Source: an uncultured Gammaproteobacteria bacterium
GTDB taxonomy: Bacteria > Patescibacteriota > Patescibacteriia > Magasanikbacterales > GWA2-37-8
Assembly: GCA_964355175.1 (NCBI GenBank)
Contig: CAYHBZ010000002.1
Span: forward strand, 332,537 to 396,536
Length of the DNA stretch: 64,000 nt
Direction of reading: 5' to 3'
Shown: positions 1 through 64,000 of the stretch, in pieces
How the letters are laid out: each line of letters starts with the position of its first letter
How positions within the stretch are numbered: position 1 is the first letter of the stretch
Translations under genes and position numbers: made by a program
The notes under the pieces: model-generated
Database searches by the model: none
The model's input: only the letters and a program-made list of their open reading frames with translations
Told to the model about the DNA's origin: nothing

Positions 1-952
1 ATTCAAAAAATATGCCGACGCGCGTCGATGGAAATATCGTGAAGTGATTATTTCTGTTTTTGATGTCGATACTATCGTGCATCCGCAATACTTCGCTCAT
101 TTGAATTATATGTATTGTCTGCATCCGCGTCCGGAGCGAAGTTCGTTTCAGCCAATTACTTTGTACAATAACAATCTGTGGGAGTCGCCTTCAGTATTGC
201 GGGTGATGGCTTTTGGTACCAGTTTTTGGATGTTATTTTCTTTGGCGCGGTTGGACAGTTTGGTTACTTTTTCTTCGCACAGCATGAGCTTTCAGGCGGC
301 TCTGGAATCCGGTGGCCATGCCAAAGATATTGTGAGTGAAGATTCCAGAATTTTTTTCCAGTGCTGGCTGCACTATAGCGGTAACTATGAAGTGACCCCA
401 CTGTATATACCGGTTTCCATGGATACAGTGCGCGATGATAGTTGGTGGAAAAGTTTAAAAAATTTATATCTTCAACAACGCCGTTGGGCCTGGGGTAGTG
501 AAAATATCGCTTATCTACTTTGGCAATTCCGCAAGCATCCGGAGATTAGTCGTTTTAAAAAATTGTCTATTTTGTTTCATGAATGGGAGGGAAAATGGAG
601 TTGGGCGGTAGTGGCGATTTTGCTCACGATCCTTGGTCGTCTGCCGCTATGGGTTGCCGGAAACGAAGTTCGCAATAGCGCTTTATTTTTTAACACCCCT
701 CATGTTTTGGAAAATTTGATGGGTCTGGCCACTTTGGGATTGGTATTATCCGCCACCATGAGTCTTTTGATTTTGCCATCTCGTCCTGAAAATCATCCCC
801 GCTATAAATATATTTTTATGTTATTGCAATGGATGTTGGTGCCGGTTTCTTTAATTTTATTTTCTTCGGTTCCGTGTATTGATGCTGTGACCCATTTGAT
901 GTTTGGTAAATATCTGGGTTTTAATATTTCTACCAAAAAACGAGCTGTATAA
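1..952 (+). CDS. GT2-family processive glycosyltransferase, C-terminal part (5' end lies outside the window)
   Basis: The reading frame is open from position 2. It has a QxxRW motif (QQRRW) typical of cellulose-/chitin-synthase-like GT2 enzymes, followed by several hydrophobic helices. Confidence 0.55.
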   Translation, partial: FKKYADARRWKYREVIISVFDVDTIVHPQYFAHLNYMYCLHPRPERSSFQPITLYNNNLWESPSVLRVMAFGTSFWMLFSLARLDSLVTFSSHSMSFQAALESGGHAKDIVSEDSRIFFQCWLHYSGNYEVTPLYIPVSMDTVRDDSWWKSLKNLYLQQRRWAWGSENIAYLLWQFRKHPEISRFKKLSILFHEWEGKWSWAVVAILLTILGRLPLWVAGNEVRNSALFFNTPHVLENLMGLATLGLVLSATMSLLILPSRPENHPRYKYIFMLLQWMLVPVSLILFSSVPCIDAVTHLMFGKYLGFNISTKKRAV

Positions 953-967
953 TTAAGACAAAAATTT

Positions 968-2404
968 ATGTCCAAAGGAAAAATAATTTTATTAATATTG
1001 GTGTTTGTCTTGATCATCGGGACTGGTTTGGTTTACCAGTCTTGGCGTAGCGGTAATTTACAAAAGGCGATAGTGCAAGAAGTGGCGCAAAAAGTTTCTC
1101 CTGATAATTTGGGAGGCAGTTTGTTCACCGACGCCCTTGGGTTTAATGGCGCGCGTACTTATTTGTTATTATTTTTAAACAATACCGAGATGCGTCCGGG
1201 CGGTGGTTTTATCGGCGTGTATGCTTTGTTGCGTCTGGATAAAGGCACGCCGCATTTGGTGAAAGTAGAAGGCACGGAAGGTTTTGACAATAGTGCCAAA
1301 ACGGATTTTGAATCTACGCCACCGGCTCCGTTGTCAAAATATCTGGAAGTGAAGCGTTGGTATTTTAGAGACAGTAATTGGTCGGCGGATTTTGCCTCCT
1401 CATCGGAAAAATCAATTGAATTATTTTTGAAACAAGGCAACACGGCTAATGTGGATAAAATTGATGGTGTTATCGGATTTACACCGACGGTGATGGAAGA
1501 GTTGTTAAAAATTTCCGGACCGATAAAAATTGATAATCAGGAATTTAATTCGCAAAACTTTACTGAGAAATTGGAATATGAGGTAGAGTATGGCTATGCC
1601 CAAAAGGGTGTGGAGTTCAAAGATCGCAAAGCCATTATTGGCAAAATGGCCACTCAACTTTTGTCTCAGCTCAAATTCGAGTTGATAAAAGATTGGCCAA
1701 AATATTACAGCGCGGCGCAAAAAATGCTTGGTCAAAAACAGATTGTAATTTATTCTACGAATCCAGCCGAAGAAGAATTTTTGTCCGCCCGCGGCTATGG
1801 CGGTACGATGAAAAAAACAACCGGCGATTATCTGCTTTGGGCTGATGCCAATTTGGGCGCGCTCAAAACTGACGCGGCGATTGATAGGGAATTAAGTTAT
1901 CAAATTGTTTCTACCAGTAGCGGTAAATTTTTGGCTACTGCCAAGATGAAATTTACTCATACCGGTCATTTTGATTGGCGCACTTCCCGCTATCGTGATT
2001 ATGTCCGAATTTTTGTACCATCTGGCAGTCAGCTGGTGGGTGGTAGTGGACAAATGGAAATGGAAAAATCCAAACAAGTCGGCAAGGTAGATTCCGGTAT
2101 TGAAAATGGTCGCCAGTGGTTTGGGGCTTTTATCGCGGTGGAGCCGGGGAGAATTGGCGAGCTGTCTTTTAGTTATTATTTGCCCGATAATATCGTAAAT
2201 TCGATTAAAAATAATGAATATAATTTATTAGTGCAAAAGCAAATTGGCACCGCCGACACTAAATTGACTTTGGGTTTGAATTTTGATAAAAATTTAGTGG
2301 GCGCTTGGCCGGGAGAGGGTGTAGCCAAACACGGCGATACGCGCTATGATTTAGTGACAGATTTAGCAGAGGATAAAAATTTTAAAGTACAGTTGGCTAA
2401 TTGA
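968..2404 (+). CDS. membrane-anchored hypothetical protein (N-terminal TM helix; possibly DUF4012-like)
   Basis: 478-aa ORF with an N-terminal hydrophobic helix and an MRPGGGFIG segment. The family assignment is from memory only. Confidence 0.4.
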   Translation: MSKGKIILLILVFVLIIGTGLVYQSWRSGNLQKAIVQEVAQKVSPDNLGGSLFTDALGFNGARTYLLLFLNNTEMRPGGGFIGVYALLRLDKGTPHLVKVEGTEGFDNSAKTDFESTPPAPLSKYLEVKRWYFRDSNWSADFASSSEKSIELFLKQGNTANVDKIDGVIGFTPTVMEELLKISGPIKIDNQEFNSQNFTEKLEYEVEYGYAQKGVEFKDRKAIIGKMATQLLSQLKFELIKDWPKYYSAAQKMLGQKQIVIYSTNPAEEEFLSARGYGGTMKKTTGDYLLWADANLGALKTDAAIDRELSYQIVSTSSGKFLATAKMKFTHTGHFDWRTSRYRDYVRIFVPSGSQLVGGSGQMEMEKSKQVGKVDSGIENGRQWFGAFIAVEPGRIGELSFSYYLPDNIVNSIKNNEYNLLVQKQIGTADTKLTLGLNFDKNLVGAWPGEGVAKHGDTRYDLVTDLAEDKNFKVQLAN

Positions 2405-2405
2405 T

Positions 2406-3413
2406 ATGTTTATAAAAAAAATCGGAATTGATCTGGGAACAACTAATGTGCTGGTGTATGTGCCAAAAAAAGGGATCATTATCAATGAGCCTAGTGTGGT
2501 GGCAATCTCCAAAGCCGATGGTAAAGTATTGGCCGTAGGTCTGGAAGCCAAGGATATGATCGGTCGCACACCAGATACCATTATTGCCCAGCGTCCGCTC
2601 AAGGATGGCGTGATTGCCAATTATCACATTACGGAAGCAATGTTGCGTTATTTTATTAATAAAGCTTTGGGCGGGGCCAGATTATTTCGTCCGGAAGTAA
2701 TGGTGGCAGTGCCAGCCGGAATTACATCTACCGAACGTCGCGCCGTAATTGATGCTTCGATTGCTGCCGGTGCGCGCGCTGCTTATATTATCAAAGAACC
2801 AATAGTGGCCGCGATTGGCGCTGATATCCCAATTGGAGCGGCTTCCGGTCATATGATTATTGATATTGGTGGTGGTACGGCTGAGATTGCAGTGATTTCT
2901 TTGGGTGGTATTGTCTCTAGTGTCAGCGCGCGTGTGGGCGGTAATAAATTTGATCGCGCTATCATTGAATATATTCGTCATAAATATAATATGGCGGTGG
3001 GTGAGCGCAGCGCCGAAGAAATAAAAATTACGGTTGGCTCCGCTATGTTTATGGATAAACCGCTGACCATGGAAATAAAAGGCCGTGATATGATTGCCGG
3101 TTTGCCGCGCATACTTACCGTGTCTTCTGATGATGTGGTAGAGGCTCTGCAACACGAGCTGGAAGTGCTTATAAGTGCTATCAAACAAGTATTATACGAA
3201 ACACCGCCGGAATTATCCGCTGATGTGATGGACAAAGGTATCATTATGTCGGGCGGTTCGTCGATGTTGCGCAATTTAGATCAGCTGGTGGCGCAAGCTA
3301 CCGGTGTGCCGACTTACTTGGCCGAAGAGCCGCTGTTGTGTGTGGCCAAAGGTACCGGTATCGCGCTGGAAAATCTGGATAGTTATAAGCGCAGTATTCT
3401 GGCTACCAAGTAA
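2406..3413 (+). CDS. mreB: rod-shape determining actin-like protein MreB
   Basis: The N-terminal GIDLGTTN phosphate-1 motif and full-length collinearity with MreB/actin-fold ATPases. Confidence 0.9.
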   Translation: MFIKKIGIDLGTTNVLVYVPKKGIIINEPSVVAISKADGKVLAVGLEAKDMIGRTPDTIIAQRPLKDGVIANYHITEAMLRYFINKALGGARLFRPEVMVAVPAGITSTERRAVIDASIAAGARAAYIIKEPIVAAIGADIPIGAASGHMIIDIGGGTAEIAVISLGGIVSSVSARVGGNKFDRAIIEYIRHKYNMAVGERSAEEIKITVGSAMFMDKPLTMEIKGRDMIAGLPRILTVSSDDVVEALQHELEVLISAIKQVLYETPPELSADVMDKGIIMSGGSSMLRNLDQLVAQATGVPTYLAEEPLLCVAKGTGIALENLDSYKRSILATK

Positions 3414-3469
3414 GTTTCTTCGAAACTCTAGAAATCTTAAGACTCTTCGAGAAATATTAATTTTCTTAT

Positions 3470-4573
3470 ATGATTATTGGAATCGACGCTTCTCATGCCA
3501 ACAAAGCCAGCCGTACCGGCGTGGAGGAGTATTGTTTTCAGATGATAGAAGAATTTAAAAAAATTATCCCGTCCCAGGCGCGGGTAATTTTATTTTCACC
3601 CACGCCCTTGGTTTCTGAATTTTCAGCTTTGCCGGCGAATTGGGAGGTAAAAATTTTGTCATGGCCATTGAAAAAATTATGGAGCCAATTTTGTTTGGCC
3701 TATGAGCTGTGGCGACATCCGGTAGACATTTATTTTTCTCCCGGACAACTACTGCCATTTTTTGCGCCTAAAAATTCGGTAGTGATGATCCACGACAGTG
3801 CTTTTGAGGCTTGTCCGAAAGCCTATAGTTTTTGGGGAAGGCAGTATTTAAAGTGGATGAATAAGCTTATAGTGAAAAAATCCAAATTAATTTTGACCTC
3901 TACTCAATTTAACAAAAGTGAATTACTTAAGTATTACAGTTATTTTTTTGAAGAACAAAGAGATTTGTTTGATAAAATAAAAGTAGTTCCTTTGGCTTAT
4001 GATAACAAAAAATTTAATCTAGAAGCGGTGCCAGTGGAAAATTCGTTTGGTAAATATATTTTATCAGTGGGTCGTTTGGAAGAAAAAAAGAACACCAAAA
4101 CTATTATTGAAGCGTTTGAGTTATTAAAAACAAAAATTTCAGATTTAAAATTAATTTTGGTTGGACGACCTGGATCCGGATATTTATTAATAAGAGAAGC
4201 GATTGATAATAGTGATTATAAAAAAGATATTTTGGAAATAGGTTTTGTGGATGATATAGTCGACATTGTTAAGAACGCTCAAGTCTTTGTGTTTCCTTCA
4301 TTATACGAAGGTTTTGGTATCCCGGTGTTGGAGGCAATGGCGATGGGTGTGCCGGTAGTGGCGAGCGACATTGAGGCGTTGCACGAAGTCGGTGGTAAGG
4401 CGTTGGTATATGAAACTAACGTGCAGGATATGGCTGATAAAATATTGAGATTGATGAGCGAGACTGAGTTTAGACAACGACAAGTGAATTTAGGCCTGGA
4501 TTTGGTGGCAGAATTTAGTTGGGAGAAGACAGCTACGAATAGTTGGAATCATATATTAACAATCCTAGATTAA
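3470..4573 (+). CDS. GT4/GT1-family glycosyltransferase
   Basis: C-terminal EGFGIPVLEAMAMGVPVVASD motif typical of retaining GT4 enzymes. Confidence 0.8.
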   Translation: MIIGIDASHANKASRTGVEEYCFQMIEEFKKIIPSQARVILFSPTPLVSEFSALPANWEVKILSWPLKKLWSQFCLAYELWRHPVDIYFSPGQLLPFFAPKNSVVMIHDSAFEACPKAYSFWGRQYLKWMNKLIVKKSKLILTSTQFNKSELLKYYSYFFEEQRDLFDKIKVVPLAYDNKKFNLEAVPVENSFGKYILSVGRLEEKKNTKTIIEAFELLKTKISDLKLILVGRPGSGYLLIREAIDNSDYKKDILEIGFVDDIVDIVKNAQVFVFPSLYEGFGIPVLEAMAMGVPVVASDIEALHEVGGKALVYETNVQDMADKILRLMSETEFRQRQVNLGLDLVAEFSWEKTATNSWNHILTILD

Positions 4574-4666
4574 GTCTTTGTCGGTAGTTAAATATTTAAG
4601 AATGTTGTTAATTTTGCAGAATTGTGGTAGTATAGCAATACTAAATATAATAATAATTTTAATTAT

Positions 4667-7600
4667 ATGAGAGAGGGATTTACTCCGTCGGTGGAAAGAC
4701 CGATGAACTATAAAAAAGAACGAAAGCAAGAATTGAGTGTTGCAGAGTTGTTATTTGATGAGATTAATACCGAAATTCAACGCTCTAACAAAGGTAAGGA
4801 AAAAGATAAAAAAATAAAATTTATTGATCATCCACGTTATGGCGAATGGAAAGCTTTGCGTGACGCCAATGTGGCTGAATCTTTACGGGCTGACTCTACC
4901 AAAAGAGAATCCGATTTTAGAAATGCGCACGAACAGGAGATGCAAGATTCTCGAGCGGTTTTTAATGATAGAGCAGATGAAAAGAATAGGGAATTAACGC
5001 TCCTAAGAGCGCAGGCTCAAGAAGCGGCCGCTTCTGAAGCAAAAAGGGCGGAAGTTTTGGCCGTAGAAGAAGCTAAAAGAAAGGACTTGGAGAGTTTGTC
5101 GATTGATAGATTTTATAGAGACGGTAAAAAAATTGATAGCGCTCATGCCAGCCAAAAAGACGCTGGTAATTTGCTGTTGGGTAAAAAAGATGCTGGATTA
5201 TCAGTGGCTGGTCGTTTGGTAGAAGATGGTTTTGAAGGTGAAGAGGCAAAAAGACAGATCAATAGTATTATCAAAGACATGGGTCAATTAAAAAATGTTT
5301 ATTCTGTTCAGATTAAGTCTTTGCAAGAAATGGGTTTGGTGGATAGAATTATGGGCAGACGCGCGGCTTTAGAAAAACAAATGGCTGAAACTCAGGCTGA
5401 TATCCTTTTGAAATCGGAGGCCCTCTTGAAAGAATTTAAAGTTTCTGGAAAAGTATTTGCTCAGCAAGAGATGATTGTGGAAAGATTGTGGGATTTGTCT
5501 AAAAAATTAGAAAATAAAGTGTCTGTTGGAGAGGCTGTGGTAGCGTTGACTGTTTTGGCAGCCATCCTGGCTGGTGGTGCTAGTGAAGTTGCTAAGAAAG
5601 TATCGGCAGCTGATGATTTTCGCGCTCCAGCGGTGGCGTCTTATGATACTTTCGGTGATTCCAATCTCGACCAAGATTCATTTACATCTGATTTGGTAGA
5701 GGGAAAAGTTAGTGGTTATAAGGTAAGCTCAGAAACTGTTTCTTCATCGGCTGAGTCTGAGAGTAAAGTAACTAAGGAATTATTCTCCTTAACCCCAGAA
5801 GAATCTGATAAAGTAAAAAGTTTTAAGGATTGGCGTCGAGCTATTCTTAATCCGGAATTTATTGGTAAAGAGAAAAAAGATGGATCTGTGCCTACAACTG
5901 AAAGAGGTCGTAATGTAGCTCCAGGGACTCAGTTGGAAATTTCAGTAGATGGTAATGTATTAATTGCCGGCGAAGTTGAAAAATATGGTAGTATTTGGGG
6001 TGTATTAGAAGAAAATAAAAATGAAATTAAAAAAGTTGCCAAAGAAAAAGGGTGGGGCAACTTAGATTTGCGTATTATTGAATCAGTTGATTCTAAAGAC
6101 GGCGAAAGTAAAATAAAAGGCAAAGTAGCTCATGATAAAGAGAAGGGTGATAGCAACAAATCCCGTAAAGACATAGCCAAAGTTGGTGCAGCTGATACTG
6201 GATCAGAGGATGAAAATCCGGCGCTAAAAGAGGCCGCCCGCCATTCTGCCAATGATCGACTTGGGGAAATTGGTGTCAGACATCAAATCGGCCATGATTA
6301 TCCTTCGCTAGATGGTTATCAAGGTGCAATTGATGAATTGAAAAAAATCAAAAATATTGATGCTAGTTTGGAAAATCCAGTCAAAGCGGAAATAAAACGA
6401 TTAGAAACAGCTAAAGAAGATTTAAAAAATAGATTGGTAAAAGCCAAAGGCGAAGCAGAAAAATATATCGAAAGTAAAGGCGTTAAGCATACAGTGGGAC
6501 TCGACTATAAAACTATTAAAGATTATGATCAGGCTATTGACGAATTAAGCCAGATTGAAGGCGGTATTGTTTTGCCGCCCATAGTGGATATGCAACAAAC
6601 AGATGATTCCAAGAGAATGTCTCAGATTAAAGATGGTGTCCGAGCAGAGAGAGAGCGTTTGGAAACAGCCAAGCAAAATTTAAGACTAAAACAGATCCAA
6701 GCGGGCATAGACAATGAGAGTTCGGTACCGGAAGCTGGGAAACCAGAAAAATTGGATTTTAAACCGTCTTTAAAAGTTTCCGATTTGATGTCAGATGCAG
6801 AGTTGAGTTTGGCGGCTAGTGGTGAAATGTATGGACGTAATTTAGTGAAAGCTCATAATTTGACTAGTTCAGTATTTGAATATTTGGGTGGAGAAGATCA
6901 ACATTTATTTGATTCTTTGTCTGAAAAAGATTTAAGAAAATTTTTGGGAATGGTTGAGGAAGCCAAAAGTTTATACAATCTTGTTTTAACTGTCAAAGAA
7001 GATGGTAAAATAAAGCCAAACCCAACTACAATAGAACAAGCCAAAAAAGGTCAAGAAATCGCTGGGAAATTGGCGATTGAGTTAGATGATGCTATTCCAA
7101 AAAATAGTGTGGACAAGGCGGTTGTTTCTGCTGGTCAGCGTCTAGAAATTTTATACAAAGAAACTGAATCTAGGACAGGAAATGTAGCTTTGTATGGGCC
7201 AGATGGAGCTTTGGATACACTACAAAAAGTCATGAAGAGTATAAAAACAAAAGGTAAGATCGGGAGTTCGGATCGTAAAATTTTAAAAAAAATAGAGAGT
7301 ACGGCTCATACTGTCTTGCATAGTGATAATAATCTTGAGCCGGATAAAAAAGCCGCCAAAGAAGTTTTGGCCATTTCTGTTATTTTGAAAGGGTCAATCT
7401 CTAAGAGGGATCAAAATCGTGTTGAGAAGGAAGAGTCAGCTGGTCTTGGAGTGCGCTATGAATTACCTAAGCCAGCAGATCAGAGAACCGACAAAGATCT
7501 AAATAAATTGTTGTCCAATAAAGTAAAAGATCAAATCAATCAAGCCTATGAATTGGCCGAAAAGCTGTCGGATGATAGTCCGTCGAGTGATGTAGCCTAT

Positions 7601-7888
7601 GATTTGGTTTCAGCCGCCGCTTTGCTTGAGCAGCTATTGTTGCGTCCTATGGAATTGGGAGATATTCAGGATAAATTAAGCAGAGCCGAAGATCTTATTT
7701 CAAAGACCCAGGCCAAGGTAGGTAATAGTAAGATTTATCCAAGGGAATACACAGAGGCTTTGAGCCAACTAAATTCCGCTTTTATTGGCACTCGGGATTC
7801 TTTGATAAAGACTGAGGTTATCAAGCAGATCGATAAGCGGGTCGCTCCGGTAGAAAAAATCGGCAAGCGCGTGGCCGATCGTAAATAA
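4667..7888 (+). CDS. large K/E-rich coiled-coil protein with a single central TM helix, function unknown
   Basis: 1073 aa, strongly charged low-complexity/coiled-coil composition, with internal repeats (..YQGAIDELKKI.. and ..YDQAIDELSQI..). One hydrophobic segment, VVALTVLAAILAGG. A candidate TTGTTA-17-TAGTAT promoter lies upstream. Confidence 0.5.
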   Translation: MREGFTPSVERPMNYKKERKQELSVAELLFDEINTEIQRSNKGKEKDKKIKFIDHPRYGEWKALRDANVAESLRADSTKRESDFRNAHEQEMQDSRAVFNDRADEKNRELTLLRAQAQEAAASEAKRAEVLAVEEAKRKDLESLSIDRFYRDGKKIDSAHASQKDAGNLLLGKKDAGLSVAGRLVEDGFEGEEAKRQINSIIKDMGQLKNVYSVQIKSLQEMGLVDRIMGRRAALEKQMAETQADILLKSEALLKEFKVSGKVFAQQEMIVERLWDLSKKLENKVSVGEAVVALTVLAAILAGGASEVAKKVSAADDFRAPAVASYDTFGDSNLDQDSFTSDLVEGKVSGYKVSSETVSSSAESESKVTKELFSLTPEESDKVKSFKDWRRAILNPEFIGKEKKDGSVPTTERGRNVAPGTQLEISVDGNVLIAGEVEKYGSIWGVLEENKNEIKKVAKEKGWGNLDLRIIESVDSKDGESKIKGKVAHDKEKGDSNKSRKDIAKVGAADTGSEDENPALKEAARHSANDRLGEIGVRHQIGHDYPSLDGYQGAIDELKKIKNIDASLENPVKAEIKRLETAKEDLKNRLVKAKGEAEKYIESKGVKHTVGLDYKTIKDYDQAIDELSQIEGGIVLPPIVDMQQTDDSKRMSQIKDGVRAERERLETAKQNLRLKQIQAGIDNESSVPEAGKPEKLDFKPSLKVSDLMSDAELSLAASGEMYGRNLVKAHNLTSSVFEYLGGEDQHLFDSLSEKDLRKFLGMVEEAKSLYNLVLTVKEDGKIKPNPTTIEQAKKGQEIAGKLAIELDDAIPKNSVDKAVVSAGQRLEILYKETESRTGNVALYGPDGALDTLQKVMKSIKTKGKIGSSDRKILKKIESTAHTVLHSDNNLEPDKKAAKEVLAISVILKGSISKRDQNRVEKEESAGLGVRYELPKPADQRTDKDLNKLLSNKVKDQINQAYELAEKLSDDSPSSDVAYDLVSAAALLEQLLLRPMELGDIQDKLSRAEDLISKTQAKVGNSKIYPREYTEALSQLNSAFIGTRDSLIKTEVIKQIDKRVAPVEKIGKRVADRK

Positions 7889-7904
7889 ACATTAATTACT
7901 AAAA

Positions 7905-7932
7905 GTCCCTCTGAAATCGAGGGGCTTTTTTA
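7905..7932 (+). terminator. rho-independent terminator
   Basis: Hairpin CCCTC-TGAAATC-GAGGG followed by a T-run. Confidence 0.6.
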
Positions 7933-7974
7933 TTTGCCAAAAAGCCGAATATTTGCTAGAATACCAATGTATTT

Positions 7975-8877
7975 ATGCATTTTATAGGCAATAAACAAAT
8001 CGCTAATTTTTTGGAATCATCGTTTGAAAACGGTACTTTTGGTCACGCTTATTGTCTGATAGGCGCGTCTGCGGTGGGCAAGCGCACTCTGGCCAATGAA
8101 TTGGCCGCCAAAATTTTGGAAACTACGGTCGGCAGTCTGCCTACCAATCCGGATTATGTGTATGTGCAACGCCTAGAAGACGAAAAAACCGGTAAAAAGA
8201 AAAAAGAGATCGCGGCTGATCAGATCAGACAGGTTCGTGAAAAATTTTATAACAGTTCCTGGCTCAATGGGTATAAAGTAATAGTGCTCGACGAAGCCGA
8301 ATTGCTAAATGAAGAATCAGCCAATGCCTTTTTAAAAATTCTTGAAGAACCGCCGGCCAAAAGTATTATTTTTATCTTGACCGAGAATGATAATTTGCTC
8401 TTGCCTACTATTCGTTCGCGCTGTCAGTGTTTGGAATTATCAGCGGTATCAGATGTGGAAATTTCCGAGTTTTTAAAAAGTTTAAATTGTCACGACAGTC
8501 AGGCGCAAGAAATTATTAAATTAGCCTGGGGGCGTCCGGGCAAAGCCAAAGAGCTTTTGGCGGACAATGAAAAATATTTACAAAATTTTGAAGAGCAAAG
8601 ACGGTTTGAAAAAATTCTGAGATCACCAATCTATGAACGCTGGGCGCTGATGGAGGATGTGCTCAGTGAAAAAGGCGGTCTGATAAAAACCAAAGAAAAG
8701 CTTGAACCGATTTTGGAAAGCTGGATAATGTTTTGGAGAGATCTAATGATTGCCGATCTGGCCAATGGAAAAAAATATCAGCAAAATATCGATCAAACCA
8801 ATAAAACAAAAAATCTGTTCGGTGCCAATGTCAATTCCAAGCTGGCAATCGAACAGCTCTTAACTAATATTTATTAA
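7975..8877 (+). CDS. holB: DNA polymerase III delta' subunit
   Basis: AAA+ clamp-loader P-loop (GASAVGKRT) and SRC motif (SRCQCLEL). Confidence 0.8.
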   Translation: MHFIGNKQIANFLESSFENGTFGHAYCLIGASAVGKRTLANELAAKILETTVGSLPTNPDYVYVQRLEDEKTGKKKKEIAADQIRQVREKFYNSSWLNGYKVIVLDEAELLNEESANAFLKILEEPPAKSIIFILTENDNLLLPTIRSRCQCLELSAVSDVEISEFLKSLNCHDSQAQEIIKLAWGRPGKAKELLADNEKYLQNFEEQRRFEKILRSPIYERWALMEDVLSEKGGLIKTKEKLEPILESWIMFWRDLMIADLANGKKYQQNIDQTNKTKNLFGANVNSKLAIEQLLTNIY

Positions 8878-8879
8878 AC

Positions 8880-9962
8880 TTGTATATGCGTAAACTTTAT
8901 TTACTAGGCGCGATAGTGACAGCTCTGCTCACGGCTGGAGCCGGTTGTTTGCAGTTTGGTGCCAGCACTGCCGTTGGTCCGATGGGCATGTACCAGTCGT
9001 CAGACAAAGGCGAAGTCTGGAAGCAGATCGCCGCTTTTCCTAGCTTGCAAGGAGTAAAAAGTATTAGCGGGGTGAATGTTTATCGTGTTCATACTGATCC
9101 TTCTGATCCAAACGCGCTTTATATTGCTTCTCGCGGTCAGGGCGTTTATTATTCTTTAGACAACGGCGCCAGTTGGCAGGGAGTGCCGGCGATGAGCGGC
9201 AAATTTATTTATGGCTTGGCGGTGGATCCAAAAGATAAGTGCACGGTATTTGTTAGCGACGGCGCTCATATTTATAAAACTATCGATTGTCTGCGTACCT
9301 TTAATATTATCTATACCGAAGAGCGTCCGGATCAGCGTGTGGTGTCGGTATCGGTAGATTATGGTAACAGCAATTTGGTGTATGCGGCTGAACTGGGTGG
9401 TGATCTTTTGGCTAGTAATGATGCTGGGCGCAGTTGGCGCGTGACCAAACGTTTTGGTTTCCAACTTCAGTATTTGGAAAGTGATAAATTTAATCCGGGT
9501 CGTATTTGGGTGGCCGCTTATCAGAATGGTTTGTTCCGTTCCGACAATGGCACTGATTGGAATGATCTGTCTCCGGGATTAGAAAATTTTACCGATGGCA
9601 AGAAGTTTTATCGCCTAGTTCTCAATCCTGGTAAAAAGAACAGTGTATTCTGGGTTTCCAAATATGGAATTTTGGAATCTAACGATGCCGGTAATAATTG
9701 GACTGAATTGAAATTAATCACTCCTCCAGGCAGTGTGAATATTTATGGATTTGCAGTGAATGGAAAAAATCAAAACGAAATGTATTACACCGGCACAATC
9801 TTGGGAGACAAAAATGTGCATGTGCGTTCTACTTTTTACAAAACCACCGATGGCGGTAAGAATTGGGTGACTAAAAAATTACCGACCAATACTATCCCGA
9901 CATGGATTTTGATTAATCCGGACAAGGACAGTATTTTATCTATGGGTTTTGCGACTTTATAA
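8880..9962 (+). CDS. BNR/Asp-box repeat lipoprotein (Ycf48-like)
   Basis: Signal peptide with a lipobox (LTAGAGC). At least six S-x-D-x-G-x-x-W Asp-box repeats (SSDKGEVW, SLDNGASW, SNDAGRSW, SDNGTDW, SNDAGNNW, TTDGGKNW). Confidence 0.7.
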   Translation: MYMRKLYLLGAIVTALLTAGAGCLQFGASTAVGPMGMYQSSDKGEVWKQIAAFPSLQGVKSISGVNVYRVHTDPSDPNALYIASRGQGVYYSLDNGASWQGVPAMSGKFIYGLAVDPKDKCTVFVSDGAHIYKTIDCLRTFNIIYTEERPDQRVVSVSVDYGNSNLVYAAELGGDLLASNDAGRSWRVTKRFGFQLQYLESDKFNPGRIWVAAYQNGLFRSDNGTDWNDLSPGLENFTDGKKFYRLVLNPGKKNSVFWVSKYGILESNDAGNNWTELKLITPPGSVNIYGFAVNGKNQNEMYYTGTILGDKNVHVRSTFYKTTDGGKNWVTKKLPTNTIPTWILINPDKDSILSMGFATL

Positions 9963-10000
9963 TTAATTTCACTTATTTCGATTATATCTAATATATAATC

Positions 10001-10052
10001 TTCATTCATTCGGAAATGAATTTATAAATAAATTCATTTCTCTCACTCATTT
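10001..10052. repeat. overlapping palindromes; member of the short intergenic repeat family (TCATTCATTCGG..ATGA.. / CTCACTCATT motifs)
   Basis: GAAATGAATTTAT-A-ATAAATTCATTTC is a perfect 13-bp-arm palindrome. ATTCATTCGGAAATGAAT is a second hairpin. Both motifs recur at 40458, 61087, 61842 and 62941. Confidence 0.5.
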
Positions 10053-10057
10053 AGATT

Positions 10058-10606
10058 ATGAACATTAATGATTTTAAGGGGGAATTTGATAAGGTGGTAG
10101 ATTTCTTGAAAAAAGATATTGTGGGTTTGCGTACTGGGCGAGCTTCGGTGGCAATGGTAGAGGATATTTCGGTAGAAGCCTATGGCACCTATCAGCCTCT
10201 GAAATCCGTGGCCTCGATTATGATCGCCGATGCCAAGACCTTAAATATTGAACCTTGGGATAAGAGTGTGGTAGGAAATATCGAAAAAGGCATTCGTGAT
10301 TCCGGTATCGGTGTCAATCCGGTAAATGATGGCCGGGTGATTCGCGTGATCTTGCCGGATCTCACTACCGATCGCCGTCGTGAATTGACCAAAGTCTTGC
10401 ACGAAAAATTGGAAAACGCCCGCGTGTCTATGCGTAAAGTGCGTCAGGAAGCCCGAGAACTGATAGAAATGGAAGAAGAAAATAAAGCCGTGAGCGAAGA
10501 TGAAAAATTCAAACTGTTTGAAGATTTAGAAAAAATGGTAAAAGATTACTCCGAACAAATTAAAGAAGTGGGGGAGAAGAAAGAAAATGAAATTAATACT
10601 ATTTAG
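10058..10606 (+). CDS. frr: ribosome recycling factor
   Basis: Full-length match to the RRF pattern (..VDFLKKDIVGLRTGRAS.., ..VGNIEKGIRDSGIGVNP..). Confidence 0.9.
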   Translation: MNINDFKGEFDKVVDFLKKDIVGLRTGRASVAMVEDISVEAYGTYQPLKSVASIMIADAKTLNIEPWDKSVVGNIEKGIRDSGIGVNPVNDGRVIRVILPDLTTDRRRELTKVLHEKLENARVSMRKVRQEARELIEMEEENKAVSEDEKFKLFEDLEKMVKDYSEQIKEVGEKKENEINTI

Positions 10607-10609
10607 TAT

Positions 10610-11995
10610 ATGGATATTGAAAAAGATTTGGAAAAATTAGAAAAGGTAGTATCGCTCTGCAAGCGTCGCGGTTTTGTTTTTCCGGGCAGTGAAATTTATG
10701 GCGGTTTGGCCAATAGTTGGGATTACGCGCCGTTGGGCCATTTGCTCAAACAAAATATCAAAAAAGCTTGGTGGAAATTTTTTGTCCAAGAGCGTAATGA
10801 TATGGTGCCGATGGATACAGCGATCATTATGAATCCCAAAGTTTGGGAAGCCTCCGGTCATTTGCAGAATTTTAGTGATCAGTTGGTAGAATGTAAAAAA
10901 TGTCATCATCGTTTTCGTCCGGATCATTTGCTCGAAGCTATTAGTATGCGTCCGGAATACGATAAAGCCAAAGTACTTTCACTCTCCGATGTAAAATGTC
11001 CGGATTGTGATGGTGCACTTACTGAGCCAAAAAGTTTTAATTTGATGTTTAAAACTTTTTTGGGTACCAATGAAGACAGTGCTACTACCGCTTATTTGCG
11101 TCCGGAAACTGCCGCCGGTATGTTTGTAAATTTTAAAAATGTTCAGAATGTGACTCGTCGCCGTTTGCCATTTGGTATCGCCCAAATCGGTAAATGTTTT
11201 CGCAACGAAATTACTCCGGGTAATTTTATTTTCCGAACCCGTGAATTTGAAATTGGTGAATTTGAATATTTTATCAACCCTAAAGATTGGGAAAGTGTAT
11301 TTGAAATGTGGCTTGGTGAAATTAAACGCTGGTGGAAAGATATCATGCAGATCAATATGGATAATCTAGTGTGGCATGAAATCGAAGACGGCGAACGCGC
11401 TCACTATAGCAAACGCACGGTGGATATCGAATACAAATATCCGTTTGGTGTGAAAGAATTGCACGGTATCGCTTATCGCACCGATTTTGATTTGAGTCGT
11501 CACGAAAAGGTGAGTGGTCAGGATTTGCATTATACCGATCCGGAAACACAAGAGAAATTTTTACCACATGTGATTGAGCCAACTTTTGGTATTGATCGTA
11601 TGCTTTTGGTTTGTTTGCTTGAAGCTTATACCGAAGAGCAAGCGCCCACTAGCGAAGCCGGTGAAACCGAAGCTCGTGTCGTAATGAAATTCCCAAAGAA
11701 ATTAGCGCCAATTCAGGTGGCCGTATTGCCGCTCTCGAAGAAAGAAGAATTATCTTCGGTGGCTCGCGAAGTGGCCAATGAATTGCGTAAAAATTTCAGC
11801 GTGGATTATGATGAAACTCAGAGTATCGGTAAGCGCTATCGTCGCCAAGATGAAATTGGTACACCGTATTGTGTGACTTTTGATTTTGAATCACTCGAAG
11901 ATAAGAAAGTGACGGTGCGTGATCGTGATACTATGGCTCAAGAAAGAATCGAGATCGCCGAATTAACCAAATATTTGCAAGGCAAATTTGAGTAA
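10610..11995 (+). CDS. glyQS: glycine--tRNA ligase (dimeric GlyQS type)
   Basis: N-terminal ..RRGFVFPGSEIYGGLANSWDYAPLG.. and class II synthetase motifs. 461 aa. Confidence 0.9.
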   Translation: MDIEKDLEKLEKVVSLCKRRGFVFPGSEIYGGLANSWDYAPLGHLLKQNIKKAWWKFFVQERNDMVPMDTAIIMNPKVWEASGHLQNFSDQLVECKKCHHRFRPDHLLEAISMRPEYDKAKVLSLSDVKCPDCDGALTEPKSFNLMFKTFLGTNEDSATTAYLRPETAAGMFVNFKNVQNVTRRRLPFGIAQIGKCFRNEITPGNFIFRTREFEIGEFEYFINPKDWESVFEMWLGEIKRWWKDIMQINMDNLVWHEIEDGERAHYSKRTVDIEYKYPFGVKELHGIAYRTDFDLSRHEKVSGQDLHYTDPETQEKFLPHVIEPTFGIDRMLLVCLLEAYTEEQAPTSEAGETEARVVMKFPKKLAPIQVAVLPLSKKEELSSVAREVANELRKNFSVDYDETQSIGKRYRRQDEIGTPYCVTFDFESLEDKKVTVRDRDTMAQERIEIAELTKYLQGKFE

Positions 11996-12000
11996 TTATT

Positions 12001-13290
12001 ATGTATAAAGTTCAAAAATTAAAAAATAAAATTACTCTGATCACGGTACCGCTTTCGGGTACCAAGGCTACTACTGTGCTCGTGATGGTGCCGGTAGGTT
12101 CGCGCTATGAGCACGAAAAAATTTCCGGCATCTCACATTTTGTAGAGCATGTGATGTTCAAAGGCACACATAAACGTCCAACCGCGCAAGATATTTCCCG
12201 CGTATTGGATGCGGCGGGAGCGGACTATAATGCTTTTACTAATAAAGACTATACCGGTTATTATGTTAAAATCGATTCTGCTCAACAGCGCCTCGCTTTT
12301 GATTTGATGGGGGATATGTTATTTAATTCCAAGTTTGAAGCGGTAGAAATTGAAAAAGAAAAAGGCGCAATTGTGGAAGAGTTGCGCATGTATGAAGATA
12401 ATCCTACAATGAATTTAGATACAGTTTATGAAAAACTGTTATTTGGCGATTGTCCTTTGGGTTGGGATGTCGGTGGTACAGAAAAAAGCGTACGCGGTAT
12501 TACTCACAGTGACATGTGGAATTATTATCAATCGGCTTATAAACCAGACAATATGGTATTGGTGGTGGCCGGTAAAATTGATAAAAAATTAAAAAATAAT
12601 TTGAAGTTTTTTGTAAATGACGATTATAAAAAGAATAAAACTAAGCAATCCATAAAGAAAGACACCTTTAAGAAATTTGCTTGGCCAAAAAATTTACCTT
12701 CTTTAAATGGTAGAGTAACGGTAAAAGAAAAAAAATTAGACCAGTCGCATGTGATCGTGGGTTTTCCTGGTTTATCACTAAATCATCCGGATAGATATGT
12801 GGCCACCGTATTGCTCAATATTTTGGGAGGCGGTATGAGCTCTCGTTTATTTGTGGAAGTGCGTGAAAAACGCGGGTTGGCCTATATGGTGCGAGCGGCC
12901 AGCAGTAATTATCGCGATGTCGGTACTATGTATGTTCAGGCCGGTTTGGATCCGGCGCGTTTGGCGGAAGCGATTCAAGTAATCCGTGCCGAACTGCAAC
13001 GCATAGTAAATGAGCCAGTAACAGAGAAAGAATTGGCCGATGCCAAGAGTAGTATTTGTGGACGAATGACTTTGGGCATGGAAGAATGTAGCTCTCAGGC
13101 CGAATGGTTTGCCAAGCAGTTTTTATTTTCCGATAAAATTAACACTTACGAAGAGGTGCTTGAAAAAATAAAAAAAGTTACGATAAAAGATGTCCAACGC
13201 GTCGCCGATAAAATTTTTGATTGGAAAGAAGTGCGAGCGGCCGCGATTGGTACTGTAAAAAAAGAAGATTTAATTAAAATTTTAAAATAA
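12001..13290 (+). CDS. M16-family (insulinase-like) zinc peptidase
   Basis: Inverted zinc-binding motif HFVEH (HxxEH) and pitrilysin-like layout. Confidence 0.85.
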   Translation: MYKVQKLKNKITLITVPLSGTKATTVLVMVPVGSRYEHEKISGISHFVEHVMFKGTHKRPTAQDISRVLDAAGADYNAFTNKDYTGYYVKIDSAQQRLAFDLMGDMLFNSKFEAVEIEKEKGAIVEELRMYEDNPTMNLDTVYEKLLFGDCPLGWDVGGTEKSVRGITHSDMWNYYQSAYKPDNMVLVVAGKIDKKLKNNLKFFVNDDYKKNKTKQSIKKDTFKKFAWPKNLPSLNGRVTVKEKKLDQSHVIVGFPGLSLNHPDRYVATVLLNILGGGMSSRLFVEVREKRGLAYMVRAASSNYRDVGTMYVQAGLDPARLAEAIQVIRAELQRIVNEPVTEKELADAKSSICGRMTLGMEECSSQAEWFAKQFLFSDKINTYEEVLEKIKKVTIKDVQRVADKIFDWKEVRAAAIGTVKKEDLIKILK

Positions 13291-13295
13291 AATAT

Positions 13296-14072
13296 ATGGC
13301 TAAAACCAATATTTATCTTTTCGCCAACTGGAAGATGTATTTGGATTTGCCAGAAAGTGAAAAGCTCGCAAAAGACTTTGCTAAGCTAGCTAAAAAATTG
13401 CCAAAGCAAATTAAAATGGCGGTTTTTCCAAGCGCCTTGGCTTTTGCTACCGCGGTGAAAGTATTGAAAAAAACTACGGTTGGCGTAGGGGCGCAGAATG
13501 TTTATTTTGAAGACAAAGGTGGTTTTACCGGGGAAGTATCGGCGGTCATGTATGGAAATAATGGCGCTAAGTATGCCTTGGTGGGCCATTCGGAACGCCG
13601 TCATCTTTTTCACGAAACCAATCACGAGGTGAGAATGAAAATGGAAGCTTTGCTCAGTGCCGGCATAGTGCCTGTATTGTGTGTGGGCGAAACTGCTGGG
13701 GAAAGAGAAAATCAAAAAACTGAAGATACTATTGAGATTCAATTGCGTGCCGCTTTGCATGCTTTGAGTTGGAGCAAAAACGCCAAATTAATTATCGCTT
13801 ACGAGCCGGTGTGGGCAATAAGCAAAGGCTCCGGTGTAGATGAGGCTGGCAAACATTGTGATCCGCTAGAAGCTGAACGGGTGCATGAATTTATCAAAAA
13901 GACCGTTTCGCAATTATTAAAAGATGTTGAATCGATTGTTTTATTTGGAGGAAGTGTGCGTGCCAACACCACCAAAGAATATTTAGAACAACCAAGTATT
14001 GATGGTGTTTTGGTTGGTGCCGCTTCTACCCACCTTGACAGTTGGAGAGAAATCACGCACAATGCCAGCTAA
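13296..14072 (+). CDS. tpiA: triose-phosphate isomerase
   Basis: ANWKM near the N-terminus, VGHSERR and other TIM motifs. Confidence 0.9.
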   Translation: MAKTNIYLFANWKMYLDLPESEKLAKDFAKLAKKLPKQIKMAVFPSALAFATAVKVLKKTTVGVGAQNVYFEDKGGFTGEVSAVMYGNNGAKYALVGHSERRHLFHETNHEVRMKMEALLSAGIVPVLCVGETAGERENQKTEDTIEIQLRAALHALSWSKNAKLIIAYEPVWAISKGSGVDEAGKHCDPLEAERVHEFIKKTVSQLLKDVESIVLFGGSVRANTTKEYLEQPSIDGVLVGAASTHLDSWREITHNAS

Positions 14073-14977
14073 TTATGTTGATTAATATCCTATTTTTATT
14101 GGTCATAGTGGCGTGTCTGGCCGTAATTGGTTATATTATTTGGAGTAAAATTCCACAAATTTCCAATTTGGATACTGTCAATTTACCTCAAGAAAAAACC
14201 AATCGCAAGAAAAATGAAATTATTTTGCGTCGTTTGGATGTGAAATCTCATGAGACCAAGCAAAAATTGGGACAGAAACTAAAACCCCTTCAAACGGTGT
14301 GGGGACAGATTCAGCTCAAGTTTAGAATTTATGTCGGTAAAATAGAGCGTTTACTTCATCATGAGCAGATGGTCAAAACCAAAAAAGAGCATAGTCAGCT
14401 CAGTAATGAAGAGCTAATAATCAAATTAAAAAGTTTGATTCAGGAGGGTGCGCAGTATTTGGAAAGTGGCAGTTTTGATCAGGCCGAACAAGCCTTTATC
14501 GGCGCTATCAAAATTGATGCCAAATCAGCCGACGCTTATCGCGGTTTAGCCGAAACTTATTTGCGCCGTGGTGCCAAAGAAGAAGCAAAACAAACTTTTA
14601 TATTTTTGCTCCAGCTTGAACCGGAAAATGACGCGGTAATGGTGCGGTTGGCTCAGATGGCTGAGGAGGATAACGATGTATATGAGGCGATTGAGTACTA
14701 TCAATTGGCCGTAGTGGCCAACGATGCACTTTCGCCACGCTTTGCCCATTTGGCTGAGTTGCTACTAAAAGTAGATCAAAATGAGATTGCCAAAGAGGCA
14801 ATAATGCAGGCGGTAGAATTGGAACCACAAAACCCAAAATATCTTGACTTTCTACTTGAAACTGCTATACTATGTCAAGATAAGAAATTGGCTACTGAGG
14901 CTTTTTCTAAATTACGCATGTCAAATCCGGAAAATTCGAAGTTGCCCGAGTTCAAATATCGCATTGACAGTTTATAA
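14042..14977 (+). CDS. membrane-anchored TPR-repeat protein
   Basis: N-terminal TM helix, then tetratricopeptide-like repeats (AEQAFIGAIKIDAKSADAYRGLAETY...). Confidence 0.55.
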   Translation: MERNHAQCQLIMLINILFLLVIVACLAVIGYIIWSKIPQISNLDTVNLPQEKTNRKKNEIILRRLDVKSHETKQKLGQKLKPLQTVWGQIQLKFRIYVGKIERLLHHEQMVKTKKEHSQLSNEELIIKLKSLIQEGAQYLESGSFDQAEQAFIGAIKIDAKSADAYRGLAETYLRRGAKEEAKQTFIFLLQLEPENDAVMVRLAQMAEEDNDVYEAIEYYQLAVVANDALSPRFAHLAELLLKVDQNEIAKEAIMQAVELEPQNPKYLDFLLETAILCQDKKLATEAFSKLRMSNPENSKLPEFKYRIDSL

Positions 14978-14982
14978 AATAA

Positions 14983-15055
14983 GCCGTTGTAGCTCAGTTG
15001 GTAGAGCATTTCCATGGTAAGGAAAAGGTCTCGGGTTCAAATCCCGACAACGGCT
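14983..15055 (+). tRNA. tRNA-Thr(GGU)
   Basis: Cloverleaf folded by hand: acceptor GCCGUUG/CAACGGC, D-arm GCUCAGUUGGUAGAGC, anticodon loop AUGGUAA, T-arm UCGGGUUCAAAUCCCGA. Confidence 0.8.
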
Positions 15056-15094
15056 CAAGTGAGCCTCTACTTAGATTCTCACATACCAAATTAT

Positions 15095-15170
15095 GCCGGC
15101 TTAGCTCAGTTGGTAGAGCAACGGTTTTGTAAACCGTAGGTCTAGGGTTCGAATCCCTAAGCCGGCTCCA
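15095..15170 (+). tRNA. tRNA-Thr(UGU), CCA encoded
   Basis: Acceptor GCCGGCU/AGCCGGC, anticodon stem ACGGU/ACCGU with loop UUUGUAA, T-arm UAGGGUUCGAAUCCCUA, 3' UCCA. Confidence 0.8.
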
Positions 15171-15194
15171 AGTTTCGTCCTTTTTCAATTTATA

Positions 15195-15203
15195 TGGTAT
15201 AAT
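15195..15203 (+). promoter_or_regulatory. extended -10 promoter element (TGGTATAAT)
   Basis: TGnTATAAT sits 5 nt upstream of the 15208 ORF. No clear -35 element. Confidence 0.3.
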
Positions 15204-15207
15204 GTAG

Positions 15208-15837
15208 GTGATACACACCAGTTGCTTTATGCCACAAAAAACTATTACAACAGAACAAGAAAAGTTAGTAAAGAATTTGTATATTCATGGAAAGATGGGG
15301 AAAGAAATTTCTTCCATCTCCGGCTTGTCTTTGAAACAAATATATAGTTCTCTCCGCCGTCAGAAAGTTCCAAGAAAAAGTTTGGCTGAACAAAATAAAA
15401 TTTTGTTTGAGAAAAAATTACCATCATTTAGGTTTAAAGAAAATTTAAATTTAAAAGACAGAGAACTCTTGATAGCGGCGATTATGTTGTATTATGGAGA
15501 AGGAGCCAAAACAGGAGTTACGGTAGATTTTATAAATTCAGATGTGCTGGTGGTAAAATTATTCTTAAAATTTTTGAGAAAAATTTGTCGAGTAAATGAA
15601 GATAAAATAAGATGTTACCTCTATTGTTTTGAAGATCAAAATATAAATGAATTAATAAATTATTGGTCGTCTCAATTAAAAGTTGGAAGGACACAGTTTA
15701 CCAAGCCTTATGTCCGTCCAAATGTTAATCGAGGCAATAGATCAATGCCTCATGGAGTGATACATGTTCGTTACGGAGATAAAAAGTTATTAGAGAAAAT
15801 TTTATATCTTTGCAAAGAACTAGTTAGCTCTTTATAA
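15208..15837 (+). CDS. hypothetical protein with an N-terminal HTH and a possible LAGLIDADG-like motif
   Basis: The N-terminus (..LVKNLYIHGKMGKEISSISGLSLKQIYSSLRR..) looks like a homeodomain-type HTH. LLIAAIMLYYGEGAKTG weakly resembles a single LAGLIDADG motif. The gene sits between two tRNA genes, directly upstream of the intron-containing tRNA-Tyr. The true start may be at M8 (MPQK...). Confidence 0.4.
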   Translation: MIHTSCFMPQKTITTEQEKLVKNLYIHGKMGKEISSISGLSLKQIYSSLRRQKVPRKSLAEQNKILFEKKLPSFRFKENLNLKDRELLIAAIMLYYGEGAKTGVTVDFINSDVLVVKLFLKFLRKICRVNEDKIRCYLYCFEDQNINELINYWSSQLKVGRTQFTKPYVRPNVNRGNRSMPHGVIHVRYGDKKLLEKILYLCKELVSSL

Positions 15838-15843
15838 AAAATT

Positions 15844-16118
15844 GGGCAGATACCAAAGTGGCTAACTGGGGCAGACTGTGAACAATTGCAGCTCTTAGAG
15901 GTAACTCTAGGATGAACTCTCTGGGATAACGGTGAAAGCTAATGGGGGTGCTAATACCGTGGGAACTTCGCAACGTGCGGAGAGCGCCGTAGAGACTAGA
16001 TACCAGAGTATCCCGATTCAGTTGGGATAAAGATATAGTCCATGCCGTAAGGAAACTTATGGATAAGTGAAATCTGCTGGCTCCGCCTTCGTAGGTTCGA
16101 ATCCTACTCTGCCCACCA
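15844..16118 (+). tRNA. tRNA-Tyr(GUA) split by a group I intron in the anticodon loop (exons 15844-15879 and 16070-16118, CCA encoded)
   Basis: The joined exons read GGGCAGA-UA-CCAA..UGGG-G-CAGAC-U-GUA-AA-UCUGC-UGGCUCCGCCUUC-GUAGGUUCGAAUCCUAC-UCUGCCC-A-CCA. This is a type II tRNA with a long variable arm. The anticodon stem-loop GCAGACUGUAAAUCUGC is identical to bacterial tRNA-Tyr. Confidence 0.75.
15880..16069 (+). other. group I self-splicing intron (IC3-like, ~190 nt) within tRNA-Tyr
   Basis: The conserved S element AAGAUAUAGUCC matches the group I consensus exactly at 16029-16041. The R-like element GUAGAGACUAGAUA at 15989-16002 supplies the P7 pairing GACUA/UAGUC. The 5' exon ends in U, which can pair with the internal guide GCAG near the intron start. 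The intron ends in G just before the 3' exon. Confidence 0.7.
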
Positions 16119-16139
16119 AAGTAAATTTAATAAATATAT

Positions 16140-16292
16140 ATGTCACAAGACAGATTGGCGAAAATGGAATGCTCGGCTTGTAAGCGTGTGAATTCTTTCA
16201 CTACACGCAACAAAAAGATTAAGACTCGTTTGTTGCTGAACAAGCATTGCAAATCCTGCGTGAAACACACTGAACACAAAGAGACCAAATAA
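16140..16292 (+). CDS. rpmG: 50S ribosomal protein L33
   Basis: 50-codon ORF, too short for the supplied ORF track (60-aa cutoff). It encodes MSQDRLAKMECSACKRVNSFTTRNKKIKTRLLLNKHCKSCVKHTEHKETK, a CxxC..CxxC zinc-ribbon with the KHTxHKExK tail typical of L33. The antisense ORF 16143..16361 is therefore spurious. Confidence 0.8.
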   Translation: MSQDRLAKMECSACKRVNSFTTRNKKIKTRLLLNKHCKSCVKHTEHKETK

Positions 16293-16301
16293 ATTTGGTT
16301 T

Positions 16302-17078
16302 ATGAGTTTTTTTAACTCGCTTTACAACAGTTTGTACAACTTTAAATGGCTCCGTCAGCAAAAAGATAATACTAGCTGGGCTTGGGGCTATTTTTTTCTA
16401 TTAACTTTTTTGGTGGCTGGGTTGGTAGTTATACCCACTGCCTTTAAATATTTCTCTGAAGCGCCGGCTTGGAAGACAAAGATGATCCAAGAAGTACCTG
16501 AATTTCAAGCAACAATAAAAAATGGACAACTTAGTGTGACAGGATTGTCCCAACCTTATATTAAAAAATATAATCAGATGGTGATAGTGGTGGATACGGT
16601 TTCCACCGGCACTTTGTCCGTGAAACAGTTCGTGGGCTCAGATAAAGAAACCGGAATTTTGGCCACCAAAGATCGTATGGAATTTTATAATCCGCAGGAT
16701 CAAAGTGTGAATGTTCAAAATTTTAGTTCAATTGATGGTTTCACTACCGATCGTGCCGGTGTATTGAATAATGTTGATAAGATTCTTAGTCGCCGAATGT
16801 TAAGTTTGTTTACTTTGGTATTTGCTATTATAATATTGTTGTATTTGGTTCTTGGTAATTTGCTCAATGTGCTGTTTATTGGTCTGGTATTTTTTCACTG
16901 GAGCAAAAAACGTAATTTGGGATATACCTTTAAACAGATATTTACAGTTGGGTTATTCGCGGTTACTTTGCCATTAATTTTGGATCAACTTGTTGTCGGT
17001 ATTCCGTTTATTAGTCTGGCTTGGTCAATATTGTTTGGTTTCATTTTGTACTGGTCGCTGTTCAAGAGTGAAAAATAA
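16302..17078 (+). CDS. polytopic membrane protein, function unknown
   Basis: 258 aa with at least five hydrophobic helices and no motif I recognise. Confidence 0.5.
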   Translation: MSFFNSLYNSLYNFKWLRQQKDNTSWAWGYFFLLTFLVAGLVVIPTAFKYFSEAPAWKTKMIQEVPEFQATIKNGQLSVTGLSQPYIKKYNQMVIVVDTVSTGTLSVKQFVGSDKETGILATKDRMEFYNPQDQSVNVQNFSSIDGFTTDRAGVLNNVDKILSRRMLSLFTLVFAIIILLYLVLGNLLNVLFIGLVFFHWSKKRNLGYTFKQIFTVGLFAVTLPLILDQLVVGIPFISLAWSILFGFILYWSLFKSEK

Positions 17079-17083
17079 AATTT

Positions 17084-17155
17084 AGGTCCATAGTTTCAAT
17101 GGTAAAACATCGGTCTCCAAAACCGAGGTTCTCGGTTCGAATCCGAGTGGGCCTG
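17084..17155 (+). tRNA. tRNA-Trp(CCA)
   Basis: Acceptor AGGUCCA/UGGGCCU (one U-G pair), anticodon stem UCGGU/ACCGA with loop CUCCAAA, T-arm CUCGGUUCGAAUCCGAG. CCA is not encoded. Confidence 0.8.
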
Positions 17156-17264
17156 CAATGTAAAATACCAGCTTTATTAGGCTGATATTTTTTATTTTAC
17201 TTTTAGTATTTTTGATGTTAGAATTAAATTCTAAAGTTCCAGTCGTATCTAGATATTATAGGCT

Positions 17265-17693
17265 ATGTTTACAAAAAATACATACGATCTTCCAATTGAT
17301 CTAAATAAAGTCACCAAAATTTCCAAAGAGGGAATTGCTCATGTTGGTGACCTGATAAATTCTATTGATTATGACGCACCCGACGGAACGCCAGTTTTGG
17401 CTTCTCTTGATGGGGTGGTTATCTTCGTAAAAGATGATTCCAATATTGGCGGCGAAGATAAAAAATTTGAAAATGATGGTAACTATATCGAAATACTTCA
17501 TGAAAACAACGAGGTGTCCGAATATGAACATTTGCTTTTTCAATCAGCAAAAGTTAAAGTGGGGGATATAGTTAAAACAGGACAACCAATCGCAGAAGTT
17601 GGCAACACCGGTTGGAGTGAATGTCCACACTTACATTTTATGGTTTATCCTAAAGGTCAAGAATATAAAACTTTAGAAATCAAATGGCATTAA
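17265..17693 (+). CDS. M23-family (LytM/lysostaphin-like) metallopeptidase domain protein
   Basis: GNTGWSECPHLHF (HxH motif) plus an upstream ..DYDAPDGTPV.. segment typical of M23 peptidases. Confidence 0.7.
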   Translation: MFTKNTYDLPIDLNKVTKISKEGIAHVGDLINSIDYDAPDGTPVLASLDGVVIFVKDDSNIGGEDKKFENDGNYIEILHENNEVSEYEHLLFQSAKVKVGDIVKTGQPIAEVGNTGWSECPHLHFMVYPKGQEYKTLEIKWH

Positions 17694-17923
17694 AATATTT
17701 TATGATTGATATTTACAAAATACTAGAAGATCAAAAAATTCCATTTATTCGTTATGATCATCCAGCAGTTTTTACTGCCGGAGAAGCGGAAGAAAAATGC
17801 AATGATATTCCAGGAGGGCATATCAAAAATTTATTTTTACGTAATCGAAAAGGTGATAAGCATTATCTGGTAATTGTGGATTTGCAAAAGCAAATAGATT
17901 TAAAACAACCAAACAATCAATGA
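17684..17923 (+). CDS. YbaK/ProX-like aminoacyl-tRNA deacylase, N-terminal fragment (possibly a pseudogene)
   Basis: 79 aa (..IPFIRYDHPAVFTAGEAEEKC..HIKNLFLRNRKGDKHYLV..) resembles the N-terminal half of the ~160-aa YbaK/ProX editing domain. It ends early. Confidence 0.35.
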   Translation: MALKYFMIDIYKILEDQKIPFIRYDHPAVFTAGEAEEKCNDIPGGHIKNLFLRNRKGDKHYLVIVDLQKQIDLKQPNNQ

Positions 17924-18019
17924 GCTGGTATATGCACCGTCGTATGATGAATTCGGACAGACGGCTTTTGGTTGTTCATTAATTGTTAGATATCATGTTT
18001 AACTTTCGGAAAACTAAAT

Positions 18020-18049
18020 AGCCTCTCTGTCTGGGAGGCTATTTTATTT
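18020..18049 (+). terminator. rho-independent terminator
   Basis: AGCCTC-TCTGTCTG-GGAGGCT hairpin followed by ATTTTATTT. Confidence 0.5.
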
Positions 18050-18340
18050 AAAAGTTTTCCGATCTAATATGACATCGACAATTCCATCTCAAAATAACAG
18101 ACAAAATGATATCATAATTGACCCGCCGTTTATTATTGCGCAAATAATTTCTATCGTTGCCAACCAAATGGGGAACGGGTATAAAGAAGTCTTGGCTATT
18201 AACATTTTTCTCTTACTTTTAGCCAAGTTATTCTTTGTTTTGACAAATAAAATCAATAAGTAACGACCACTATTCCGCCTTTCTTTTTTTTGGTATAATA
18301 AGTATCATCTGTCCTTTGGACTTAAAATGACTATATAAAT

Positions 18341-19309
18341 ATGTACGATATTTTATCAATTGGCGGCACTGCTCTAGATGTATTTTTGGAGTTGCATGAA
18401 GCGACGGTAAATTGTCGTATCGATAATACCGCTTGTCAGCTTTGTTTAAATTTTGCCGACAAAATTCCAGTAGAAAAAGTGACCAATGTTCCTGGAGTTG
18501 GCACCGCGCCAAATAACGCCGTGGGTAGCGCTAGGCTCGGACTAAAGGCCGCTTTGTATACCGTGATTGGCAACGATTCGCCAGGAGAGGACAGTGTGGA
18601 TGTTTTTAAAAAAGAAAAAGTTGCCACAAAATATGTAATGGTGGATAAAAAGAATCGCACTGATTATTCTTCAATTTTAAGTTTTAAAGGGGAGCGCACG
18701 CTTTTAACTTTTCAAGTACCCAGAAAATATAGTCTGCCCGCTGGCGTAAAAACTAAATGGATGTTTTTGGGTGCCTTGCCAGACGGACATGAATTGTTAC
18801 ATTCTCAAGCGGTAAAAAAAGCCAAAAAAGATAAGGTTAAAATTGGATATAATCCAGGGGCACATGAATTGCGCGATGGGATTGATGGTATGAGAAATTT
18901 ATTGTCGGTGCTCGAAGTATTTATCGTGAACAAAGAAGAAGCCTGGCGTTTGGTGGGAAAAGAAGAAGATATAAAAATTTTATTGACCAAGCTGAGAAAG
19001 TACGGTCCAAAAATAGTGATAGTGACCGACGGTAAAAACGGCGCCACTTGTTTTGATGGTGATAATTTTTATCATCAATCTATTTTCAATGTGCCGGTGG
19101 TAGAAAAAACCGGAGCCGGCGATGCCTTTGCTACCGGTTTGGTGGCGGCGCTGATACAGGGGCGCGATATTAAAACAGCTCTGCGCTACGGTGCGGCCAA
19201 TTCGGCTAGCGTAGTGGGATATGTTGGTGCCCAACAAGGGCTTCTGACCAAATCGCAGATGAAGAAATTTCTGGACGCCCACAAAGAAATTTACGCGAAA
19301 ATAATTTAA
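18341..19309 (+). CDS. PfkB-family carbohydrate/nucleoside kinase (ribokinase-like)
   Basis: C-terminal TGAGDAFATGLVAAL anion-hole motif and ribokinase-fold layout. Confidence 0.8.
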   Translation: MYDILSIGGTALDVFLELHEATVNCRIDNTACQLCLNFADKIPVEKVTNVPGVGTAPNNAVGSARLGLKAALYTVIGNDSPGEDSVDVFKKEKVATKYVMVDKKNRTDYSSILSFKGERTLLTFQVPRKYSLPAGVKTKWMFLGALPDGHELLHSQAVKKAKKDKVKIGYNPGAHELRDGIDGMRNLLSVLEVFIVNKEEAWRLVGKEEDIKILLTKLRKYGPKIVIVTDGKNGATCFDGDNFYHQSIFNVPVVEKTGAGDAFATGLVAALIQGRDIKTALRYGAANSASVVGYVGAQQGLLTKSQMKKFLDAHKEIYAKII

Positions 19310-20625
19310 TCAATAAAGTCGCGGTTGAAAGCGGTTTCGTCAAACTGGATCTGTCCGTCAAAAAATTCTTGAATTTTTTTGGTCATACCCAAAGCGTTCT
19401 GCAGACAAGCGGTCGCGCCGGGCGAGGGAGTGACATTAAAAATAATTTTATCACCCAAAATTTCAGCGGCGCCTAGCAATAGGCGTCGTTCTTTTTTATT
19501 TACCAATTGCGGACGAATGCCACCCATACCTTTTTTAGTTTTTAGATCTGATTTTTTGATGGTTGGTATAATTTTTGCGATATTTTTTACAAAAGCGGCG
19601 CGACCAATTAGTGGCAAAGTAAAGATAAAATTTTGGACAATGAATTTTAGAATATCTGGATCAGAATGAATTTTGACAATGGTCATAAAAGCATCCCAAT
19701 CAAAACCGGCGGAGCGCAAAAAGTCCGGCAAGGTTTTTAGCGAACCGCGTTCTAAGATTGGCAAAGATAGGGCGGTAGGCCCAAAACGGGTTTCGGCCGT
19801 ATCAAAAATATTGGGATCGCCATGAATGGCAGCAAACGGCAACTTTTCTTTTTGCATGGTATAGACTTTGCTATTGAGCAGGTGATGATTGGAAGTATAA
19901 TAGTCGCCAATTACCGGCAATATCGCGTATTCTAATCCGTATCCCAAATTTTTGGCAAATAATAAACTGTGAGTGCCGAGCGCTACCACCACCACTTCGG
20001 CAGTAAAAGTGTTATGCTCGGTGGTGACGATATATTTATTTTCTGATTTTTCAATCGATTTTATTTTGGTATTAAAAAATATTTCAGTTTTATTTTTGTC
20101 GGTATTTTCCACAAAACTTTCGGATAACTTTTGATAATTTACGGTATAGCCGTTGGTGGAATATAGAGCCAAGACCGGTATCTTTGGGTCGCGTCCTTCC
20201 ATTATTTTTGGTTCAATTTTTCGGATTTCATCTGCCTCGATTCTTTTTAGATCAGGATATATTTCTTTGAATTTTATAAATCTTTTTTCCAAAGTTTTTA
20301 TTTCTTTGTCACCGATAGCCAGGATCATGCTACTAGAATGCAAAAAAATTCCATTGTCAGCTGGCAATCTGTCTAGATATTTGGCTACCATGCCAGCGCC
20401 CGTTTTTACTTTTGTGGCTTTTTCCAAATTGTAATTGGTTTCAATATCGCCAAAATGTAAGGTTTGGCTGTTGCGCAGACCGCTGGTATTGGCTTGGCCT
20501 AATTCGGAATTTTTTTCCAGCAGGGCGATACTTTGTAAATTGGTATAGCGACTCAAGGTGTATAATAAGGCACTGCCGGTAATACCGCCGCCGGCAATAA
20601 GAAGTTGAAAATTTTTATCGGCCAT
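19306..20625 (-). CDS. FAD-dependent oxidoreductase (LhgO / malate:quinone oxidoreductase-like)
   Basis: N-terminal Rossmann GxGxxG (LLIAGGGITGSALL). 439 aa. Confidence 0.65.
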   Translation of the reverse strand: MADKNFQLLIAGGGITGSALLYTLSRYTNLQSIALLEKNSELGQANTSGLRNSQTLHFGDIETNYNLEKATKVKTGAGMVAKYLDRLPADNGIFLHSSSMILAIGDKEIKTLEKRFIKFKEIYPDLKRIEADEIRKIEPKIMEGRDPKIPVLALYSTNGYTVNYQKLSESFVENTDKNKTEIFFNTKIKSIEKSENKYIVTTEHNTFTAEVVVVALGTHSLLFAKNLGYGLEYAILPVIGDYYTSNHHLLNSKVYTMQKEKLPFAAIHGDPNIFDTAETRFGPTALSLPILERGSLKTLPDFLRSAGFDWDAFMTIVKIHSDPDILKFIVQNFIFTLPLIGRAAFVKNIAKIIPTIKKSDLKTKKGMGGIRPQLVNKKERRLLLGAAEILGDKIIFNVTPSPGATACLQNALGMTKKIQEFFDGQIQFDETAFNRDFID

Positions 20626-21142
20626 AAGATTTGAGGTAGTGAAGTAGTAGACTGCCTTGAGTATTTAATTTTTTAACGGATTTTAATTTCCATTTGGCTA
20701 ATTTTCTGGTTTTAAATAAAGATAATCCATAGCCAAAAGACACCGGTTCGATGGTAAGAAATAATTCATCCAGTAAATTTTTTTCCAGACAGTAAGAATA
20801 AATTTGTTCGCCGCCTAAAATGCCGATTTTTTTATAACCGCATTTTTTAATTAATTGTGTCAGAGATTGTTTGGCCGGATTGAGATAGGTAAGTCCGGGC
20901 AGATCTTTTTTATTATTGGTGTTTCTGGTCAGTACAATGCAGTTGCGTTTGGACAGCGGCTTCTTGGCCATGTCATAGGTAGAGCGTCCGACTAATATTA
21001 CGTCGCAAGTATTTAGGATAGCGTGCAAAAAATCTTTGTCTTCCTTGCTGGTCCAGCTGGAAAAGTGTCGGGAATGTTTGGCAATACGCCCGTCGATAGT
21101 AGTGGCCGCAATAGCGATGTAGTTTGGTTTTTTCATAGCCAT
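20615..21142 (-). CDS. dihydrofolate-reductase-family protein (RibD C-terminal domain type)
   Basis: ..YIAIAATTIDGRIAKHS..WTSKEDKDF..ILVGRSTY..ILGGEQIYS.. pattern of COG0262/RibD_C reductases. Confidence 0.7.
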   Translation of the reverse strand: MAMKKPNYIAIAATTIDGRIAKHSRHFSSWTSKEDKDFLHAILNTCDVILVGRSTYDMAKKPLSKRNCIVLTRNTNNKKDLPGLTYLNPAKQSLTQLIKKCGYKKIGILGGEQIYSYCLEKNLLDELFLTIEPVSFGYGLSLFKTRKLAKWKLKSVKKLNTQGSLLLHYLKSYGR

Positions 21143-21228
21143 AGCATTTTATCACATAGAAATAAATTTTCCAATATTTACTAATCCACCCGGGGTTGCT
21201 ATAATATGCCTCAGTAAAGAAATATTGT

Positions 21229-22575
21229 ATGACACATTTAAATTGGTTTAAATCAAGACAGTGGGCAAACGGGGATGTAGTAAATGACAAAAGTTTGTCT
21301 GAGTCTCACCGGTCGGTTTCTGTCCCAAAGTCTTTTTCTTTTTGGAGAAAAATGTTGGCTTTTTCTGGTCCGGGATATTTGGTGGCCGTAGGATATATGG
21401 ATCCGGGTAATTGGGCCACGGATTTGATGGGTGGTGCAAAATATGGCTATGCACTTTTATTTGTGGTGCTCATGTCCAGTTTGTTCGCTATGTTGCTGCA
21501 ATATTTATCGGCCAAGCTTGGAATTGTTACCGGTCGGGATTTAGCGCAAATTTGTCACGATAACTTTGGTAAGAAAACTTCTTTTTTCTTTTGGTTGATG
21601 GCTGAGATTATGATCATTGCCTGTGATTTGGCGGAAGTTATTGGATCAGCCATTGCTTTGAATTTATTATTTAAAATTCCTCTGGCCTTTGGTGTGATTA
21701 TCACGGCCGCCGATGTGTTTGTATTATTGCTTTTACAGAATCGCGGATTTAGATATTTGGAAGCGCTGGTGATTACGCTTATTATTACTATCATGGTGGC
21801 CTTTAGTTTGGAATTATTTTTTTCTCAGCCGGCGATCGTCGCTTTGCTGAACGGTTTTATCCCAACCGGTAATTTGTTTACCGATAAGGAAATGCTTTAT
21901 ATTGCCGTAGGTATTTTGGGAGCGACAGTGATGCCGCATAATCTATATTTGCATTCGGCAGTGGTGCAGACCCGTGCTTATGAGGAAACCGAGGAAGGCA
22001 AAAAAGAAGCCTTAAAATTTTCGGCCATTGATTCTACTGTCGCTTTATTGTTTGCTTTTTATATCAATGCCGCGATTTTGATAGTATCGGCGGCAACATT
22101 TTATACCCGCGGACTAAATGGTGTGGCTGAAATTTCTCAGGCCTATCAGCTTTTATCACCTCTGCTTGGCGCCAGTGCCGCTTCGATTTTATTTGCTATC
22201 GCCCTTTTGGCCTCTGGTCAGAATTCCACCATTACCGGTACTCTAGCCGGACAGATTATCATGGAAGGTTTTATAAATTTTAGATTGTCTCCATGGTTGC
22301 GTCGTTTGGTGACCAGATTGATAGCGATTGTGCCGGCCGTGATAGCAATTTTAATTTATGGTGACGGCAGTCTGACAAAATTATTAGTTTTGAGCCAGGT
22401 AATTTTAAGTTTGCAATTGCCGTTTGCGGTTTTTCCGTTGGTATATTTTACCGGCAGTAAAAAACATCTGGGAAATTTTGCCAATCGTCCTTTTACGAAA
22501 TTCTTGGCTTGGACTATTGCTAGTATAATAGTAATTTTAAATATTTGTTTACTGTATTTACTTTTCGTTAATTAA
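21229..22575 (+). CDS. mntH: NRAMP-family divalent metal (Mn2+/Fe2+) transporter
   Basis: GPGYLVAVGYMDPGNWATDL consensus, ~11 TM helices. Confidence 0.9.
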   Translation: MTHLNWFKSRQWANGDVVNDKSLSESHRSVSVPKSFSFWRKMLAFSGPGYLVAVGYMDPGNWATDLMGGAKYGYALLFVVLMSSLFAMLLQYLSAKLGIVTGRDLAQICHDNFGKKTSFFFWLMAEIMIIACDLAEVIGSAIALNLLFKIPLAFGVIITAADVFVLLLLQNRGFRYLEALVITLIITIMVAFSLELFFSQPAIVALLNGFIPTGNLFTDKEMLYIAVGILGATVMPHNLYLHSAVVQTRAYEETEEGKKEALKFSAIDSTVALLFAFYINAAILIVSAATFYTRGLNGVAEISQAYQLLSPLLGASAASILFAIALLASGQNSTITGTLAGQIIMEGFINFRLSPWLRRLVTRLIAIVPAVIAILIYGDGSLTKLLVLSQVILSLQLPFAVFPLVYFTGSKKHLGNFANRPFTKFLAWTIASIIVILNICLLYLLFVN

Positions 22576-22588
22576 ATTTTTAGCAGTT

Positions 22589-23332
22589 ATGAAGATACAT
22601 TTTTTGGGAACCAATGGTTGGTATGATAGCGATACCGGTAATACTATTAGCGCTTTAATTGATACCAAGGAGGCTTATATAATTTTGGACGCCGGTTTTG
22701 GTATTGCCAAAGCATCGGATTTTATCAAAGAAGATAAACCGGTTTTTTTATTTCTCAGTCATTTTCATATTGATCATATTTGTGGTCTGCATACTTTAAC
22801 CAAGATGAAGCTTAAACAACCGCTCACAATTATTAGTCATAAAGGACTCAAAAAAATGATGAGCACAATTTTTGATCACCCCTACGCCGCGTCCCTTAAA
22901 GAGTTGGGTTACAAAGTAAATTTAATTGAAGTAAAAGCCGGTAAATATAATTTGCCGGTGAAGTTTGATTGTCTGCCGCTACAGCATATTGATACTGATT
23001 TCGGTTATCGTTTTTATTTAGAAAATAAAATTATTACTTATTGTACCGATACTCATCCTTGTGCCAACGATATAGAATTGGCCAAAGATGCGGATATTCT
23101 TATTCATGAATCTGGATATTGGAAAGAAGTGCCTGGAGATTTTTGGGGACACTCTGATCCCGAGGGGGCAGCGAAGGTGGCCAAAGAGGCTGGGGTGAAG
23201 AAAATGTATCTTACTCAATTTGGACCAAATTCATTTAATACGCGTGCCAAGCGTTTGGATGCTCAAAGAAGAGCGCGTAAGATTTTTAAAAATACTTTCG
23301 CGGCGTTTGATGGCATCACGATAAAAATTTAA
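22589..23332 (+). CDS. MBL-fold metallo-hydrolase
   Basis: HxHxDH motif (LSHFHIDHICGL). Confidence 0.8.
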   Translation: MKIHFLGTNGWYDSDTGNTISALIDTKEAYIILDAGFGIAKASDFIKEDKPVFLFLSHFHIDHICGLHTLTKMKLKQPLTIISHKGLKKMMSTIFDHPYAASLKELGYKVNLIEVKAGKYNLPVKFDCLPLQHIDTDFGYRFYLENKIITYCTDTHPCANDIELAKDADILIHESGYWKEVPGDFWGHSDPEGAAKVAKEAGVKKMYLTQFGPNSFNTRAKRLDAQRRARKIFKNTFAAFDGITIKI

Positions 23333-23340
23333 TAAAAAAA

Positions 23341-23367
23341 TTCTCCATTATCTGGAGAATTTTTTTT
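23341..23367 (+). terminator. rho-independent terminator
   Basis: TTCTCCA-TTATC-TGGAGAA then T8. Confidence 0.8.
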
Positions 23368-23454
23368 CTACCACTGTCGACAAAATTTTGACTGCAAAGG
23401 TAGGCCGCACATCCTACCTCCTTTGGTTGGTGTGCGGGTAAATGACATGGTATC

Positions 23455-24204
23455 TCAGGTGCCGTACTGGGCGTGCTGGCGAAGTTGCTCCAGTTCCGCG
23501 GAGGTAGTCTCGATTTCTTCTGGATTCGCTTTCGCGTTTTCCAGAAGAGTCAGGACTTTGTCCACGGCCGTGCTGGCTTCGTCGCTTGACCAGTGCTTGC
23601 GTTTGCGTAGACGTGAAACCTCTCTCTGAGCTTGTCGCAGATAGGCCGACCTGATCCAGCTACGCCATCTTTCAATGTTTTGCCGGACGTAGGCGGGATC
23701 AGAGTAGTCGATGAGACTTGCCAGGATGTCGCCCGGCGAAGTATTGATCCAAGCTTTGTCTGGATACCTCTCCAGAGCCTGCTCGAGAATGTCCACGCGG
23801 CAGTTCAAGTACGCCGTCAGCATCTGTTCTTCCGAGAAAGGAGAGATGTCGACGTGCTTGAGCTTGAACAGCCTACAAATTCTTTTGACCTCCTTGATTT
23901 CGGTCAAGAAGTTTTCTCTCGCTGCCAGTGCTTCTGGCAACGATCTGGAGCTGCTCGACATCAGATCTGCACACCACACCGTGAGGTAGTGGCGAGCGAG
24001 TTGACGGCGTTCGTCTTCGTTCACGTGGCCCTTGAGATCCTGCAACTTCTGCAGTGCATCTTTCGGGTCGTTCCAGTTGCGCTCACCCAGCTCGGCGATG
24101 ATTTCTTGGTGTGCTTGTTTACGTTTCTTGGCGCGGTGCTTCTTGGCCATCACTGCGATGATGAAGACGCACGCGATAAATGCAACAATAACGGTGAGTT
24201 CCAT
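23455..24204 (-). CDS. orphan membrane-anchored protein encoded in high-GC islet 1
   Basis: 249 aa with an N-terminal TM helix, then a charged helical domain. GC is ~58% against ~38% in the flanks, with GC-rich third codon positions. No motif I recognise. Confidence 0.5.
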   Translation of the reverse strand: MELTVIVAFIACVFIIAVMAKKHRAKKRKQAHQEIIAELGERNWNDPKDALQKLQDLKGHVNEDERRQLARHYLTVWCADLMSSSSRSLPEALAARENFLTEIKEVKRICRLFKLKHVDISPFSEEQMLTAYLNCRVDILEQALERYPDKAWINTSPGDILASLIDYSDPAYVRQNIERWRSWIRSAYLRQAQREVSRLRKRKHWSSDEASTAVDKVLTLLENAKANPEEIETTSAELEQLRQHAQYGT

Positions 24205-24336
24205 TTGCCCCCCCTAGTAGAACTTTGTAGGCAGTAGACACCATGTCTAAAAGCCAAAATAAGTTGGTAGCTAAATACTGTATATTCGCTTACCAACCGA
24301 TTTTGGACTATTGTAAAAAGAACACGAATTTGGCGA

Positions 24337-24365
24337 ATTATAGCACAAAAGTTAGTTTTTGTCAA
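24337..24365 (-). promoter_or_regulatory. consensus sigma70 promoter (TTGACA-17-TATAAT) for the islet 1 gene
   Basis: The reverse complement reads cTTGACAaaaactaacttttgtgcTATAATtcg, about 130 nt upstream of the start at 24204. Confidence 0.5.
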
Positions 24366-24482
24366 GTATTTTAGCTGTTATTAGCCAAAAAATATCTCTT
24401 TAGATAGCCTTGTTTTTTCATAGACCGTATGGTAATATAAAAGCTCAAAAGACTCCTGTTTTTGTTTTTAATCTAGCTTTTT

Positions 24483-27314
24483 ATGTCTTTTTTTACCAAA
24501 ATTTTCGGCGATCCCAACGCCAAAGTCTTAAAAGAAATTTATCCAATAGTGGATAAAATAAATTCTTTTGAACCGTCATTACAAACTTTGTCATTGGAAC
24601 AATTAAAAAATAAAACCACCGAATTTAAAGAGCGTTTGGCCAAAGGCGAAACTCTTGATGATATTTTACCGGAAGCTTTCGCGGTAGTGCGTGAGGTTTC
24701 TCGCCATGTTACCGGCATGCGTCATTTTGATGTACAGATGATTGGTGGTATTGTGTTGCATCGTGGACAAATTTCCGAAATGCGTACGGGTGAAGGTAAG
24801 ACTTTGGTAGCTACTTTGCCAGTATATCTCAATGCGCTCGCTGGAAAAGGTGTGCATTTGGTGACAGTCAATGATTATTTGGCCAAGCGTGATGCTGTTT
24901 GGATGAGTCAGATTTATGACGCGCTGGGCATGAGTGTTGGTATTATTCAGCAACAGCTCGTGTCATATAAATATAATCCTAATAAATTAAAAATCACCGA
25001 CGCTGATGGCAAAGACGCAATGAGCGAAGGTGGTAGTATCGACGCCGAGCGCGACGCCACCGGTGCGTTTAAGGTAGAATATGAATACCTGGAAAATTGT
25101 ACCCGCAAAGAAGCGTATGCTTGTGATATTACTTACGGCACCAACAATGAATTTGGTTTTGATTATCTGCGCGACAACATGGTGGGTAATTTATTCGAAA
25201 TGTCTCAGCGACCTTTTTATTTTGCGATCGTCGATGAAGTCGATTCCATTTTGATCGATGAAGCGCGCACACCGCTGATTATTTCAGCTCCAGCCGAAGA
25301 AGCGACCGATACTTATTATAAATTTTCCGACATCGTAAATACTTTGGAAGAAAAAGCAGATTACAACGTGGATGAAAAAATGCGCGCCAGCACTCTCACG
25401 GAAGCGGGTATCAAAAAGATCGAACAAAAACTCGGCGTAGAAAATATTTATGCCGATGGTAGTATGAGTATGGTGCATCACACCGAGCAGGCCTTGCGTG
25501 CTAAATCTCTTTTCAAACGTGATCGCGATTATGTGGTAGAAAATGGCGAAGTGATTATCGTGGACGAGTTCACCGGTCGCAAGATGGCGGGTCGTCGCTA
25601 TAATGAAGGTCTACACCAGGCGATAGAGGCCAAAGAGCGTGTGGCGATTCAGCGTGAAAGCCAAACCATGGCCACAATTACTTTTCAAAATTATTTCCGT
25701 CTTTACACCAAGCTCTCTGGTATGACCGGTACGGCTGTTACCGAAGCGGAAGAATTTGGCAAAATTTATAATTTGGAAGTAACGGTAATTCCTACCAACC
25801 GCGCTAATTTGCGCTCCGATCATCCGGATAGAATTTACAAAACCGAAGCCGCTAAATATCAGGCTATCGCCAAAACCGTAAAAGAATTACAATCCAAAGG
25901 CCAGCCGGTTTTGATTGGTACTATTTCGGTAGAAAAAAATGAAGCCCTTAGTCTGTATTTGGAAAGAGAAGGTATTAAACATGAAATTTTAAACGCTAAA
26001 AATCACGAACGAGAAGGTGAAATCATCGCTCAGGCCGGTCATGCGGGCGCGGTGACTATCGCTACCAACATGGCGGGTCGTGGTGTGGATATTATTTTGG
26101 GTGGTAATCCACCGGTAGTGGAGGAGGCTCAAAAAGTACGTGCCAACGGCGGTCTATTTGTAATCGGTACCGAGCGCCACGAAAGTCGCCGTATCGACAA
26201 TCAGCTTCGTGGTCGCGCCGGTCGTCAGGGTGATCCGGGTGAAACTCAATTTTATCTTTCTACCGAAGATGATCTCATGCGTATTTTTGCCGGCGACAGA
26301 ATTCGCTCCGTGATGCAGACTCTGCGCGTGCCGGATGATATGCCAATCGAGCAAGGTTCTATTACACGCATCATCGAATCCGCTCAGAAAAAAGTAGAAG
26401 GTTTCCATTTTGATTCTCGTAAACATTTGCTGGAATACGACGATGTGCTGAACCGTCATCGTGAAGTGATTTATGGTCGCCGCCGTCAGATTTTGGAAAT
26501 TTTTGAACAACAAAAGAATAATATTATTGCTGGCACAGACGTCGCCAACACTGCCGCCGCCGACACCAACAACGCTGTTATCACGAGCGCCAGCGAGGGA
26601 TCTGTGAAGTCGCCAGCAAAAACTCTCCAAGACCTAATTTTAGAAATGACCGAAAATGAGATCGAACAGCTTGTATCTTTTCATACCAATGCCGAAGATA
26701 AAAATGTCTGGGAGATGCAAGAATTGGTAGATAGTGTCGGTACGATTTATCCTTTGAGCGAAGAAGAAAGAAATAAAATTTTGAATCTGGGTGAACATGG
26801 CACTGAAAAATTGGAAGCGGTAGAAGCGCGCACTCATGTTATTGAAACCCTTACCAATTGGGCCAAAGAAAAATATCAGAAAATGCTGGTAGAAAAAATT
26901 AACAATCCACCAATCCAGGCTGAAGTAGAAAAACAAATTCTTTTGCGCGCTACTGATGGTCTCTGGATTGATCACCTTGTAGCCGTCGATTATCTGCGCG
27001 CCGGTATTGGTCTGCGCGGCTATGGTCAGCGCGATCCGTTGGTAGAATACAAACGCGAAACCTATCACATGTTCAATAGTTTGCTCTCCGCGATTTCGCA
27101 TGATGTAGTATATAATATTTTCAAAATAAATATCGGTATTCAGATGGGTGAAGATAATCTGGCCAGAAAAAATCTGGTCTACAGCGGCCCAGAGACTGAA
27201 TCCAAAATCGTCGATACTACTCACGTAAAAAACGAAGAAGGTGAAAAAGTGGGACGCAACGATTTGTGTCCGTGTGGAAGTGGGAAGAAGTATAAGCGGT
27301 GCCACGGCGCGTAA
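24483..27314 (+). CDS. secA: preprotein translocase ATPase SecA
   Basis: DEAD-like motor, preprotein cross-linking domain, C-terminal zinc finger CPCGSGKKYKRCHG. 943 aa. Confidence 0.95.
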   Translation: MSFFTKIFGDPNAKVLKEIYPIVDKINSFEPSLQTLSLEQLKNKTTEFKERLAKGETLDDILPEAFAVVREVSRHVTGMRHFDVQMIGGIVLHRGQISEMRTGEGKTLVATLPVYLNALAGKGVHLVTVNDYLAKRDAVWMSQIYDALGMSVGIIQQQLVSYKYNPNKLKITDADGKDAMSEGGSIDAERDATGAFKVEYEYLENCTRKEAYACDITYGTNNEFGFDYLRDNMVGNLFEMSQRPFYFAIVDEVDSILIDEARTPLIISAPAEEATDTYYKFSDIVNTLEEKADYNVDEKMRASTLTEAGIKKIEQKLGVENIYADGSMSMVHHTEQALRAKSLFKRDRDYVVENGEVIIVDEFTGRKMAGRRYNEGLHQAIEAKERVAIQRESQTMATITFQNYFRLYTKLSGMTGTAVTEAEEFGKIYNLEVTVIPTNRANLRSDHPDRIYKTEAAKYQAIAKTVKELQSKGQPVLIGTISVEKNEALSLYLEREGIKHEILNAKNHEREGEIIAQAGHAGAVTIATNMAGRGVDIILGGNPPVVEEAQKVRANGGLFVIGTERHESRRIDNQLRGRAGRQGDPGETQFYLSTEDDLMRIFAGDRIRSVMQTLRVPDDMPIEQGSITRIIESAQKKVEGFHFDSRKHLLEYDDVLNRHREVIYGRRRQILEIFEQQKNNIIAGTDVANTAAADTNNAVITSASEGSVKSPAKTLQDLILEMTENEIEQLVSFHTNAEDKNVWEMQELVDSVGTIYPLSEEERNKILNLGEHGTEKLEAVEARTHVIETLTNWAKEKYQKMLVEKINNPPIQAEVEKQILLRATDGLWIDHLVAVDYLRAGIGLRGYGQRDPLVEYKRETYHMFNSLLSAISHDVVYNIFKINIGIQMGEDNLARKNLVYSGPETESKIVDTTHVKNEEGEKVGRNDLCPCGSGKKYKRCHGA

Positions 27315-27327
27315 ATAAAAAATAAAA

Positions 27328-27356
27328 GACCTTTGCAAAAGCAGAGGTTTTTTTTA
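27328..27356 (+). terminator. rho-independent terminator
   Basis: GACCTTTGC-AAAA-GCAGAGGTT followed by T8. Confidence 0.7.
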
Positions 27357-27469
27357 TACAAAAAATTGACTTTTTTATAAATTAGTTTAATATATTCTCA
27401 AGTTTCCATCTGGCTATGGTATGCATGTCGCATACTTGGCATGAGAAGGAAAAGCCTGGGGGGATTATC

Positions 27470-27934
27470 ATGGACTTCGCTCTTACCCGCGGTTTTCGCA
27501 TTGCCGCGGAGATCATCATCATCCTGTCGGTGATCAGCATGGCGCTCGAGTGCATCGTGCTGTCTCTGGGTCTGTCCACGATGGCGGATCTGTCACACTA
27601 CATGGTCTCGACCGCCTTTTCGGCGTTCGTCGGCGGTGTCATGTGGTGGTATTTCGGTCTCCGCCACAACGCCTCCGTGATCAAGGCGTTGAAGTACTGG
27701 CGCGACGAGTTTCCACCGGTGGATTCTGTCGGGCTGTTTCTCGGGGTGACCTTCGTGATCATCTTCGTTCTGGTGTCGCTGTCGCAGCTCGTGCGCTGGG
27801 TCCTGCAGACTCACGCTGGTCTGGAGAGCTGGTGGATCCAGAACATGGTGATTGCCTTGGCTGCTTCTGCCATGTTCCTTCTAGCCATCGTGGCCGATGC
27901 TGTGCGTAGAAGGATGATTGACGGTCGCGATTGA
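27470..27934 (+). CDS. orphan 4-TM membrane protein encoded in high-GC islet 2 (alternative start 27416)
   Basis: ~60% GC. Four hydrophobic helices. TTGACT-16-TAATAT promoter at 27366-27393. The ATG at 27470 follows GGGGGGATTATC. Confidence 0.45.
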   Translation: MDFALTRGFRIAAEIIIILSVISMALECIVLSLGLSTMADLSHYMVSTAFSAFVGGVMWWYFGLRHNASVIKALKYWRDEFPPVDSVGLFLGVTFVIIFVLVSLSQLVRWVLQTHAGLESWWIQNMVIALAASAMFLLAIVADAVRRRMIDGRD

Positions 27935-28142
27935 GGTGGCGCGTCTTCGAACAAGAAGGAGGGACATGTCCATTCGTGCTCCGCCCCCAATAGGGGCGGC
28001 AGTGAGGAGGAAGAAACCATCGACCACCAAACTGCTTTTCATCTAAATGTACATTTGGATATAGAGCAGAGTGGTCGATGGTTTTTTTGTTTAGTTATGT
28101 TATAATATTTATTGAAGAAATATATTTATTACAGAATTAATT

Positions 28143-28349
28143 ATGATCACGCCCGGAACCTACCGCCACTACAAAGGAAAAGATTATGAAGTAATCGGTA
28201 TTGGCAAAAATGAAGCCACATTGGAAGAGGTCGTAATTTATAAAGCTCTATATGATGGTGGTAGTATTTGGGTGCGCACCTTGAAAGTTTTTGAAGAAAA
28301 AGTGGAAGTAAATGGGGAAGTAGTGCCTAGATTCAAATTTATAAAGTAA
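28143..28349 (+). CDS. DUF1653-family small protein
   Basis: ..PGTYRHYKGKDYEVIG..LEEVVIYKALYDGGSIWVR.. matches the DUF1653 signature as I remember it. Confidence 0.6.
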   Translation: MITPGTYRHYKGKDYEVIGIGKNEATLEEVVIYKALYDGGSIWVRTLKVFEEKVEVNGEVVPRFKFIK

Positions 28350-28353
28350 AAAT

Positions 28354-28377
28354 CGGTCCAAAAGACCGGTTTTTTGT
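28354..28377 (+). terminator. rho-independent terminator
   Basis: CGGTC-CAAAA-GACCG plus T6. Confidence 0.7.
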
Positions 28378-28487
28378 TTATGGCTAGCCATAAACACTCT
28401 GGATTTATCCACTTGCCAAAAATGCTAAAACAAGGTAAAATCGCTCTACTTAAATTGATTAATAAAATCATTAATTTTATCTAATTT

Positions 28488-30551
28488 ATGGCCAAATATG
28501 TGAAGCCGACGGTCACTTTGACTAGAGTGCAGATTAAATGGAGGGTTGCTTGGATCGGAATTTTATTGGTAGTTTGTGGCCTGATAGTGTCTCCCCAATA
28601 CGCCAATCGTGGTGTTGATTGGGTCAATAGACAGACCAATCTTGGTGTACCTCGTTTACCTGAACAAGGCTTTAATTTAGGCTTGGATTTACAAGGCGGC
28701 GCTCATTTGGTGTACCAAACTGATACTACTCAGGTACCAGATGCCGACAAAGCTGATTCAGTAGAAGGTGTGCGTGATGTTATCGAACGTCGCGTGCGCG
28801 GAGGCCTGGGCGTATCCGAACCATTGGTGCAAACTACCAAAGTGGGAAATGATTATCGTATCATCGTAGAGCTTCCTGGTGTGACGGATGTAAATACCGC
28901 CATCAAAATGATTGGTGAAACTCCAGTACTCGAATTCAAAGAACAGAATGATCAACCTCCACGTGAATTGACCGCAGAAGAACAAAAACAATTGGATCAA
29001 TTCAACGCTAAAGCGACTGCCAAAGCCAACGCCGCTCTCAAAGAAGTAAAAAGTGGCGCGGATTTCGCTACCGTAGTAGCTAAATATACCGAAGACACCG
29101 CCAGCAAAAATAATGGTGGCGATCTTGGTTTTATTGATAACAAAATTTATCCAGAAATTTATAACTGGGCCAAAATTCACAAAGATGGGGAATACAGTAC
29201 CACTTTGGTAAAAAGTTTCGATGGTCTAAATATCCTCAAAAGAATTTCCGAGCGTCAGGGTGAAAAAGAAGTTTCTGCCGCCCATATCTTGATCTGTTAC
29301 AAAGGCGCCACTGCTTGCGATAATCCTCAGTATCTCACCAAAGGAGACGCTTTGAATAAAATTAAAGAAATTAAAGCGCAAGCCAACACTACAAATTTTT
29401 CTGATCTAGCCAAACAGTATTCCACTGAAGGGGCTGCCAAAACCACCGGTGGTGATCTTGGTACTTTTGGAAAAGGTGCAATGGTACCGGAATTTGAAAA
29501 AGCGGTTTTTGACGCTCCAATTGGTAGTATTTCCGAGCCGGTAGAAACTCAATTTGGTTATCATTTGATTTATAAAAAATCCGAACAGTTTGTGAAAGAA
29601 TATGATGTGGCCAGAATATTTGTGAAAACTCAGGAGAAAGCCGATATTGTGCCACCGACTGAAGAATGGAAAAGTAGTGGCTTGTCTGGTACTCAGCTCA
29701 AACGCGCTGAAGTGACTCAAGATTCTCGTACCGGACAAATCCAGGTAAGTTTGAATTTTGATGAGGCTGGTACAAAATTATTCTCTGAAATTACCGGTCG
29801 CAATGTAGGCAAGCCGGTGGCTATCTTCCTAGATGGTCAGCCAATTAGTATCCCAGTAGTAAATGAACCAATCTTGACCGGCAGTGCCGTAATTTCCGGT
29901 GGGTTTACTTTGCTAGAAGCCAAACAACTTTCTCAACGTCTAAATTCCGGTGCTTTACCAGTGCCGGTAGAATTAATCAGCCAGCAAAAAGTAGATGCTA
30001 CTTTGGGTAGCGATTCTTTGGCCAAAAGTTTCTATGCCGGTTTGATCGGGTTGCTCGGTGTGATGATCTTCATGGTTATCTATTATCGTTTACCAGGTGT
30101 GCTTTCCGTATTCTCCTTGGTGATTTATGCTTTGCTGAGTTTGGCCACCTTCAAATTAATTGGTGTAACTTTGACTCTGTCTGGTATCGCCGGTTTTATT
30201 TTGTCTATTGGTATGGCCGTGGATACGAATGTGCTCGTCTTTGAGCGTCTCAAAGAAGAATTACGCGCCGGCAAAAATCTCCACACCGCTTCGGAAGAAT
30301 CTTTCCGACGCTCTTGGCCATCTATTCGTGATGGTCATATCGCCACTCTGGTAAGCTGTGTATTCTTGGTCTGGTTTGGTACCGGCTTCGTACAGGGCTT
30401 TGCCGTGACTTTGGCTATCGGTGTGTTATTCAGTTTATTCACTGCTATCGTCGCTACTCGTGCCATGTCACGGTTGGTATTCAAATGGTTTGACGAAAAA
30501 GGCAATGTGCTTTTCTTGGGTTACACCAAGGGCAATGAAAATAATAAATAA
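28488..30551 (+). CDS. secD: protein translocase subunit SecD with two parvulin-type PPIase domains inserted in the periplasmic P1 region
   Basis: SecD N-terminus (LGLDLQGGAHLVYQ) and C-terminal membrane domain (..MAVDTNVLVFERLKEE..) flank two PpiC/parvulin signatures (..NNGGDLGFI.. and ..TTGGDLGTFGKGAMVPEFEKAVF..EPVETQFGYHLIYK). Confidence 0.85.
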   Translation: MAKYVKPTVTLTRVQIKWRVAWIGILLVVCGLIVSPQYANRGVDWVNRQTNLGVPRLPEQGFNLGLDLQGGAHLVYQTDTTQVPDADKADSVEGVRDVIERRVRGGLGVSEPLVQTTKVGNDYRIIVELPGVTDVNTAIKMIGETPVLEFKEQNDQPPRELTAEEQKQLDQFNAKATAKANAALKEVKSGADFATVVAKYTEDTASKNNGGDLGFIDNKIYPEIYNWAKIHKDGEYSTTLVKSFDGLNILKRISERQGEKEVSAAHILICYKGATACDNPQYLTKGDALNKIKEIKAQANTTNFSDLAKQYSTEGAAKTTGGDLGTFGKGAMVPEFEKAVFDAPIGSISEPVETQFGYHLIYKKSEQFVKEYDVARIFVKTQEKADIVPPTEEWKSSGLSGTQLKRAEVTQDSRTGQIQVSLNFDEAGTKLFSEITGRNVGKPVAIFLDGQPISIPVVNEPILTGSAVISGGFTLLEAKQLSQRLNSGALPVPVELISQQKVDATLGSDSLAKSFYAGLIGLLGVMIFMVIYYRLPGVLSVFSLVIYALLSLATFKLIGVTLTLSGIAGFILSIGMAVDTNVLVFERLKEELRAGKNLHTASEESFRRSWPSIRDGHIATLVSCVFLVWFGTGFVQGFAVTLAIGVLFSLFTAIVATRAMSRLVFKWFDEKGNVLFLGYTKGNENNK

Positions 30552-30555
30552 TCCT

Positions 30556-31464
30556 ATGATACCTTTTATTAAATACGCCAAATATTTATTGGCCGTAAGC
30601 GCGGTAGTAACGGTAATTAGTTTGGTCGCCCTTTTCACATGGGGATTAAAACCAAGTATTGATTTCACCGGCGGTTCATTGCTTGAAATAAGTTTCAGCA
30701 GTACTGTCCCAGACACTGCCGTTGTGGAAGCAACTCTGAAATCTGTTGGCCAAGAAAATGTCTTGATCCAAAAAACAGACGACAATAAATTAATTATTCG
30801 CACCGCTTTCTTGGATGAAGATGAACATCAAGCTGTGCTCAAAGGTTTACGCTCCAAATTTGAAACCAAAGACAATAAAGTAAACGAAGATCAGTTTGAA
30901 ACTATCGGTGCCGCTGTGAGTAGTCAACTCCGCAAGCGTGCTGTCACTGCGGTAATTTTGGTAGTGTTTAGCATCGTGGCCTTTGTGGCCTATGCTTTCC
31001 GCTCGGTGTCCTATCCGGTAGCCAGTTGGAAATATGGTGTTACCGCTATCATCGCCGCTATGCATGATGTATTGCTCGTAGTAGGTGTGTTTGCATTCCT
31101 CGGTCATTATCATAATGTAGAGGTAGATATTGGTTTTGTGGTGGCACTCCTCACAGTGATGGGCTACTCGGTGCAGGATACTATCGTAGTATACGATCGT
31201 ATTCGTGAAAATCTTTTGCACCGCCGCAGTGGCAACTTTAGTGAAATGATAGATATTGGTTTGAATGAAACTTTGATGCGTTCTATCAACACCACTTTGA
31301 TTACGATGATTCCTTTGACTGCTTTGTATATCCTCGGTGGTTCTAGTATCCATAATTTTGCTTTGGCTTTGTTGTTGGGTATTGCTTCCTGTGCTTATTC
31401 TTCTATCTTCGTAGCCAGCCCGTTGCTTGCTTATGTAGATAAATGGCAGAATAAAAAGAAATAA
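30556..31464 (+). CDS. secF: protein translocase subunit SecF
   Basis: Starts MIPFIKYAKYLLAV... with the SecF DFTGGS motif. The ORF-track start at 30421 overlaps secD and is probably upstream read-through in the same frame. Confidence 0.85.
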   Translation: MIPFIKYAKYLLAVSAVVTVISLVALFTWGLKPSIDFTGGSLLEISFSSTVPDTAVVEATLKSVGQENVLIQKTDDNKLIIRTAFLDEDEHQAVLKGLRSKFETKDNKVNEDQFETIGAAVSSQLRKRAVTAVILVVFSIVAFVAYAFRSVSYPVASWKYGVTAIIAAMHDVLLVVGVFAFLGHYHNVEVDIGFVVALLTVMGYSVQDTIVVYDRIRENLLHRRSGNFSEMIDIGLNETLMRSINTTLITMIPLTALYILGGSSIHNFALALLLGIASCAYSSIFVASPLLAYVDKWQNKKK

Positions 31465-31496
31465 GTACTTTCACGACAAAATAATAATCAACAGCT

Positions 31497-31533
31497 AAAA
31501 CCCGCCCTCACAGAGTGCGGGTTTTTTATTTTT
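31497..31533 (+). terminator. rho-independent terminator
   Basis: AAACCCGC-CCTCACAGAGT-GCGGGTTTTTT. Confidence 0.75.
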
Positions 31534-31558
31534 GTGATATAATAATAGCATAATTATT

Positions 31559-31630
31559 TTGTCATTCTGAGTAAAACGAAGAATCCCTTAAAGTTTGGTA
31601 AAAGGGATCCTTCGCTACGCTCAGGATGAC
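31559..31630. repeat. inverted pair of short intergenic repeat units (GTCATTCTGAGTAAAACGAAGAATCCC ... GGGATCCTTCGCTACGCTCAGGATGAC)
   Basis: The two units are imperfect reverse complements separated by 16 nt and predict a long hairpin. The same unit recurs at 40473, 62941 and 63003. Confidence 0.6.
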
Positions 31631-31820
31631 AGTGTTTAAAAAAACTATGTCTGGTCATGGTAGTGGGGCAAGCAGTCGTCATCTCGTGGCTTTTTTGGCC
31701 ACGGCGGTGGCTGGCCTTGCCTTTATATCCGGCTATGCTTCCGGCCTGCACGGCTGGTGGTGGACCGCCTTTGGATTGGCGGTAGTATATGGCGGAGTAT
31801 ATAAAATTATAGACGCCTAG
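31626..31820 (+). CDS. small hydrophobic protein (64 aa), tentative
   Basis: Two predicted TM helices. Sits immediately upstream of the TraD-N-domain paralog. Could be spurious. Confidence 0.3.
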   Translation: MTVFKKTMSGHGSGASSRHLVAFLATAVAGLAFISGYASGLHGWWWTAFGLAVVYGGVYKIIDA

Positions 31821-31824
31821 AGCT

Positions 31825-33249
31825 ATGAATGATTTTTCTTTTTTCTCCGTTTTTGGTTTTACCATTAATTGGGATTTTTGGAATTGGATAGTGGTTCAGC
31901 CACCCAGCGATACTGTCTGGTATATTTTTGTTATTATTGGTTGGGCCGCGTTAGCACTCGTATTTTTCTATATGGGTGCTCATTTTTGGGTGAATTATCG
32001 CAGAGAAAAATATACGGCCAAATGGCAATGGATGGTATTGGCTGTGGATGTGCCACCGCTATATATTCAAACCCCAAAAGCGGTAGAGCAAATTTTTGCC
32101 CATCTCAGCGGCGCAAAAGTGGGTATCAGTATCAGGCAAAAATACTGGGAAGGAAAGAAACAAAAATATTTTAGTTTTGAAATAGTTTCGGTGGAAGGCT
32201 ATATCCAATTTCTCATTCGCACCGAAGCGGAATTTCGTGATTTGGTAGAAGCGGCCGTGTATGCGCAATATCCGGAAGCGGAAATTACCGAGATCGAGGA
32301 CTATGTGGATATGGTGCCAAATTCTTTTCCAAATTCCACCCATCATATGTTGGCGGTGGAATTCAAATTGGCCGATGCCGACGCTTATCCTATTCGTACC
32401 TATCCCAGCTTTGAATATAAAATTAGCAAAGACGATGTTTTCAGTGATCCGATGGCCGCGATTTTGGAAAACTTTTCTCGTATTGGTCATGGCGAAAATT
32501 TATGGTTTCAAATTATTCTCGAGCCTACGGGCAGTGCTTGGAAAACCAAAGGGATTGCTTTGCTAAAAAGTATTATTGCCGGTGATCACGGTCATCACGG
32601 TAATCCAGTCTTGAGTTTTATTGGCGATTTACCGATGAAGGTGGCCAAAGAATTATTTACCATAATGAATAACACTGAATTTAGCGGCCATGAAGAGGAG
32701 CACGCGCCAGTGGCCGGGAAAATTAGCGATCTGACGCCCGGCGTCAAATCTACTCTCGAAGCGATAGAAGATAAAATTGCCAAGATTGGTTTCAAAACAA
32801 AAATGCGCGCGGTGTATATGGCTCGCAACGAAGTGTTCAATCCCAGCCGCTGTATTGATGGCTTTGTTGGTGCGATGAACCAGTTTCATATTCAGAGTCG
32901 CAACGCGATAGTGCCAAGTTCGATAAGTCATGGACATTTTGTTTTTTTCAAACGCTGGCAACAAGAAATGTTGGATAATAAATTTATAAAAAATTATGTC
33001 AAAAGAAAAATCAAATCTGGCGCCAGTCCATACATATTAAACATTGAAGAGTTAGCCACGGTGTGGCATTTCCCATTACCATTTGTGAAGACCCCGCTTG
33101 TACAAAAATCCGGAGCAAAGCGTGGCGAACCGCCTATCAATCTTCCTGTGGATATGATCGAAAGCCCGCTAAAAGTGAAGACCAAAGGCCAAGCGCTGCC
33201 TCCGCCACCATTGCCCGAGCCCGAAGTGGAAGAATTGCCTTATGGATAA
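31825..33249 (+). CDS. membrane-anchored protein homologous to the N-terminal ~450-aa domain of the TraD/VirD4-like ATPase at 42993..45554 (no ATPase domain)
   Basis: Shared blocks include EIVSVEGYIQFLIRTEAEFRDLVEAAVYAQYPEAEITEIEDY vs SFEIVVKDAKISFYVAIPDKWKDFVEQQIHAQYPHAEISVETDY, and LATVWHFPLPFVKTP vs MASLWHMPVPNTETP. Single N-terminal TM helix and a Pro-rich C-terminus. Confidence 0.6.
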   Translation: MNDFSFFSVFGFTINWDFWNWIVVQPPSDTVWYIFVIIGWAALALVFFYMGAHFWVNYRREKYTAKWQWMVLAVDVPPLYIQTPKAVEQIFAHLSGAKVGISIRQKYWEGKKQKYFSFEIVSVEGYIQFLIRTEAEFRDLVEAAVYAQYPEAEITEIEDYVDMVPNSFPNSTHHMLAVEFKLADADAYPIRTYPSFEYKISKDDVFSDPMAAILENFSRIGHGENLWFQIILEPTGSAWKTKGIALLKSIIAGDHGHHGNPVLSFIGDLPMKVAKELFTIMNNTEFSGHEEEHAPVAGKISDLTPGVKSTLEAIEDKIAKIGFKTKMRAVYMARNEVFNPSRCIDGFVGAMNQFHIQSRNAIVPSSISHGHFVFFKRWQQEMLDNKFIKNYVKRKIKSGASPYILNIEELATVWHFPLPFVKTPLVQKSGAKRGEPPINLPVDMIESPLKVKTKGQALPPPPLPEPEVEELPYG

Positions 33250-33255
33250 AATTAA

Positions 33256-33281
33256 AGCCCTCAGTGATGAGGGCTTTTTGT
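33256..33281 (+). terminator. rho-independent terminator
   Basis: AGCCCTCA-GTGA-TGAGGGCT then TTTTTG. Confidence 0.8.
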
Positions 33282-33311
33282 TTAATCTAAAGCAAAATAA
33301 AGGCAAATAGA

Positions 33312-33340
33312 TTGACAAAACCACTATTTTATGCTATACT
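33312..33340 (+). promoter_or_regulatory. near-consensus sigma70 promoter (TTGACA-17-TATACT) for the islet 3 gene
   Basis: aTTGACAaaaccactattttatgcTATACTatt. A perfect 16-bp-arm palindrome follows at 33392-33438. Confidence 0.5.
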
Positions 33341-33501
33341 ATTCAGTTAGTTCTTTTATAACTATAATGACCAAGTCGTACCAAAAGAGGTAATGGGTAT
33401 CATATATTTCTAAAAAATAGGAATATATGATACCCATTTGCCTCCGGAACTTTTTCCTGAGGCGTTCGTTGGCTGGGTGCCAACATCCTTCAGGAGACAA
33501 G

Positions 33502-33909
33502 ATGAATCCCTCGGTTACTTATTGTGTGATTCTCGTCCGTGATGTGGTGGATGAAGAAGGGCGGAAGGAAGAGTACGAATCGCCGTTTGTTGTGACCAAG
33601 GAGTCACAGTGGTCGTTCGGGTTCTTGCCCGAAACGGACCAGGAGATCCGCTTCGGCGAATTCGGTGACAACGAGAAGGAGACCATCGCCAATGTAACCA
33701 TGACCAGGATCTATCCCGACAGTGGGCGGATGGTTATCTTTTGCAAGGTCAAGTACATGTGGGACATGCAGAGGTTGCGCACGCAGGGTTGGACGCTCGA
33801 AGGCTCTGTCCGTCTCGGTGCACCGGAGGTGGAAGTCCTGTACCAATGGCACCTCAATTGGGCGGATAATGGCTATAAGGACAAGGATCTCCAAGAAGCG
33901 GAGTTCTAG
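33502..33909 (+). CDS. orphan soluble protein encoded in high-GC islet 3 (alternative start 33427)
   Basis: ~57% GC. Starts MNPSVTYCVIL.. with the Shine-Dalgarno CAGGAGAC just upstream. No motif I recognise. Confidence 0.45.
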   Translation: MNPSVTYCVILVRDVVDEEGRKEEYESPFVVTKESQWSFGFLPETDQEIRFGEFGDNEKETIANVTMTRIYPDSGRMVIFCKVKYMWDMQRLRTQGWTLEGSVRLGAPEVEVLYQWHLNWADNGYKDKDLQEAEF

Positions 33910-34085
33910 TCCTCTGTCGTCAGCCCAACAGCCCCACTCGCTACAAGCGGGCAGTGGGGCAGACGCGGTAGATATCACTCGCCGCGCAATTTGAAAATAA
34001 CATATTTGTTTTCAGATTGTGCGAGTGATATAAACGCTTAAAAAATAAAACACACCAATTAAATTTGGTGTGTTTTTTGTTTTGT

Positions 34086-34616
34086 TTATTTTGTTGTCTG
34101 TAAACTTGTTTCCGGAACCAATTTTTTTATCATTTCATATCCGCCAATCAGTACACCGCTGTAGAATAAGTTGCTTATAATTTCATTGCGCCAGAAGGGG
34201 AGAGCCATATAATAGCTTTGCAACAATCCGGAAAAGTCATGAGTGTACATGGTGCCAAATAGCCAGACTGCGCCATTGGTAAGTAAGAAGAAAATTAGAC
34301 TACCGGAAAGTACACCGATGATAACATTGGAAACGCCAATTTTATTTTTTAGATATTGGCCGATTAGCACCATCAAAACAAATCCAACATATACTGAAGC
34401 CATAATTGATGGGCGATAGAAACCAATAAAGATATCGCTGATAAACATTGCCGCCAAAGGTAAAAGCAAAGATTCTTTTTTGCCCAGATATAAACCGGCA
34501 AATAGAGCGACCGCGCCCATAGCGGTAAAATTACCAGGGTGAGGCATGAAGCGGGTGGCAATGGCCAGGATTATTAGCAGGTAGATAGGTAATTTTTTCA
34601 TAAGTTCAGTAATCAT
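34086..34616 (-). CDS. 6-TM membrane protein resembling ECF-transporter S components (substrate-capture subunit), tentative
   Basis: 176 aa, six hydrophobic helices, size and topology typical of vitamin-specific ECF S components. Last gene of a minus-strand cluster with the DUF4430 protein and the giant surface protein. Confidence 0.4.
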   Translation of the reverse strand: MITELMKKLPIYLLIILAIATRFMPHPGNFTAMGAVALFAGLYLGKKESLLLPLAAMFISDIFIGFYRPSIMASVYVGFVLMVLIGQYLKNKIGVSNVIIGVLSGSLIFFLLTNGAVWLFGTMYTHDFSGLLQSYYMALPFWRNEIISNLFYSGVLIGGYEMIKKLVPETSLQTTK

Positions 34617-34628
34617 TTAGTGGCTAAA

Positions 34629-37600
34629 TTATAGCACATTCTTTATCAATCTCAAACCTAAGTACAGTCCAAGCGCGGCGGCACTGCCTCCGGTCACAGC
34701 GAGCACTTTTTTGGCGGTGCGGCGGGTAGGAGTGTCGAGCGGCAAGTCGTCGATTGGGCTGGTTTTGTCTTCTATTTTTTCTGCGGAGCTTAATTGCTGC
34801 TGTTGTTTAAGAGAAGTGATATTGTCAGATGAGTTGTTGGAATCATTGTTGGTGGTAGGGGAAACAGCTACCACTTTGACAGTAGGTTGTGCTACCAAAA
34901 TCACTGGTTTGGTTTCAGGTAATTCTGTTGCTAGCACGACAGTGGTCGTAGCGGGGGTAGTGGTTGCTATGGTCGTGGTAGCTACTGTAGTGGTGGCAAT
35001 GGTAGTGGTTGCTATAGTAGTGGTAGGAGTACTCGTAGGAATTACAATAATTTCAGAAGATCCACCCGAGCCAGTAGTGACAGATTTTGGATCCAAAGTT
35101 ATTGGCCAAGATTTTCCAAGCATAGCTGGTACGGCAGATTTCGTGCCAAACCAATCAATGCCACCATCCCAGGATTGAGTGAAATGATCATTATTTAAAG
35201 TTGTCAAAATATACCAAGGGTTTTTTCCGACAGAATTAAACCATTCATTTTGGCCTTCTCCCAAAGCATTAATACCCATCACAGCCCAGCTGGTCGTCAG
35301 GCTGTCTGACTCAGCACAGCCATTAGTGTAATCATAGCAACCCCAGCCACCATCGGTGTGCTGTTGGTTTTTTAGATATTGTTTTGCTTTTGTATAAATA
35401 TCGGCATTCACAGTCGCGCCATTATTTTCGGCATACTTCAAAGCATTCACAGCCGCACCCGTAAGATCTGGTGATTCAAATGGACCGGGATAAGCGAAAC
35501 CACCGTCGGCTTCTTGATTGGCTTTGATTGCACTGAGCGTGGTCTGCACTACTGGTGAATTTTGGTCTTCGCCGATAGCAATGGCCGCGATCAAACCAAA
35601 TATGTCATCGTTAATTCCAGTTTGTCCAAAGATGTTATTTTGTACGCATGCGTCTAGCTTTGTTTTTAGGGCAATAATTTTGCTGTCATTTTTGGCGACA
35701 CTACTGGCGAGCAAACCTAAAATGTGACGAGGGTAAGCGGCGCAACTATTTAATTCTGTGTCTAAAAGACTACTATCGTAGTTGTATAGATAATTATAAA
35801 GAGACGAACTGGAATTTTTTACATCCGCGGCGTAAATATTTTTGGCGGCAAAAGTCAGGGCCAACCAATCCGAAGTGCCGGCGTCGATAATTTTACCATC
35901 AGCGCTTTGGTTGGTTTTGATAAAGTTAATTAATTTTGTGACAGCGCTGTCTATAGCGGTGGTGGAAATTAGTTGGTTGCTAGGAGAGCTGGATCCACCG
36001 CCGGAAGTGGAAGTAGTGCTGGTAGTATTTTGGTTGCTAGGCAAGTCGGTCACTACCAGTGTAATAGGCGCGCTCCATTTTAAGTAATTTTCATCGGTAA
36101 TTTTGGCAGAGTATGTGCCGGTGCTACTAAAATTATAGTAAGCCACACCTTGGTCATTGCTCAGTGTGGTGGAAACTGTAATGTCTGTGTCCCACCAGCC
36201 GGTAGGAGTAGGATTGGGAATAGTGATGGCCACTAAATCATTTGGATCCAAAACCCATTCGTTGCTTAGGTCGCTGTAATTATATTTCCAAGTATAAAAT
36301 GGCGTGGAAGTATTGATATAGACATTATTACTTGGGGTCGTAATTTTCCAAGAGTCTCCAAAATAAATATAAATATTTTCACCACCGTTTAAGGTCATAC
36401 TGCCCATACCAACTTGAGGGTAGACATTATTAACAACATAATTCCAATTACCACAAGTGGATGTGGCGATGCTTTCAATGTATAAACAGTTCAGATAATA
36501 GCCATAGTCGGAGAGTTGTAGATCGGATATAGAAAAGGTGGTAGTATTTTGAGCCGCATTTATTAAAGCTGTAAGAACGGTGGTCGAGGTAGTGGAAGTA
36601 GTTAATCCTTGGTTGTATGTAATCAAGGTATTGGTGGATAAAGTTACAGGACCAGAAAAAACAAAACCATTTTGATAACGGATATTTAGGTTAACAGTTA
36701 AATCTGTGGAGCTGGCAGTGCTAGCAACAGAACCTGTGTCCTCTGGTGTAGGCGCAACATACGGATCAAAAGTAAAGTTATTTATAATAAATTCATTGGT
36801 AGTATTGTTGGTTGGAATCAATCCTCTGTATTGCCAAAAATTTATATCTACCAAGGCATTGCTTGGGTCAAAATTATTGGTACTACCATCGGTGCTGGTT
36901 GTGTATGTCCAGCTACTGATGGTATTTCCATTTTGAGTGGTACTAAAATTAATTTTATCTGGTTGCCAATCGATAATATCTTCAAAAATACCATCGGAGA
37001 AAGTGGCCACTGAAATTTGTTTGTTGCCATCTTTACTGCCAGGCTGTACGACATAGAATAGATTATCACTGCCAGTTTCATCGGCCCAGTAAGAATGTTC
37101 GATGTCCAGTTCGTGACTATCATCCTGGTATAAAAAAGGCGCGGCTACCAGATTATGATCGAGTAAATCAGGGCGAGTGTTTATTTCAAAAGTATATTTT
37201 CCGTAACCTAAAGAAGCAGGTAGATAAACTTCGGAAGAGTACCATTTCTGATCATCTGCGTGTTGGGAAACTCTTAAGTGTAGGGCGGATCCGTCCAGGA
37301 AGACATCTTTATCCGTATTGCCCCAATTATTTTTAATTCCTGTATCTGTAATGCCGGGTAGTCCAGTTCCGCCTCGCACTTTCCAGGTGCGACCGGCAAA
37401 ATCTATTGTGTCCAAGATTGTGGGTCCAAAAGCTTCAAGAATTAAGGGAGTGAAGTTTTCGGTGGTAGTGGTGGTGCTGTTTGTTTCGGTTGATTGAGTA
37501 GTCTCGGCCTCTATAACGGTAGTAGTGGAAGTGGAGGATGTTTCTTCAGTGGTGGTAGTGTTTTCTTCTGCCCGACTGTTACCGGCCACAAATACTATTC

Positions 37601-37655
37601 CCAAAATAATTATCGCCCCCCAGATCAGTTGTTTTTTAAAATTGAGGTACTTCAT
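34629..37655 (-). CDS. giant cell-surface protein: signal peptide, GH16/concanavalin-like domain, Thr-rich linkers, prenyltransferase/terpene-cyclase-like alpha/alpha-toroid repeats, C-terminal TM anchor
   Basis: HELDIEH matches the GH16 catalytic ExDxE motif. ..QEADGGFAYPGPF..TDGGWGCYDY.. resemble squalene-cyclase/prenyltransferase repeats. Long T/S-rich low-complexity runs. C-terminal VLAVTGGSAAALGLYLGLRLI anchor. Confidence 0.65.
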   Translation of the reverse strand: MKYLNFKKQLIWGAIIILGIVFVAGNSRAEENTTTTEETSSTSTTTVIEAETTQSTETNSTTTTTENFTPLILEAFGPTILDTIDFAGRTWKVRGGTGLPGITDTGIKNNWGNTDKDVFLDGSALHLRVSQHADDQKWYSSEVYLPASLGYGKYTFEINTRPDLLDHNLVAAPFLYQDDSHELDIEHSYWADETGSDNLFYVVQPGSKDGNKQISVATFSDGIFEDIIDWQPDKINFSTTQNGNTISSWTYTTSTDGSTNNFDPSNALVDINFWQYRGLIPTNNTTNEFIINNFTFDPYVAPTPEDTGSVASTASSTDLTVNLNIRYQNGFVFSGPVTLSTNTLITYNQGLTTSTTSTTVLTALINAAQNTTTFSISDLQLSDYGYYLNCLYIESIATSTCGNWNYVVNNVYPQVGMGSMTLNGGENIYIYFGDSWKITTPSNNVYINTSTPFYTWKYNYSDLSNEWVLDPNDLVAITIPNPTPTGWWDTDITVSTTLSNDQGVAYYNFSSTGTYSAKITDENYLKWSAPITLVVTDLPSNQNTTSTTSTSGGGSSSPSNQLISTTAIDSAVTKLINFIKTNQSADGKIIDAGTSDWLALTFAAKNIYAADVKNSSSSLYNYLYNYDSSLLDTELNSCAAYPRHILGLLASSVAKNDSKIIALKTKLDACVQNNIFGQTGINDDIFGLIAAIAIGEDQNSPVVQTTLSAIKANQEADGGFAYPGPFESPDLTGAAVNALKYAENNGATVNADIYTKAKQYLKNQQHTDGGWGCYDYTNGCAESDSLTTSWAVMGINALGEGQNEWFNSVGKNPWYILTTLNNDHFTQSWDGGIDWFGTKSAVPAMLGKSWPITLDPKSVTTGSGGSSEIIVIPTSTPTTTIATTTIATTTVATTTIATTTPATTTVVLATELPETKPVILVAQPTVKVVAVSPTTNNDSNNSSDNITSLKQQQQLSSAEKIEDKTSPIDDLPLDTPTRRTAKKVLAVTGGSAAALGLYLGLRLIKNVL

Positions 37656-38265
37656 ATTTCCAAGTTAGTGAATCGTTATTTTTTAAAATATAATTTGAGA
37701 TGCCCGTTTGCGCCGGTTTGCTATTGAGGTAGTAGATCCAGTATTTGCCGGCATTCTTATCGGTTTTGACTCCATCGATTTCATCTACGAAATATCCTAG
37801 GCTAGAAAATGGTTTGAAAATGGCAGTGATTTTTTTCTCGTCTACCAGCTGTGCCATCGCGTCATAGGCCGTAGATTTTTCGGCCATCAGCAATGAATAG
37901 TTTTGGCCGTTAATTATTATCGTAACACTCAGAGTATTTTTTTCTGGAATTGGAGTGGTGGTTGGGGTGGCTTCGGAAGGTGTGTCAGTCGCCACGTTAG
38001 AATTTTTTTGTTCAGGCTGTCTGGTTTCTTTTTTCTGTTCCGGTACGGTCAGAGTGGTGTTGGTGGCGACATCAGACCAAGGCAGACTTTGCGCCACAGG
38101 AGCGGGCGAGACTGGTTTGGGTGTCGCGGCTTTATTTGGCAGTAGCAGATAGGCGCCGCTAGCTAGGGCCATGAATATTAGGACCATCCAGAGCCGCGTT
38201 AGGTGTTTGTTATGCATATTGTTATTTAAAAAAGAAAAAACCCTTTCCCGGGAGAAAAGATTCAA
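37636..38265 (-). CDS. secreted/anchored DUF4430-domain protein (transcobalamin beta-domain-like)
   Basis: C-terminal ..SAYDAMAQLVDEKK..GYFVDEIDG..KYWIYYLNS..WKYEV.. matches the DUF4430 pattern. N-terminal TM helix and a Pro/Thr-rich linker. Overlaps the start of the giant surface-protein gene by 20 nt. Confidence 0.55.
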   Translation of the reverse strand: MNLFSRERVFSFLNNNMHNKHLTRLWMVLIFMALASGAYLLLPNKAATPKPVSPAPVAQSLPWSDVATNTTLTVPEQKKETRQPEQKNSNVATDTPSEATPTTTPIPEKNTLSVTIIINGQNYSLLMAEKSTAYDAMAQLVDEKKITAIFKPFSSLGYFVDEIDGVKTDKNAGKYWIYYLNSKPAQTGISNYILKNNDSLTWKYEVPQF

Positions 38266-38447
38266 AAATAGAACATTCCTGCTCGGGAAGAACTATTATT
38301 TGAAGACCGGACTTGTTCTCGACTTAGTCGAGACTTTACCGTTGCGGCACAGTGGAGGAATTGACCTCACTTCCACAAATAATAGGTTAAATTGTATGTA
38401 TAAACTATCAGGGTTCTAAGGCACTGTCAAAGCGGGTGTGGATAAGT

Positions 38448-38711
38448 TTAGGCGCGACGACCTCTAAAATAACTGCCCCATTCACGGCGTTTTTGAGCTT
38501 CGGGGTCTTCATCTTTGTCATCGTCTAGTTCTGGTGCGGGTGCACTATATCGGGCCATTACTTCAGATACCGGCGGCATTTTTACCTCTTTGTGAGGTGC
38601 GGTAGGCGACTTGATTTCGGATTTAGATGCATCTGGTTTTAGGGCTAAGTTGCCGTCAAAAGGCAGATCAATTTGTTTTTCATTTCTAGGTGTTGGTTTT
38701 CGCATCGTCAT
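38448..38711 (-). CDS. small basic hypothetical protein
   Basis: 87-aa ORF between the GT2 gene and the DUF4430 gene, co-oriented with both. Confidence 0.3.
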   Translation of the reverse strand: MTMRKPTPRNEKQIDLPFDGNLALKPDASKSEIKSPTAPHKEVKMPPVSEVMARYSAPAPELDDDKDEDPEAQKRREWGSYFRGRRA

Positions 38712-39415
38712 ATTTTTTTAAATTTTAATTTAAAAATAATAACAAAAAATTCTTTAATTTCTTTTTTACCGAGTTTGGATTTGCCGCGCTCCCTATCTTT
38801 AAAGGTAACAGGAATTTCTTCAATTGTAAAGCCGGATTTTTCGGTGCGGTAAAGAAGCTCTTCTTGGAAAGCGTAGCCGTTGCTTTTGATGGTATCCACA
38901 TTAATTTTTTCTAGCACTGCGCGTCGAAAACAGCGGAAGCCGGCAGTGATGTCGTGGGTTTTAAGTCCAAGTATGAAGCGGGCAAAAAACATAGCGCCGT
39001 TGCTCATGAGATGTCGTTTAAAATTCCAGCCAATAATTTTCCCACCTTTAATTTTTCGAGAGCCAATAGCCAAGTCGGCGCCATTTTCACAAGCGGCGAT
39101 AAGGCGCGGCAAATCTTTTGGATCATGCGAAAAATCCGCGTCCATTTCCAGGATTAGCCCGGCATTTAGAGATAGGGCTTTTTTAAAGCCGGCGATATAG
39201 GCACTACCAATACCGAGTTTGCCGTTGCGGCGGACTAAATATAAATCTGGGTACATGGTTTGGGCTTGGGCGACAGCATCGGCGGTTTTATCCGGGGAAT
39301 TATCATCTACCACAATAATTTTTAGATCAGGAATTTTTAATAAAAAAATATCGTTTATCAATTGGACGATATTTTCTTTTTCGTTGTAGGTGGGGATGAC
39401 TATGGCTTTAATCAT
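38708..39415 (-). CDS. GT2 polyprenol-phosphate mannosyl/glucosyltransferase (DPM1-like)
   Basis: IVIPTYNEKENI .. IVVDDNSPDKT .. typical of dolichol-phosphate mannosyltransferase-like GT2 enzymes. Confidence 0.8.
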   Translation of the reverse strand: MIKAIVIPTYNEKENIVQLINDIFLLKIPDLKIIVVDDNSPDKTADAVAQAQTMYPDLYLVRRNGKLGIGSAYIAGFKKALSLNAGLILEMDADFSHDPKDLPRLIAACENGADLAIGSRKIKGGKIIGWNFKRHLMSNGAMFFARFILGLKTHDITAGFRCFRRAVLEKINVDTIKSNGYAFQEELLYRTEKSGFTIEEIPVTFKDRERGKSKLGKKEIKEFFVIIFKLKFKKI

Positions 39416-40296
39416 ATTTTTTTCAGGCGTTGTGCGCAGGCTACGGTATTGGCCAACAACAAGGCAACTGTAATCGGGCCGACGCCGCCAGGAGTAGGGG
39501 TAAGGTAAGTGGCTTTTTGGAGTACTTCCTCACGATTGACATCGCCGTACATTTTTCCATTTTCAAAAACAATCCCGGTGTCAATTACGATTGCTCCTTT
39601 TTTTACCATTGCACCAGTCAGTAAATCTTTTTTACCAACACCGGTGACGATGATATCCGCGCCAAAGCATTTGCCTTTTAGATCTTTGGTGCGGCTATTG
39701 CAGGTAGTCACGGTAGCGCCCTCATTGGCCAAAATTATGGCCAGTGGTTTGCCCACGAGCGCACCCATGCCAACAATAGTAATATTTTTGGAAGCAATTT
39801 CTATTTTTAATTCTTTTAAAATTGTAATAACGGCGTAAGGGGTGGGTGGAAAAATATGATTGGTGCGCATCACCAGTTTGCCGATATTGCTGTCGGTAAG
39901 GCAATCGACATCAATCGCTGGATTGACCGCGTTGAGCACGTCTGGGGTATACAATTTTTCTGGAAGAGGTAATTGGATTATCAGGCCGGATAATTTTTCT
40001 TTGGTCTGAATTTTTTTTACTTCCTCTACCAATTTTTTGGCGCTAATACTCGCGGGGAATCTTTTGAGAATGAATTCAATGCCAGCGGCTTGGGCGGCCT
40101 GCTGTTTTTTCATTACATAAGTTTCAGAAGGGCGGTGATTGCCAACCAAAACCACGCCTAGTTTAGGCGTTATTCCTTTTTTATTGAGTTTTTTTACTTC
40201 TAGCGCCAGCTGTTCGCGAATATTATTCGCGATAGCGGTGCCGTCAATTAGTTTTCCCATGGGGTTTATATTAGCACCTTTGCCATTTTTTTTCAA
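39412..40296 (-). CDS. folD: bifunctional methylenetetrahydrofolate dehydrogenase/cyclohydrolase
   Basis: Full-length FolD pattern (..KLIDGTAIA..PKLGVVLVGN..SETYV.., C-terminal PGGVGPITVALL). The true start is probably M13 (~40260). Confidence 0.9.
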   Translation of the reverse strand: MKKNGKGANINPMGKLIDGTAIANNIREQLALEVKKLNKKGITPKLGVVLVGNHRPSETYVMKKQQAAQAAGIEFILKRFPASISAKKLVEEVKKIQTKEKLSGLIIQLPLPEKLYTPDVLNAVNPAIDVDCLTDSNIGKLVMRTNHIFPPTPYAVITILKELKIEIASKNITIVGMGALVGKPLAIILANEGATVTTCNSRTKDLKGKCFGADIIVTGVGKKDLLTGAMVKKGAIVIDTGIVFENGKMYGDVNREEVLQKATYLTPTPGGVGPITVALLLANTVACAQRLKKI

Positions 40297-40386
40297 TTAT
40301 TTGCCTAAAACACCGCTCGTCCCTTTTTATTCCTAAACAAAAAACACTTCAGATTAATTATTTAAAATGAAGTGTTTTTTAATTTG

Positions 40387-40457
40387 TTCCGAGACTTGGA
40401 TTCGAACCAAGATAAATAGCTTCAGAGACTATTGTCCTACCATTAGACGATCTCGGA
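40387..40457 (-). tRNA. tRNA-Gln(CUG)
   Basis: Reverse complement folds with acceptor UCCGAGA/UCUCGGA, anticodon stem AUAGU/GCUAU with loop CUCUGAA, T-arm UUGGUUCGAAUCCAAG. Confidence 0.7.
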
Positions 40458-40500
40458 GTGAATGAGTGAAAGGGATTCTTCGTTTCACTCAGAATGACAG
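40458..40500. repeat. short intergenic repeat units abutting tRNA-Gln (GTGAATGAGTGAAAG + GGATTCTTCGTTTCACTCAGAATGACAG)
   Basis: Same motifs as at 31559, 62941 and 63003. Confidence 0.55.
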
Positions 40501-40536
40501 AATGTAGCCTAATTTAACTATATTTTAGGGCTTTTG

Positions 40537-41370
40537 TCAAGATTCTATTGCCGGTCCAGTTTTGAATTTTTGGATTGTTTTGCTTTCTACTACTTTGATT
40601 TGGTTCCATTTCCAGCCGCGGGCCAAAAATGCTTGGGCGCTGGCAATCGGATGTTTGGTATCATGGAAAATATAGTATACGGCCGGACTGGTTCTATCCT
40701 TCATTAATACTTTTGAATCGGTAAATAAGACGCGAGCGGGTCCGTCGGCCTTGTGATTTTTGAAATTAAAATCGTGAAGGGTGTTCATTATCAAATTATA
40801 GCCGTAGCGGTGGTAGGCTCCGGTCACGGGATCGCCACTATCATGTACTAAGAATTCATTGGTATTATCATCAAAACCAACCAGCACCATCACATGAAAA
40901 TAAGAGCCGCCAACTCGCCAATGGTGGTAGGGGTTTTTGATATCTTTGGCATAGTGAAAAGAAATTACCGGTTTTCCTCGACGTAATTGGTCTTTTATTT
41001 CTTCAATCGTTGGATTGTTTTTTATAGTGGCGCTTACCGACAGGTAATCATTGAGCAGTTTGGCGGTGCGCACGGTATCACTATCGGCGTTACTGCCAAA
41101 AATTTTATCTTCAATCTTAAAAATCGGCGTCATGTATTTGACGGCCACAGCTTTGGTCATAGATTCATTGCCGAAATAGTAACTTTCCGCCATCACCATG
41201 CTAGCTTCTTCACAAGCATTGTTCCAAGGTTTGACCCAGCTACCAAGCGGTATCTCTGAGGTATAAGGTACTTTGAGTTTTACGATTTCTTTTTCTTGGG
41301 CGTAGGCGGAGAAGGTCGGGAAAAGGAATGATGTAGAAATTAGGAAAGAGAGAAGAATTTGTTTTTTCAT
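40537..41370 (-). CDS. secreted C39-like papain-fold peptidase domain protein
   Basis: Signal peptide, a Cys near ..WNNACEEAS.. and His in ..SYFHVMVLVGFDDN.., consistent with a peptidase_C39_2-like catalytic dyad. Confidence 0.45.
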   Translation of the reverse strand: MKKQILLSFLISTSFLFPTFSAYAQEKEIVKLKVPYTSEIPLGSWVKPWNNACEEASMVMAESYYFGNESMTKAVAVKYMTPIFKIEDKIFGSNADSDTVRTAKLLNDYLSVSATIKNNPTIEEIKDQLRRGKPVISFHYAKDIKNPYHHWRVGGSYFHVMVLVGFDDNTNEFLVHDSGDPVTGAYHRYGYNLIMNTLHDFNFKNHKADGPARVLFTDSKVLMKDRTSPAVYYIFHDTKHPIASAQAFLARGWKWNQIKVVESKTIQKFKTGPAIES

Positions 41371-41373
41371 ATT

Positions 41374-42981
41374 TTATATTACTTCGCCGCCAAATTGGTT
41401 AGCCAAATTATTTAGTTCACTGTCGTTATTTGTATCTACTGCCGGTGCGGCAGTGAATTCAGAAATTACTCTTATTCTTTCGCCCAGTGATTTTTCCAGT
41501 TCATCTTCAATCAATTTTTTGCTTTTCATTTCATCTATTTTGTCTTTGTGTATCTGGTATTGAAAAGCGATATGTAAGCCGTCTCCTTCTACCGAATTTA
41601 GCGTGCACATTTTTAAAATAAAAGTTAAAGACGGTATGACTTTGGAAATGGCCGTTACAATTTCAGGCCATTTGGCTTTCACATCCTCCACGGTTGATTT
41701 TGGTGGATTTTTGTGGGTAAAGCTGCCAATAACTGTCTTTATGCTCTCTGTTATATTATACGGTTTTGCTTCAGGTTTAGTTTCAATTTTGGCTTCAAGA
41801 GCGCTAGGTTGAGCTGTAGGAGATGTGGTGTGCGCTGGAGTAGTAGTGTGAGTTGCGGCGGTAGCGACCGGAGTGGTGGATGTGTAAGTAGGCAGAGCTG
41901 AACCAAATTCCACTGCGAATAATTCCAGTGGTAATTGTGGTACTGGCGCTTGTTTGATCTCGCGTTTTCTCAGCAACGCGGATTCGATCATCGTGATAAT
42001 TTTTTGTGCCGGAATTTTTTCTGACAGTTCTTTTATTTGTTTGAGAGTTTCTTTGTCGGTGTTCAAGATATTTTTGATATCATAGCCGGTCTGCGCTATC
42101 AGAGTGCCGCGTAATATATCTATCAGGCTCAGGGTGAATTGTTCCAGATTGGCGCCGCTATTGGTGGCGGAATTAATTTGTTCGATTGCTTTGGCTGTAT
42201 CTGAATTTATGATACTGGACAAAAATTCCAATACCGCTCCAAAATCGGCGGATGGCAAAATCGCTTCGACATCTTTTTCATTTATTTCTTTCAAGTTGGT
42301 CGAAAAAATTTGACCAAGCAAACTTTCGGCATCACGCAGGCCGCCTTCGCTTTTGATAATAATTTTGTTAAGCACCTCTTTACTGACTTTTATTTTTTCT
42401 TCTTTACAAATCATCTCCAGTTTTTTTAGCATTTCCTCGGCTGTAATTTTTTTGAATCCAAAACGCTGACAGCGGGAGATGATCGTGGCTGGCAATTTTT
42501 GCAATTCGGTGGTAGCCAAAATAAATACTACATGAGCGGGTGGCTCTTCGATAGTTTTCAGCAGGGCATTGAAAGCACTACCGGACAACATGTGGACTTC
42601 GTCGATGATAAAAATTTTGTAAGTGGATCTGGTTGGTTTGAATTGCGCGTTGTCGATAATATTTTCACGGACATTGTCGACGCCGGTGTGAGAGGCGGCA
42701 TCAATCTCAATTACATCAATATTATTTCCAGCCGTAATTTCGGTACACGAAGAACATTCATTACATGGTTCAAATGAATCTTTTTTTCTATCGGGGCAGT
42801 TGAGAGCTTTACTCACGAGGCGAGCGGTAGTGGTTTTGCCTACGCCGCGCGGGCCGGTAAATAGATAAGCGTGCGCGATTTTGCCACTACTTATCTCGTT
42901 GGTAAGAGTTTTTACAATATATTCCTGATCGTGCATGTCAGCAAAAGTTTGCGGACGGTATTTTCTATAGATAGTTGTCAT
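41374..42981 (-). CDS. dnaX: DNA polymerase III subunits gamma/tau
   Basis: AAA+ P-loop GPRGVGKTT, zinc module CPDRKKDSFEPCNECSSC, SRC motif. Confidence 0.9.
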   Translation of the reverse strand: MTTIYRKYRPQTFADMHDQEYIVKTLTNEISSGKIAHAYLFTGPRGVGKTTTARLVSKALNCPDRKKDSFEPCNECSSCTEITAGNNIDVIEIDAASHTGVDNVRENIIDNAQFKPTRSTYKIFIIDEVHMLSGSAFNALLKTIEEPPAHVVFILATTELQKLPATIISRCQRFGFKKITAEEMLKKLEMICKEEKIKVSKEVLNKIIIKSEGGLRDAESLLGQIFSTNLKEINEKDVEAILPSADFGAVLEFLSSIINSDTAKAIEQINSATNSGANLEQFTLSLIDILRGTLIAQTGYDIKNILNTDKETLKQIKELSEKIPAQKIITMIESALLRKREIKQAPVPQLPLELFAVEFGSALPTYTSTTPVATAATHTTTPAHTTSPTAQPSALEAKIETKPEAKPYNITESIKTVIGSFTHKNPPKSTVEDVKAKWPEIVTAISKVIPSLTFILKMCTLNSVEGDGLHIAFQYQIHKDKIDEMKSKKLIEDELEKSLGERIRVISEFTAAPAVDTNNDSELNNLANQFGGEVI

Positions 42982-42992
42982 AGGGCTATATT

Positions 42993-45554
42993 CTACAGGG
43001 AAACTTCACTCATATCAATACCAGTAGTTGGCTTGGAAACACCCAGCTGGGCGCGTTCGGCAATTTCGGCTTCCACGATTTCACGCGCGCGTCCATATTT
43101 GAGACGAGAGAGCTCTTTTATCGCTTCGGCCAGTTCTTTATTGCCTGGTTTTGGCGGATAGGTCATCATGTTGAATGGTTTGGCGGCGGTGTTGTCGATC
43201 AATAATTTTGTATAGGCAGTATATTGCTCCACATTTACCAAATCATAGGCGGAGAAAACCGGAGCAAATTCTTTTTGTAAAATATCGGCGTCTTCCACAC
43301 CGATGCGGAAAGAAACAATGGTACCGGCGTTACCAAGTACGGCGTCGCGCACGGCGGATTTGCCTTTGTTATCTTCCAATTGTTTCATGTATTGATGGGC
43401 GATGATTAGTTCAAGACGATATTTACGCGCCTCGGAAAGAATGGTGGCGATAGAATCAGTAATAAAGTTTTGGAACTCATCAATATATAGATAGAAGTCA
43501 TGGCGCTGATCCTCGGGCATATTGGCGCGCTCTAGAGCAGCCATCTGTAATTTGGACACGATAATCATACCCAAAAGATTGGAGTTGATTTCGCCGGTCA
43601 AACCTTTGGCCAGATTTACAATCAAAATTTTCTTTTGATCCATCACTTCACGGAAATTAAAACCGGAATGAGATTGGCCAATAATATTACGCACCATCGC
43701 GTTTTCAGTAAAACGGCCTACTTTGGAAATCAAATAACCCAACATTTCTGATTTGTGAAAATCTGAAGTCTTGGCCATTTCTTTTTCCCAGAAAGCCAGT
43801 ACCACCGGATCGTTTAATTTCTTTTTCCATTTGGCTACATAAGTATCGTCGGTAAACATGCGTGGTACTTCGGCGATAGTGCCTGGAGTCTCCATATCAG
43901 CCATCAAAGTCAACATCACATTGCGCATTTGGTGTTCAAACATCGGGCCGATCATCGATGGGTCCGTCACCATTTTATAGAAGATTGCGATCATTTCCTG
44001 AGTAGCAAAATCTTTTTGTCCCTCGGTTTTTACTTCAAGCATATTCAGCCCTATTGGACGATCGGTATCGGATGGATTGAAATAAATAACATCATCCGCG
44101 CGTTCTTTTGGTACGTGTTGTAACACATATTCGGCAAAGTCACCGTGCGGATCGATAATACAAACACCTTCGCCGTTTTGCACATCCTGGATAGCAAGAT
44201 TTTGGATGAACACGGATTTACCGGAACCAGATTTACCAATGGTATAAAGATGGCGACGACGATCATCACGTTTCATTTTTACTATAATTTCCTGACCGCG
44301 ATAAACCGAACGGCCCAAAATAATACCATCGGTAGGCATGTTGGTTGGTGGGGGAGCTTTGCGTGCGCCGAGCCAGTTGATATGTGGAGTTTCGGTATTT
44401 GGTACTGGCATATGCCAGAGCGAGGCCATCTCTTCGGTATTTACTACCATATAACGATTCGCATCCGGGGAGCGGTAGATGGATTCGCGAATAATTTTAT
44501 TCTGATTTTTTGGTACGGCCGCGCCAAAGGAATTGCCGTAGCGATAGATATTATATTGCGAAAAAGAATTCACGATATTTTCCAAATTCATTTTGGCCTT
44601 TTGTTGGCTGTCGGAGGAGCTCACCAAGCGTACCGTTAATTCCAGCCCGCCGTGAGAAATTTTTTCTTCCATGGTTTTCACCATTTCTTCTTCCATTTGG
44701 GTGAGATGATATTCTTTGGCACCACCATGAGCCGCGTCTTTATTTTTTGGAAAAAGTATTTTACCCCATTTGCTCAGAGAGCGCACAAAGGCACTGCGAC
44801 GAGCGACATATTCAAATTTTTGTCCCTCGCGAATGTCGCGGATCATGTGCACGCCCTGTTTGCGCCATTTGGAGGTGGCCGGACGAACGATATATTGTAA
44901 CAACGCGCCTTCGTTTTCAGATATTTTGCTTAGTGGATTGAGGATCGACAAAAGAGGATCGGCATCCATTTTTTTGAAAGTTTTTAGCGGGAATGCCGAG
45001 CGGCTTTTGAGAAATAAAGAAGCGGCCATGATATGACTCTGTGGTTTGAAAAGATTATAATCGGTTTCCACGGAAATTTCAGCGTGCGGATATTGAGCGT
45101 GAATTTGTTGCTCCACAAAATCTTTCCATTTGTCTGGGATAGCGACATAAAAAGAAATTTTGGCGTCTTTGACTACGATTTCAAAAGACAGGTGATCATT
45201 GCGTCCAAAAAACCATTTGGAAAATCCTTTGTCGGCTTTGAGGCCGGCGATAGCCGAAAACATGGTATCGGCAATGGCAATATATTCGCGGGTCTGAGTA
45301 ATATTTTGTTCGTTGCCGGATTGATTTTGGGTACTGTCACTCTTTTTTTCTTTTGGCACTTTGATCAATATGATGGTGCGATGAAAGGCTTTGCCTTCGT
45401 GATTGGTGGCCTGAAAAATCGCTCGCGCTAAAAATATCAAACCAATAAGCACGGCCCAACCGGCTACAAACAAAAAGCCGGCCAAGAATACAGGCTGTTG
45501 AATTCCATCCGCGAACCAGTTGGATAGGTATGTAAATAGGGAGCCGGAGTCCAT
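42993..45554 (-). CDS. TraD/TraG/VirD4-family type IV secretion coupling-protein-like ATPase with a large N-terminal membrane-anchored domain
   Basis: Walker A (YTIGKSGSGKS), Walker B (LYIDEFQNF), and a C-terminal TraG-D_C-like region (..IIAHQYMKQLED..GNAGTIVSFRIG..). The N-terminal ~450 aa is paralogous to ORF 31825..33249. Confidence 0.7.
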   Translation of the reverse strand: MDSGSLFTYLSNWFADGIQQPVFLAGFLFVAGWAVLIGLIFLARAIFQATNHEGKAFHRTIILIKVPKEKKSDSTQNQSGNEQNITQTREYIAIADTMFSAIAGLKADKGFSKWFFGRNDHLSFEIVVKDAKISFYVAIPDKWKDFVEQQIHAQYPHAEISVETDYNLFKPQSHIMAASLFLKSRSAFPLKTFKKMDADPLLSILNPLSKISENEGALLQYIVRPATSKWRKQGVHMIRDIREGQKFEYVARRSAFVRSLSKWGKILFPKNKDAAHGGAKEYHLTQMEEEMVKTMEEKISHGGLELTVRLVSSSDSQQKAKMNLENIVNSFSQYNIYRYGNSFGAAVPKNQNKIIRESIYRSPDANRYMVVNTEEMASLWHMPVPNTETPHINWLGARKAPPPTNMPTDGIILGRSVYRGQEIIVKMKRDDRRRHLYTIGKSGSGKSVFIQNLAIQDVQNGEGVCIIDPHGDFAEYVLQHVPKERADDVIYFNPSDTDRPIGLNMLEVKTEGQKDFATQEMIAIFYKMVTDPSMIGPMFEHQMRNVMLTLMADMETPGTIAEVPRMFTDDTYVAKWKKKLNDPVVLAFWEKEMAKTSDFHKSEMLGYLISKVGRFTENAMVRNIIGQSHSGFNFREVMDQKKILIVNLAKGLTGEINSNLLGMIIVSKLQMAALERANMPEDQRHDFYLYIDEFQNFITDSIATILSEARKYRLELIIAHQYMKQLEDNKGKSAVRDAVLGNAGTIVSFRIGVEDADILQKEFAPVFSAYDLVNVEQYTAYTKLLIDNTAAKPFNMMTYPPKPGNKELAEAIKELSRLKYGRAREIVEAEIAERAQLGVSKPTTGIDMSEVSL

Positions 45555-45562
45555 CTTCTTAA

Positions 45563-46129
45563 TTATAATAATTTATCGGATTGTTTTTCTTTTTCCATTT
45601 TGTGTAATTGTACCATGCTGTCGGTTTTTATTTTTGCTTCTTGTTCCAAGAAAAATTTATTGAGACCAGGCAGGACTTTGAGCCAATCGATTATCAAAAG
45701 TAAAATCTTTTTTACTTTTATATGCGTGTCTTGCAAAAGCTCTTTAATTTTTATGGCGGTTTCTTCGCCCTTGATCTTGAATTCTTGCTTGGCAATGGGG
45801 GATAGCTTTATGTATTGATCGGCCAATCCGCTTTCTAATATTTTTTCAATTTTTATTACAGTCGGATCCTGGACTTGGGGTAGGGGTTTGTGGTGTTTTT
45901 TTACGGCCAAAGGAGCGGGACGACGCTGGGCGCCTTCTTGAGTTCTTTTTTTGTCTTCTACCGGAGTATTTTCGGTTTTTTCGTTTTCGTGATTTTGCTC
46001 CTGTTCGGACTGTTCTTGTACATGCAAATCACGCGAGCGAGCAAACTCCTCGCTTAGGTTGTCTAAATTTTTATCATTCATAGTTGGGAATATTATACCA
46101 TTATTTTTATTAAAACAAAAGCAAAGCAT
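45563..46129 (-). CDS. charged hypothetical protein, co-directional and immediately upstream of the TraD-like gene
   Basis: 188-aa ORF (more likely starting at MNDKNL, ~46081). An 8-nt gap to the downstream gene suggests co-transcription. Confidence 0.4.
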   Translation of the reverse strand: MLCFCFNKNNGIIFPTMNDKNLDNLSEEFARSRDLHVQEQSEQEQNHENEKTENTPVEDKKRTQEGAQRRPAPLAVKKHHKPLPQVQDPTVIKIEKILESGLADQYIKLSPIAKQEFKIKGEETAIKIKELLQDTHIKVKKILLLIIDWLKVLPGLNKFFLEQEAKIKTDSMVQLHKMEKEKQSDKLL

Positions 46130-46178
46130 CTCGGGTTGTGGATTGTTCGTGGCTCCGTTTTATGGTATAATTATTTTA

Positions 46179-46344
46179 AGAAATAAATCTAATAATTTTT
46201 ACCTGATAAAAGTTCGCATAATTGGCTATAAATTTTCGTTATGGCCCTAAGGGTAGGGCCATTGCCCTATCGGGCATCACTCAAATTTATTTACGCCAAT
46301 TAGGGGCTCACTTTTATGCGGTAAAAATTATTAAATTTATTTCT
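46179..46344. repeat. ~145-nt structured repeat (MITE-like / candidate structured RNA), copy 1
   Basis: Core TTTACCTGATAAAAGTTCGCATAATTGGCTATAAATTTTCGTTA..GCCCTA..GGGC..CACTCAAATTTATTTACGCCAATTAGGGGCTCACTTTTATG.GGTAAAA. About 93% identical to copy 2 at 54090-54255. The terminal 24-bp inverted repeat is GAAATAAATCTAATAATTTTTACC / GGTAAAAATTATTAAATTTATTTC. Confidence 0.6.
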
Positions 46345-46369
46345 TAAAATAATTGTCAACTTTAAAATA

Positions 46370-56328: not shown

Positions 56329-59190
56329 ATGTTATCTATCTCTTGGTTTAAAGACCTAACAATCAAAGCTGAGGACCTGGTAGGTAGTAAAAATGCTTTA
56401 CTAGGCGAGCTTTCAGCAAAATTATCAGACAAAGGAATTCAAATTCCTTCTGGTTTTGTTTTAAATTCCGAAATGGTTCAGGAGTTTTGGAAAAATAATG
56501 ATTTGAATAAAAAAATTAAAGAAAATCTAAAAAATTTAGATACCCAGGATTTGGCCGCTGTCGCCAAAGTTTCAGCCAAGGTGCAAAAAATGGTAATGCT
56601 GAATTCTTGGCCCAAAGAAATAGAACAAGAAATCAAAAAAGCGATAAAAAAATTGGGCAAGAATTCCGTTTCCATCACTTCGGCAATGGTAGATAAAAAT
56701 TTAGTTGATATTAATCTTCACAAACAAGAGGTTGTATTTTCAAATATTCGTGGAGAAAAAGATATATTATTATATTTTAAAAAGTGTTTTTCCGCCCTGT
56801 ATTCCGTGGCCGCTGTGGTAGAGCGTGAAAGCAAAGGTATTGATCATCTCAGCGTTGGTGTGGCCTTGGCGGTGCAGGAAATGCCGGCCACTATTGCTGT
56901 AGTAGGCAAGGTGCGTACGGATGATAGGGAGTCCGGTTTCAAAGGAGTGATTTCTATTAGTGCGGCCGACAGCATATCTCGTTTATCAGCCGCAGACCAA
57001 TTTTGTGTTTTTAAGGCCGGTATCAAAGCTGGTTTTAAATCTATCATCAGCCGTCAGCTTGGGGCTAAAGCTAAAAATATTTCTCAACAATTTTATATCA
57101 GCGATGATCAGGTGATAAAGCTCAGCAAAATCGCTATCGAGATTGAAGATTTTGTTCGTAGCACCGTGGCTATTAGTTGGACGATTGATAATAAAGAAAA
57201 TATTTATATTACCGAGGTGGTGGTAAACTCTGCAAAACTATCAGCCTCAGCCGGGATAATTGAAAATTACAGTTTGCAAAAACACGGTGAGGTATTGGTA
57301 CAAGGTGTGAGTGTTGGTCAAAAAATCGCTCAAGGCAAAGTGCGTATCGTAAATTCGGCCAAAGAAATGAGTGAATTTAAAGCTGGTGAAGTGTTGGTAA
57401 CCAAAATGACCGATGTCGATTGGGATGGTGTGATGCGTCTGGCTAGTGCGGTGATTACCGAGGGTGGTGGCAAAAATTCTCACGCCGCTATTCGCGCTCG
57501 TGAAATTGGTATTCCGTGTATTGTGGGGGCCGATAAAGCGTTAAAAATTTTAAAAAATAATCAGGAAGTGACCGTATCGTCCAATGTAGGTGAAGCTGGG
57601 TCGGTATACAGAGGCCGTCTGCCTTTTAGCGTGGAGCGCTCGGAGATAAAATCTATTCCGTCTACCCGCACCAAGATGCTTATCAATATGGCCAATCCGG
57701 ATAGCGCTTTCTCACTGAGCAATATTCCTACCGACGGCGTGGGTCTGGCGCGTGAAGAATTTATTTTTACCAATTTTGTCAAAATTCATCCGCTGGCTTT
57801 AGTAAATTACAAAGATATTAAAGATAAAAAAGTAAAAGCTAAAATTGATGAGTTGACTGTCGGTTATAAAGATAAAAAACAATACGGTATTGATAAGCTG
57901 GCCGAAGGTCTGGCGTTTTTGGCTACGGCTTTTTATCCGCACAGTGTGCAGGTGAGACTGTCGGATTTCAAAAGTAATGAATACGCATCGCTCATCGGTG
58001 GCACTCAATTTGAACCAAAAGAAGATGTGCCTTCCATGGGCTGGCGTGGGGCTAGTCGTTATTATGATCCAAAATATAAATCTGCTTTTGAATTGGAATG
58101 TGCCGCTATCAAAAAAGCGCGTGAAATTTGGGGACTAAAAAATATTATCATTACCGTACCATTTTGTCGCACGGTAGATGAAGGTAAAAAGGTGCTAGAA
58201 ACCATGAAAGAATTTGGCCTGGAGCAAGGTAAGCAGGATCTGAAAGTATATGTAATGTGCGAATTGCCGGCCAATGTAATTTTGGCCAAAGAATTTGCGC
58301 AGATTTTTGATGGTTTTAGTATTGGCAGTAACGATCTCACTCAATTTACTCTAGGCGTGGACAGAGATTCATCGCTGATGAGTAGTGTTTATGATGAAAA
58401 TAATTTGGCCGTAAAAAAATTAATTCGCCAATTGATTGAAACAGCGCATGAGTACAAACGACCGGTTAGTATTTGTGGAGAAGCCGTCAATGACAGCGCT
58501 GAGTTCGTAGAATTTTTGGTGCAAGAGGGAATAGACGGTATTTCTTTTAATAGTGATTCGGTAATGAAGATGCGTAATCGCGTTGCCAGTACCGAAAAAA
58601 AGGTAGGTAACTGGCGTGGACATACCCAGCAATTTGCTTTGGCCGCCAAGTCATTTTTGATAATTGGTGTGGTGGGCATGAGCTCAATTCTCGGCGGATA
58701 TGGCTGTCAGACAATAAATAATCAGACCGTGACCGATAATTTAAAAGTGCAAATGCAACAGCAAGTGCTGGAAATGAAAGCTCAATTGCGCCAAGAAATC
58801 ACTTCCGAAATAATTAAAAAAACACCGCCGCAAGTTTATAGTACCGACACTTTTGTAAAAATGAAACTTACTTATCCTGGCGGTTGGAGCACCAACGCTT
58901 GGGAAGATGGTGTGGAATTTGCCTCTGCGGACGAATCTCAATATTTCATGGTGTTTGTCCAAAAGATGGGTCATCCCGTACCGGCAGAAAAAATTTCCAC
59001 CACTACTTGGAATAATTATCCAGCCAAGCGTCTACAGGACGGTAGTCAAAAAGATGGTACGCCGTATGAGGTGCTCGAAGTATATGTCAAAGGCTACAAA
59101 CAAACCGAAAATATTGTTGAGCTACGCGGCGACCCCAAAACCTTTGAAGATAATTTGAAAAAAGTGGAACAATTTGAGATAAAGAAATAA
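56329..59190 (+). CDS. PEP-synthase / pyruvate-phosphate-dikinase-like enzyme with a C-terminal TM helix and ~230-aa extension
   Basis: Phospho-His mobile domain GGKNSHAAIRAREIGIPCIVGA. PEP-utilizers C-domain FSIGSNDLTQFTLGVDRD. After residue ~770 comes a hydrophobic helix (FLIIGVVGMSSILGG) and an extra domain with no motif I recognise. Confidence 0.75.
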   Translation: MLSISWFKDLTIKAEDLVGSKNALLGELSAKLSDKGIQIPSGFVLNSEMVQEFWKNNDLNKKIKENLKNLDTQDLAAVAKVSAKVQKMVMLNSWPKEIEQEIKKAIKKLGKNSVSITSAMVDKNLVDINLHKQEVVFSNIRGEKDILLYFKKCFSALYSVAAVVERESKGIDHLSVGVALAVQEMPATIAVVGKVRTDDRESGFKGVISISAADSISRLSAADQFCVFKAGIKAGFKSIISRQLGAKAKNISQQFYISDDQVIKLSKIAIEIEDFVRSTVAISWTIDNKENIYITEVVVNSAKLSASAGIIENYSLQKHGEVLVQGVSVGQKIAQGKVRIVNSAKEMSEFKAGEVLVTKMTDVDWDGVMRLASAVITEGGGKNSHAAIRAREIGIPCIVGADKALKILKNNQEVTVSSNVGEAGSVYRGRLPFSVERSEIKSIPSTRTKMLINMANPDSAFSLSNIPTDGVGLAREEFIFTNFVKIHPLALVNYKDIKDKKVKAKIDELTVGYKDKKQYGIDKLAEGLAFLATAFYPHSVQVRLSDFKSNEYASLIGGTQFEPKEDVPSMGWRGASRYYDPKYKSAFELECAAIKKAREIWGLKNIIITVPFCRTVDEGKKVLETMKEFGLEQGKQDLKVYVMCELPANVILAKEFAQIFDGFSIGSNDLTQFTLGVDRDSSLMSSVYDENNLAVKKLIRQLIETAHEYKRPVSICGEAVNDSAEFVEFLVQEGIDGISFNSDSVMKMRNRVASTEKKVGNWRGHTQQFALAAKSFLIIGVVGMSSILGGYGCQTINNQTVTDNLKVQMQQQVLEMKAQLRQEITSEIIKKTPPQVYSTDTFVKMKLTYPGGWSTNAWEDGVEFASADESQYFMVFVQKMGHPVPAEKISTTTWNNYPAKRLQDGSQKDGTPYEVLEVYVKGYKQTENIVELRGDPKTFEDNLKKVEQFEIKK

Positions 59191-59196
59191 AACAAA

Positions 59197-59224
59197 AATC
59201 CTCCAATAATTTGGGGGATTTTTT
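59197..59224 (+). terminator. rho-independent terminator
   Basis: AATCCTCCAA-TAAT-TTGGGGGATT plus T-run. Confidence 0.8.
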
Positions 59225-59318
59225 AATAGTGTAGTTCTGGCCGGCCCCCAACTACTTCAGCATTTGGACCTTGCGGTCCGTGTGCCTTTTCGTCGGGGGC
59301 CGGGTGGCAGGAACTTCT

Positions 59319-59588
59319 TCAGGCAGCGACGCTACGCATCTTGTCCGCGTGCAGGGTCTGGCTGCTAGAACGCAGCGAGCCGCTGATGTGCCGCAGGCCA
59401 GGCTTTTCGCCCAGACTCACGCAGAGCTCAGGACCCGACAGTACGCCCTTGAGCGCCAGGGTGAGTTGGTGCCCGCGTTCCATGTAGACCACGGTGAGGT
59501 GCTCGCCCCAGTCGGTGATGATCGTATGGCCACACTTGAGTTGGGGCCAGTTGTTCCGCGTGAGATCGCGGGCATTGAAGGTCGTCAT
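59319..59588 (-). CDS. orphan protein encoded in high-GC islet 4
   Basis: ~60% GC. Probable start at MTTFNARDL. The longer track ORF starts inside the promoter. TTGACA-17-TATAAG promoter at 59649-59677 on the minus strand. Confidence 0.4.
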   Translation of the reverse strand: MTTFNARDLTRNNWPQLKCGHTIITDWGEHLTVVYMERGHQLTLALKGVLSGPELCVSLGEKPGLRHISGSLRSSSQTLHADKMRSVAA

Positions 59589-59731
59589 TGTCGTGCCTTT
59601 GCTTGAGGTTGTTCTTGCCACACCATCCGGCTTTGGATGGATGTCATACTTATATACTAAAATAGCCATTTTGTCAATCTAGAAACAAAAAAATCTGTTC
59701 TTTTTAAACAGATTTATAAGTCGCTGATAAG

Positions 59732-59786
59732 CGGGTCGGACGGGACTCGAACCCGCAACTTTCCCGACTTAGTCGGGATGCTCTAA
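59732..59786 (-). other. 3' tRNA-like fragment: tRNA-Asp T-arm/acceptor plus a non-canonical anticodon arm (UCCCG-ACUAAGU-CGGGA)
   Basis: 31 nt are identical to the 3' end of the tRNA-Asp gene at 60613-60686. The anticodon arm is replaced. The fragment has no 5' acceptor or D-arm 5' half. Confidence 0.6.
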
Positions 59787-60560
59787 TCATTTTTTAGTTA
59801 GGTCTAATTTTTCGAAATAATTGGCTAGTCCTTTGCAATAATTTTCTACATCGTAAAATGGTAGTGGAAATTCGTAATCAAATAGTAGTTTTACCAAAGT
59901 ATCTGGAATAAATTTACCTTTTTTCTTTTTTGGTTCTCGTTTTAATTCCGGGTCGATTTCTTTTAATAGTGGGAAAATTTTTTTCGCGTAGTCTTCATAC
60001 CATAAGTTATCGAGTAAATCAGTATCTAAAGATTTTTTAGCACAATTAGCTATTTCTTTTATCAATCTGAGCCTGCTTGACTCAGCAAGCGCTGTCGAAT
60101 GGTTGTTGCATAAAATAGGAATAGGCAAACGACCAACTTTTTGCATACCGGATCCGGCGGGTTTAGTAGTTAAATAACCGTTCCAATGTTCGCTAACTTT
60201 ATTTCTAAAAAAATTAATTTCATAATAACTCGGTATATGTTTTTCTTTTTTTAAAACATCCCCAAGCTGATTAATTAGGCTGACTAATTGATAATAATCT
60301 AATGACACTTTAATTCCTTTGTCTTGCGATTCAATCATTTCTTGGGTAGTCATTTTAGTAGCACCAGATTTAGCATTCTTTGGCGAAGTTGTTATTGTTC
60401 GGGAATATGATATGTAAGCCACTCTTAAAATTCTTATGTGGTGTAGAACTTTACTTCCTAAAGGCATTAATTTACCGTAAGCTGGATTTCCTAAGGTAGA
60501 CTGATTTAAATCAGTAATCAACTTATCAAACGGTGATACTTTAAATGTTGGTGATTCCAT
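59787..60560 (-). CDS. hypothetical protein (257 aa) inside the repeat-flanked tRNA-Asp segment
   Basis: Its stop codon abuts the 3' tRNA fragment. No motif I recognise. ~30% GC. Confidence 0.45.
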   Translation of the reverse strand: MESPTFKVSPFDKLITDLNQSTLGNPAYGKLMPLGSKVLHHIRILRVAYISYSRTITTSPKNAKSGATKMTTQEMIESQDKGIKVSLDYYQLVSLINQLGDVLKKEKHIPSYYEINFFRNKVSEHWNGYLTTKPAGSGMQKVGRLPIPILCNNHSTALAESSRLRLIKEIANCAKKSLDTDLLDNLWYEDYAKKIFPLLKEIDPELKREPKKKKGKFIPDTLVKLLFDYEFPLPFYDVENYCKGLANYFEKLDLTKK

Positions 60561-60612
60561 ATTAAATTTAAATTAAAAAACTACCTTTCGGTAGTTTTTA
60601 TAAACCTCTCAG

Positions 60613-60686
60613 CGGGTCGGACGGGACTCGAACCCGCAACTTCTGCCGTGACAGGGCAGTGCTCTAACCAGTTGAACTACCGACCC
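60613..60686 (-). tRNA. tRNA-Asp(GUC)
   Basis: Reverse complement: GGGUCGG-UA-GUUCAACUGGUUAGAGC-A-CUGCC-CUGUCAC-GGCAG-AAGUU-GCGGGUUCGAGUCCCGU-CCGACCC-G. The T-arm and discriminator G match canonical bacterial tRNA-Asp. Confidence 0.85.
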
Positions 60687-60696
60687 GCTAAGGTGT

Positions 60697-60960
60697 CTAT
60701 ATTTTATTATAATTTTTAAAATACCAGACTATATACTTTCTATTTTTTGATTTTTTTAGTTTATTTTCCAATTTGGCTGATTCAGATCCGTTTTCACATT
60801 CAATCGTGCCTACGAGTTCCCAAGGTGAGCCTGTTCGAGTATAAATTTCCTCACCGTTGTTATGTTCTTTAAAGCGTCGTGCTATATCAATAGTTTTACC
60901 AATATAGTATTTATTGGTTTTTTTGCTAAAAAGCAAATAGACGCAATGTTTACCCTCCAT
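60697..60960 (-). CDS. GIY-YIG nuclease family protein (YhbQ/UPF0213-like)
   Basis: MEGKHCVYLLFSKKTNKYYIGKTIDIARRFKEHNNG carries the GIY..YIG..R..EH motif set. ~88 aa starting at the M that abuts the 5' tRNA-like fragment. The longer track ORF reads into that fragment. Confidence 0.7.
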   Translation of the reverse strand: MEGKHCVYLLFSKKTNKYYIGKTIDIARRFKEHNNGEEIYTRTGSPWELVGTIECENGSESAKLENKLKKSKNRKYIVWYFKNYNKI

Positions 60961-60973
60961 ATTATTATAGTAA

Positions 60974-61031
60974 CGAACCCGCAACTTTCCCGACTAAGTC
61001 GGGATGCTCTAACCAGTTGAACTACCGACCC
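60974..61031 (-). other. 5' tRNA-like fragment: tRNA-Asp acceptor/D-arm plus a non-canonical anticodon arm (UCCCG-ACUUAGU-CGGGA), truncated in the T-loop
   Basis: 26 nt are identical to the 5' part of tRNA-Asp. It shares ~43 nt with the fragment at 59732, which makes a direct repeat around the 1.2-kb segment. Confidence 0.6.
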
Positions 61032-61086
61032 AAATTTTACTTTTTACATTATAAACCAAAAAACGATTTTAGTCAATATTTTAAAG

Positions 61087-61112
61087 ATTCCTCACTTCGT
61101 TCGGAATGACAG
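61087..61112. repeat. short intergenic repeat unit (TCCTCACTTCGTTCGGAATGACAG)
   Basis: Variant of the CCCTCAYTTCRTTCGGNATGACAG motif also seen at 61842, 62970 and 10001. Confidence 0.5.
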
Positions 61113-61272
61113 CGTACAAAAAATAAAAAAGGTCCTAGAAGTGTTCGGTATAAGCAATGAGTAAAGGAGGGGGTACTCACGCTCTACCAAACACTCTCAG
61201 GACCTTTTTGAATGTTTGTATATATATTATAACAATCTCATTTTGGACTGTCAAACGTTTTCTGTGGACAAC

Positions 61273-61620
61273 TTATTTGGCCACGGTCTCTACCAACTTA
61301 TCAAATACCTTTGGGTATTTAAGAGCCAATTGAGAGAGAACTTTGCGGTCCAATTCAATGTTGGCTTTTTTCAATAAATCGATAAATTTGCTGTAAGAAA
61401 GATTGTGTTTGCGAACAGCGGCATTGAGACGAATAGTCCAGAGTTGGCGCATGGTGCGCTTCTTCTTGCGGCGGTCGTTGAAAGCGTGCTGACCAGCTTT
61501 CATCTTGGCAACTTTTGCTACCTTGATCTTGGACTTACGTCCCCATCGGTAACCTTTGGTGTGTTTCAATATACCGGCGCGGCGTTTGCGGTGCAATAGA
61601 CCGCCTTTAATTCTTGTCAT
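61273..61620 (-). CDS. rplT: 50S ribosomal protein L20
   Basis: MTRIKGG..RKRR...KGYRWGRK.. is the canonical L20 N-terminus. Confidence 0.9.
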   Translation of the reverse strand: MTRIKGGLLHRKRRAGILKHTKGYRWGRKSKIKVAKVAKMKAGQHAFNDRRKKKRTMRQLWTIRLNAAVRKHNLSYSKFIDLLKKANIELDRKVLSQLALKYPKVFDKLVETVAK

Positions 61621-61631
61621 AGTTTTTAAAA

Positions 61632-61829
61632 TTAGTTGTTAGGCAAAGTAACTTGGATCACGCGGTTCAGAGTGCTGCTCATTACCATATCGGATTTTTT
61701 GTTACGGCCTACTTTACCGTTTTCACGGGAGTTAAAATGGTTTTGACCAGCGGTGCGTTTGATAATCTTACCGTTCTTGGTAACACGAAAACGTTTCGCG
61801 GTGGCCTTATGGGTCTTCATCTTTGGCAT
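61632..61829 (-). CDS. rpmI: 50S ribosomal protein L35
   Basis: [22 protein letters not shown].. L35 signature. Confidence 0.9.
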
Positions 61830-61841
61830 ATAAATGTTTTA

Positions 61842-61869
61842 GATCCCTCACATTCGTTCGGGATGACAG
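61842..61869. repeat. short intergenic repeat unit between infC and rpmI (GATCCCTCACATTCGTTCGGGATGACAG)
   Basis: Same motif family. It could double as an attenuator in the infC-rpmI-rplT operon. Confidence 0.5.
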
Positions 61870-61883
61870 ATTATAAAGGTTAA

Positions 61884-62465
61884 TTAATTTTTTACAATAA
61901 TAGCGGTAATTTTGTTGCCTTGTCTTTCGGCGGCTTGTTCGAATCTAGTGGCCACCTCGGCGTTGACTTCGGCAATGAAATTTTTCATTTGATCAAAGGC
62001 TAGACCACCTTGTTGATTTTCGCGTCCGCGGAGCACGACTTCGATTTTTACTTTGTCTCCTTCATTGAGGAATTTCAGAGTTTGAGTTTTGCGGATGTCG
62101 ATATCGTGTTTGCCGATGCGTAGTGACATGCGTACTACTTTGGTATCCACCACATGTTGGTGGGCCTTGCGAATACGCTGTTCCTTTTCTTGACTATATC
62201 GGAATTGTCCAAAGTCCATGATTTTCGCGATGGGCGGTTCGGCTTTTGGATTTATTACTACCAGATCCAATTCTTGTTCACGCGCTTTGCGAATCGCATC
62301 GGCGGTGTTCATCACACCTAGTGATGAGCCGCTTGAATCCAAGGTAAATACTTGGGGAAAAGAGATGCTCTCATTAAAGAGATAATCTTTTTTTGGATCT
62401 TCTTTTTTTCTTTTATGCGAGATACGCATTTGGTTTTTATTTATTTTTTTAGTTTGTTTTGCCAA
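61884..62465 (-). CDS. infC: translation initiation factor IF-3
   Basis: ..ELDLVVINPKAEPPIAKIMDFGQFRY.. and the C-terminal domain pattern. The true start may be a non-ATG codon inside the track ORF, as is usual for infC. Confidence 0.85.
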   Translation of the reverse strand: MAKQTKKINKNQMRISHKRKKEDPKKDYLFNESISFPQVFTLDSSGSSLGVMNTADAIRKAREQELDLVVINPKAEPPIAKIMDFGQFRYSQEKEQRIRKAHQHVVDTKVVRMSLRIGKHDIDIRKTQTLKFLNEGDKVKIEVVLRGRENQQGGLAFDQMKNFIAEVNAEVATRFEQAAERQGNKITAIIVKN

Positions 62466-62519
62466 GTCGAAGTTTTGGCATTGCTTAGTCCGTCGGCGTT
62501 AAAGCTTCGGCGAACAAAG

Positions 62520-62915
62520 TGGAGGTGGCGAGAGTTGAACTCGCGTCCAAATAATTTTGAATATACCATCTACATGCTTAGGCTGCTTATTTTTTTAAGT
62601 TGATGGATAATAAACAGACGAAATTCCAGCAACCGAGCAAGATTTACTTTCGGCTATAGTCATCTTACAGTAACTAAAGCCTACTTTCCGTGAGTGACAC
62701 CGCTTTGCGTTACGGAACCTTACGCAGGCGATGGGAAGCGGTTATTAAGCCGCAACCGGAGCAAAGCTGAAGCTAGGGCTAAAAGCGCTAGCAAGAGCAG
62801 TCTTTACTTTTGATAACAAGTTTGCACTTATTATGTGTTTCGAGGATTTACGAGGTTCAAAACGCCCTCGGCATGCGAGTGTACTCAGAAACTTTTGTCA
62901 AAGCCCAGCACCCCC
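62520..62915 (-). ncRNA. ssrA: tmRNA (ssrA), ~396 nt
   Basis: Reverse complement starts GGGGGUGCUGGGCUUUG and ends ..GGACGCGAGUUCAACUCUCGCCACCUCCA (tRNA-like T-arm plus a 7-bp acceptor pairing with the 5' end). Internal tag reading frame GCA AAC UUG ... GUU GCG GCU UAA UAA, ending ..APVAA then a double stop. Adjacent to smpB. Confidence 0.7.
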
Positions 62916-62940
62916 GACATTGAAAATTTTTAATTTTCAA

Positions 62941-63028
62941 GTGTCATCCTGAACGCAGTGAAGGATCCCTCATTTCATTCGGTATGACAATGAGTGATAA
63001 AGATTCTTCGCTTTGCTCAGAATGACAT
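62941..63028. repeat. cluster of three short intergenic repeat units between ssrA and smpB
   Basis: GTGTCATCCTGAACGCAGTGAAGGATCCC + TCATTTCATTCGGTATGACAATGAGTGATAAAG + ATTCTTCGCTTTGCTCAGAATGACAT. Mutually complementary arms. Confidence 0.55.
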
Positions 63029-63035
63029 CTGAAAA

Positions 63036-63476
63036 TTAATCTTTTAAAGATCTTTTCATTTCTCTTTCGGTGTCGCGTTTCTTGATAGTTTCTCTTTTAT
63101 CGTATTGTTTTTTACCGCGACCGACAGCGATTTCCACTTTGATAAATCGATTTTTAGTATACACTGAAAGTGGCACGATTGTCAAGCCCTTTTCGGCCAA
63201 TTTTCCTTGTAAATAGCGGATTTCTCGCTTGCGTAGGAGCAGACGACGGCTAGCGGTGGGTTCGTAGTCGGGGAGATTGCCGGCTTGAGGGTATTTGCTA
63301 ATATTGGCATTAGTGAGATACGCATCGCCATTATGGAAGGTGACATAAGTGCCTTTTAGTGACATATGTCCGGCCTTTATGGATTTAGTTTCTTGGCCAG
63401 TCAACACCAAACCAGCCTGGAATTTTTCCAGGATTTCATAATCAAATAAAGCTTTTTTGTTACTGGCTAAGGACAT
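63036..63476 (-). CDS. smpB: SsrA-binding protein
   Basis: ..ALFDYEILEKFQAGLVLTGQE.. SmpB signature. 146 aa. Confidence 0.9.
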   Translation of the reverse strand: MSLASNKKALFDYEILEKFQAGLVLTGQETKSIKAGHMSLKGTYVTFHNGDAYLTNANISKYPQAGNLPDYEPTASRRLLLRKREIRYLQGKLAEKGLTIVPLSVYTKNRFIKVEIAVGRGKKQYDKRETIKKRDTEREMKRSLKD

Positions 63477-63509
63477 ATTGCGTTTATTTTAGCATAAATA
63501 ATAGTAAAA

Positions 63510-63717
63510 ATCAACCTTTTACCCCGCCACCGCCCCGCCTGGTTTGGGGGATTTTTTGCCATTGCGAAGCTCTTGGAAACAAATTAATAAATTTTTTAGT
63601 AAAATGCCGCTGTTTGAGCGAAGCGAGTTCGGCATTTTATGTTAAGAAAAATTTGTTAATTTGTCCAAAGCGAAGCACAGGCAAAAAATCCCCCAAACCA
63701 GGCGGGGCGGGGTTGAT
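63510..63717. repeat. long GC-rich inverted repeat (~35-bp perfect arms) with nested palindromes in the ~120-nt spacer
   Basis: Arm CCCCGCCTGGTTTGGGGGATTTTTTGCC at 63533-63560 has its exact reverse complement at 63680-63707. The spacer holds AAAATGCCG..CGGCATTTT and GGAAACAAATTAA..TTAATTTGTCC palindromes. Confidence 0.6.
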
Positions 63718-63763
63718 AAAAAAAGTTGTTTTTTTTGGGTTTTTATGTTATTATCAAAATAAT

Positions 63764-64000
63764 TATGCCACTAAAATCGTTGTCGTTTAAAACACTTTCC
63801 ATTCATCCCAAATTTGCCGGTGTTATTGACCTGCTGTTTGGTGTGATATTTTTGTTATTTTTGAGAAATGTTTTTGCCGCCTGGTTTTTGGGGGCGTTAG
63901 TGTTGGCTCGTTTGTTGACTTGGGTGGTGATAGTGCGTCTTTCTTATTATCCACAATCATTAAAAAGATTTTGGCATTTGTTGGCTTTGTTAGTTTTTCA
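63764..64000 (+). CDS. hydrophobic protein, N-terminal part (3' end lies outside the window)
   Basis: The ORF starting MPLKSLSFKTLSIHPKFAGVIDLLFGVIFLLF.. stays open to the window edge. Confidence 0.3.

Follow-up and report, generated by a model that had tools for sequence, protein, structure and literature searches.

We found that the tRNA-Tyr(GUA) gene in the window (i.e., the whole 64-kb stretch of DNA that was analysed) is split by a 190-nt group I intron. The intron occupies positions 15880-16069 on the forward strand, carries no ORF inside it, and is inserted between anticodon nucleotides 35 and 36. It is very likely a functional self-splicing intron, which would be removed by a two-step guanosine-initiated reaction that restores the GUA anticodon. 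The Tyr intron is a further example of a kind published in 2025-26 and not a new phenomenon: group I introns at position 35/36 of Patescibacteria tRNAs were described by Nakagawa, Amikura, Omae, and Suzuki (mSystems 2026, PMC13011429), with a preprint in July 2025 (bioRxiv 10.1101/2025.07.03.662931). With at least 16 species-level lineages carrying it, the Tyr-hosted form is no one-off. The value of the intron is mainly practical and confirmatory, and the LAGLIDADG-like gene that flanks the tRNA is of somewhat higher interest.

Exon 1 (15844-15879, forward strand, as are all parts of this gene given below) is 36 nt long and ends with GCAGACUGU (also written GGGGCAGACUGU). It contains the 5' strand of the acceptor stem, the D-arm, the 5' strand of the anticodon stem, and loop nucleotides 32-35 (CUGU). 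Exon 2 (16070-16118) is 49 nt long, starts with AAAUCUGC (also written AAAUCUGCUG) and ends with ACCA; it contains loop nucleotides 36-38 (AAA), the 3' strand of the anticodon stem, the long variable arm, the T-arm, the 3' strand of the acceptor stem, A73, and the encoded CCA. A first-pass annotation of this DNA had proposed that the two segments join into a tRNA-Tyr(GUA), and ARAGORN indeed recognised the exons joined in silico as an 85-nt type II tRNA-Tyr(gta) with a long variable arm, a G1-C72 pair, A73, and the anticodon GUA. The insert is preceded by U15879, and its last base is G16069. Only one junction reconstitutes the 7-nt loop CUGUAAA with anticodon GUA, which places the intron between anticodon nucleotides 35 and 36.

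ARAGORN with default settings reported five tRNAs and one tmRNA in the 64-kb window and missed the split tRNA-Tyr gene. In intron mode the program did report a tRNA interrupted by a 190-nt intron, with the junction shifted and the isotype given as Ser(tga). Default tRNA finders thus miss the gene or misname its isotype (Ser). A genome in which the split gene is missed would appear to be without tRNA-Tyr, which would distort completeness estimates for CPR genomes. The same annotation problem has been pointed out for the Asn and Asp introns (Nakagawa et al., 2026; PMC13011429).

The elements of a group I intron could be assigned along the insert (forward strand throughout; compensatory changes refer to the comparison of relatives described below). 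P1 (15876-15891) is formed by exon CUGU plus intron GA (15876-15881) and UUGCAG (15886-15891), closed by the loop ACAA. Within it the guide GCAG (15888-15891) pairs with the exon CUGU, and the U15879.G15888 wobble marks the 5' splice site. P2 (15893-15900 with 15905-15912) is an 8-bp helix, UCUUAGAG/CUCUAGGA, with the GNRA loop GUAA and compensatory changes in all eight pairs. P3 pairs CUCUGG (15919-15924) with CCAGAG (16003-16008); five of its six pairs show compensatory changes and 100% of the cells are paired. P4 (15929-15934 with 15955-15960) is complementary and invariant. P5 (15937-15939 with 15950-15952) has a 10-nt closing loop, UAAUGGGGGU, and one covarying pair. The P6/P6a region (15961-15988) consists of GG...CC plus the hairpin CUUCGCA-ACG-UGCGGAG (15966-15982), with compensatory changes in 5/7 pairs.

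J6/7 and the 5' strand of P7 lie at 15989-16002, with the R element GUAGAGACUAGAUA (GTAGAGACTAGATA) and GACUA (15994-15998) as the P7 5' strand. The P8 hairpin follows the 3' strand of P3 (16009-16029, UAUCCCGAU-UCA-GUUGGGAUA; compensatory changes in four of the five scored pairs). J8/7 and the 3' strand of P7 are at 16030-16041, with the S element AAGAUAUAGUCC (AAGATATAGTCC) and UAGUC (16036-16040) as the P7 3' strand. GACUA and UAGUC are complementary, so that the R and S elements form P7 as the first-pass annotation had proposed. The exon-terminal U opposite a guide GCAG and the terminal G, which it had also reported, were found as U15879.G15888 and G16069. P9 (16045-16062, CCGUAAG-GAAA-CUUAUGG) has a GAAA loop and compensatory changes in 6/7 pairs, and the 3' tail after it runs to 16069 as AUAAGU followed by the terminal G16069 (omega G). 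By eye, neither the P7-P3' nor the P3'-P8 interval contains an additional helix. The window has a single match to the combined R...S pattern, and 100 dinucleotide shuffles gave none.

The first-pass annotation had suggested a search with an Rfam covariance model. Rfam RF00028 matched positions 15850-16062 with 50.6 bits, only just above the gathering threshold of 50 (E = 6.5e-10 over the window). The RF00028 alignment misplaces P1 onto the D-arm of the tRNA; the P1 given here was set by hand and then backed by the comparison among relatives. None of the other Rfam families matched the insert at the gathering thresholds. Folded on its own, the intron has a minimum free energy (MFE) structure (-56.9 kcal/mol, z = -2.6) that contains every helix listed above, P2, P6/P6a, and P8 among them, except P1 and P7. 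The absence of P7 is due to the inability of thermodynamic folding to draw the P3/P7 pseudoknot. A pairing of exon GACUG with UAGUC was proposed by both RNAalifold and the MFE fold; we treated it as an artefact, since neither program draws this pseudoknot.

From general knowledge of group I introns and from the published in vitro splicing of Asn and Asp introns at 35/36, we infer the splicing chemistry as follows. In the precursor, exon CUGU would pair with the guide GCAG to form P1, in which the U15879.G15888 pair would mark the 5' splice site. The P3-P9 core including the P3/P7 pseudoknot would fold around a guanosine-binding site in P7, and an external guanosine would attack after U15879. 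Next, G16069 would move into this guanosine-binding site, and the 3'-OH released at U35 would attack after G16069. This second step would join GU to A and restore the anticodon loop CUGUAAA.

We scanned the GTDB species representatives for relatives with a Tyr-specific pattern (J8/7-P7 core, then a terminal G, then the 3' half of tRNA-Tyr). The scan gave 16 loci, each a species-representative genome with the same split gene, mostly metagenome-assembled genomes (MAGs) of Patescibacteria/CPR (Magasanik-, Peri-, Morani-, and Parcubacteria). The remaining loci are in TPA assemblies labelled 'uncultured Gammaproteobacteria', a label that we consider doubtful. A matching 5' half-gene was present 185-239 nt upstream in 16/16 loci, and in silico splicing yielded tRNA-Tyr(gta) at 15 of them; the 16th is interrupted by the locus end. 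The R element is outside the scan pattern and was nevertheless found in all 16 matches. The S element (the P7 3' strand) is invariant, but it had been fixed by the search patterns.

A host-agnostic scan with the intron core only gave at least 120 metagenome loci and 41 'viral' contigs. Junctions were then called by a single rule (exon end YUGU, guide GCAG, a 5-bp anticodon stem, and confirmation by ARAGORN, with one solution per locus). Among the matches listed, 81 loci from both scans were uniquely resolved, and in 81/81 the intron is inserted at 35/36. The hosts among these listed matches are tRNA-Asp(GUC) at 31 loci, tRNA-Asn(GUU) at 24, and tRNA-Tyr(GUA) at 26. The Tyr-specific scan or the window itself accounts for 17/26 of the Tyr loci, and the Tyr-hosted intron is also on at least ~9 metagenome contigs among the matches listed. 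Also among the matches listed, 39 metagenome and 25 viral loci with the core pattern gave no resolved host under relaxed rules. No tRNA-His(GUG) host was resolved among the matches listed, and the idea that all four GUN tRNAs serve as hosts is therefore unsupported.

The base before the 3' exon is G in every member, as set by the junction rule. The CUGU/GCAG pairing is present in 79/79 family members among the matches listed. In the same 79 listed members, the first nucleotide of the intron forms a pair (AU, GC, CG, GU, or UG) with the base on the 5' side of GCAG. The window intron belongs to one family that occupies one position in tRNA-Tyr, tRNA-Asn, and tRNA-Asp (three of the four tRNAs with GUN anticodons). 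As the three host tRNAs have the 5' loop half CUGU, a single guide GCAG fits all of them, which is a simple explanation of the host range.

The alignment comprised 26 Tyr-hosted introns, among them the published one; three loci were left out (L071, whose 3' junction was wrong, L011, which is truncated at the locus end, and L004, which contains a run of N). RNAalifold, unaided, found P2, P3, P4, P5, P5a, P6, P6a, P8, and P9, with compensatory changes in 32/49 pairs. When P1 and the P7 pseudoknot were added to give the full topology, 97.0% of the cells were paired vs. 34-47% with partners slid by 1-3 columns. Double changes were present in 32/52 pairs; the shuffle mean was 21.5, and a count of 32 was reached by 0/500 shuffles. 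The covariation score was 0.438 vs. 0.194 in shuffles. The covarying helices are P3, P5, P5a, P6a, P8, and P9. The exon part of P1, P4, and P7 are invariant in the 26 introns, so covariation neither supports nor contradicts these helices. The covariation across 26 homologous introns bears out the central claim of the first-pass annotation, a group I intron in the anticodon loop of tRNA-Tyr. The anatomy of the intron, its homology to the relatives, and the conservation of its helices are matters of direct comparison.

The P5a hairpin is present in most relatives and, among the aligned introns, is absent only in the window and in L013, L073, and L092. P5a of the relatives looks similar to a tetraloop-receptor region. 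Its absence from the window clade could make unaided activity in vitro weaker. The window intron is 92% identical to L092, 92% to L073, and 89% to L013 (a Candidatus Magasanikbacteria MAG), and a second assembly of the same locus was found (L178). The window flanks are also ~77-83% identical in nucleotide sequence to those of L013, and every named homologue of the neighbouring ORF is from CPR; both place the host in the Patescibacteria/CPR. The first-pass annotation had put the intron among the smallest group I introns. At 190 nt it is small, but the published minimum is 184 nt (the range for bacterial tRNA introns is 184-894 nt; PMC13011429), and relatives of 179, 180, 184, and 185 nt are shorter than the window intron.

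A cassette separate from the intron (15195-15837, forward strand) lies between tRNA-Thr(UGU) (15095-15170) and tRNA-Tyr. It starts with an extended -10-like sequence, TGGTATAAT (15195-15203, forward strand), followed by a 202-aa ORF (15229-15837, forward strand) that encodes an HTH at the N-terminus and a LAGLIDADG-like domain. The ORF is 202 aa long when counted from the ATG at 15229 and 209 aa from a GTG codon. A database copy (P0001) on a 953,736-bp NCBI contig is 100% identical over 202 aa. Compared with L013, in which the Thr-Tyr spacer is 29 nt, the cassette is a precise insertion of ~643 nt between homologous flanks that ends 6 nt before tRNA-Tyr. At 13 further intron-bearing Tyr loci the corresponding position is taken by a homologue of the ORF (38-80% identity). 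The spacer is 'empty' (18-44 nt) at four loci, and in other intron-bearing Tyr loci no ORF was detected in spacers of 149-858 nt.

Distant members of the ORF family end 1-15 nt before tRNA-Tyr, both beside intron-bearing genes (L179, L181, and L187) and beside intron-less ones (L182, L184, L186, and L189). The presence of the ORF follows tRNA-Tyr, not the intron. In addition, the ORF copy in L001 is split, and L013 has a paralogue that stops 1-2 nt short of tRNA-Trp. The precise presence/absence polymorphism at one site, the split copy, and the paralogue beside tRNA-Trp are indirect evidence for mobility and for site-specific cleavage of ORF-less alleles. In sequence searches the N-terminal HTH was the sole recognised domain. 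The Pfam LAGLIDADG models did not match the window protein, and LAGLIDADG_1 gave one weak match among 32 family members (E 0.006). The AlphaFold model of the ORF protein is confident (pLDDT 92.9); Foldseek gave no significant match with it. The predicted fold is nonetheless LAGLIDADG-like, and the motif helix ends in a conserved acidic residue; the acidic residue of the conserved MLYYGEGAK motif is invariant in the ORF family.

Some LAGLIDADG proteins are group I maturases, and a gene for a LAGLIDADG-fold protein adjoins tRNA-Tyr in the window. The intron could thus be real and still depend on a protein in the cell, for example on the upstream LAGLIDADG-like protein as a maturase, because the clade of the window, L013, L073, and L092 has lost P5a. 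L013 and L092, however, have neither P5a nor the ORF, the ORF is also found beside intron-less tRNA-Tyr genes, and related 35/36 introns self-splice without protein (PMC13011429). We regard such a dependence as improbable. An obligatory maturase role of the ORF in particular is disfavoured by the intron-bearing Tyr loci without it, which make up about half of the total.

Even less probable is a dead tRNA-Tyr with a decaying intron and a working tRNA-Tyr elsewhere in the genome. The borderline RF00028 score speaks for it. Against it, the core is nearly invariant and the helices are kept by compensatory changes across 26 lineages. The tRNA-Tyr exons are intact in all lineages compared, and those of the window are identical in sequence to those of L013. 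ARAGORN found no second tRNA-Tyr within the 64-kb window; this inspection covers 64 kb of the genome, which leaves some room for a gene elsewhere. In the available part of Table S2 of Nakagawa et al., however, there is a single tRNA-Tyr per Patescibacteria genome, and intron-bearing and intron-less copies of one anticodon are seldom found together (PMC13011429). It is plausible that splicing is essential to the cell. The insert might also be another element altogether, such as an archaeal-type protein-spliced tRNA intron, a group II intron, an insertion sequence, or an assembly artefact, for which one can cite only that default tRNA finders miss the gene. This reading is effectively refuted: the 35/36 position, U-1, the terminal G, and the P1-P9 fold are the signature of a group I intron, the insert has no match to other Rfam families at gathering thresholds, and the arrangement recurs in independent assemblies, including L178 for the same locus. 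A functional group I intron remains the preferred reading.

The neighbouring ORF, which may be new, is a candidate gene for a free-standing homing endonuclease of the LAGLIDADG type, or perhaps for a WhiA-like DNA binder, that would target tRNA 5' flanks. One scenario, which we advance tentatively and consider rather doubtful, is that a free-standing endonuclease homes to the 5' flanks of CPR tRNA genes, co-converts the 36-nt exon together with the intron, and in this way spreads ORF-less 35/36 introns. Hitch-hiking of the intron by co-conversion is possible. Endonuclease genes were found inside only 12 of 333 introns, and limited horizontal transfer was proposed for introns without internal endonuclease genes (PMC13011429). 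In that work endonuclease genes were sought only inside introns, and tRNA-adjacent neighbours are unmentioned. If true, the scenario would provide a mobility route for introns judged to be limited in horizontal transfer (PMC13011429). If the ORF proved to encode an active endonuclease, it would add a mobility mechanism and define a new LAGLIDADG-like subfamily directed at the flanks of tRNA genes.

A known system to compare with the ORF is collaborative homing, in which a free-standing endonuclease is encoded near an ORF-less intron, e.g., F-CphI and the cyanophage psbA intron (PMC3984707). As in that system, the window ORF is polymorphic in presence/absence at a fixed site. It differs in being found also beside intron-less tRNA-Tyr, and its predicted fold is LAGLIDADG-like. 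The copies beside intron-less tRNA-Tyr make the intron insertion site an unlikely target, and strict collaborative homing onto that site is disfavoured.

Compared with the classical IC3 introns of tRNA-Leu(UAA) (34/35, Nostoc/Anabaena), tRNA-fMet (33/34), tRNA-Ile2 (Azoarcus), and tRNA-Arg (36/37), the window intron is likewise small, ORF-less, and located in the anticodon loop. As in those introns, too, the helices come in the same order, P2 and P9 are capped by GNRA loops, and the P7 core is of the AGAGACU...AGUC type; identity to the Nostoc tRNA-Leu intron is 57%. In contrast to the classical introns, it is inserted in tRNA-Tyr at 35/36, and not at 33/34, 34/35, or 36/37. With subgroup models, 25 of the 28 introns at 35/36 were assigned to IA, not IC (PMC13011429). 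The first-pass annotation had listed tRNA-Leu, tRNA-fMet, tRNA-Ile, and tRNA-Arg as the known hosts. This list has been superseded by Williams (2020; bioRxiv 10.1101/2020.01.27.920355), in which the tRNA host/site classes increase from 4 to 21.

Among 95 complete genomes, introns at 35/36 were reported in 15 tRNA-Asn, 3 tRNA-Asp, and 1 tRNA-Tyr(GUA) (PMC13011429). Splicing was assayed for one Asn and one Asp intron only: the tRNA-Asn of GCA_016700035.1 and the tRNA-Asp of GCA_001029755.1 self-spliced precisely in vitro, and a G-to-C mutation of the terminal base stopped exon ligation in the tested introns (PMC13011429). The window intron shares with these validated introns the 35/36 position, the exon end CUGU, the guide GCAG, and the overall helix order. 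It is 62% identical to the Asp and 58% to the Asn intron. The host tRNAs differ, as do J3/4-P4 and the P7 flanks (GGUGAAUUGCGGG / GUUCAGAGACUAGAG in the Asn intron). Identity to another Asn intron, that of GCA_030583765.1, is 69%.

A tRNA-Tyr host, considered unusual in the first-pass annotation, is no longer so, as a Tyr(GUA) intron at 35/36 has already been reported from GCA_016699995.1 (Doudnabacteria; Nakagawa et al., 2026; PMC13011429). The window intron is 76% identical to it over 192 nt. It differs in that its host lineage is near Magasanikbacteria and its clade is shorter and without P5a. The two introns have in common the 35/36 site, U-1, the terminal G, the guide GCAG, a CPR host, and the lack of an ORF, and they share the core strings GGGAUAACGGUG, AAUACCGUGGGAAC, CCGUAGAGACUAGAUACC, and GAAGAUAUAGUCC.

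The Tyr-hosted group I introns differed in the P5a region. A P5a hairpin was absent from four close relatives (n = 4), the introns of the window (15937-15952), of the Candidatus Magasanikbacteria MAG L013 and of the metagenome loci L073 and L092, in which the loop UAAUGGGGGU takes its place. In the other 22 Tyr-hosted introns the hairpin was present and flanked by GCUAAG...UAUGC, which to us presumably resembles a tetraloop-receptor motif. RNAalifold and MFE folding did not form P7 and instead paired exon GACUGUG with UAUAGUC (window 16034-16040), because the 5' exon end, AGACUGU (window 15874-15880), resembles the P7 5' strand, AGACUAG. The exon-UAUAGUC helix could be a competing structure adopted before splicing, or a mere artefact of pseudoknot-blind folding.

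The 202-aa LAGLIDADG-like ORF upstream of the window tRNA-Tyr has a 221-aa paralogue in L013 (4595-5257, minus strand; 2744-3406 on the reverse complement), with the motif LLYWCEGEKS...IRFANSD. A tRNA-Trp gene begins 1-2 nt past the end of this paralogue, which suggests that the ORF family inserts immediately 5' of various tRNA genes. Weaker paralogues were located 64-518 nt 5' of intron-bearing tRNA-Asn or tRNA-Asp at loci L022, L126, L123, L105, and L099. The CPR-type Thr-(ORF)-Tyr-intron locus was found in the TPA MAGs L001, L002, L004, L010, L011, L012, L015, and L016. The "uncultured Gammaproteobacteria" label on these eight MAGs appears doubtful.

Other RNA features of the window, both on the minus strand, are an AdoCbl (B12) riboswitch match (38268-38401), barely over the Rfam threshold (51.9 vs. 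50 bits), and a one-piece tmRNA of standard form (62517-62915; Rfam 147.9 bits). The tag peptide given by ARAGORN, ANLLSKVKTALASAFSPSFSFAPVAA, is rather long; the tmRNA is otherwise ordinary-looking.

The R/S intron core was also present in "viral" IMG/VR contigs (L137, L147, L151, L152, L157, L161, L162, L171, L173, and L175). ARAGORN assigned anticodon UCA to host tRNAs there, with insertion at ∼34/35; this host would be a UGA suppressor or Sec-like tRNA. The core was present in tRNA-Leu(UAA) as well. The junctions are resolved only in part.

Directly 3' of tRNA-Tyr, ARAGORN detected split tRNAs with 179-188-nt inserts at three loci: Arg(gcg) in L179 (3413-3673) and Thr(ggt) in L181 (3494-3746) and L184 (3239-3499). 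The three inserts gave no match to the Rfam group I model. The window tRNA-Thr(GGU) (14983-15056) carries no intron. "Divergent" introns at 36/37 of tRNA-Thr(GGU) have been reported (Nakagawa et al., PMC13011429), and the L179, L181, and L184 inserts probably correspond to them.

Follow-up and report, generated by a model that had tools for sequence, protein, structure and literature searches.

How does a gene so rich in GC come to lie next to secA in a Magasanikbacteria chromosome, and how has it kept its composition there? This is the question raised by islet 1, at 23398-24245 of the 64-kb stretch of DNA analysed here (64,000 nucleotides; hereafter the window). CPR bacteria have tiny genomes and, to our knowledge, the gain and turnover of their accessory functions are poorly understood. 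From sequence comparisons, our preferred answer, to which we give a probability of roughly 0.6, is that islet 1 is an old resident within a wider class of moron-like, high-GC single-gene cassettes of Magasanikbacteria chromosomes.

Islet 1 is a compositional outlier, as the first-pass annotation had it, but the contrast is smaller than claimed (~58% against ~38% GC): we measure 53.5% GC for 23398-24245 and 41.0% for the whole window. The GC-rich third codon positions are confirmed. The islet 1 ORF (23455-24204, minus strand) has GC1/2/3 of 0.57/0.39/0.66, and three further islets proposed to be of the same kind indeed are, such that GC3 is 0.66-0.75 in the four islet ORFs versus 0.24-0.52 in all non-islet genes of the window. 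The likely true starts of the other three ORFs were judged from the positions of ribosome-binding site and promoter.

27416-27934, plus strand: islet 2 ORF, GC3 0.75; likely start ATG 27470
33427-33909, plus strand: islet 3 ORF, GC3 0.69; likely start ATG 33502
59319-59669, minus strand: islet 4 ORF, GC3 0.71; likely start ATG 59588

The common layout claimed for the four islets is borne out by a shared order of sigma-70 promoter, structured leader, high-GC ORF, GC-rich hairpin, long hairpin and intrinsic terminator. Islets 1 and 2 have the two longest G-runs of the 64 kb, each exactly at the ribosome-binding site. Genes flanking the islets include secA, secDF, Nramp, PPDK and DNA ligase, and no convincing direct or inverted repeats marking transposition were found at islet boundaries. 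Pfam, PHROG, PADLOC and NCBIfam returned nothing significant for the four islet proteins, and an Rfam search at gathering and permissive thresholds gave no match. The motif TAGTTCTTTT, considered as a cassette marker, was found not to be enriched. RNAs of the islet coding sequences fold much more stably than those of ordinary genes in absolute terms. Selection for extra mRNA structure was rejected as a general cause of the high GC, since the folding z-scores of these RNAs (-0.2 to -2.5) fall among those of ordinary genes (+0.6 to -4.2).

Islet 1 itself is composed of the following elements.

24337..24365, minus strand: promoter TTGACA-17-TATAAT with TGn extension, 12/12 match
24205..24330, minus strand: 5' leader with long hairpin, small hairpin and Shine-Dalgarno run
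24254-24306, minus strand: long hairpin of the leader, followed by CUUUU
24235-24249, minus strand: small hairpin UAGACA-UGG-UGUCUA of the leader
24208-24214, minus strand: G7 Shine-Dalgarno run of the leader
23455..24204, minus strand: coding sequence, 249 aa, with N-terminal membrane anchor, basic stretch and ~210-aa helical-repeat domain
23368..23437, minus strand: 3' UTR hairpins H1 and H2, consensus fold of 6 orthologues
23405-23437, minus strand: H1, CCGCACA...UGUGCGG, same consensus fold of 6 orthologues
23368-23405, minus strand: H2, CCUACC...GGUAG, same consensus fold of 6 orthologues
23334..23366, no single strand: bidirectional intrinsic terminator with covarying stem pairs, predicted to end both the islet 1 transcript and that of the MBL-fold gene converging on it

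The consensus promoter called at 24337-24365 is confirmed as a 12/12 match plus TG extension. It is one of only two such matches in 64 kb and is kept as TATAAT or TATAGT at 7/7 orthologous loci. The leader is almost invariant among relatives in which about half of the synonymous sites of the flanking genes differ, and L001-L005 and L087 share a 39-nt core of the 3' UTR hairpins without a single change. The Shine-Dalgarno run is G8 in a contig of another sample, where this is the sole difference in 1,045 bp. The GC hairpin said to end the islet does exist, at 23398-23419, but it is not the transcript end, which we place at the terminator at 23334-23366; comparative folding prefers CCGCACA/TGTGCGG (H1) and CCTACC.../...GGTAG (H2) over it. 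A short ORF in the 3' UTR was dismissed, its frame not being kept between relatives. Read together, these signals are those of a probable self-contained monocistronic unit with a strong promoter, whose transcription, termination and translation we infer. From 5' to 3', the unit would comprise a consensus sigma-70 promoter, a conserved structured leader (a terminator-like hairpin and a poly-G ribosome-binding site), the high-GC ORF, two hairpins and an intrinsic terminator.

The product matches its initial description as a 249-aa protein with a membrane anchor and a helical domain: an N-terminal hydrophobic helix is followed by KKHRAKKRK and then by an all-helical domain (AF2 pLDDT 86). The absence of a recognisable motif holds as well, with no significant match in Pfam, PHROG, PADLOC or NCBIfam, nor in a profile search of PDB sequences. 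Fold matches are generic and TPR-like, and Foldseek against viral structures found none. The single N-terminal helix would anchor the protein in the cytoplasmic membrane, with the TPR-like domain of ~210 residues facing the cytoplasm because of the positive-inside rule. Topology, the generic TPR-like matches and synteny with secA hint that this domain might most plausibly be a cytoplasmic binding scaffold.

In AT-rich genomes, genes for structured non-coding RNA often stand out by their high GC, and the islets might be such genes, with ORFs that arose by chance from the GC-rich composition. Both this composition and the strong promoters fit the idea, as does the folding of the whole islet 1 coding sequence (z = -4.3). 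Against it, GC shows a periodicity of three bases, motifs are kept across 8 members of the islet 1 family, dN/dS is 0.3, the AF2 fold is confident, Rfam has no match and folding z-scores of the first 450 nt lie inside the ordinary-gene range. We consider it very improbable. With its GC3 > GC1 > GC2 periodicity, shared motifs and dN/dS, islet 1 is, as far as sequence can tell, a genuine protein-coding gene. An antisense ORF overlaps the gene, but orthologues do not keep it, and an overlapping antisense gene was rejected on this ground.

The GC steps are abrupt and the sequence is metagenome-derived, which would suit a chimeric assembly or binning contamination. This explanation is already refuted, and the recurrence of islets, put forward earlier as an argument against misassembly, holds. 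A Logan assembly of another run (ERR3856787) agrees at 100% identity along a 10-kb stretch that includes both islet 1 junctions, and a third sample (SRR24858483) carries the same sequence except for one G in a homopolymer run. Moreover, 5 contigs of ENA, NCBI and Logan assemblies encode the exact islet 1 protein, and six other related genomes show the same arrangement.

Relatives of the islet 1 protein amount to 7 proteins, all in Magasanikbacteria metagenomes. All six that could be traced lie between secA and the MBL-fold gene and have high GC3, and the order secA, islet 1 gene, MBL is shared by 7/7 genomes examined, with GC3 of the gene at 0.57-0.71. Synonymous divergence of islet 1 (dS ~1.0, near saturation) equals that of its flanks (0.85-1.0), whereas dN is about 7 times higher (0.32-0.35 versus 0.03-0.05). 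Polarised synonymous changes, in small counts, number 8-14 from GC to AT and 9-12 from AT to GC, implying an equilibrium GC3 of ~0.6. Since these changes balance, the high GC looks maintained rather than decaying; GC3 would stay at an equilibrium of its own. Islet 1 is thus probably an old, vertically inherited resident next to secA whose protein evolves about seven times faster than its neighbours. With 65% GC3 held in a 38% GC3 genome through synonymous saturation, its persistence challenges the routine reading that deviant GC means recent foreign DNA.

These data bear on the model first proposed, a recent gain from a high-GC donor such as the host of an episymbiont, followed by passive amelioration. 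The compositional contrast is strong, islets 2-4 are ORFans, sibling L004 has empty sites in place of islets 2 and 3, and relatives include higher-GC Patescibacteria. In L007 a high-GC class-V aminotransferase occupies the same hotspot, hence some cargo comes from ordinary gene families. No homologue was found in high-GC taxa, however: matches were confined to the protein itself or to a handful of Magasanikbacteria-type contigs for all four proteins (5.8 + 1.84 billion proteins), which does not support a high-GC host as donor. Nor does islet 1 behave as recently acquired DNA, being conserved with similar high GC at the same site in 7/7 genomes, an outcome that the first-pass annotation itself had named as refuting its model. 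If dS is ~0.45 in each lineage and GC3 tends to ~0.38 at equilibrium, passive decay would need an ancestral GC3 >1 to leave 0.65 today; the balance of changes in islet 1 and the movement of AT-rich promoter and terminator with a cassette (below) also argue against the model. It is already disfavoured for islet 1, and overall we think it unlikely.

The class to which islet 1 is assigned is best seen from islets 2-4, which would be its younger members. The elements of islet 2 are as follows.

27366..27469, plus strand: promoter TTGACT-16-TAATAT and leader, the same in L090 and L089
27458-27463, plus strand: G6 Shine-Dalgarno run
27470..27934, plus strand: coding sequence, 154 aa (172 aa if the start is 27416)
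27981..28087, plus strand: 3' module of H1 and long hairpin terminator
27981-27999, plus strand: H1, CCGCCCCC-AAUA-GGGGCGG
28011-28087, plus strand: long hairpin terminator

About four hydrophobic stretches, seen by eye, suggest that the product is a multi-pass membrane protein; it has two known relatives only. Promoter and leader recur at the same site in L090 and in a different genome context in L089, and the poly-G run at the ribosome-binding site varies between G6 and G8 in orthologous copies. Against L090, the cassette has a dS of 0.13 versus 0.62 for the adjoining end of secA, and is therefore younger than its flank. A homologous 3' module trails an unrelated 224-aa ORF at the islet 2 site of L006 and also the chimeric ORF of L089; the cassette recurs in a foreign context of ~27% GC with its C-terminal half swapped. 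The AT-rich promoter and terminator travel with the islet 2 cassette, and are parts of it rather than host context receiving foreign DNA.

Islet 3 carries the most widely shared modules, which we call type A.

33312..33501, plus strand: promoter TTGACA-17-TATACT and ~155-nt structured leader, fold z = -7.65
33392-33438, plus strand: long hairpin of the leader
33502..33909, plus strand: coding sequence, 135 aa, strict ORFan, GC3 0.69
33932..34083, plus strand: type-A 3' module of H1, H2, AAACGCUU and intrinsic terminator
33932-33959, plus strand: type-A H1
33972-34031, plus strand: type-A H2
34047-34083, plus strand: type-A intrinsic terminator

A homologue search with the islet 3 protein found only itself, and its single-sequence AF2 model is uninformative (pLDDT 40). 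The type-A leader is common to four cassettes with different ORFs and contains nine compensatory pairs; in the predicted fold, its second hairpin pairs with the Shine-Dalgarno sequence. Nine unrelated high-GC ORFs, each at a locus of its own, are followed by copies of the 150-nt type-A 3' module with 80-95% identity, all nine being 400-600-bp high-GC islets in genomes of 37-43% GC. Covariance model hits score 114-134 bits, with divergent copies in L009 and L019. At the islet 3 site, L007 has the same promoter with other ORFs. The type-A leader and the H1-H2-terminator module are new candidate RNA motifs with no Rfam counterpart.

Could the islets instead be native, immobile genes, in which selection on some property of the RNA or DNA keeps synonymous sites rich in GC and whose shared ends are common strong expression signals? 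The properties proposed include mRNA stability, escape from an AU-directed nuclease and avoidance of internal promoters or terminators. The GC3 equilibrium of islet 1 through long vertical descent, the strong purifying selection on its leader and 3' UTR, and the far greater absolute stability of the folded coding RNAs are in keeping with this. Yet modules so similar stand behind unrelated ORFs in different genomes, the islet 2 cassette is younger than its flank, presence and content of sites vary between siblings, and RNA structure does not exceed what composition predicts. We judge native, immobile genes to be distinctly unlikely.

The near-invariant sequence of H2 at nine loci could alternatively mark the cassettes as cargo of a dedicated mobile system, in which a recombinase or transposase specific for a site or structure would recognise H2, in the manner of integron attC sites or IS200/IS605-type hairpin ends, possibly targeting intrinsic terminators. 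Hairpins are found at 5' and 3' ends alike. In one empty/filled comparison, islet 3 sits directly behind a terminator ending ...TTTTTG and itself ends in ...TTTTTTG. Many unrelated loci are occupied, and flank homology cannot account for a first insertion. On the other hand, no integrase, transposase, other recombinase or donor replicon was detected, nor an insertion mechanism recognised, in the 64-kb window or the few neighbouring ORFs checked of this ~0.95-Mb genome, cassettes are scattered rather than arrayed, each has its own promoter, and the attC R-box consensus is not visible by inspection. Three G-U pairs of H2 form on the sense strand only, which suggests that the hairpin acts as RNA and not as DNA. 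A dedicated mobile system is, in our view, doubtful.

Islet 4 repeats the common layout around a shorter ORF.

59652..59680, minus strand: promoter TTGACA-17-TATAAG, read from the sequence, 11/12 match
59319..59588, minus strand: coding sequence, 89 aa, ORFan
59194..59303, minus strand: 3' module of GC-rich hairpin and shared bidirectional terminator
59241-59303, minus strand: GC-rich hairpin CCGGCCCCCGAC...GUUGGGGGCCGG
59194-59223: shared bidirectional terminator of the same module

Its protein has no homologue among 1.84 billion cluster representatives.

The idea of a class of single-gene cassettes is thereby upheld: unrelated high-GC ORFs share 5' and 3' non-coding modules, and sibling sites are empty or differently filled. 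In our preferred explanation, a promoter-leader module and a hairpin-hairpin-terminator module would form portable frames, and cassettes would settle at intergenic sites between housekeeping genes. Related genomes would gain, lose and re-fill cassettes with unrelated ORFs, the likeliest route of exchange being homologous recombination that acts on the frames or on the genes beside them. Islet 1 itself showed no sign of mobility among the 7 genomes, and it may be a conserved gene that only resembles the other islets in layout. In the literature we found no description of these cassettes, only of general horizontal gene transfer in Patescibacteria (PMC12455944); the class is apparently undescribed so far.

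The closest analogue is the phage moron, defined as 'more DNA' with its own promoter and terminator and deviant GC (PMC3594210). As with HK97 gene 15, a single gene lies between two otherwise adjacent genes, apparently with its own sigma-70 promoter and factor-independent terminator, a composition unlike its neighbours (GC3 0.66-0.75 versus 0.24-0.52 here) and presence in some relatives but not others, as for islets 2 and 3 with their empty sites in L004. Islet 1 differs in being fixed and old (7/7 genomes). Morons sit in phages or prophages, whereas the cassettes belong to the chromosome of a cell, with housekeeping genes on either side (secA, secD, PPDK). Unlike morons, they have no match in viral structures or viral contigs, scans of the latter for three conserved elements giving zero matches, and cassettes with different ORFs have the same structured, highly conserved modules of non-coding sequence on their 5' and 3' sides.

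Integron cassettes consist of an ORF and attC, arrayed next to intI/attI and devoid of their own promoters. Like them, including dispersed attC sites without integrase, those described here have small, mostly ORFan cargo of deviant composition and a conserved imperfect 60-70-nt hairpin 3' of unrelated ORFs. They differ in having a promoter and terminator each and in occurring one by one or as divergent pairs; neither intI nor attI was seen (integrase was looked for within the window). An attC site has R''/R' cores (RYYYAAC/GTTRRRY) and extrahelical bases; by inspection, such cores are not visible in the H2 alignment, and its sense-strand G-U pairs suggest an RNA element instead. Non-autonomous IS200/IS605-type elements, which can carry cargo, end in hairpins and insert 3' of a fixed short target, may offer a partial parallel: the cassettes have a hairpin in the leader and others in the 3' module, show neither inverted repeats at their termini nor an obvious duplication of the target, and in one case have a junction directly after TTTTTG (n = 1). 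The Y1 transposase TnpA and TnpB were not found within the 64-kb window of the ~0.95-Mb genome, and the cassette 5' hairpin differs in lying inside a transcribed leader downstream of a conserved promoter. Fast-evolving ORFans and horizontally acquired genomic islets share restricted taxa, elevated dN/dS, deviant composition and a lack of known domains; islet 1 departs from them in its non-ameliorating composition, conserved regulatory RNA structures and synteny across the sampled clade. Type I toxin-antitoxin systems pair a hydrophobic toxin under 60 aa with an antisense RNA. They were rejected as a parallel: the products are 89-249 aa, several are soluble, one is an aminotransferase, and an antisense promoter was not identified.

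The ribosome-binding poly-G tracts of these two islets, 1 and 2, may recall phase-variable contingency loci, their lengths differing between copies (G7/G8 and G6/G8), where the one-base G7/G8 difference could be an assembly error. A broader and more tentative reading is that Magasanikbacteria, and perhaps other CPR bacteria, might own an undescribed chromosomal cassette system, in which frames would take up diverse small high-GC ORFs, drive their expression and spread them over intergenic sites or terminators, GC is actively maintained and poly-G ribosome-binding sites act as expression switches. Such a frame would have a promoter and riboregulatory leader at its 5' end and a GC hairpin, invariant long hairpin and terminator at its 3' end. 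If true, this would be an integron-like flexible gene pool with a different mechanism, and may serve episymbiont host interaction or phage defence. The data themselves point towards a modular system, in which unrelated genes, most of them ORFans, are repeatedly enclosed by the same conserved frames of regulatory RNA and terminator, and in which exchange between relatives at hotspots among essential genes would offer a concrete route for accessory-gene flow. Among cassettes of relatives, Pfam and PADLOC match only aminotransferase and REC domains. Many cassette products look membrane-bound or secreted, a likeness to morons, whose products are often small membrane proteins.

Islet 1, the segment under study, is a conserved, fast-evolving gene for a membrane-anchored helical protein, carried in a self-contained expression cassette. 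It is one of four high-GC, single-ORF islets among housekeeping genes typical of a CPR bacterium (Nramp, MBL-fold protein, secA, DUF1653, secD, secF, DNA ligase, CysRS, dnaX, type IV pilus genes, infC, rplT, smpB and tmRNA). The contrast of ~58% against ~38% GC proposed in the first-pass annotation exists but is smaller in size, the islet 1 interval (23398-24245) measuring 53.5% and the window averaging 41.0%. The islet signal is sharpest in codon-position composition taken gene by gene. GC3 is 0.24-0.52 in the ~50 non-islet genes of the window, and the order GC3 > GC1 > GC2 is a signature of coding sequence. The islet ORFs and the leader elements of islet 1 are as follows.

23455-24204 (-): islet 1 ORF, GC1/2/3 of 0.57/0.39/0.66
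24208-24214: Shine-Dalgarno sequence in the islet 1 leader, a G7 run
24254-24306: long hairpin in the islet 1 leader, followed by CUUUU
UAGACA-UGG-UGUCUA: small hairpin in the islet 1 leader
27416-27934 (+): islet 2 ORF, GC3 0.75
33427-33909 (+): islet 3 ORF, GC3 0.69
59319-59669 (-): islet 4 ORF, GC3 0.71

All four islets share one order: sigma-70 promoter, structured leader, high-GC ORF, GC-rich hairpin shortly past the stop codon, long hairpin and intrinsic terminator. The TTGACA-17-TATAAT promoter reported for islet 1 is indeed present at 24365-24337(-), as one of two perfect 12/12 sites in 64 kb; islets 3 and 4 match at 11/12 positions and islet 2 at 9/12.

Three-genome and seven-genome alignments of the islet 1 region reveal mosaic conservation. 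The promoter and ~125-nt leader are nearly invariant, whereas roughly half of the synonymous sites in flanking genes have changed. Divergence is high over the first ~205 codons (pS 0.5-0.7); the final ~48 codons (pS 0.2-0.3) are strongly conserved again, as is the 3' UTR. The long leader hairpin with its CUUUU may be an attenuator. The 3' UTR folds into a first hairpin, H1 (CCGCACA...UGUGCGG), a second, H2 (CCUACC...GGUAG), and a bidirectional terminator at 23334-23366 that islet 1 shares with the MBL-fold gene; H2 and the terminator carry compensatory changes. The hairpin previously taken as the end of islet 1 is present (23398-23419), but the true terminator lies elsewhere, and the GGTAGG/CCTACC stem is an alternative pairing of H1 and H2 segments. 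A 201-aa antisense ORF is a shadow ORF, since it is not conserved in orthologues.

Islet 1 is not an assembly artefact. Five contigs from ENA, NCBI and Logan assemblies encode the identical 249-aa protein, and the ERR3856787 Logan assembly matches the window at 100% identity across 10,069 bp, both GC junctions included, which bears out the earlier argument against misassembly. A contig from an independent sample (SRR24858483) is identical over 1,045 bp save one extra G in the ribosome-binding-site (RBS) run, G8 (L003 194-201) against G7. Orthologous cassettes, that on contig L090 among them, carry G8. Three G or C runs of at least six occur in 64 kb, two of them the RBSs of islets 1 (G7, the longest) and 2 (G6, 27458-27463). 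The run could be a phase-variable, 'volume-knob' tract or a homopolymer assembly error.

A search of 5.8 billion proteins returned only seven relatives of the islet 1 protein, at 50-58% identity, one annotated to a Candidatus Magasanikbacteria MAG. Blocks of invariant residues (among them ELG..W, ARHY, ISPF.E, LE..LE..P, W(R)xWI..YLRQA and NAKA.PE.I) identify a real protein family. DNA context was recovered for six of the seven (L004, L006, L087, L088, L100 and L101). The orthologue is divergent from secA in all six, convergent with the MBL-fold gene wherever the contig reaches that far, and has a GC3 of 0.57-0.71 between low-GC flanks. Across these genomes, identity is 83-95% for flanking proteins, against 54-58% for the islet 1 protein. 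By Nei-Gojobori estimates, islet 1 has dS of about 1.0, dN of 0.32-0.35 and dN/dS of about 0.3, compared with 0.85-1.2, 0.03-0.05 and 0.03-0.06 for secA, MBL and Nramp. Hence, islet 1 and its neighbours have diverged together, islet 1 under a purifying constraint far weaker than theirs. Conservation in relatives at similar GC, which the first-pass annotation had named as evidence against an acquired cassette, is what is found for islet 1: within its class it is a fixed, old member. In L088 (1017-1490(-)) and L100 (533-1006(-)) an extra 157-aa high-GC gene (GC3 0.77) with its own TTGACA promoter lies between secA and the islet 1 orthologue, divergent from the latter. The convergent MBL-fold gene (22589-23332 (+)) matches the Pfam Anti-Pycsar Apyc1 family in precomputed annotation; with 95% identity in siblings, its behaviour is that of a core gene and not of a phage-derived one.

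The high GC of islet 1 appears to be maintained rather than ameliorating, although dS is near saturation and counts are small. When synonymous third-position changes were polarised by an outgroup, islet 1 had 8-14 GC>AT against 9-12 AT>GC, at 69 GC and 40 AT sites, implying an equilibrium GC3 of about 0.6; the SecA pattern fits an equilibrium near 0.35-0.4. In a two-state decay calculation (per-lineage dS about 0.45, about 93% of changes GC-altering, equilibrium GC3 0.38), passive amelioration to 0.65 today needs an ancestral GC3 above 1. A GC3 shift of 25-35 points with edges this sharp is probably more than biased gene conversion at recombination hotspots could produce. The cause may be selection acting on some property of the RNA or DNA, or a pool of cassettes that has a compositional equilibrium of its own; mRNA structure in excess of composition is not supported as the cause. 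Nor is the proposed high-GC host supported as donor.

The islet 1 protein begins with one hydrophobic helix followed by KKHRAKKRK. Basic stretches after a membrane helix mark the cytoplasmic side (the positive-inside rule), and so the remainder should face the cytoplasm. An AlphaFold2 model from an eight-sequence alignment is all-helical and confident (pLDDT 86, pTM 0.73). Our best guess is a membrane-tethered binding scaffold. A Sec-linked role is possible because the gene adjoins secA in 7/7 genomes, and a putative role in conflict or exclusion is possible because fast evolution and a strong constitutive promoter resemble moron-encoded membrane proteins.

The earlier proposal of a class of single-gene cassettes is correct, and the class can now be defined. 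Islet 1 is probably one member of a broader family of high-GC, moron-like cassettes in Magasanikbacteria, with portable non-coding 5' and 3' frames. The other three islets encode what are in effect ORFan proteins: two relatives are known for islet 2, none that we found for islet 3, and none among 1.84 billion representatives for islet 4. L090 carries the islet 2 cassette at the equivalent secA|DUF1653 site. Between window and L090 the cassette has dS of 0.13 (dN/dS 0.68), compared with 0.62 for the adjoining secA end; the cassette thus postdates its flank, a sign of recent horizontal spread. The same site in L006 is occupied by an unrelated high-GC ORF of 224 aa, followed by a homologous 3' module, and L004 has no cassette, with 7 nt between secA stop and DUF1653 start. 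In L089, promoter, leader, first 72 codons, 3' hairpins and terminator are all shared with islet 2 in an entirely different, ~27% GC neighbourhood. In this region of L089 (1058-2139) the ORF is chimeric, with the first 72 aa homologous to islet 2 and an unrelated C-terminal half, and a further high-GC gene, for a 141-aa membrane protein, stands back to back with the cassette. The arrangement suggests recombination breakpoints inside cassette ORFs.

Islet 3 has a frame called type A. Its 3' long hairpin shares 94% identity with an element that follows a high-GC class-V aminotransferase gene at another site, in L007, and a scan of metagenomes with the hairpin core found nine loci. In all nine the element forms the 3' edge of a high-GC islet (0.55-0.67) that is 400-600 bp long and lies in a genome of 37-43% GC, with neighbours that vary by locus (rpsG/rpsL, glycosyltransferase, greA/lysS and ABC-F among them). 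Removing two duplicates and adding the window and L007 gives nine distinct type-A cassettes, whose ORFs have no mutual similarity by blastn or tblastx. The 3' module, about 150 nt, comprises H1, H2, AAACGCTT and a terminator with five covarying pairs, and homology ends directly past the terminator T-run. H2 is nearly invariant and forms three G-U pairs on the sense strand only, which points to a putative RNA-level role. With a covariance model of the module, diverged copies were also located in L009 and L019, where they follow high-GC ORFs with REC domains. Four type-A cassettes share a ~160-nt leader (fold z = -7.65) with a TTGACA-17-TATACT promoter, a 25-bp first hairpin bearing nine compensatory pairs and a second that pairs with the Shine-Dalgarno sequence. 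The islet 3 site is empty in L004; in L007 it has the same promoter, different ORFs and a different 3' module. The islet 3 insertion is directly past the upstream gene's terminator (...TTTTTG), and the cassette itself ends ...TTTTTTG. In L007, which is the nearest GTDB representative (80% identity in secA), the same two hotspots hold larger high-GC blocks (12950-16046 and 21349-22382); these include the aminotransferase (GC3 0.71) and four ORFans, so cargo can extend beyond tiny ORFans.

Among known systems, the nearest to these cassettes is the phage moron: additional DNA, situated between conserved genes, that has its own promoter and terminator and deviant GC (PMC3594210). Unlike morons, the cassettes are chromosomal and reuse conserved structured frames around unrelated cargo, and one, islet 1, is fixed and old; a viral structure search and viral-contig scans gave no viral matches. 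Integron cassettes likewise combine an ORF with a conserved hairpin 3' of it, but they come in arrays with intI and attC cores and lack their own promoter, and the present cassettes differ on all four counts. An IS200/IS605-like mechanism could move them; the 64 kb contain no recombinase of any kind. A dedicated, undescribed mobilising system behind the cassettes is possible, though less likely than not.

Several other features of the window deserve mention. Just downstream of rplT is the other perfect TTGACA-17-TATAAT promoter (61254-61226(-)), which precedes a ~100-nt sequence with a large hairpin (AAAAAGGUCCUGAGAG...CUUCUAGGACCUUUUUU) and a terminal T-run; this element (61110-61254 (-)) looks like a small RNA gene and matches no Rfam family. 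Islet 4 directly adjoins a segment (59730-61020) holding tRNA-Asp (60612-60686) and two partial tRNA-like copies. Of these sequences, 59730-59761 is 100% identical to the tRNA-Asp 3' end, and 59748-59792 and 60974-61018 are 93% identical to each other, with a different anticodon arm. The copies bracket a GIY-YIG 95-aa ORF (60697-60984) and a low-GC 257-aa ORFan (59787-60560), an arrangement reminiscent of integration scars at a tRNA gene. Two Rfam matches are at the 50-bit gathering threshold. One is an AdoCbl (B12) riboswitch (38268-38401 (-), 51.9 bits); downstream of it lie a DUF4430 gene (37636-38265) and a gene for a 1,008-aa protein that has a squalene-hopene-cyclase-C-like repeat. The other is a group I intron (15850-16062 (+), 50.6 bits) in the gap between a 209-aa ORFan (15208-15837) and a DUF1189 gene. 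Finally, the tmRNA (62519-62915 (-)), near smpB (63036-63476), has an unusually long predicted tag peptide (ANLLSKVKTALASAFSPSFSFAPVAA).

Follow-up and report, generated by a model that had tools for sequence, protein, structure and literature searches.

Our analysis of a 64-kb stretch of DNA (64,000 nucleotides in full, referred to as the window) suggests that islet 2, one of its GC-rich islets, is probably an autonomous, horizontally exchanged single-gene expression cassette, which sits in the chromosome of a member of Ca. Magasanikbacteria (CPR/Patescibacteria) and resembles a phage 'moron'. The islet interrupts the secA / DUF1653 / secD neighbourhood directly 3' of secA, and the relatives of the encoded SecA are from Ca. 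Magasanikbacteria / Patescibacteria MAGs. CPR/Patescibacteria genomes are tiny and streamlined, and gene gain and expression in them are poorly understood; the islet-2 locus suggests that single genes can arrive there as complete transcription units. The initial annotation of this region described an islet of about 60% GC immediately after the secA terminator, and our measurements bear this out, with a GC content of 0.54-0.605 in 200-nt windows across 27405-28055 compared with a mean of 0.41 over the 64-kb window. The features of the locus are as follows.

27324..27355, + strand: short terminator hairpin after secA (stem 27328-27336 / 27341-27349, then a T-run)
27366..27393, + strand: putative sigma-70-type promoter TTGACT-16-TAATAT (-35 box 27366-27371, -10 box 27388-27393; scan score 9/12)
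27400..27469, + strand: 5'UTR; conserved small hairpin (GTATGC 27419-27424 / GCATAC 27430-27435), G-rich RBS (GGGGGG 27458-27463)
27470..27934, + strand: orphan membrane-protein ORF, 154 aa, four predicted TM helices (from homologues P0002-P0006, hydropathy and AlphaFold)
27956..28046, + strand: SD-like AAGGAGG (27956-27962) and mini-ORF MSIRAPPPIGAAVRRKKPSTTKLLFI* (ATG 27966), overlapping hairpin 1
27973..28008, + strand: 3' hairpin 1, with the core GC hairpin CCGCCCC-caata-GGGGCGG at 27981-27999 (from folding and consensus structure)
28011..28090, + strand: 3' hairpin 2, a 77-nt imperfect hairpin (28011-28087) and then T7 (28082-28088); right edge of the cassette
28091..28142, + strand: AT-rich spacer before DUF1653, containing TATAAT (28101-28106); absent at the empty site described below, its sequence not common to the related locus L007

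The ORF of the islet is protein-coding and its codon usage is foreign to the host. Its GC content at the three codon positions is 0.55/0.41/0.77, compared with 0.55/0.35/0.41 for secA; the first and second positions are host-like, and the GC3 of 0.77 compares with 0.36-0.41 in its three host neighbours, secA, DUF1653 and secD. This high-GC3 signature is found in the window only in the four islet ORFs. A non-coding RNA carrying a spurious ORF was ruled out by the frame-specific GC3, the conserved protein blocks and the lack of an Rfam match. The composition needs to be read with care as a sign of transfer. The GC3 of islet 1, an islet with conserved synteny in three genomes (dS ~1.0), is at equilibrium, with 9 AT->GC against 8 GC->AT changes, and high GC3 is therefore actively maintained in at least this islet; foreign codon usage is thus weaker as evidence of recent transfer, and the GC3 may not be a transfer relic. 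Allele replacement as the source of the islet 1 divergence was ruled out, since the dS of islet 1 equals that of its flanking genes. That its GC3 is kept high where the other genes of the genome are at ~0.35 points to an unexplained gene-specific compositional force.

Because the homologues of the islet-2 protein all begin MD(F/L)..RGF, we place its start at the ATG at 27470 (154 aa) and not at 27416 (172 aa); the earlier element coordinates were accurate to within 1-3 nt overall. The description of the product as an orphan four-helix membrane protein lacking a recognised motif is consistent with our results, as hydropathy gives four TM segments (approximately residues 10-33, 41-62, 85-106 and 122-143) and searches of Pfam, PADLOC and PHROG return no family. 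An AlphaFold model computed from an input alignment of only six sequences has helices at residues 3-33, 38-66, 68-79, 84-115 and 121-151, at low confidence (pLDDT 61, pTM 0.35), and is therefore too poor for a fold search. The protein family is small, with four representatives among 1.84 billion clusters, and it shuffles domains, an N-terminal 2-TM domain being joined to either a 2-TM or a soluble C-terminal domain. Compared with its closest relative, L007, the cassette ORF evolves fast (dN/dS 0.68). Our best guess is that the protein is a candidate accessory envelope protein under diversifying pressure.

The extent of the unit is delineated by comparison with related loci. Alignments with L007, L008, L120/L243, L227 and L228 begin at the -35 box and end a few nucleotides past the U-run that follows hairpin 2, with unrelated flanks on either side, so that the conserved unit extends from 27366 to ~28090 and is present in at least four genomic contexts other than that of the window. 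The promoter had been reported just outside the GC-rich block, and we locate it in AT-rich DNA immediately left of that block, at the left edge of the conserved cassette. Its string AATTGACTTTTTTATAAATT is kept in L007 and L008 and almost kept in L120, L227 and L228, all of which have unrelated flanks; in a scan of the region, promoter-like sites were not commoner than in shuffled sequences and the islet-2 site scored only 9/12. The small 5'UTR hairpin appears, in a by-eye reading of the alignment, to be maintained by wobble and double changes (GTGTGC/GCATAC in L008, GTGTGC/GCGCGC in L227). Read from the sequence, the ORF would lie between its own promoter and its own factor-independent terminator.

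The 3' part of the unit is a two-hairpin module. The GC hairpin is exactly at the annotated position, 27981-27999. The long inverted repeat, annotated at 28013-28087 with a spacer of ~45 nt, was correctly placed to within 1-3 nt, but it has no unstructured spacer: the 14-nt arms (28014-28027 / 28071-28084) extend to 17 nt at 94% (28011-28027 / 28071-28087), the 43 nt between them are self-complementary (28026-28050 / 28051-28075), and the whole forms a single, continuous 77-nt hairpin that carries a bulged base and an asymmetric internal loop and leads into T7. The 141-nt 3' region folds at -64.6 kcal/mol, compared with -34.9 +/- 3.8 kcal/mol for shuffled sequences (z = -7.9, 0/200). Across eight copies of the module 94.4% of cells are paired, and 23 pairs are changed on both sides, compared with 8.5 +/- 2.1 in shuffles (0/500) and 2-6 in slid controls. 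Ten such pairs belong to helices 5 and 6, in hairpin 2, which are paired in 100% and 95.5% of cases across the eight copies; the consensus of hairpin 1 displays a compensatory change from CCCC/GGGG to CCCT/AGGG along with G·U substitutions. Consensus folding gives -56.3 kcal/mol with a covariation term of -2.9 for the sense strand, against -41.8 kcal/mol and a term of +1.8 for the antisense strand, on which many of the sense-strand G·U pairs are A·C mismatches. Folds of the single sequence as DNA are alike for the two strands (-19.3 vs -19.9 kcal/mol) and do not discriminate between them. Taken together, these data show that the two 3' hairpins are conserved structures of the sense strand, that is of the transcript, with covariation support.

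A U-run of 5-8 T follows hairpin 2 in every homologue, and for this reason we read the hairpin as a putative intrinsic terminator, a stable stem-loop and then a U-run on the transcribed strand being the form of a Rho-independent terminator. A simple terminator scan misses it because of its atypically long stem (77 nt, with internal loops). This length is unusual for a terminator stem, and hairpin 2 is more conserved than the ORF, which suggests a function beyond termination. The module has no match among Rfam families. A covariance model (R1) detected three more copies in L228, another CPR genome, with scores of 75-97 bits, each of them behind a different, unrelated small GC-rich ORF with its own TTGACT promoter; the 3' module is therefore portable. 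With these, four copies lie within 6.3 kb of L228, compared with one in the 64-kb window. Between the window and L228 the module is 75% identical in nucleotide sequence, the ORF 52%, and the protein 35% in amino acids. A purine-rich, single-stranded GGAGG precedes hairpin 1 in all copies and also follows it in most. A second type of module, the long hairpin plus terminator of islet 3, is likewise common to unrelated ORFs in the window and in L009. The two-hairpin module, which covariation supports strongly, is a candidate new RNA motif that can be searched for across CPR genomes. The layout of islet 2 had been equated with that of islets 1, 3 and 4; this holds for the architecture (near-consensus promoter in AT-rich DNA, GC3-rich orphan ORF, GC hairpin, second hairpin) but not for the module sequences, which differ, and islet 3 lacks a U-run behind its long hairpin and has a short terminator as a separate element after it.

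Comparison of the secA-DUF1653 site among related genomes gives insight into how the islet came to be there. In L240/L241, where the C-terminal region of SecA is 90% identical to that of the window, the secA TAA is separated from the DUF1653 ATG by 7 nt and no terminator lies between; in L242 the site holds a different GC-rich ORF; and in L009 three cassettes, in both orientations, lie between secA and secD. The islet therefore stands, with a deviating composition (GC3 0.77), between genes that are adjacent in relatives. The segment absent from L240 is ~820 bp long and comprises the cassette, the secA terminator (27324..27355) and the downstream AT-rich spacer; it exceeds the conserved unit, so that the event was not a clean cassette-sized insertion, and the 'empty' site of L240 could instead reflect a precise loss. 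Compared with L007, the cassette ORF of the window has a dS of 0.13 and the adjoining secA codons one of 0.62, and this far lower divergence of the cassette suggests that it was exchanged recently between lineages. No target-site duplication, terminal repeats or associated recombinase were seen at islet 2; no recombinase, tyrosine recombinases included, was found among the ten neighbouring ORFs scanned (of a 954-kb genome), and no transposase in any of the cassette copies examined. We propose that the cassette would have arrived, and later moved between lineages, by recombination of imported DNA and not through a self-encoded or site-specific recombinase.

The 3' region also contains the SD-like sequence and mini-ORF listed above. 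Only the first seven codons of the mini-ORF are conserved, and only within the islet-2 subfamily: they read MSIRAPP in the window, L007, L227 and L228 and MSIRASP* in L008 and L120, with total lengths of 7, 8, 23 or 26 codons. Codons 2-7 vary mainly at third positions (TCC/TCA/TCT, ATT/ATC, GCT/GCC, CCC/CCA). The three extra copies in L228 comprise one that reads MRQTTGPP*, one without the ATG and one without any mini-ORF; at the place of the motif, the copies beyond the subfamily have TTGPP*, GPPF* or no ORF. As copies found with the covariance model lack it, we have downgraded the RAPP mini-ORF as a defining feature of the module. RAPP itself is a documented ribosome-arrest motif that is versatile, refractory to EF-P and depleted from proteomes (PMC10951233, PMC12992588); the C-terminus of ApdP is QSKCI-RAPP, with IRAPP as its last five residues (PMC10951233).

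Two alternative origins of the islet were weighed against exchange of an expression cassette. An assembly chimera, in which reads of a high-GC organism had been joined into a low-GC CPR contig, would explain the abrupt GC step of ~20 points and the orphan status of the ORF, and the initial annotation had named a copy on a high-GC contig as a sign of such joining; every relative lies instead in AT-rich CPR DNA, and the ORF was found on no high-GC contig in searches of 5.8 billion and 1.84 billion proteins. The identical protein is present on 8 contigs, the order secA - ORF - DUF1653 - secD is reproduced at at least six places, from six samples/assemblies, and the same junctions recur in independent assemblies (SPAdes/ENA and Logan) from at least six samples. 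A related strain carries a 91%-identical version at the same site, and the AT-rich promoter and hairpin loops accompany the ORF into other contexts; we therefore regard a chimera as extremely improbable. The terminal inverted repeat had also been put forward as a possible attC or other recombination site. On this account an integron integrase would recombine the long palindrome as an attC-like site, in the form of folded single-stranded DNA, and the islets would be single cassettes scattered in a SALIN-like manner. In integron cassettes and attC sites, lone ones (SALIN/CALIN) included, an imperfect palindrome of 60-140 nt lies behind a small ORF that is often an orphan, and the cargo varies at a given site; islet 2 is like them in its small ORF and the imperfect palindrome of 60-80 nt behind it, bulged at one base and asymmetric in its internal loop, in the about equal folding of its two strands as DNA, and in an intergenic site that holds different cassettes in relatives. 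It differs in lacking the R'' (RYYYAAC) and R' (GTTRRRY) cores on both strands: the ends read AAGAAAC...GTTTTTT on the top and AAAAAAC...GTTTCTT on the bottom strand, neither of which fits R''/R'. The outer bases vary, from GAAACC..GGTTTT in the window to GGCGTC..GACGTT in L228, where the palindrome ends GGCGTC ... GACGTTTT without AAC, and the AAC/GTT flanks are not conserved among homologues. The cassette has its own promoter, conserved with the unit, and cassettes are divergent or convergent in L008, L227 and L009, unlike a promoterless co-oriented array near intI; the ten neighbouring ORFs that were scanned include neither an integrase nor any other tyrosine recombinase. Nor is the structure selected in the bottom strand as single-stranded DNA, since the comparison favours the sense strand, G·U pairs becoming A·C on the other, and all copies have the U-run after the hairpin. 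An integron-type origin is accordingly very unlikely, and the attC reading of the repeat was abandoned. A relationship to IS200/IS605-type or PATE-like elements, which transpose as single strands and have similar subterminal hairpins at their two ends for one TnpA to recognise, is likewise contradicted, as the 5' hairpin (GTATGC/GCATAC) is unrelated in sequence to the 3' hairpins and no transposase occurs in the copies examined.

Two further readings concern the 3' module and also appear less convincing to us than the expression cassette. One holds that the module is itself the functional mobile entity, a repeated palindrome like REP/BIME, Correia or RUP or an sRNA derived from the 3'UTR, with the ORF as incidental cargo. 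The greater identity of the module than of the ORF between the window and L228, the four L228 copies with different ORFs ahead of them, the conserved single-stranded GGAGG stretches around hairpin 1, and the sharing of the islet-3 module type by unrelated ORFs are all consistent with this. However, every copy follows a small GC-rich ORF with its own promoter, and in the 506 kb searched none stands alone or after a housekeeping gene; the window has a single copy, an internal promoter or processing site is not evident in the module, and the U-run is always at the end in sense orientation, as for a plain terminator. We consider this reading unlikely. The other is an arrest-peptide device, in which translation of MSIRAPP would stall at its two Pro codons, whose sequence makes up the 5' arm of hairpin 1, and the stalled ribosome would remodel the 3' structures. 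It would thereby control either how stable the cassette mRNA is or read-through into DUF1653-secDF, much as ApdA/ApdP, RAPP peptides encoded ahead of secDF, do. In its favor, 6/6 islet-2-type cassettes retain the SD-like GGAGG, the AUG and codons 2-7, 4/5 of the variable sites in codons 2-7 are synonymous third positions, IRAPP is the same as the last five residues of ApdP, and the cassette lies upstream of secDF in the window, where the mini-ORF also reaches into the 5' arm of the terminator, so that its translation would melt that arm. Yet a six-frame translation of the window contains RAPP three times, and the motif alone is therefore not significant; L008 and L120 have RASP-stop, length is not conserved, the nearest relative, L007, stops before the terminator, and the three extra module copies have the divergent or missing mini-ORFs described above. 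The SD-AUG spacing is short (3-5 nt), the variable sites also keep hairpin 1 paired, the downstream genes differ by context, the next gene in L228 being convergent, and the RAPP peptides on record were assayed as part of far longer nascent chains. An arrest device is thus also improbable here, and the expression cassette remains our preferred reading.

According to our proposal for the working of the cassette, the promoter at 27366-27393 would drive a monocistronic mRNA, the 154-aa product of which would insert into the membrane as a four-helix protein. Hairpin 2 with its U7 would terminate transcription and insulate DUF1653-secDF, which would then use the AT-rich, promoter-like spacer at 28091-28142, while hairpin 1 and the long stem may stabilise the 3' end of the mRNA. 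We infer promoter use, the 3' end and termination from sequence features. Such units come with a promoter and a terminator of their own and supply their neighbours with another terminator and a promoter-like spacer, so that the essential secA and secDF would not need to lose expression.

Phage morons, described by Hendrix and colleagues, are autonomous promoter-ORF-terminator units between conserved genes of lambdoid and other prophages. Islet 2 is like them in its single ORF between what appear to be its own sigma-70 promoter and factor-independent terminator, in its deviating base composition, and in its position between genes that are adjacent in a relative, at a site that is present, absent or differently filled in related genomes. 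It differs from them in that no recognisable prophage surrounds it in the window, where its neighbours are housekeeping genes (secA, DUF1653, secDF), and phage and viral matches are lacking; in addition, the same conserved, structured UTR modules serve different ORFs, and GC3 is maintained, not decaying, in the syntenic sister cassette islet 1. REP/BIME, ERIC, the Neisseria Correia elements and pneumococcal RUP/BOX are repeated palindromes at 3' ends, where they terminate transcription or stabilise the mRNA. The islet-2 module is similarly multi-copy, structured, located at the 3' ends of genes, covarying and terminator-like; in contrast to these elements it goes with a single class of small GC-rich genes and with a matching promoter family, is not seen dispersed alone, and has a two-hairpin architecture without an Rfam match. 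The Borrelia erp/mlp 'upstream homology box' loci and Mycoplasma vsp/vlp are paralogous families of small envelope proteins with conserved upstream boxes. They share with the islets a conserved promoter/leader before fast-diverging small membrane or secreted proteins whose domains are shuffled among members, but the islet cassettes are single and dispersed among housekeeping genes, not clustered, and have a conserved structured module at the 3' end. In the work of Sakiyama and colleagues of 2021, apdA and apdP reportedly lie upstream of secDF. The mini-ORF resembles ApdA, ApdP, ApcA and SecM (RAPP/RAGP) in ending its conserved part with the C-terminal five residues of ApdP and in lying upstream of secDF in the window; it differs from them in that the peptide is only 7-26 aa long and has no secretion-sensing signal or TM segment, other members of the module family have RASP, GPP or nothing in place of the motif, and the downstream genes are not conserved. 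If it did cause stalling, all other natural RAPP arrest peptides would be far longer.

A broader and more doubtful proposal, which we put forward tentatively, is that Magasanikbacteria and related CPR may carry a so far undescribed modular 'plug-in' cassette system. A few conserved structured RNA modules (a 5' promoter-leader and a 3' two-hairpin terminator) would be recombined with many fast-evolving small orphan genes for membrane, secreted or soluble proteins, and the cassettes would be inserted singly where housekeeping genes leave an intergenic gap, the secA flanks being a hotspot; high GC3 would be actively maintained against AT-biased mutation, and one module family would encode a minimal RAPP-type stalling peptide. 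If this is true, the maintained high GC3 could yield transcripts that are very stable, RNase-resistant or slowly translated.

Searches for the cassette in collections of phages, plasmids and viral contigs gave no match, either to the cassette (phage and plasmid BLAST) or to the protein (phage BLAST), and scans of viral contigs for the stem, the hairpin core, the mini-ORF and the islet-3 hairpin gave chance matches only. A metagenome scan with the pattern ATCGACCAC-N38-56-GTGGTCGAT, which is too loose, recovered one true relative (L120) among the 120 stretches listed; with 18 viral-contig stretches, 138 pattern matches were scored. Our literature search on GC-rich cassettes or islets in CPR/Magasanikbacteria returned nothing specific; horizontal gene transfer in general is documented in Patescibacteria (PMC12455944). 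In L243 the cassette lies near a ParB-methyltransferase and a protein with a weak match to small-terminase-like proteins, and this is a possible mobile-element neighbourhood; the farther genes on a contig related to L243 look cellular (ABC-F, hydrolases).

The window has a mean GC content of 41%, belongs to a contig reaching 954 kb, and is placed by its SecA relatives within Candidatus Magasanikbacteria (CPR/Patescibacteria). A GC scan of the window gave four blocks above 54% GC, listed here with the features of islet 2.

GC-rich blocks of the window and features of the islet 2 locus
23378-24191: GC >54% block, islet 1 (GC scan)
27314: secA stop, left neighbour of islet 2
27366-27393: promoter TTGACT-16-TAATAT, 9/12 (promoter scan)
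27405-28055: GC >54% block, islet 2 (GC scan)
27981-27999: GC hairpin CCGCCCC/GGGGCGG, core of hairpin 1 (sequence)
28011-28027 and 28071-28087: inverted-repeat arms (repeat search)
28143: DUF1653 gene, right neighbour of islet 2, with secD/secF next
33456-34010: GC >54% block (GC scan)
59183-59668: GC >54% block (GC scan)

The promoter, plus-strand ORF, GC hairpin and inverted repeat described for islet 2 in the initial annotation are all present. The arms of the repeat lie within 1-3 nt of the described positions, but the ~45 nt taken for a spacer between them are self-complementary, and the element is therefore one 77-nt hairpin (hairpin 2) followed by T7. For the whole 141-nt 3' region the folding energy is -64.6 kcal/mol (z = -7.9 relative to shuffled sequences). 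Origin of the islet by a chimeric join, a possibility raised at the outset, is excluded, as the order secA - ORF - DUF1653 - secD recurs at six places from six samples or assemblies; the identical protein is present on eight contigs.

Homologues of the ORF start with MD(F/L)..RGF, so the start codon is ATG 27470 and the product has 154 residues. Hydropathy and a low-confidence AlphaFold model (pLDDT 61) concur in predicting four long hydrophobic helices and a short linker helix, in line with the four-helix membrane protein originally proposed. No matching family was found in Pfam, PADLOC or PHROG, and the protein family comprises three clusters among 5.8 billion proteins and four representatives among 1.84 billion. 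It is mosaic: an N-terminal half of two TM segments is followed by a C-terminal half that is also 2-TM in the window and L007, and by a soluble, unrelated domain in L008, L120/L243 and L227; the L228 member is a form with an internal deletion. In L120 (~12240-12250) the ORF has a poly-C tract of 8 C and is frameshifted; in L243 (~4220-4230) it has 7 C and is intact; this difference is either a homopolymer sequencing error or slipped-strand phase variation. The GC excess of the islet 2 ORF lies in third codon positions (GC1/2/3 of 0.55/0.41/0.77, versus 0.55/0.35/0.41 for secA), a signature limited within the window to the four islet ORFs.

Relatives of the ORF were found in five settings besides the window: L007, at the same site and with 91% nucleotide identity; L008 and L120/L243, whose genome is ~30% GC; L227; and L228. 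In every relative the alignment to the window starts at the -35 hexamer and stops a few bases past the U-run, with unrelated flanks; what is conserved therefore runs exactly from promoter to terminator. No terminal repeats, target-site duplication or recombinase were seen at the cassette or among the neighbours scanned. Between the window and L007, dS is 0.13 for the cassette ORF and 0.62 for the adjoining secA codons, so the cassette postdates the divergence of the two hosts; most simply, it would have been exchanged by recombination. Its dN/dS of 0.68 in the same comparison suggests that the protein is under weak or diversifying constraint.

The site downstream of secA varies among relatives. 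In L240/L241, whose SecA C-terminal region is 90% identical, the secA stop is 7 nt from the DUF1653 start and no terminator intervenes. Compared with this empty site, the window carries ~820 extra bases (roughly 27324-28142), made up of the secA terminator, the cassette itself and, before DUF1653, a spacer that is AT-rich and includes a TATAAT box. In L242 a different GC-rich ORF occupies the site. L009 is the nearest relative that has a name (SecA 80% identical); between secA and secD (L009 6800-10200) it has no DUF1653 but three GC-rich cassettes of mixed orientation, one of which is a 465-aa SspA/DndA-like cysteine desulfurase. At L240 430-450, secA and DUF1653 look like one operon; at 27312-28145 of the window the cassette parts them, secA having a terminator and DUF1653 a promoter-like sequence of its own.

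The 3' region has the properties of a transcript structure. Five homologous regions share a consensus of two hairpins, in which seven pairs are compensatory and G·U pairs are numerous; the latter become A·C mismatches in the reverse complement, whose consensus fold is far poorer (-41.8 versus -56.3 kcal/mol; covariation term +1.8 versus -2.9). A covariance model built from these five regions, searched against 506 kb of CPR loci, matched every islet-2-type cassette there and revealed three further copies, all in L228 (75-97 bits); the small GC3-rich ORFs in front of them differ from one another, and every one has a TTGACT promoter of its own. Across the eight copies, 94.4% of cells are paired, and both partners have changed in 23 of the 52 pairs; shuffles gave 8.5 +/- 2.1 such pairs (0/500) and slid controls 2-6, with the caveat that the alignment was fitted to the model. 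All copies end in a U-run, and Rfam holds no family matching the module. L228 comes from another CPR genome, and there (1-4800) a 6.3-kb stretch contains four cassettes with this 3' module, alternating singly with housekeeping genes (MFS, peptidase S51, DUF1294, folP, rhodanese). The product of one of these cassettes is the soluble C-terminal domain of the islet 2 family in stand-alone form (..LYHRYLW versus ..LYRQYLRQ).

The 3' module also contains a potential coding sequence, as an SD-like AAGGAGG and AUG 27966 open the frame MSIRAPP..., with its Pro-Pro codons in the 5' arm of hairpin 1. It seems unlikely that this mini-ORF functions as an RAPP arrest peptide specific to the islet 2 subfamily. 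Its SD, AUG and first seven codons are kept in 6/6 islet-2-type cassettes, with changes mostly at synonymous third positions; however, the variable sites also keep hairpin 1 paired. RAPP is a documented ribosome-arrest motif, seen in the ...CIRAPP C-terminus of ApdP (PMC10951233), and its arrests are robust and refractory to EF-P (PMC10951233, PMC12992588), yet a six-frame translation of the window contains three chance occurrences of it. Furthermore, two homologues read RASP-stop, the length of the frame is not conserved, and of the three extra module copies one encodes MRQTTGPP*, a second is without an AUG and the third lacks a mini-ORF altogether. From the comparison of copies we conclude that hairpin 1 is probably an accessory 3'UTR structure, that hairpin 2 is probably an intrinsic terminator whose stem is unusually long, and that the module is portable between genes.

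The proposal that islets 1-4 share one layout holds for the overall plan of promoter, orphan GC3-rich ORF and folded 3' region (z = -5.3 to -7.9); the sequences differ among the four. Islets 1, 3 and 4 have near-consensus promoters, which are three of the ten window sites scoring at least 11/12; islet 2 reaches only 9/12. Islet 3 spans 33312-34085, and its protein is a singleton among 5.8 billion proteins. The ~200-nt promoter-plus-leader of islet 3, with a 21-bp AT-rich hairpin and a GTTGGC/GCCAAC hairpin showing a compensatory change, recurs in L227 350-560 (-) before an unrelated secreted protein. Its 3' module, a long hairpin followed by TAAACGCTT and a short bidirectional terminator, recurs in L009 6790-6950 (-) behind the 465-aa cysteine-desulfurase-like ORF; the stem of the terminator shows compensatory changes between the two.

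Islet 1 (23378-24372) is syntenic in L240-L242 (3343-4340 in L240 and L242). Against L240 the identity is 89% for its UTR modules, 69% for the DNA of its ORF and 58% for the protein. Its dS of 1.04 is in line with that of the genes on either side (0.88-1.17), and it has therefore been inherited vertically, while its dN of 0.32, against 0.03-0.04 in the flanks, means that the protein evolves about ten times faster than its neighbours. GC3 is 0.64-0.66 in all three lineages (secA, ~0.35 in these genomes), and polarised synonymous changes are balanced (AT->GC 9, GC->AT 8) where we calculate that host bias predicts ~1:3.4. The high GC3 is thus more than a fading trace of foreign origin, and some force maintains it. 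The islet 1 3'UTR contains an in-frame 26-codon mini-ORF, preserved in L240.

Phage morons are autonomous promoter-ORF-terminator units of deviant composition between conserved genes, and are the closest concept to the islet 2 cassette. They differ in that no prophage is evident around islet 2, that the UTR modules here are structured and reused, and that GC3 is maintained in islet 1, the only cassette where this could be tested. Islet 2 is not an integron cassette: the suggested attC-like nature of its terminal inverted repeat fails on core sites, promoter, orientation and the strand of the structure. General horizontal transfer in Patescibacteria is documented (PMC12455944); we found no description of GC-rich cassettes of this sort in CPR in the literature searched. 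The islet 2 locus itself is an ordinary-looking acquired orphan gene, and what is notable is that the 3' module covaries and is portable, that the secA flank is a hotspot, and that GC3 is maintained.

Elsewhere in the window, at 59731-61030 (- strand), a tRNA gene appears split by a ~1.2 kb insertion, and islet 4 begins directly past its 3' piece.

Components of the split tRNA locus
61030-60975 (-): 5' two-thirds of the split tRNA, a tRNA-Asp backbone with a different anticodon arm (TCCCGACTTAGTCGGGA), ending within the T arm
60984-60697 (-): 95-aa GIY-YIG-like ORF
60686-60612 (-): intact tRNA-Asp
60560-59787 (-): 257-aa orphan ORF
59790-59731 (-): matching 3' tRNA piece, exact repeat of the last 32 nt of tRNA-Asp

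Downstream of rplT, a perfect 12/12 promoter (TTGACA-17-TATAAT at 61254, - strand) precedes ~110 nt that hold no ORF but a long hairpin, CCCCCUCC in an exposed stretch, and a terminator; the region 61110-61260 is a small-RNA candidate whose loop is anti-Shine-Dalgarno-like. Two Rfam matches lie just at the gathering threshold: a group I intron (15850-16062, +, 50.6 bits) downstream of a 209-aa ORF, and an AdoCbl riboswitch (38268-38401, -, 51.9 bits) upstream of the gene at 37636-38265.

Follow-up and report, generated by a model that had tools for sequence, protein, structure and literature searches.

A 64-kb stretch of DNA (64,000 nucleotides, hereafter the window) encodes two proteins with related domains, one joined to a motor ATPase and the other standing alone, and the question raised by this locus is what the stand-alone protein does with no ATPase region of its own. 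The stand-alone protein, referred to here as the target, is the 474-aa product of a gene at 31825 to 33249 on the plus strand, identified by its open reading frame and translation, its match to Pfam DUF8128 (PF26449), and its dN/dS. The second protein, of 853 aa, is encoded at 42993 to 45554 on the minus strand and combines, on the basis of profile and structure matches, a TM helix, a DUF8128 domain, and a T4CP/VirB4-type ATPase. Its residues 417 to 761 contain a Walker NTPase domain and matched TrwB_AAD_bind, T4SS-DNA_transf, DUF87, and TraG-D_C. Identity of this fused protein across Magasanikbacteria is 72 to 96%.

The preliminary description had claimed a block-by-block likeness between the target and the N-terminal domain of the ATPase, and had allowed that compositional bias might account for it. 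The alignment holds, including both sequence blocks quoted there, and its significance survives composition-based statistics, shuffling, and removal of the TM helix and tails. Using composition-based statistics, BLASTP aligned the target to the N-terminal 410 aa of the fused protein at 121 bits (E 2e-33, 25% identity, 461 columns). Residue shuffling of the ATPase N-domain (500 shuffles) gave at most 28.5 bits compared to 122 bits for the unshuffled sequence, and the domains alone, with TM helix and tails cut off, scored 104 bits (E 1.2e-29). Matches to PF26449 are precomputed for the protein identical to the target (P0001) and for the N-half of the fused protein, as well as for all but one of the 120 homologues listed. 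The target is a true paralog of the fused ATPase's N-terminal domain.

DUF8128 is a catalogued Pfam family without assigned function, structure, or literature, and our literature searches for DUF8128 and PF26449 found no publication; what is new here is the topology, the fold likeness, the split and fused architecture, the synteny, and the C-terminal motif. An hmmscan of 92 diverse DUF8128 members with E up to 10 showed no recurrent or consistent family signal. The target had no family match in NCBIfam or in a Pfam model set without PF26449, PDB sequence searches with the target and with a 79-sequence profile returned no match, and most matches to the ATPase N-domain, searched on its own, were fragments. 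The PADLOC defence models, HerA-type included, did not match the target, the upstream miniprotein, or the downstream ORF, and gave generic ATPase-domain matches only for the fused paralog. The membrane anchor, the Pro-rich tail, and the absence of an ATPase region, all listed in the preliminary description, were borne out. Pfam and NCBIfam scans of the 474 residues found no P-loop or ATPase-family match, so the target does not qualify as a T4CP, which has a Walker A/B NTPase domain with an all-alpha domain.

Hydropathy, flank charges, and the AF2 model place a lone TM helix at aa 28 to 56 (31906 to 31992, plus strand), with a predicted N-out/C-in orientation. This is the only segment of the target with a Kyte-Doolittle value of at least 1.5; its flanks carry a charge of −3 on the N side and of +2, with four Lys/Arg residues, on the C side, and a long AF2 helix from residue 27 to 64 spans it. 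The alpha/beta DUF8128 domain follows at about aa 65 to 425 (32017 to 33099, plus strand), as delimited by AF2, invariant columns, and Foldseek, and houses the family-invariant AQYP.AE and EELA..WHFP motifs kept in both paralog types. Pairwise alignment identified an EPPINLP motif at the end of the domain (aa 435 to 441; 33127 to 33147, plus strand), whose counterpart in the fused paralog is APPPTNMP, located where DUF8128 joins the ATPase; P436, P437, and P441 of the motif are near-invariant. At the extreme C terminus, comparison of orthologues revealed an EELPYG motif (aa 469 to 474; 33229 to 33246, plus strand), the clade's own version of a C terminus that reads PPxNLPF in orthologues; N[LIM]P, LP[YF], or [YF]G occurs within the last eight residues of 75 of 80 orthologues.

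The fused paralog likewise has one TM helix with a negative N-flank and a positive C-flank, and no TM segment lies between DUF8128 and the ATPase. Because nothing crosses the membrane between DUF8128 and a domain that uses ATP, DUF8128 is expected to be cytoplasmic, and the target most likely spans the inner membrane once and has its DUF8128 domain on the cytoplasmic side. This topology contradicts the earlier proposal that the domain lies outside the cytoplasm at the cell surface and serves a translocase as receptor or secretin-like partner. The membrane anchor and the Pro-rich tail fit that proposal superficially. However, the positive-inside flank is found in both proteins, the homologous domain is joined directly to a cytoplasmic ATPase, signal peptide and secretin family match are both absent, and the predicted alpha/beta fold resembles the N-domain of the cytoplasmic ATPase VirB4, leaving the receptor reading very improbable.

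A survey of domain architectures across CPR genomes, a check put forward in the preliminary description, found the domain either fused or split. The sample comprised 80 Patescibacteria loci with a target orthologue, 72 with enough downstream sequence and 62 evaluable for secF. A separate soluble T4CP-like ATPase gene lies directly downstream of the orthologue in 53 of the 72 loci, at a distance of −131 to +143 nt. The two genes of these split loci never form one ORF, and they share a frame at the chance rate of one-third, which rejects read-through or a single joined ORF. In most loci the ATPase alignment begins at residues 1 to 8 of the C-half of the fused protein, and in a few as late as residue 20, indicating that the split point is the fusion junction. 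No TM segment is present in 45 of 48 split ATPases, and an N-terminal one occurs in 73 of the 80 DUF8128 proteins. The split ATPases also carry a TIGR04272 CxxC-x17-CxxC domain scoring above cutoff and K/R-rich tails.

The target shares 34 to 60% identity with the split-type DUF8128 proteins and 21 to 27% with the N-domain of the fused paralog. A neighbor-joining tree nests it within the split-type clade, in a monophyletic Magasanikbacteria group (loci L008 to L020), and on these comparisons and the shared secDF synteny, the target is orthologous to the leading gene of the split system. The earlier reading of a duplicated domain was thus right about paralogy and incomplete in that the target belongs to a widespread two-gene system of DUF8128 and ATPase. 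No ATPase gene follows the target in the window, where the next genes are a 160-aa ORF and then genes on the opposite strand. Wherever downstream sequence suffices, the group has no adjacent ATPase, and none was found within 8 to 10 kb in L001, L004, L005, L008 to L020, L089, L090, and L101. As it has no cognate ATPase gene alongside, we read the target as an orphaned anchor subunit.

An orphaned gene could be a decaying remnant of gene fission without present function, as the lost adjacency in this clade might suggest. However, dN/dS of the target gene is 0.056 to 0.09 (against orthologues 91% and 78% identical), in the same range as secF, which indicates strong purifying selection. Intact full-length ORFs were present in all clade members sampled, the invariant motifs are kept, and the gene resides with a conserved partner gene in a terminator-bounded operon of its own (described below). 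We therefore give decay next to no probability.

Upstream lie secD, with a PpiC insertion, and secF (28488 to 31464, plus strand), assigned by gene annotation and conserved as synteny partners among the 62 evaluable loci, 41 of which have secF within 2.5 kb upstream of the DUF8128 gene. A predicted terminator 3' of secF, a hairpin with a U-run at 31497 to 31531 on the plus strand (RNA fold −15.8 kcal/mol, z −4.24) and with UUUUUUAUUUUU directly 3' of the stem, separates secDF from the unit that includes the target. Reading of the sequence identified an extended −10-like element, TGaTATAAT, at 31535 to 31543 (plus strand), which is a possible promoter and was not reported by a two-hexamer promoter scan. 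About 100 nt 3' of this element starts a gene for a 57-aa miniprotein with two TM segments (31647 to 31820, plus strand), supported by gene callers, conservation, and hydrophobic segments; an alternative ATG at 31626 would give 64 aa. The small hydrophobic ORF recorded ahead of the target in the preliminary description is thus a real gene. It ends 4 nt upstream of the target, evolves at a dN/dS of 0.12 to 0.15, and is conserved in the clade with the motif RH..F...GY.SG..GWWWT...Y, and it had no family match in Pfam or NCBIfam. Loci that share its sequence are L001, L004, L005, L008 to L013, L017 to L021, L026, L089, L090, and L101. A second hairpin with a U-run starts 5 nt past the target's stop (33254 to 33283, plus strand; terminator scan, RNA fold −16.1 kcal/mol, z −4.89). 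Miniprotein and target therefore form a predicted two-gene operon bounded by terminators. This transcriptional isolation means that co-expression gives no link to any ATPase, which counts against the anchor explanation that we favor below.

The position next to secDF raises an alternative in which the motor was lost and the protein was kept as an ATPase-independent membrane scaffold that works with SecDF or other envelope proteins in export or envelope biogenesis. The secD-secF synteny extends to nearly all members of the L008 to L020 group, which also carry the miniprotein, and strong purifying selection despite the lack of an adjoining ATPase would fit this alternative, as would the changed C-terminal motif of the Magasanikbacteria clade. 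However, a strong terminator stands between secF and the miniprotein-DUF8128 unit, the DUF8128 gene of L004 adjoins murE/PBP rather than secDF, and the synteny could be mere inherited gene order. In addition, all detectable relatives of DUF8128 are fused to or adjoin T4CP-like ATPases. We consider the scaffold role unlikely.

The AF2 model of the target (pLDDT 83.5, pTM 0.78, with pLDDT mostly above 85 in the DUF8128 domain) suggests what the domain may contribute to a motor. In a Foldseek search against the PDB, the top 11 matches, and the only strong ones, were all TrwK/VirB4 (prob 0.84 to 0.99), with low TM-scores of 0.30 to 0.35, and the matched part of VirB4 is apparently its N-terminal domain. 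The full-length model of the fused paralog, whose pTM of 0.51 leaves the inter-domain geometry uncertain, gave an alignment of more than 900 columns with full-length VirB4 (E 3.6e-13); TrwB ranked lower, its match being confined to the ATPase half. Comparison of DUF8128 profiles by hhalign with TrwK and with a 10-sequence VirB4 alignment, full length or N-domain, gave a prob below 1%, as did comparison with TrsE and phage G gp155, and PF03135 was absent from the 92 DUF8128 members. A profile of the fused protein matched TrwK weakly near the Walker A region (prob 6.7%). Since the profile-profile comparisons are empty, the resemblance of DUF8128 to VirB4 is at the fold level only.

With moderate confidence, we favor the explanation that the target is the membrane anchor or adaptor half of a two-part VirB4/T4CP-like motor and now partners with an ATPase from another locus. 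In the split system, usually found downstream of secD-secF, a membrane-anchored DUF8128 protein is followed by a soluble homologue of T4CP/VirB4-type hexameric ATPases with a CxxC-x17-CxxC zinc ribbon and a basic tail; this pair is the divided counterpart of the single TM-DUF8128-ATPase polypeptide that the window also encodes. Like the VirB4 N-domain, DUF8128 would hold the motor to the membrane and organize it there, and in the split form the ATPase may dock onto the conserved PPxNLPF-type peptide at the C terminus. In the Magasanikbacteria clade, the cognate ATPase gene no longer adjoins the anchor gene, which is kept in its own operon with the clade-specific miniprotein; gene order and two hydrophobic segments make the latter a possible VirB3-like partner. 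The strong selection and the terminator-bounded operon suggest that the anchor most likely still works with a distant ATPase, which could be an unlinked T4CP-like protein or, by contact between DUF8128 domains, the fused paralog 10 kb off. We infer the anchor or adaptor function, the docking by the tail, and the identity of the partner; the substrate of the motor is probably nucleic acid. Besides the isolated operon, the VirB4 likeness limited to fold level, and the uncertain geometry of the fused model, two observations count against this explanation. No ATPase adjoins the target, and the window's only T4CP-like ATPase is the fused paralog: a search of the 64 kb for a second one or for a CxxC-x17-CxxC domain found none, with split-type ATPase queries matching the fused paralog only. 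The drift of the clade's C terminus from NLPF to ELPYG/EEYG could also mean a changed partner or function.

That the sole T4CP-like ATPase of the window lies about 10 kb off would also suit a regulatory role, in which the target hetero-oligomerizes with the fused protein as a non-catalytic outside subunit or brake and alters the stoichiometry or activity of the motor. Both genes share contigs in many Magasanikbacteria, the family-invariant residues are kept in both paralogs, and dimers of R388 VirB4 form purely via N-terminal domains (PMC9259494). However, the two domains are just 25% identical and a dedicated ATPase accompanies the orthologue in most lineages. A published table lists three T4CP-profile matches in one Magasanikbacteria genome, which makes other partners possible, and the retrieved regions around the DUF8128 genes of that lineage contained no further ATPase. 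On balance, we judge a regulatory role rather improbable.

A broader version of the anchor explanation, which we put forward tentatively and with low confidence, is a conserved, T4SS-independent, secDF-adjacent translocation motor in which a DUF8128 anchor is paired with a soluble ATPase that bears a CxxC zinc ribbon and a tail for binding nucleic acid. The Magasanikbacteria anchor, uncoupled and equipped with a new VirB3-like miniprotein, would then serve as a non-catalytic outside subunit of the fused motor, mirroring the central/outside dimer of VirB4, and DUF8128 would be a homologue of the VirB4 N-domain that links T4CP and VirB4 evolution. If true, the VirB4 link would bear on the divergence of coupling proteins and VirB4. 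At least two paralog lines of Patescibacteria T4CP-like ATPases share the DUF8128 module, fused or split; the split form lies in a conserved secDF-linked cluster, and the predicted fold of the module resembles the VirB4 N-domain. These features define pairings that can be tested, between anchor and ATPase and between anchor and miniprotein, along with docking of the C-terminal peptide, and Magasanikbacteria offer a natural anchor-only variant for telling anchor and motor roles apart.

Among known systems, the T4CPs TrwB, VirD4, and TraD resemble the fused paralog and the separate ATPases encoded next to target orthologues, all of which match T4CP profiles and the TrwB structure. What precedes the ATPase differs, a short two-TM N terminus in canonical T4CPs and a 340-aa DUF8128 domain in the fused paralog, and the target is without an NTPase domain. 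A published analysis of 2,918 Patescibacteria genomes identified 5,713 T4CP homologues, mostly far from virB4/T4SS genes (PMC12102498). TrsD of pSK41/pGO1 is, like the target, a stand-alone protein resembling the N-part of a VirB4-type ATPase, and the order trsC (VirB3-like), trsD, trsE (ATPase) parallels miniprotein, DUF8128, ATPase. However, TrsD has 227 aa and no DUF8128 profile similarity (hhalign prob 0.4%), and its published Patescibacteria homologues match PF11130 and adjoin virB4, neither of which applies to the target; no virB4 was found in the 64-kb window. The N-domain of VirB4 (TrwK of R388, residues 15 to 400) is comparable to DUF8128 in size, lies in the cytoplasm close to the membrane as predicted for DUF8128, and precedes a RecA-type ATPase belonging to the same superfamily. 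It has a small TM partner and oligomer contacts; in R388 it mediates the central-outside dimer interface and is wrapped by the TM protein VirB3 (PMC9259494). DUF8128 differs in bringing a TM helix of its own, in lacking sequence or profile similarity to the VirB4 N-domain, in having an ATPase partner that scores by sequence as a T4CP (TraD/VirD4) rather than as VirB4, and, for the target, in a locus outside any T4SS gene cluster. Finally, gp156 of Bacillus phage G also consists of DUF8128 and a T4CP-like ATPase (hhalign prob 97.6, E 2.6e-12; Foldseek E 1e-18), and phrog_5156 matches the fused paralog at 2e-90 and the target at 2e-12. The phage protein always occurs in the fused form, seemingly without a TM anchor, and is encoded beside VirB4-like and TrbL/VirB6-like genes.

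The 474-residue protein (31825-33249, +) is encoded among housekeeping genes in the genome of a Candidatus Magasanikbacteria member (Patescibacteria/CPR), downstream of secA (24483-27314), secD with inserted PpiC domains (28488-30551, +) and secF (30556-31464). The small hydrophobic ORF noticed before it encodes a 57-residue miniprotein (31647-31820, +) that ends 4 nt upstream. Strong intrinsic-terminator hairpins with U-runs lie upstream of the miniprotein gene (31497-31531, z -4.2) and downstream of the 474-residue protein gene (33254-33283, z -4.9), indicating that the pair forms its own two-gene unit. Within SecD, the parvulin/PpiC rotamase domains are inserted between the first periplasmic domain and the P1 head, an architecture that recurs in four loci from other genomes (L005, L089, L090 and L101). 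Just past the 474-residue protein gene, a conserved opposite-strand cluster (34086-38265, -) encodes DUF6580, a Thr-rich 1008-residue protein that is TM-anchored at its C-terminus and faintly matches SQHop_cyclase_C, and DUF4430; synteny of the cluster is kept in L001, L089, L090 and L101. An ORF of 1073 residues at 4667-7888 (+) gave no Pfam match at E up to 1e-3.

An 853-residue paralog (42993-45554, -), whose gene adjoins dnaX, carries the same domain fused to a translocase-like motor, as the preliminary description had proposed. Its residues 417-761 match TrwB_AAD_bind, T4SS-DNA_transf, DUF87 and TraG-D_C, and it also matches the TraD/VirD4 models of NCBIfam. BLASTP aligned the two proteins over 461 columns (121 bits, E 2e-33, 25% identity), with both sequence blocks originally quoted inside an alignment that ends where the ATPase domain starts. 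Compositional bias does not account for this score, since 500 shuffled N-domains reached at most 28.5 bits, and the domains alone, with TM helix and tails removed, still gave 104 bits (E 1.2e-29). Precomputed Pfam annotation assigns both proteins to PF26449 (DUF8128). A profile search yielded 3,912 cluster representatives of this family (50% identity clusters, E up to 1e-3), and nearly every one of the best 150 has 420-690 residues, so most members appear to be stand-alone. The 474-residue protein is typical of this family, which is catalogued but uncharacterized; our literature search found no mention of DUF8128 or PF26449, and no account of the module, of its occurrence in split or fused form, of its linkage to secDF or of the C-terminal motif. 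Directly upstream of the fused gene lies a protein of 172-188 residues without a family match (45563-46129, - in the window; 16892-17374 in contig L012, 45% identical), and contig L102 has an ORF of similar size at the same position. A type IV pilus set (pilM, response regulator, pilin and prepilin peptidase; 51149-54082, +) is located about 6 kb from the fused gene, an arrangement kept in L102 (3687-6645), which is also from Magasanikbacteria.

Each paralog has exactly one hydrophobic helix (residues 28-56 in the stand-alone protein and 18-50 in the fused one), flanked by acidic residues on the N side and K/R-rich sequence on the C side. Because no second TM segment precedes the ATPase of the fused paralog, its DUF8128 domain should lie on the ATP side of the membrane, and by homology and the positive-inside rule we infer the same placement for the stand-alone protein. 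This topology contradicts the earlier proposal of a surface domain acting as a receptor or secretin-like partner, and no secretin or other extracytoplasmic family was matched; a surface receptor is therefore highly improbable.

Using a diverse DUF8128 alignment, 80 loci were fetched from GTDB species genomes spanning Magasanik-, Uhr-, Falkow-, Buchanan- and Kerfeldbacteria, Parcubacteria and others. In 53 of the 80 loci a separate ATPase ORF (526-962 residues) directly follows the stand-alone DUF8128 gene at a gap of -131 to +143 nt. Of the remaining loci, 19 lack such a gene over 2 kb or more, and 8 offer too little sequence for a decision. The adjacent ATPases show 40-47% identity with the window's fused paralog over its C-terminal half and share its Walker A context, DDRRRH.Y.IGK[ST]G.GK[ST]. 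Their alignments begin at residues 1-8 of that half in most loci (up to 20 in a few), placing the split point where DUF8128 meets the ATPase in the fused form, and in none of the 53 loci were the two found as one ORF. TM helices are absent from 45 of 48 split ATPases, which are predicted to be soluble, and an N-terminal one is present in 73 of 80 DUF8128 proteins. Split ATPases directly downstream of DUF8128 genes in loci L021-L087 (for example, L026, 9521-11605) carry a CxxC-x17-CxxC zinc ribbon (TIGR04272, 40.8 bits versus a cutoff of 36) in a long, disordered K/R-rich tail, which suggests nucleic-acid binding. The ribbon apparently occurs in two copies in L074. A conserved protein of about 386 residues with an N-terminal sigma-70 region-4-like HTH is encoded directly upstream of DUF8128 in 37 of 80 loci (for example, L065, ORF start 278); in many lineages outside Magasanikbacteria its gene separates secF from the DUF8128 gene, and it is absent at the window's locus.

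The stand-alone gene shows dN/dS of 0.056 and 0.076 against orthologs of 91% and 78% identity, equal to that of secF (0.07-0.08); the miniprotein gives 0.12-0.15. All columns invariant across both paralog types are kept, including Q148 in AQYP and E409, H415 and P417 in EELA..WHFP. On these patterns the gene is judged functional, and a decaying relic is hardly credible. A short C-terminal motif, typically PPxNLP[FIVT] plus 0-2 residues, ends 75 of 80 orthologs. Short orthologs stop at the EPPxNLP closing the domain, and longer ones continue through a disordered linker to a second copy at the extreme C-terminus. The fused equivalent, APPPTNMP, immediately precedes the first strand of the ATPase domain, and where the proteins are separate the peptide would dock onto the ATPase. 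In the window's clade the motif is changed to (E/D)(E/D)LPY(G/A) or EEYG/KFG, hinting at an altered partner in Magasanikbacteria.

The stand-alone protein is 34-60% identical to split-type DUF8128 proteins, to which the N-domain of the fused paralog is only 21-27% identical, and in a neighbor-joining tree it branches inside the clade of split-type proteins, as part of a monophyletic group of Magasanikbacteria (L008-L020). Wherever the sequence extends far enough downstream, members of this group lack a neighboring ATPase gene; secF is upstream in all but one, and the miniprotein is present in most. A second ATPase-less clade (L048, L055, L063, L070, L072 and L076), which retains the canonical C-terminal motif, shows that uncoupling from the ATPase gene occurred more than once. 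In this context the protein is best read as the anchor portion of a split T4CP/VirB4-like motor whose two genes are no longer adjacent in this lineage. The fused paralog is the only T4CP-like ATPase found in the 64-kb window, and a role for the stand-alone protein as its non-catalytic or regulatory subunit is doubtful. SecF lies at most 2.5 kb upstream of DUF8128 in 41 of 62 evaluable loci, and an ATPase-independent scaffold linked to Sec or the envelope is a minor possibility. Six additional Magasanikbacteria contigs share the window's locus structure; in one of them (L004), murE/PBP takes the place of secDF upstream. In L004, bAvd and a reverse transcriptase (RVT_1) at 10762-12179, 1.3 kb downstream of the DUF8128 gene, resemble a diversity-generating retroelement. 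Many records (L008, L009, L014, L017 and others) are titled 'uncultured Gammaproteobacteria bacterium' although the contigs are clearly of Patescibacteria type, which looks like a labeling artifact in those submissions.

We slightly favor the view that the orphaned protein still acts as the anchor or adaptor of an ATPase whose gene lies elsewhere. One Magasanikbacteria assembly has three T4CP-profile hits (PMC12102498, Table S3), making an unlinked partner plausible. The same study counted 5,713 VirD4-like T4CP homologs in 2,918 Patescibacteria genomes, only 148 of them near virB4; the single homolog put to the test, in Southlakia, proved dispensable for epibiotic growth, and exaptation for other functions was raised as a possibility (PMC12102498).

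AlphaFold2 gave a confident model of the stand-alone protein (pLDDT 83.5, pTM 0.78), in which a long TM helix leads into an alpha/beta domain and the tail is disordered. In a Foldseek search of the PDB its first 11 hits were TrwK/VirB4 of the R388 T4SS (prob 0.84-0.99, E from 1.3e-3, about 440 columns, TMq 0.30-0.35), all other matches being much weaker. The fused model (pLDDT 75.5, pTM 0.51) gave an alignment of more than 900 columns to full-length VirB4 (E 3.6e-13); TrwB/T4CP, HerA and the VirB4 C-domain rank below and align to its ATPase half only. Among viral models, the stand-alone protein matched gp156 (E 1e-18) and the compact VirB4-like gp155 (E 4e-6) of Bacillus phage G. Gp156 is a true DUF8128 + ATPase homolog (hhalign prob 97.6) adjoining TrbL/VirB6-like and VirB4-like genes. 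This T4SS-like phage module (L100, 1821-7385) comprises gp153 (TrbL/VirB6-like), gp154, gp155 (VirB4-like; TraG P-loop/AAA_10) and gp156 (DUF8128 + T4CP-like ATPase), with relatives in SPO1-like and other Bacillus phages (phrog_5156). Profile-profile comparison of DUF8128 with VirB4 N-domains or TrsD gave no signal, so the likeness is taken as one of fold, not demonstrated homology, and we consider DUF8128 VirB4 N-domain-like at that level with moderate confidence.

The Patescibacteria "TrsD homologues" (PMC12102498) are a different family, matching PF11130 and adjoining virB4. In R388, residues 15-400 of VirB4 form an N-terminal domain that lies beneath the membrane; the TM protein VirB3 is wrapped around this domain, which alone mediates the central-outside VirB4 dimer (PMC9259494). 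DUF8128 could likewise be the membrane-proximal organizer of a T4CP/VirB4-type motor. In L021 and L026 the genes run miniprotein, DUF8128, ATPase, which fits the pSK41 order trsC (VirB3-like), trsD (VirB4-N-like), trsE (ATPase), and the fused TM-DUF8128-ATPase form fits the same R388 VirB4/pSK41 trs logic.
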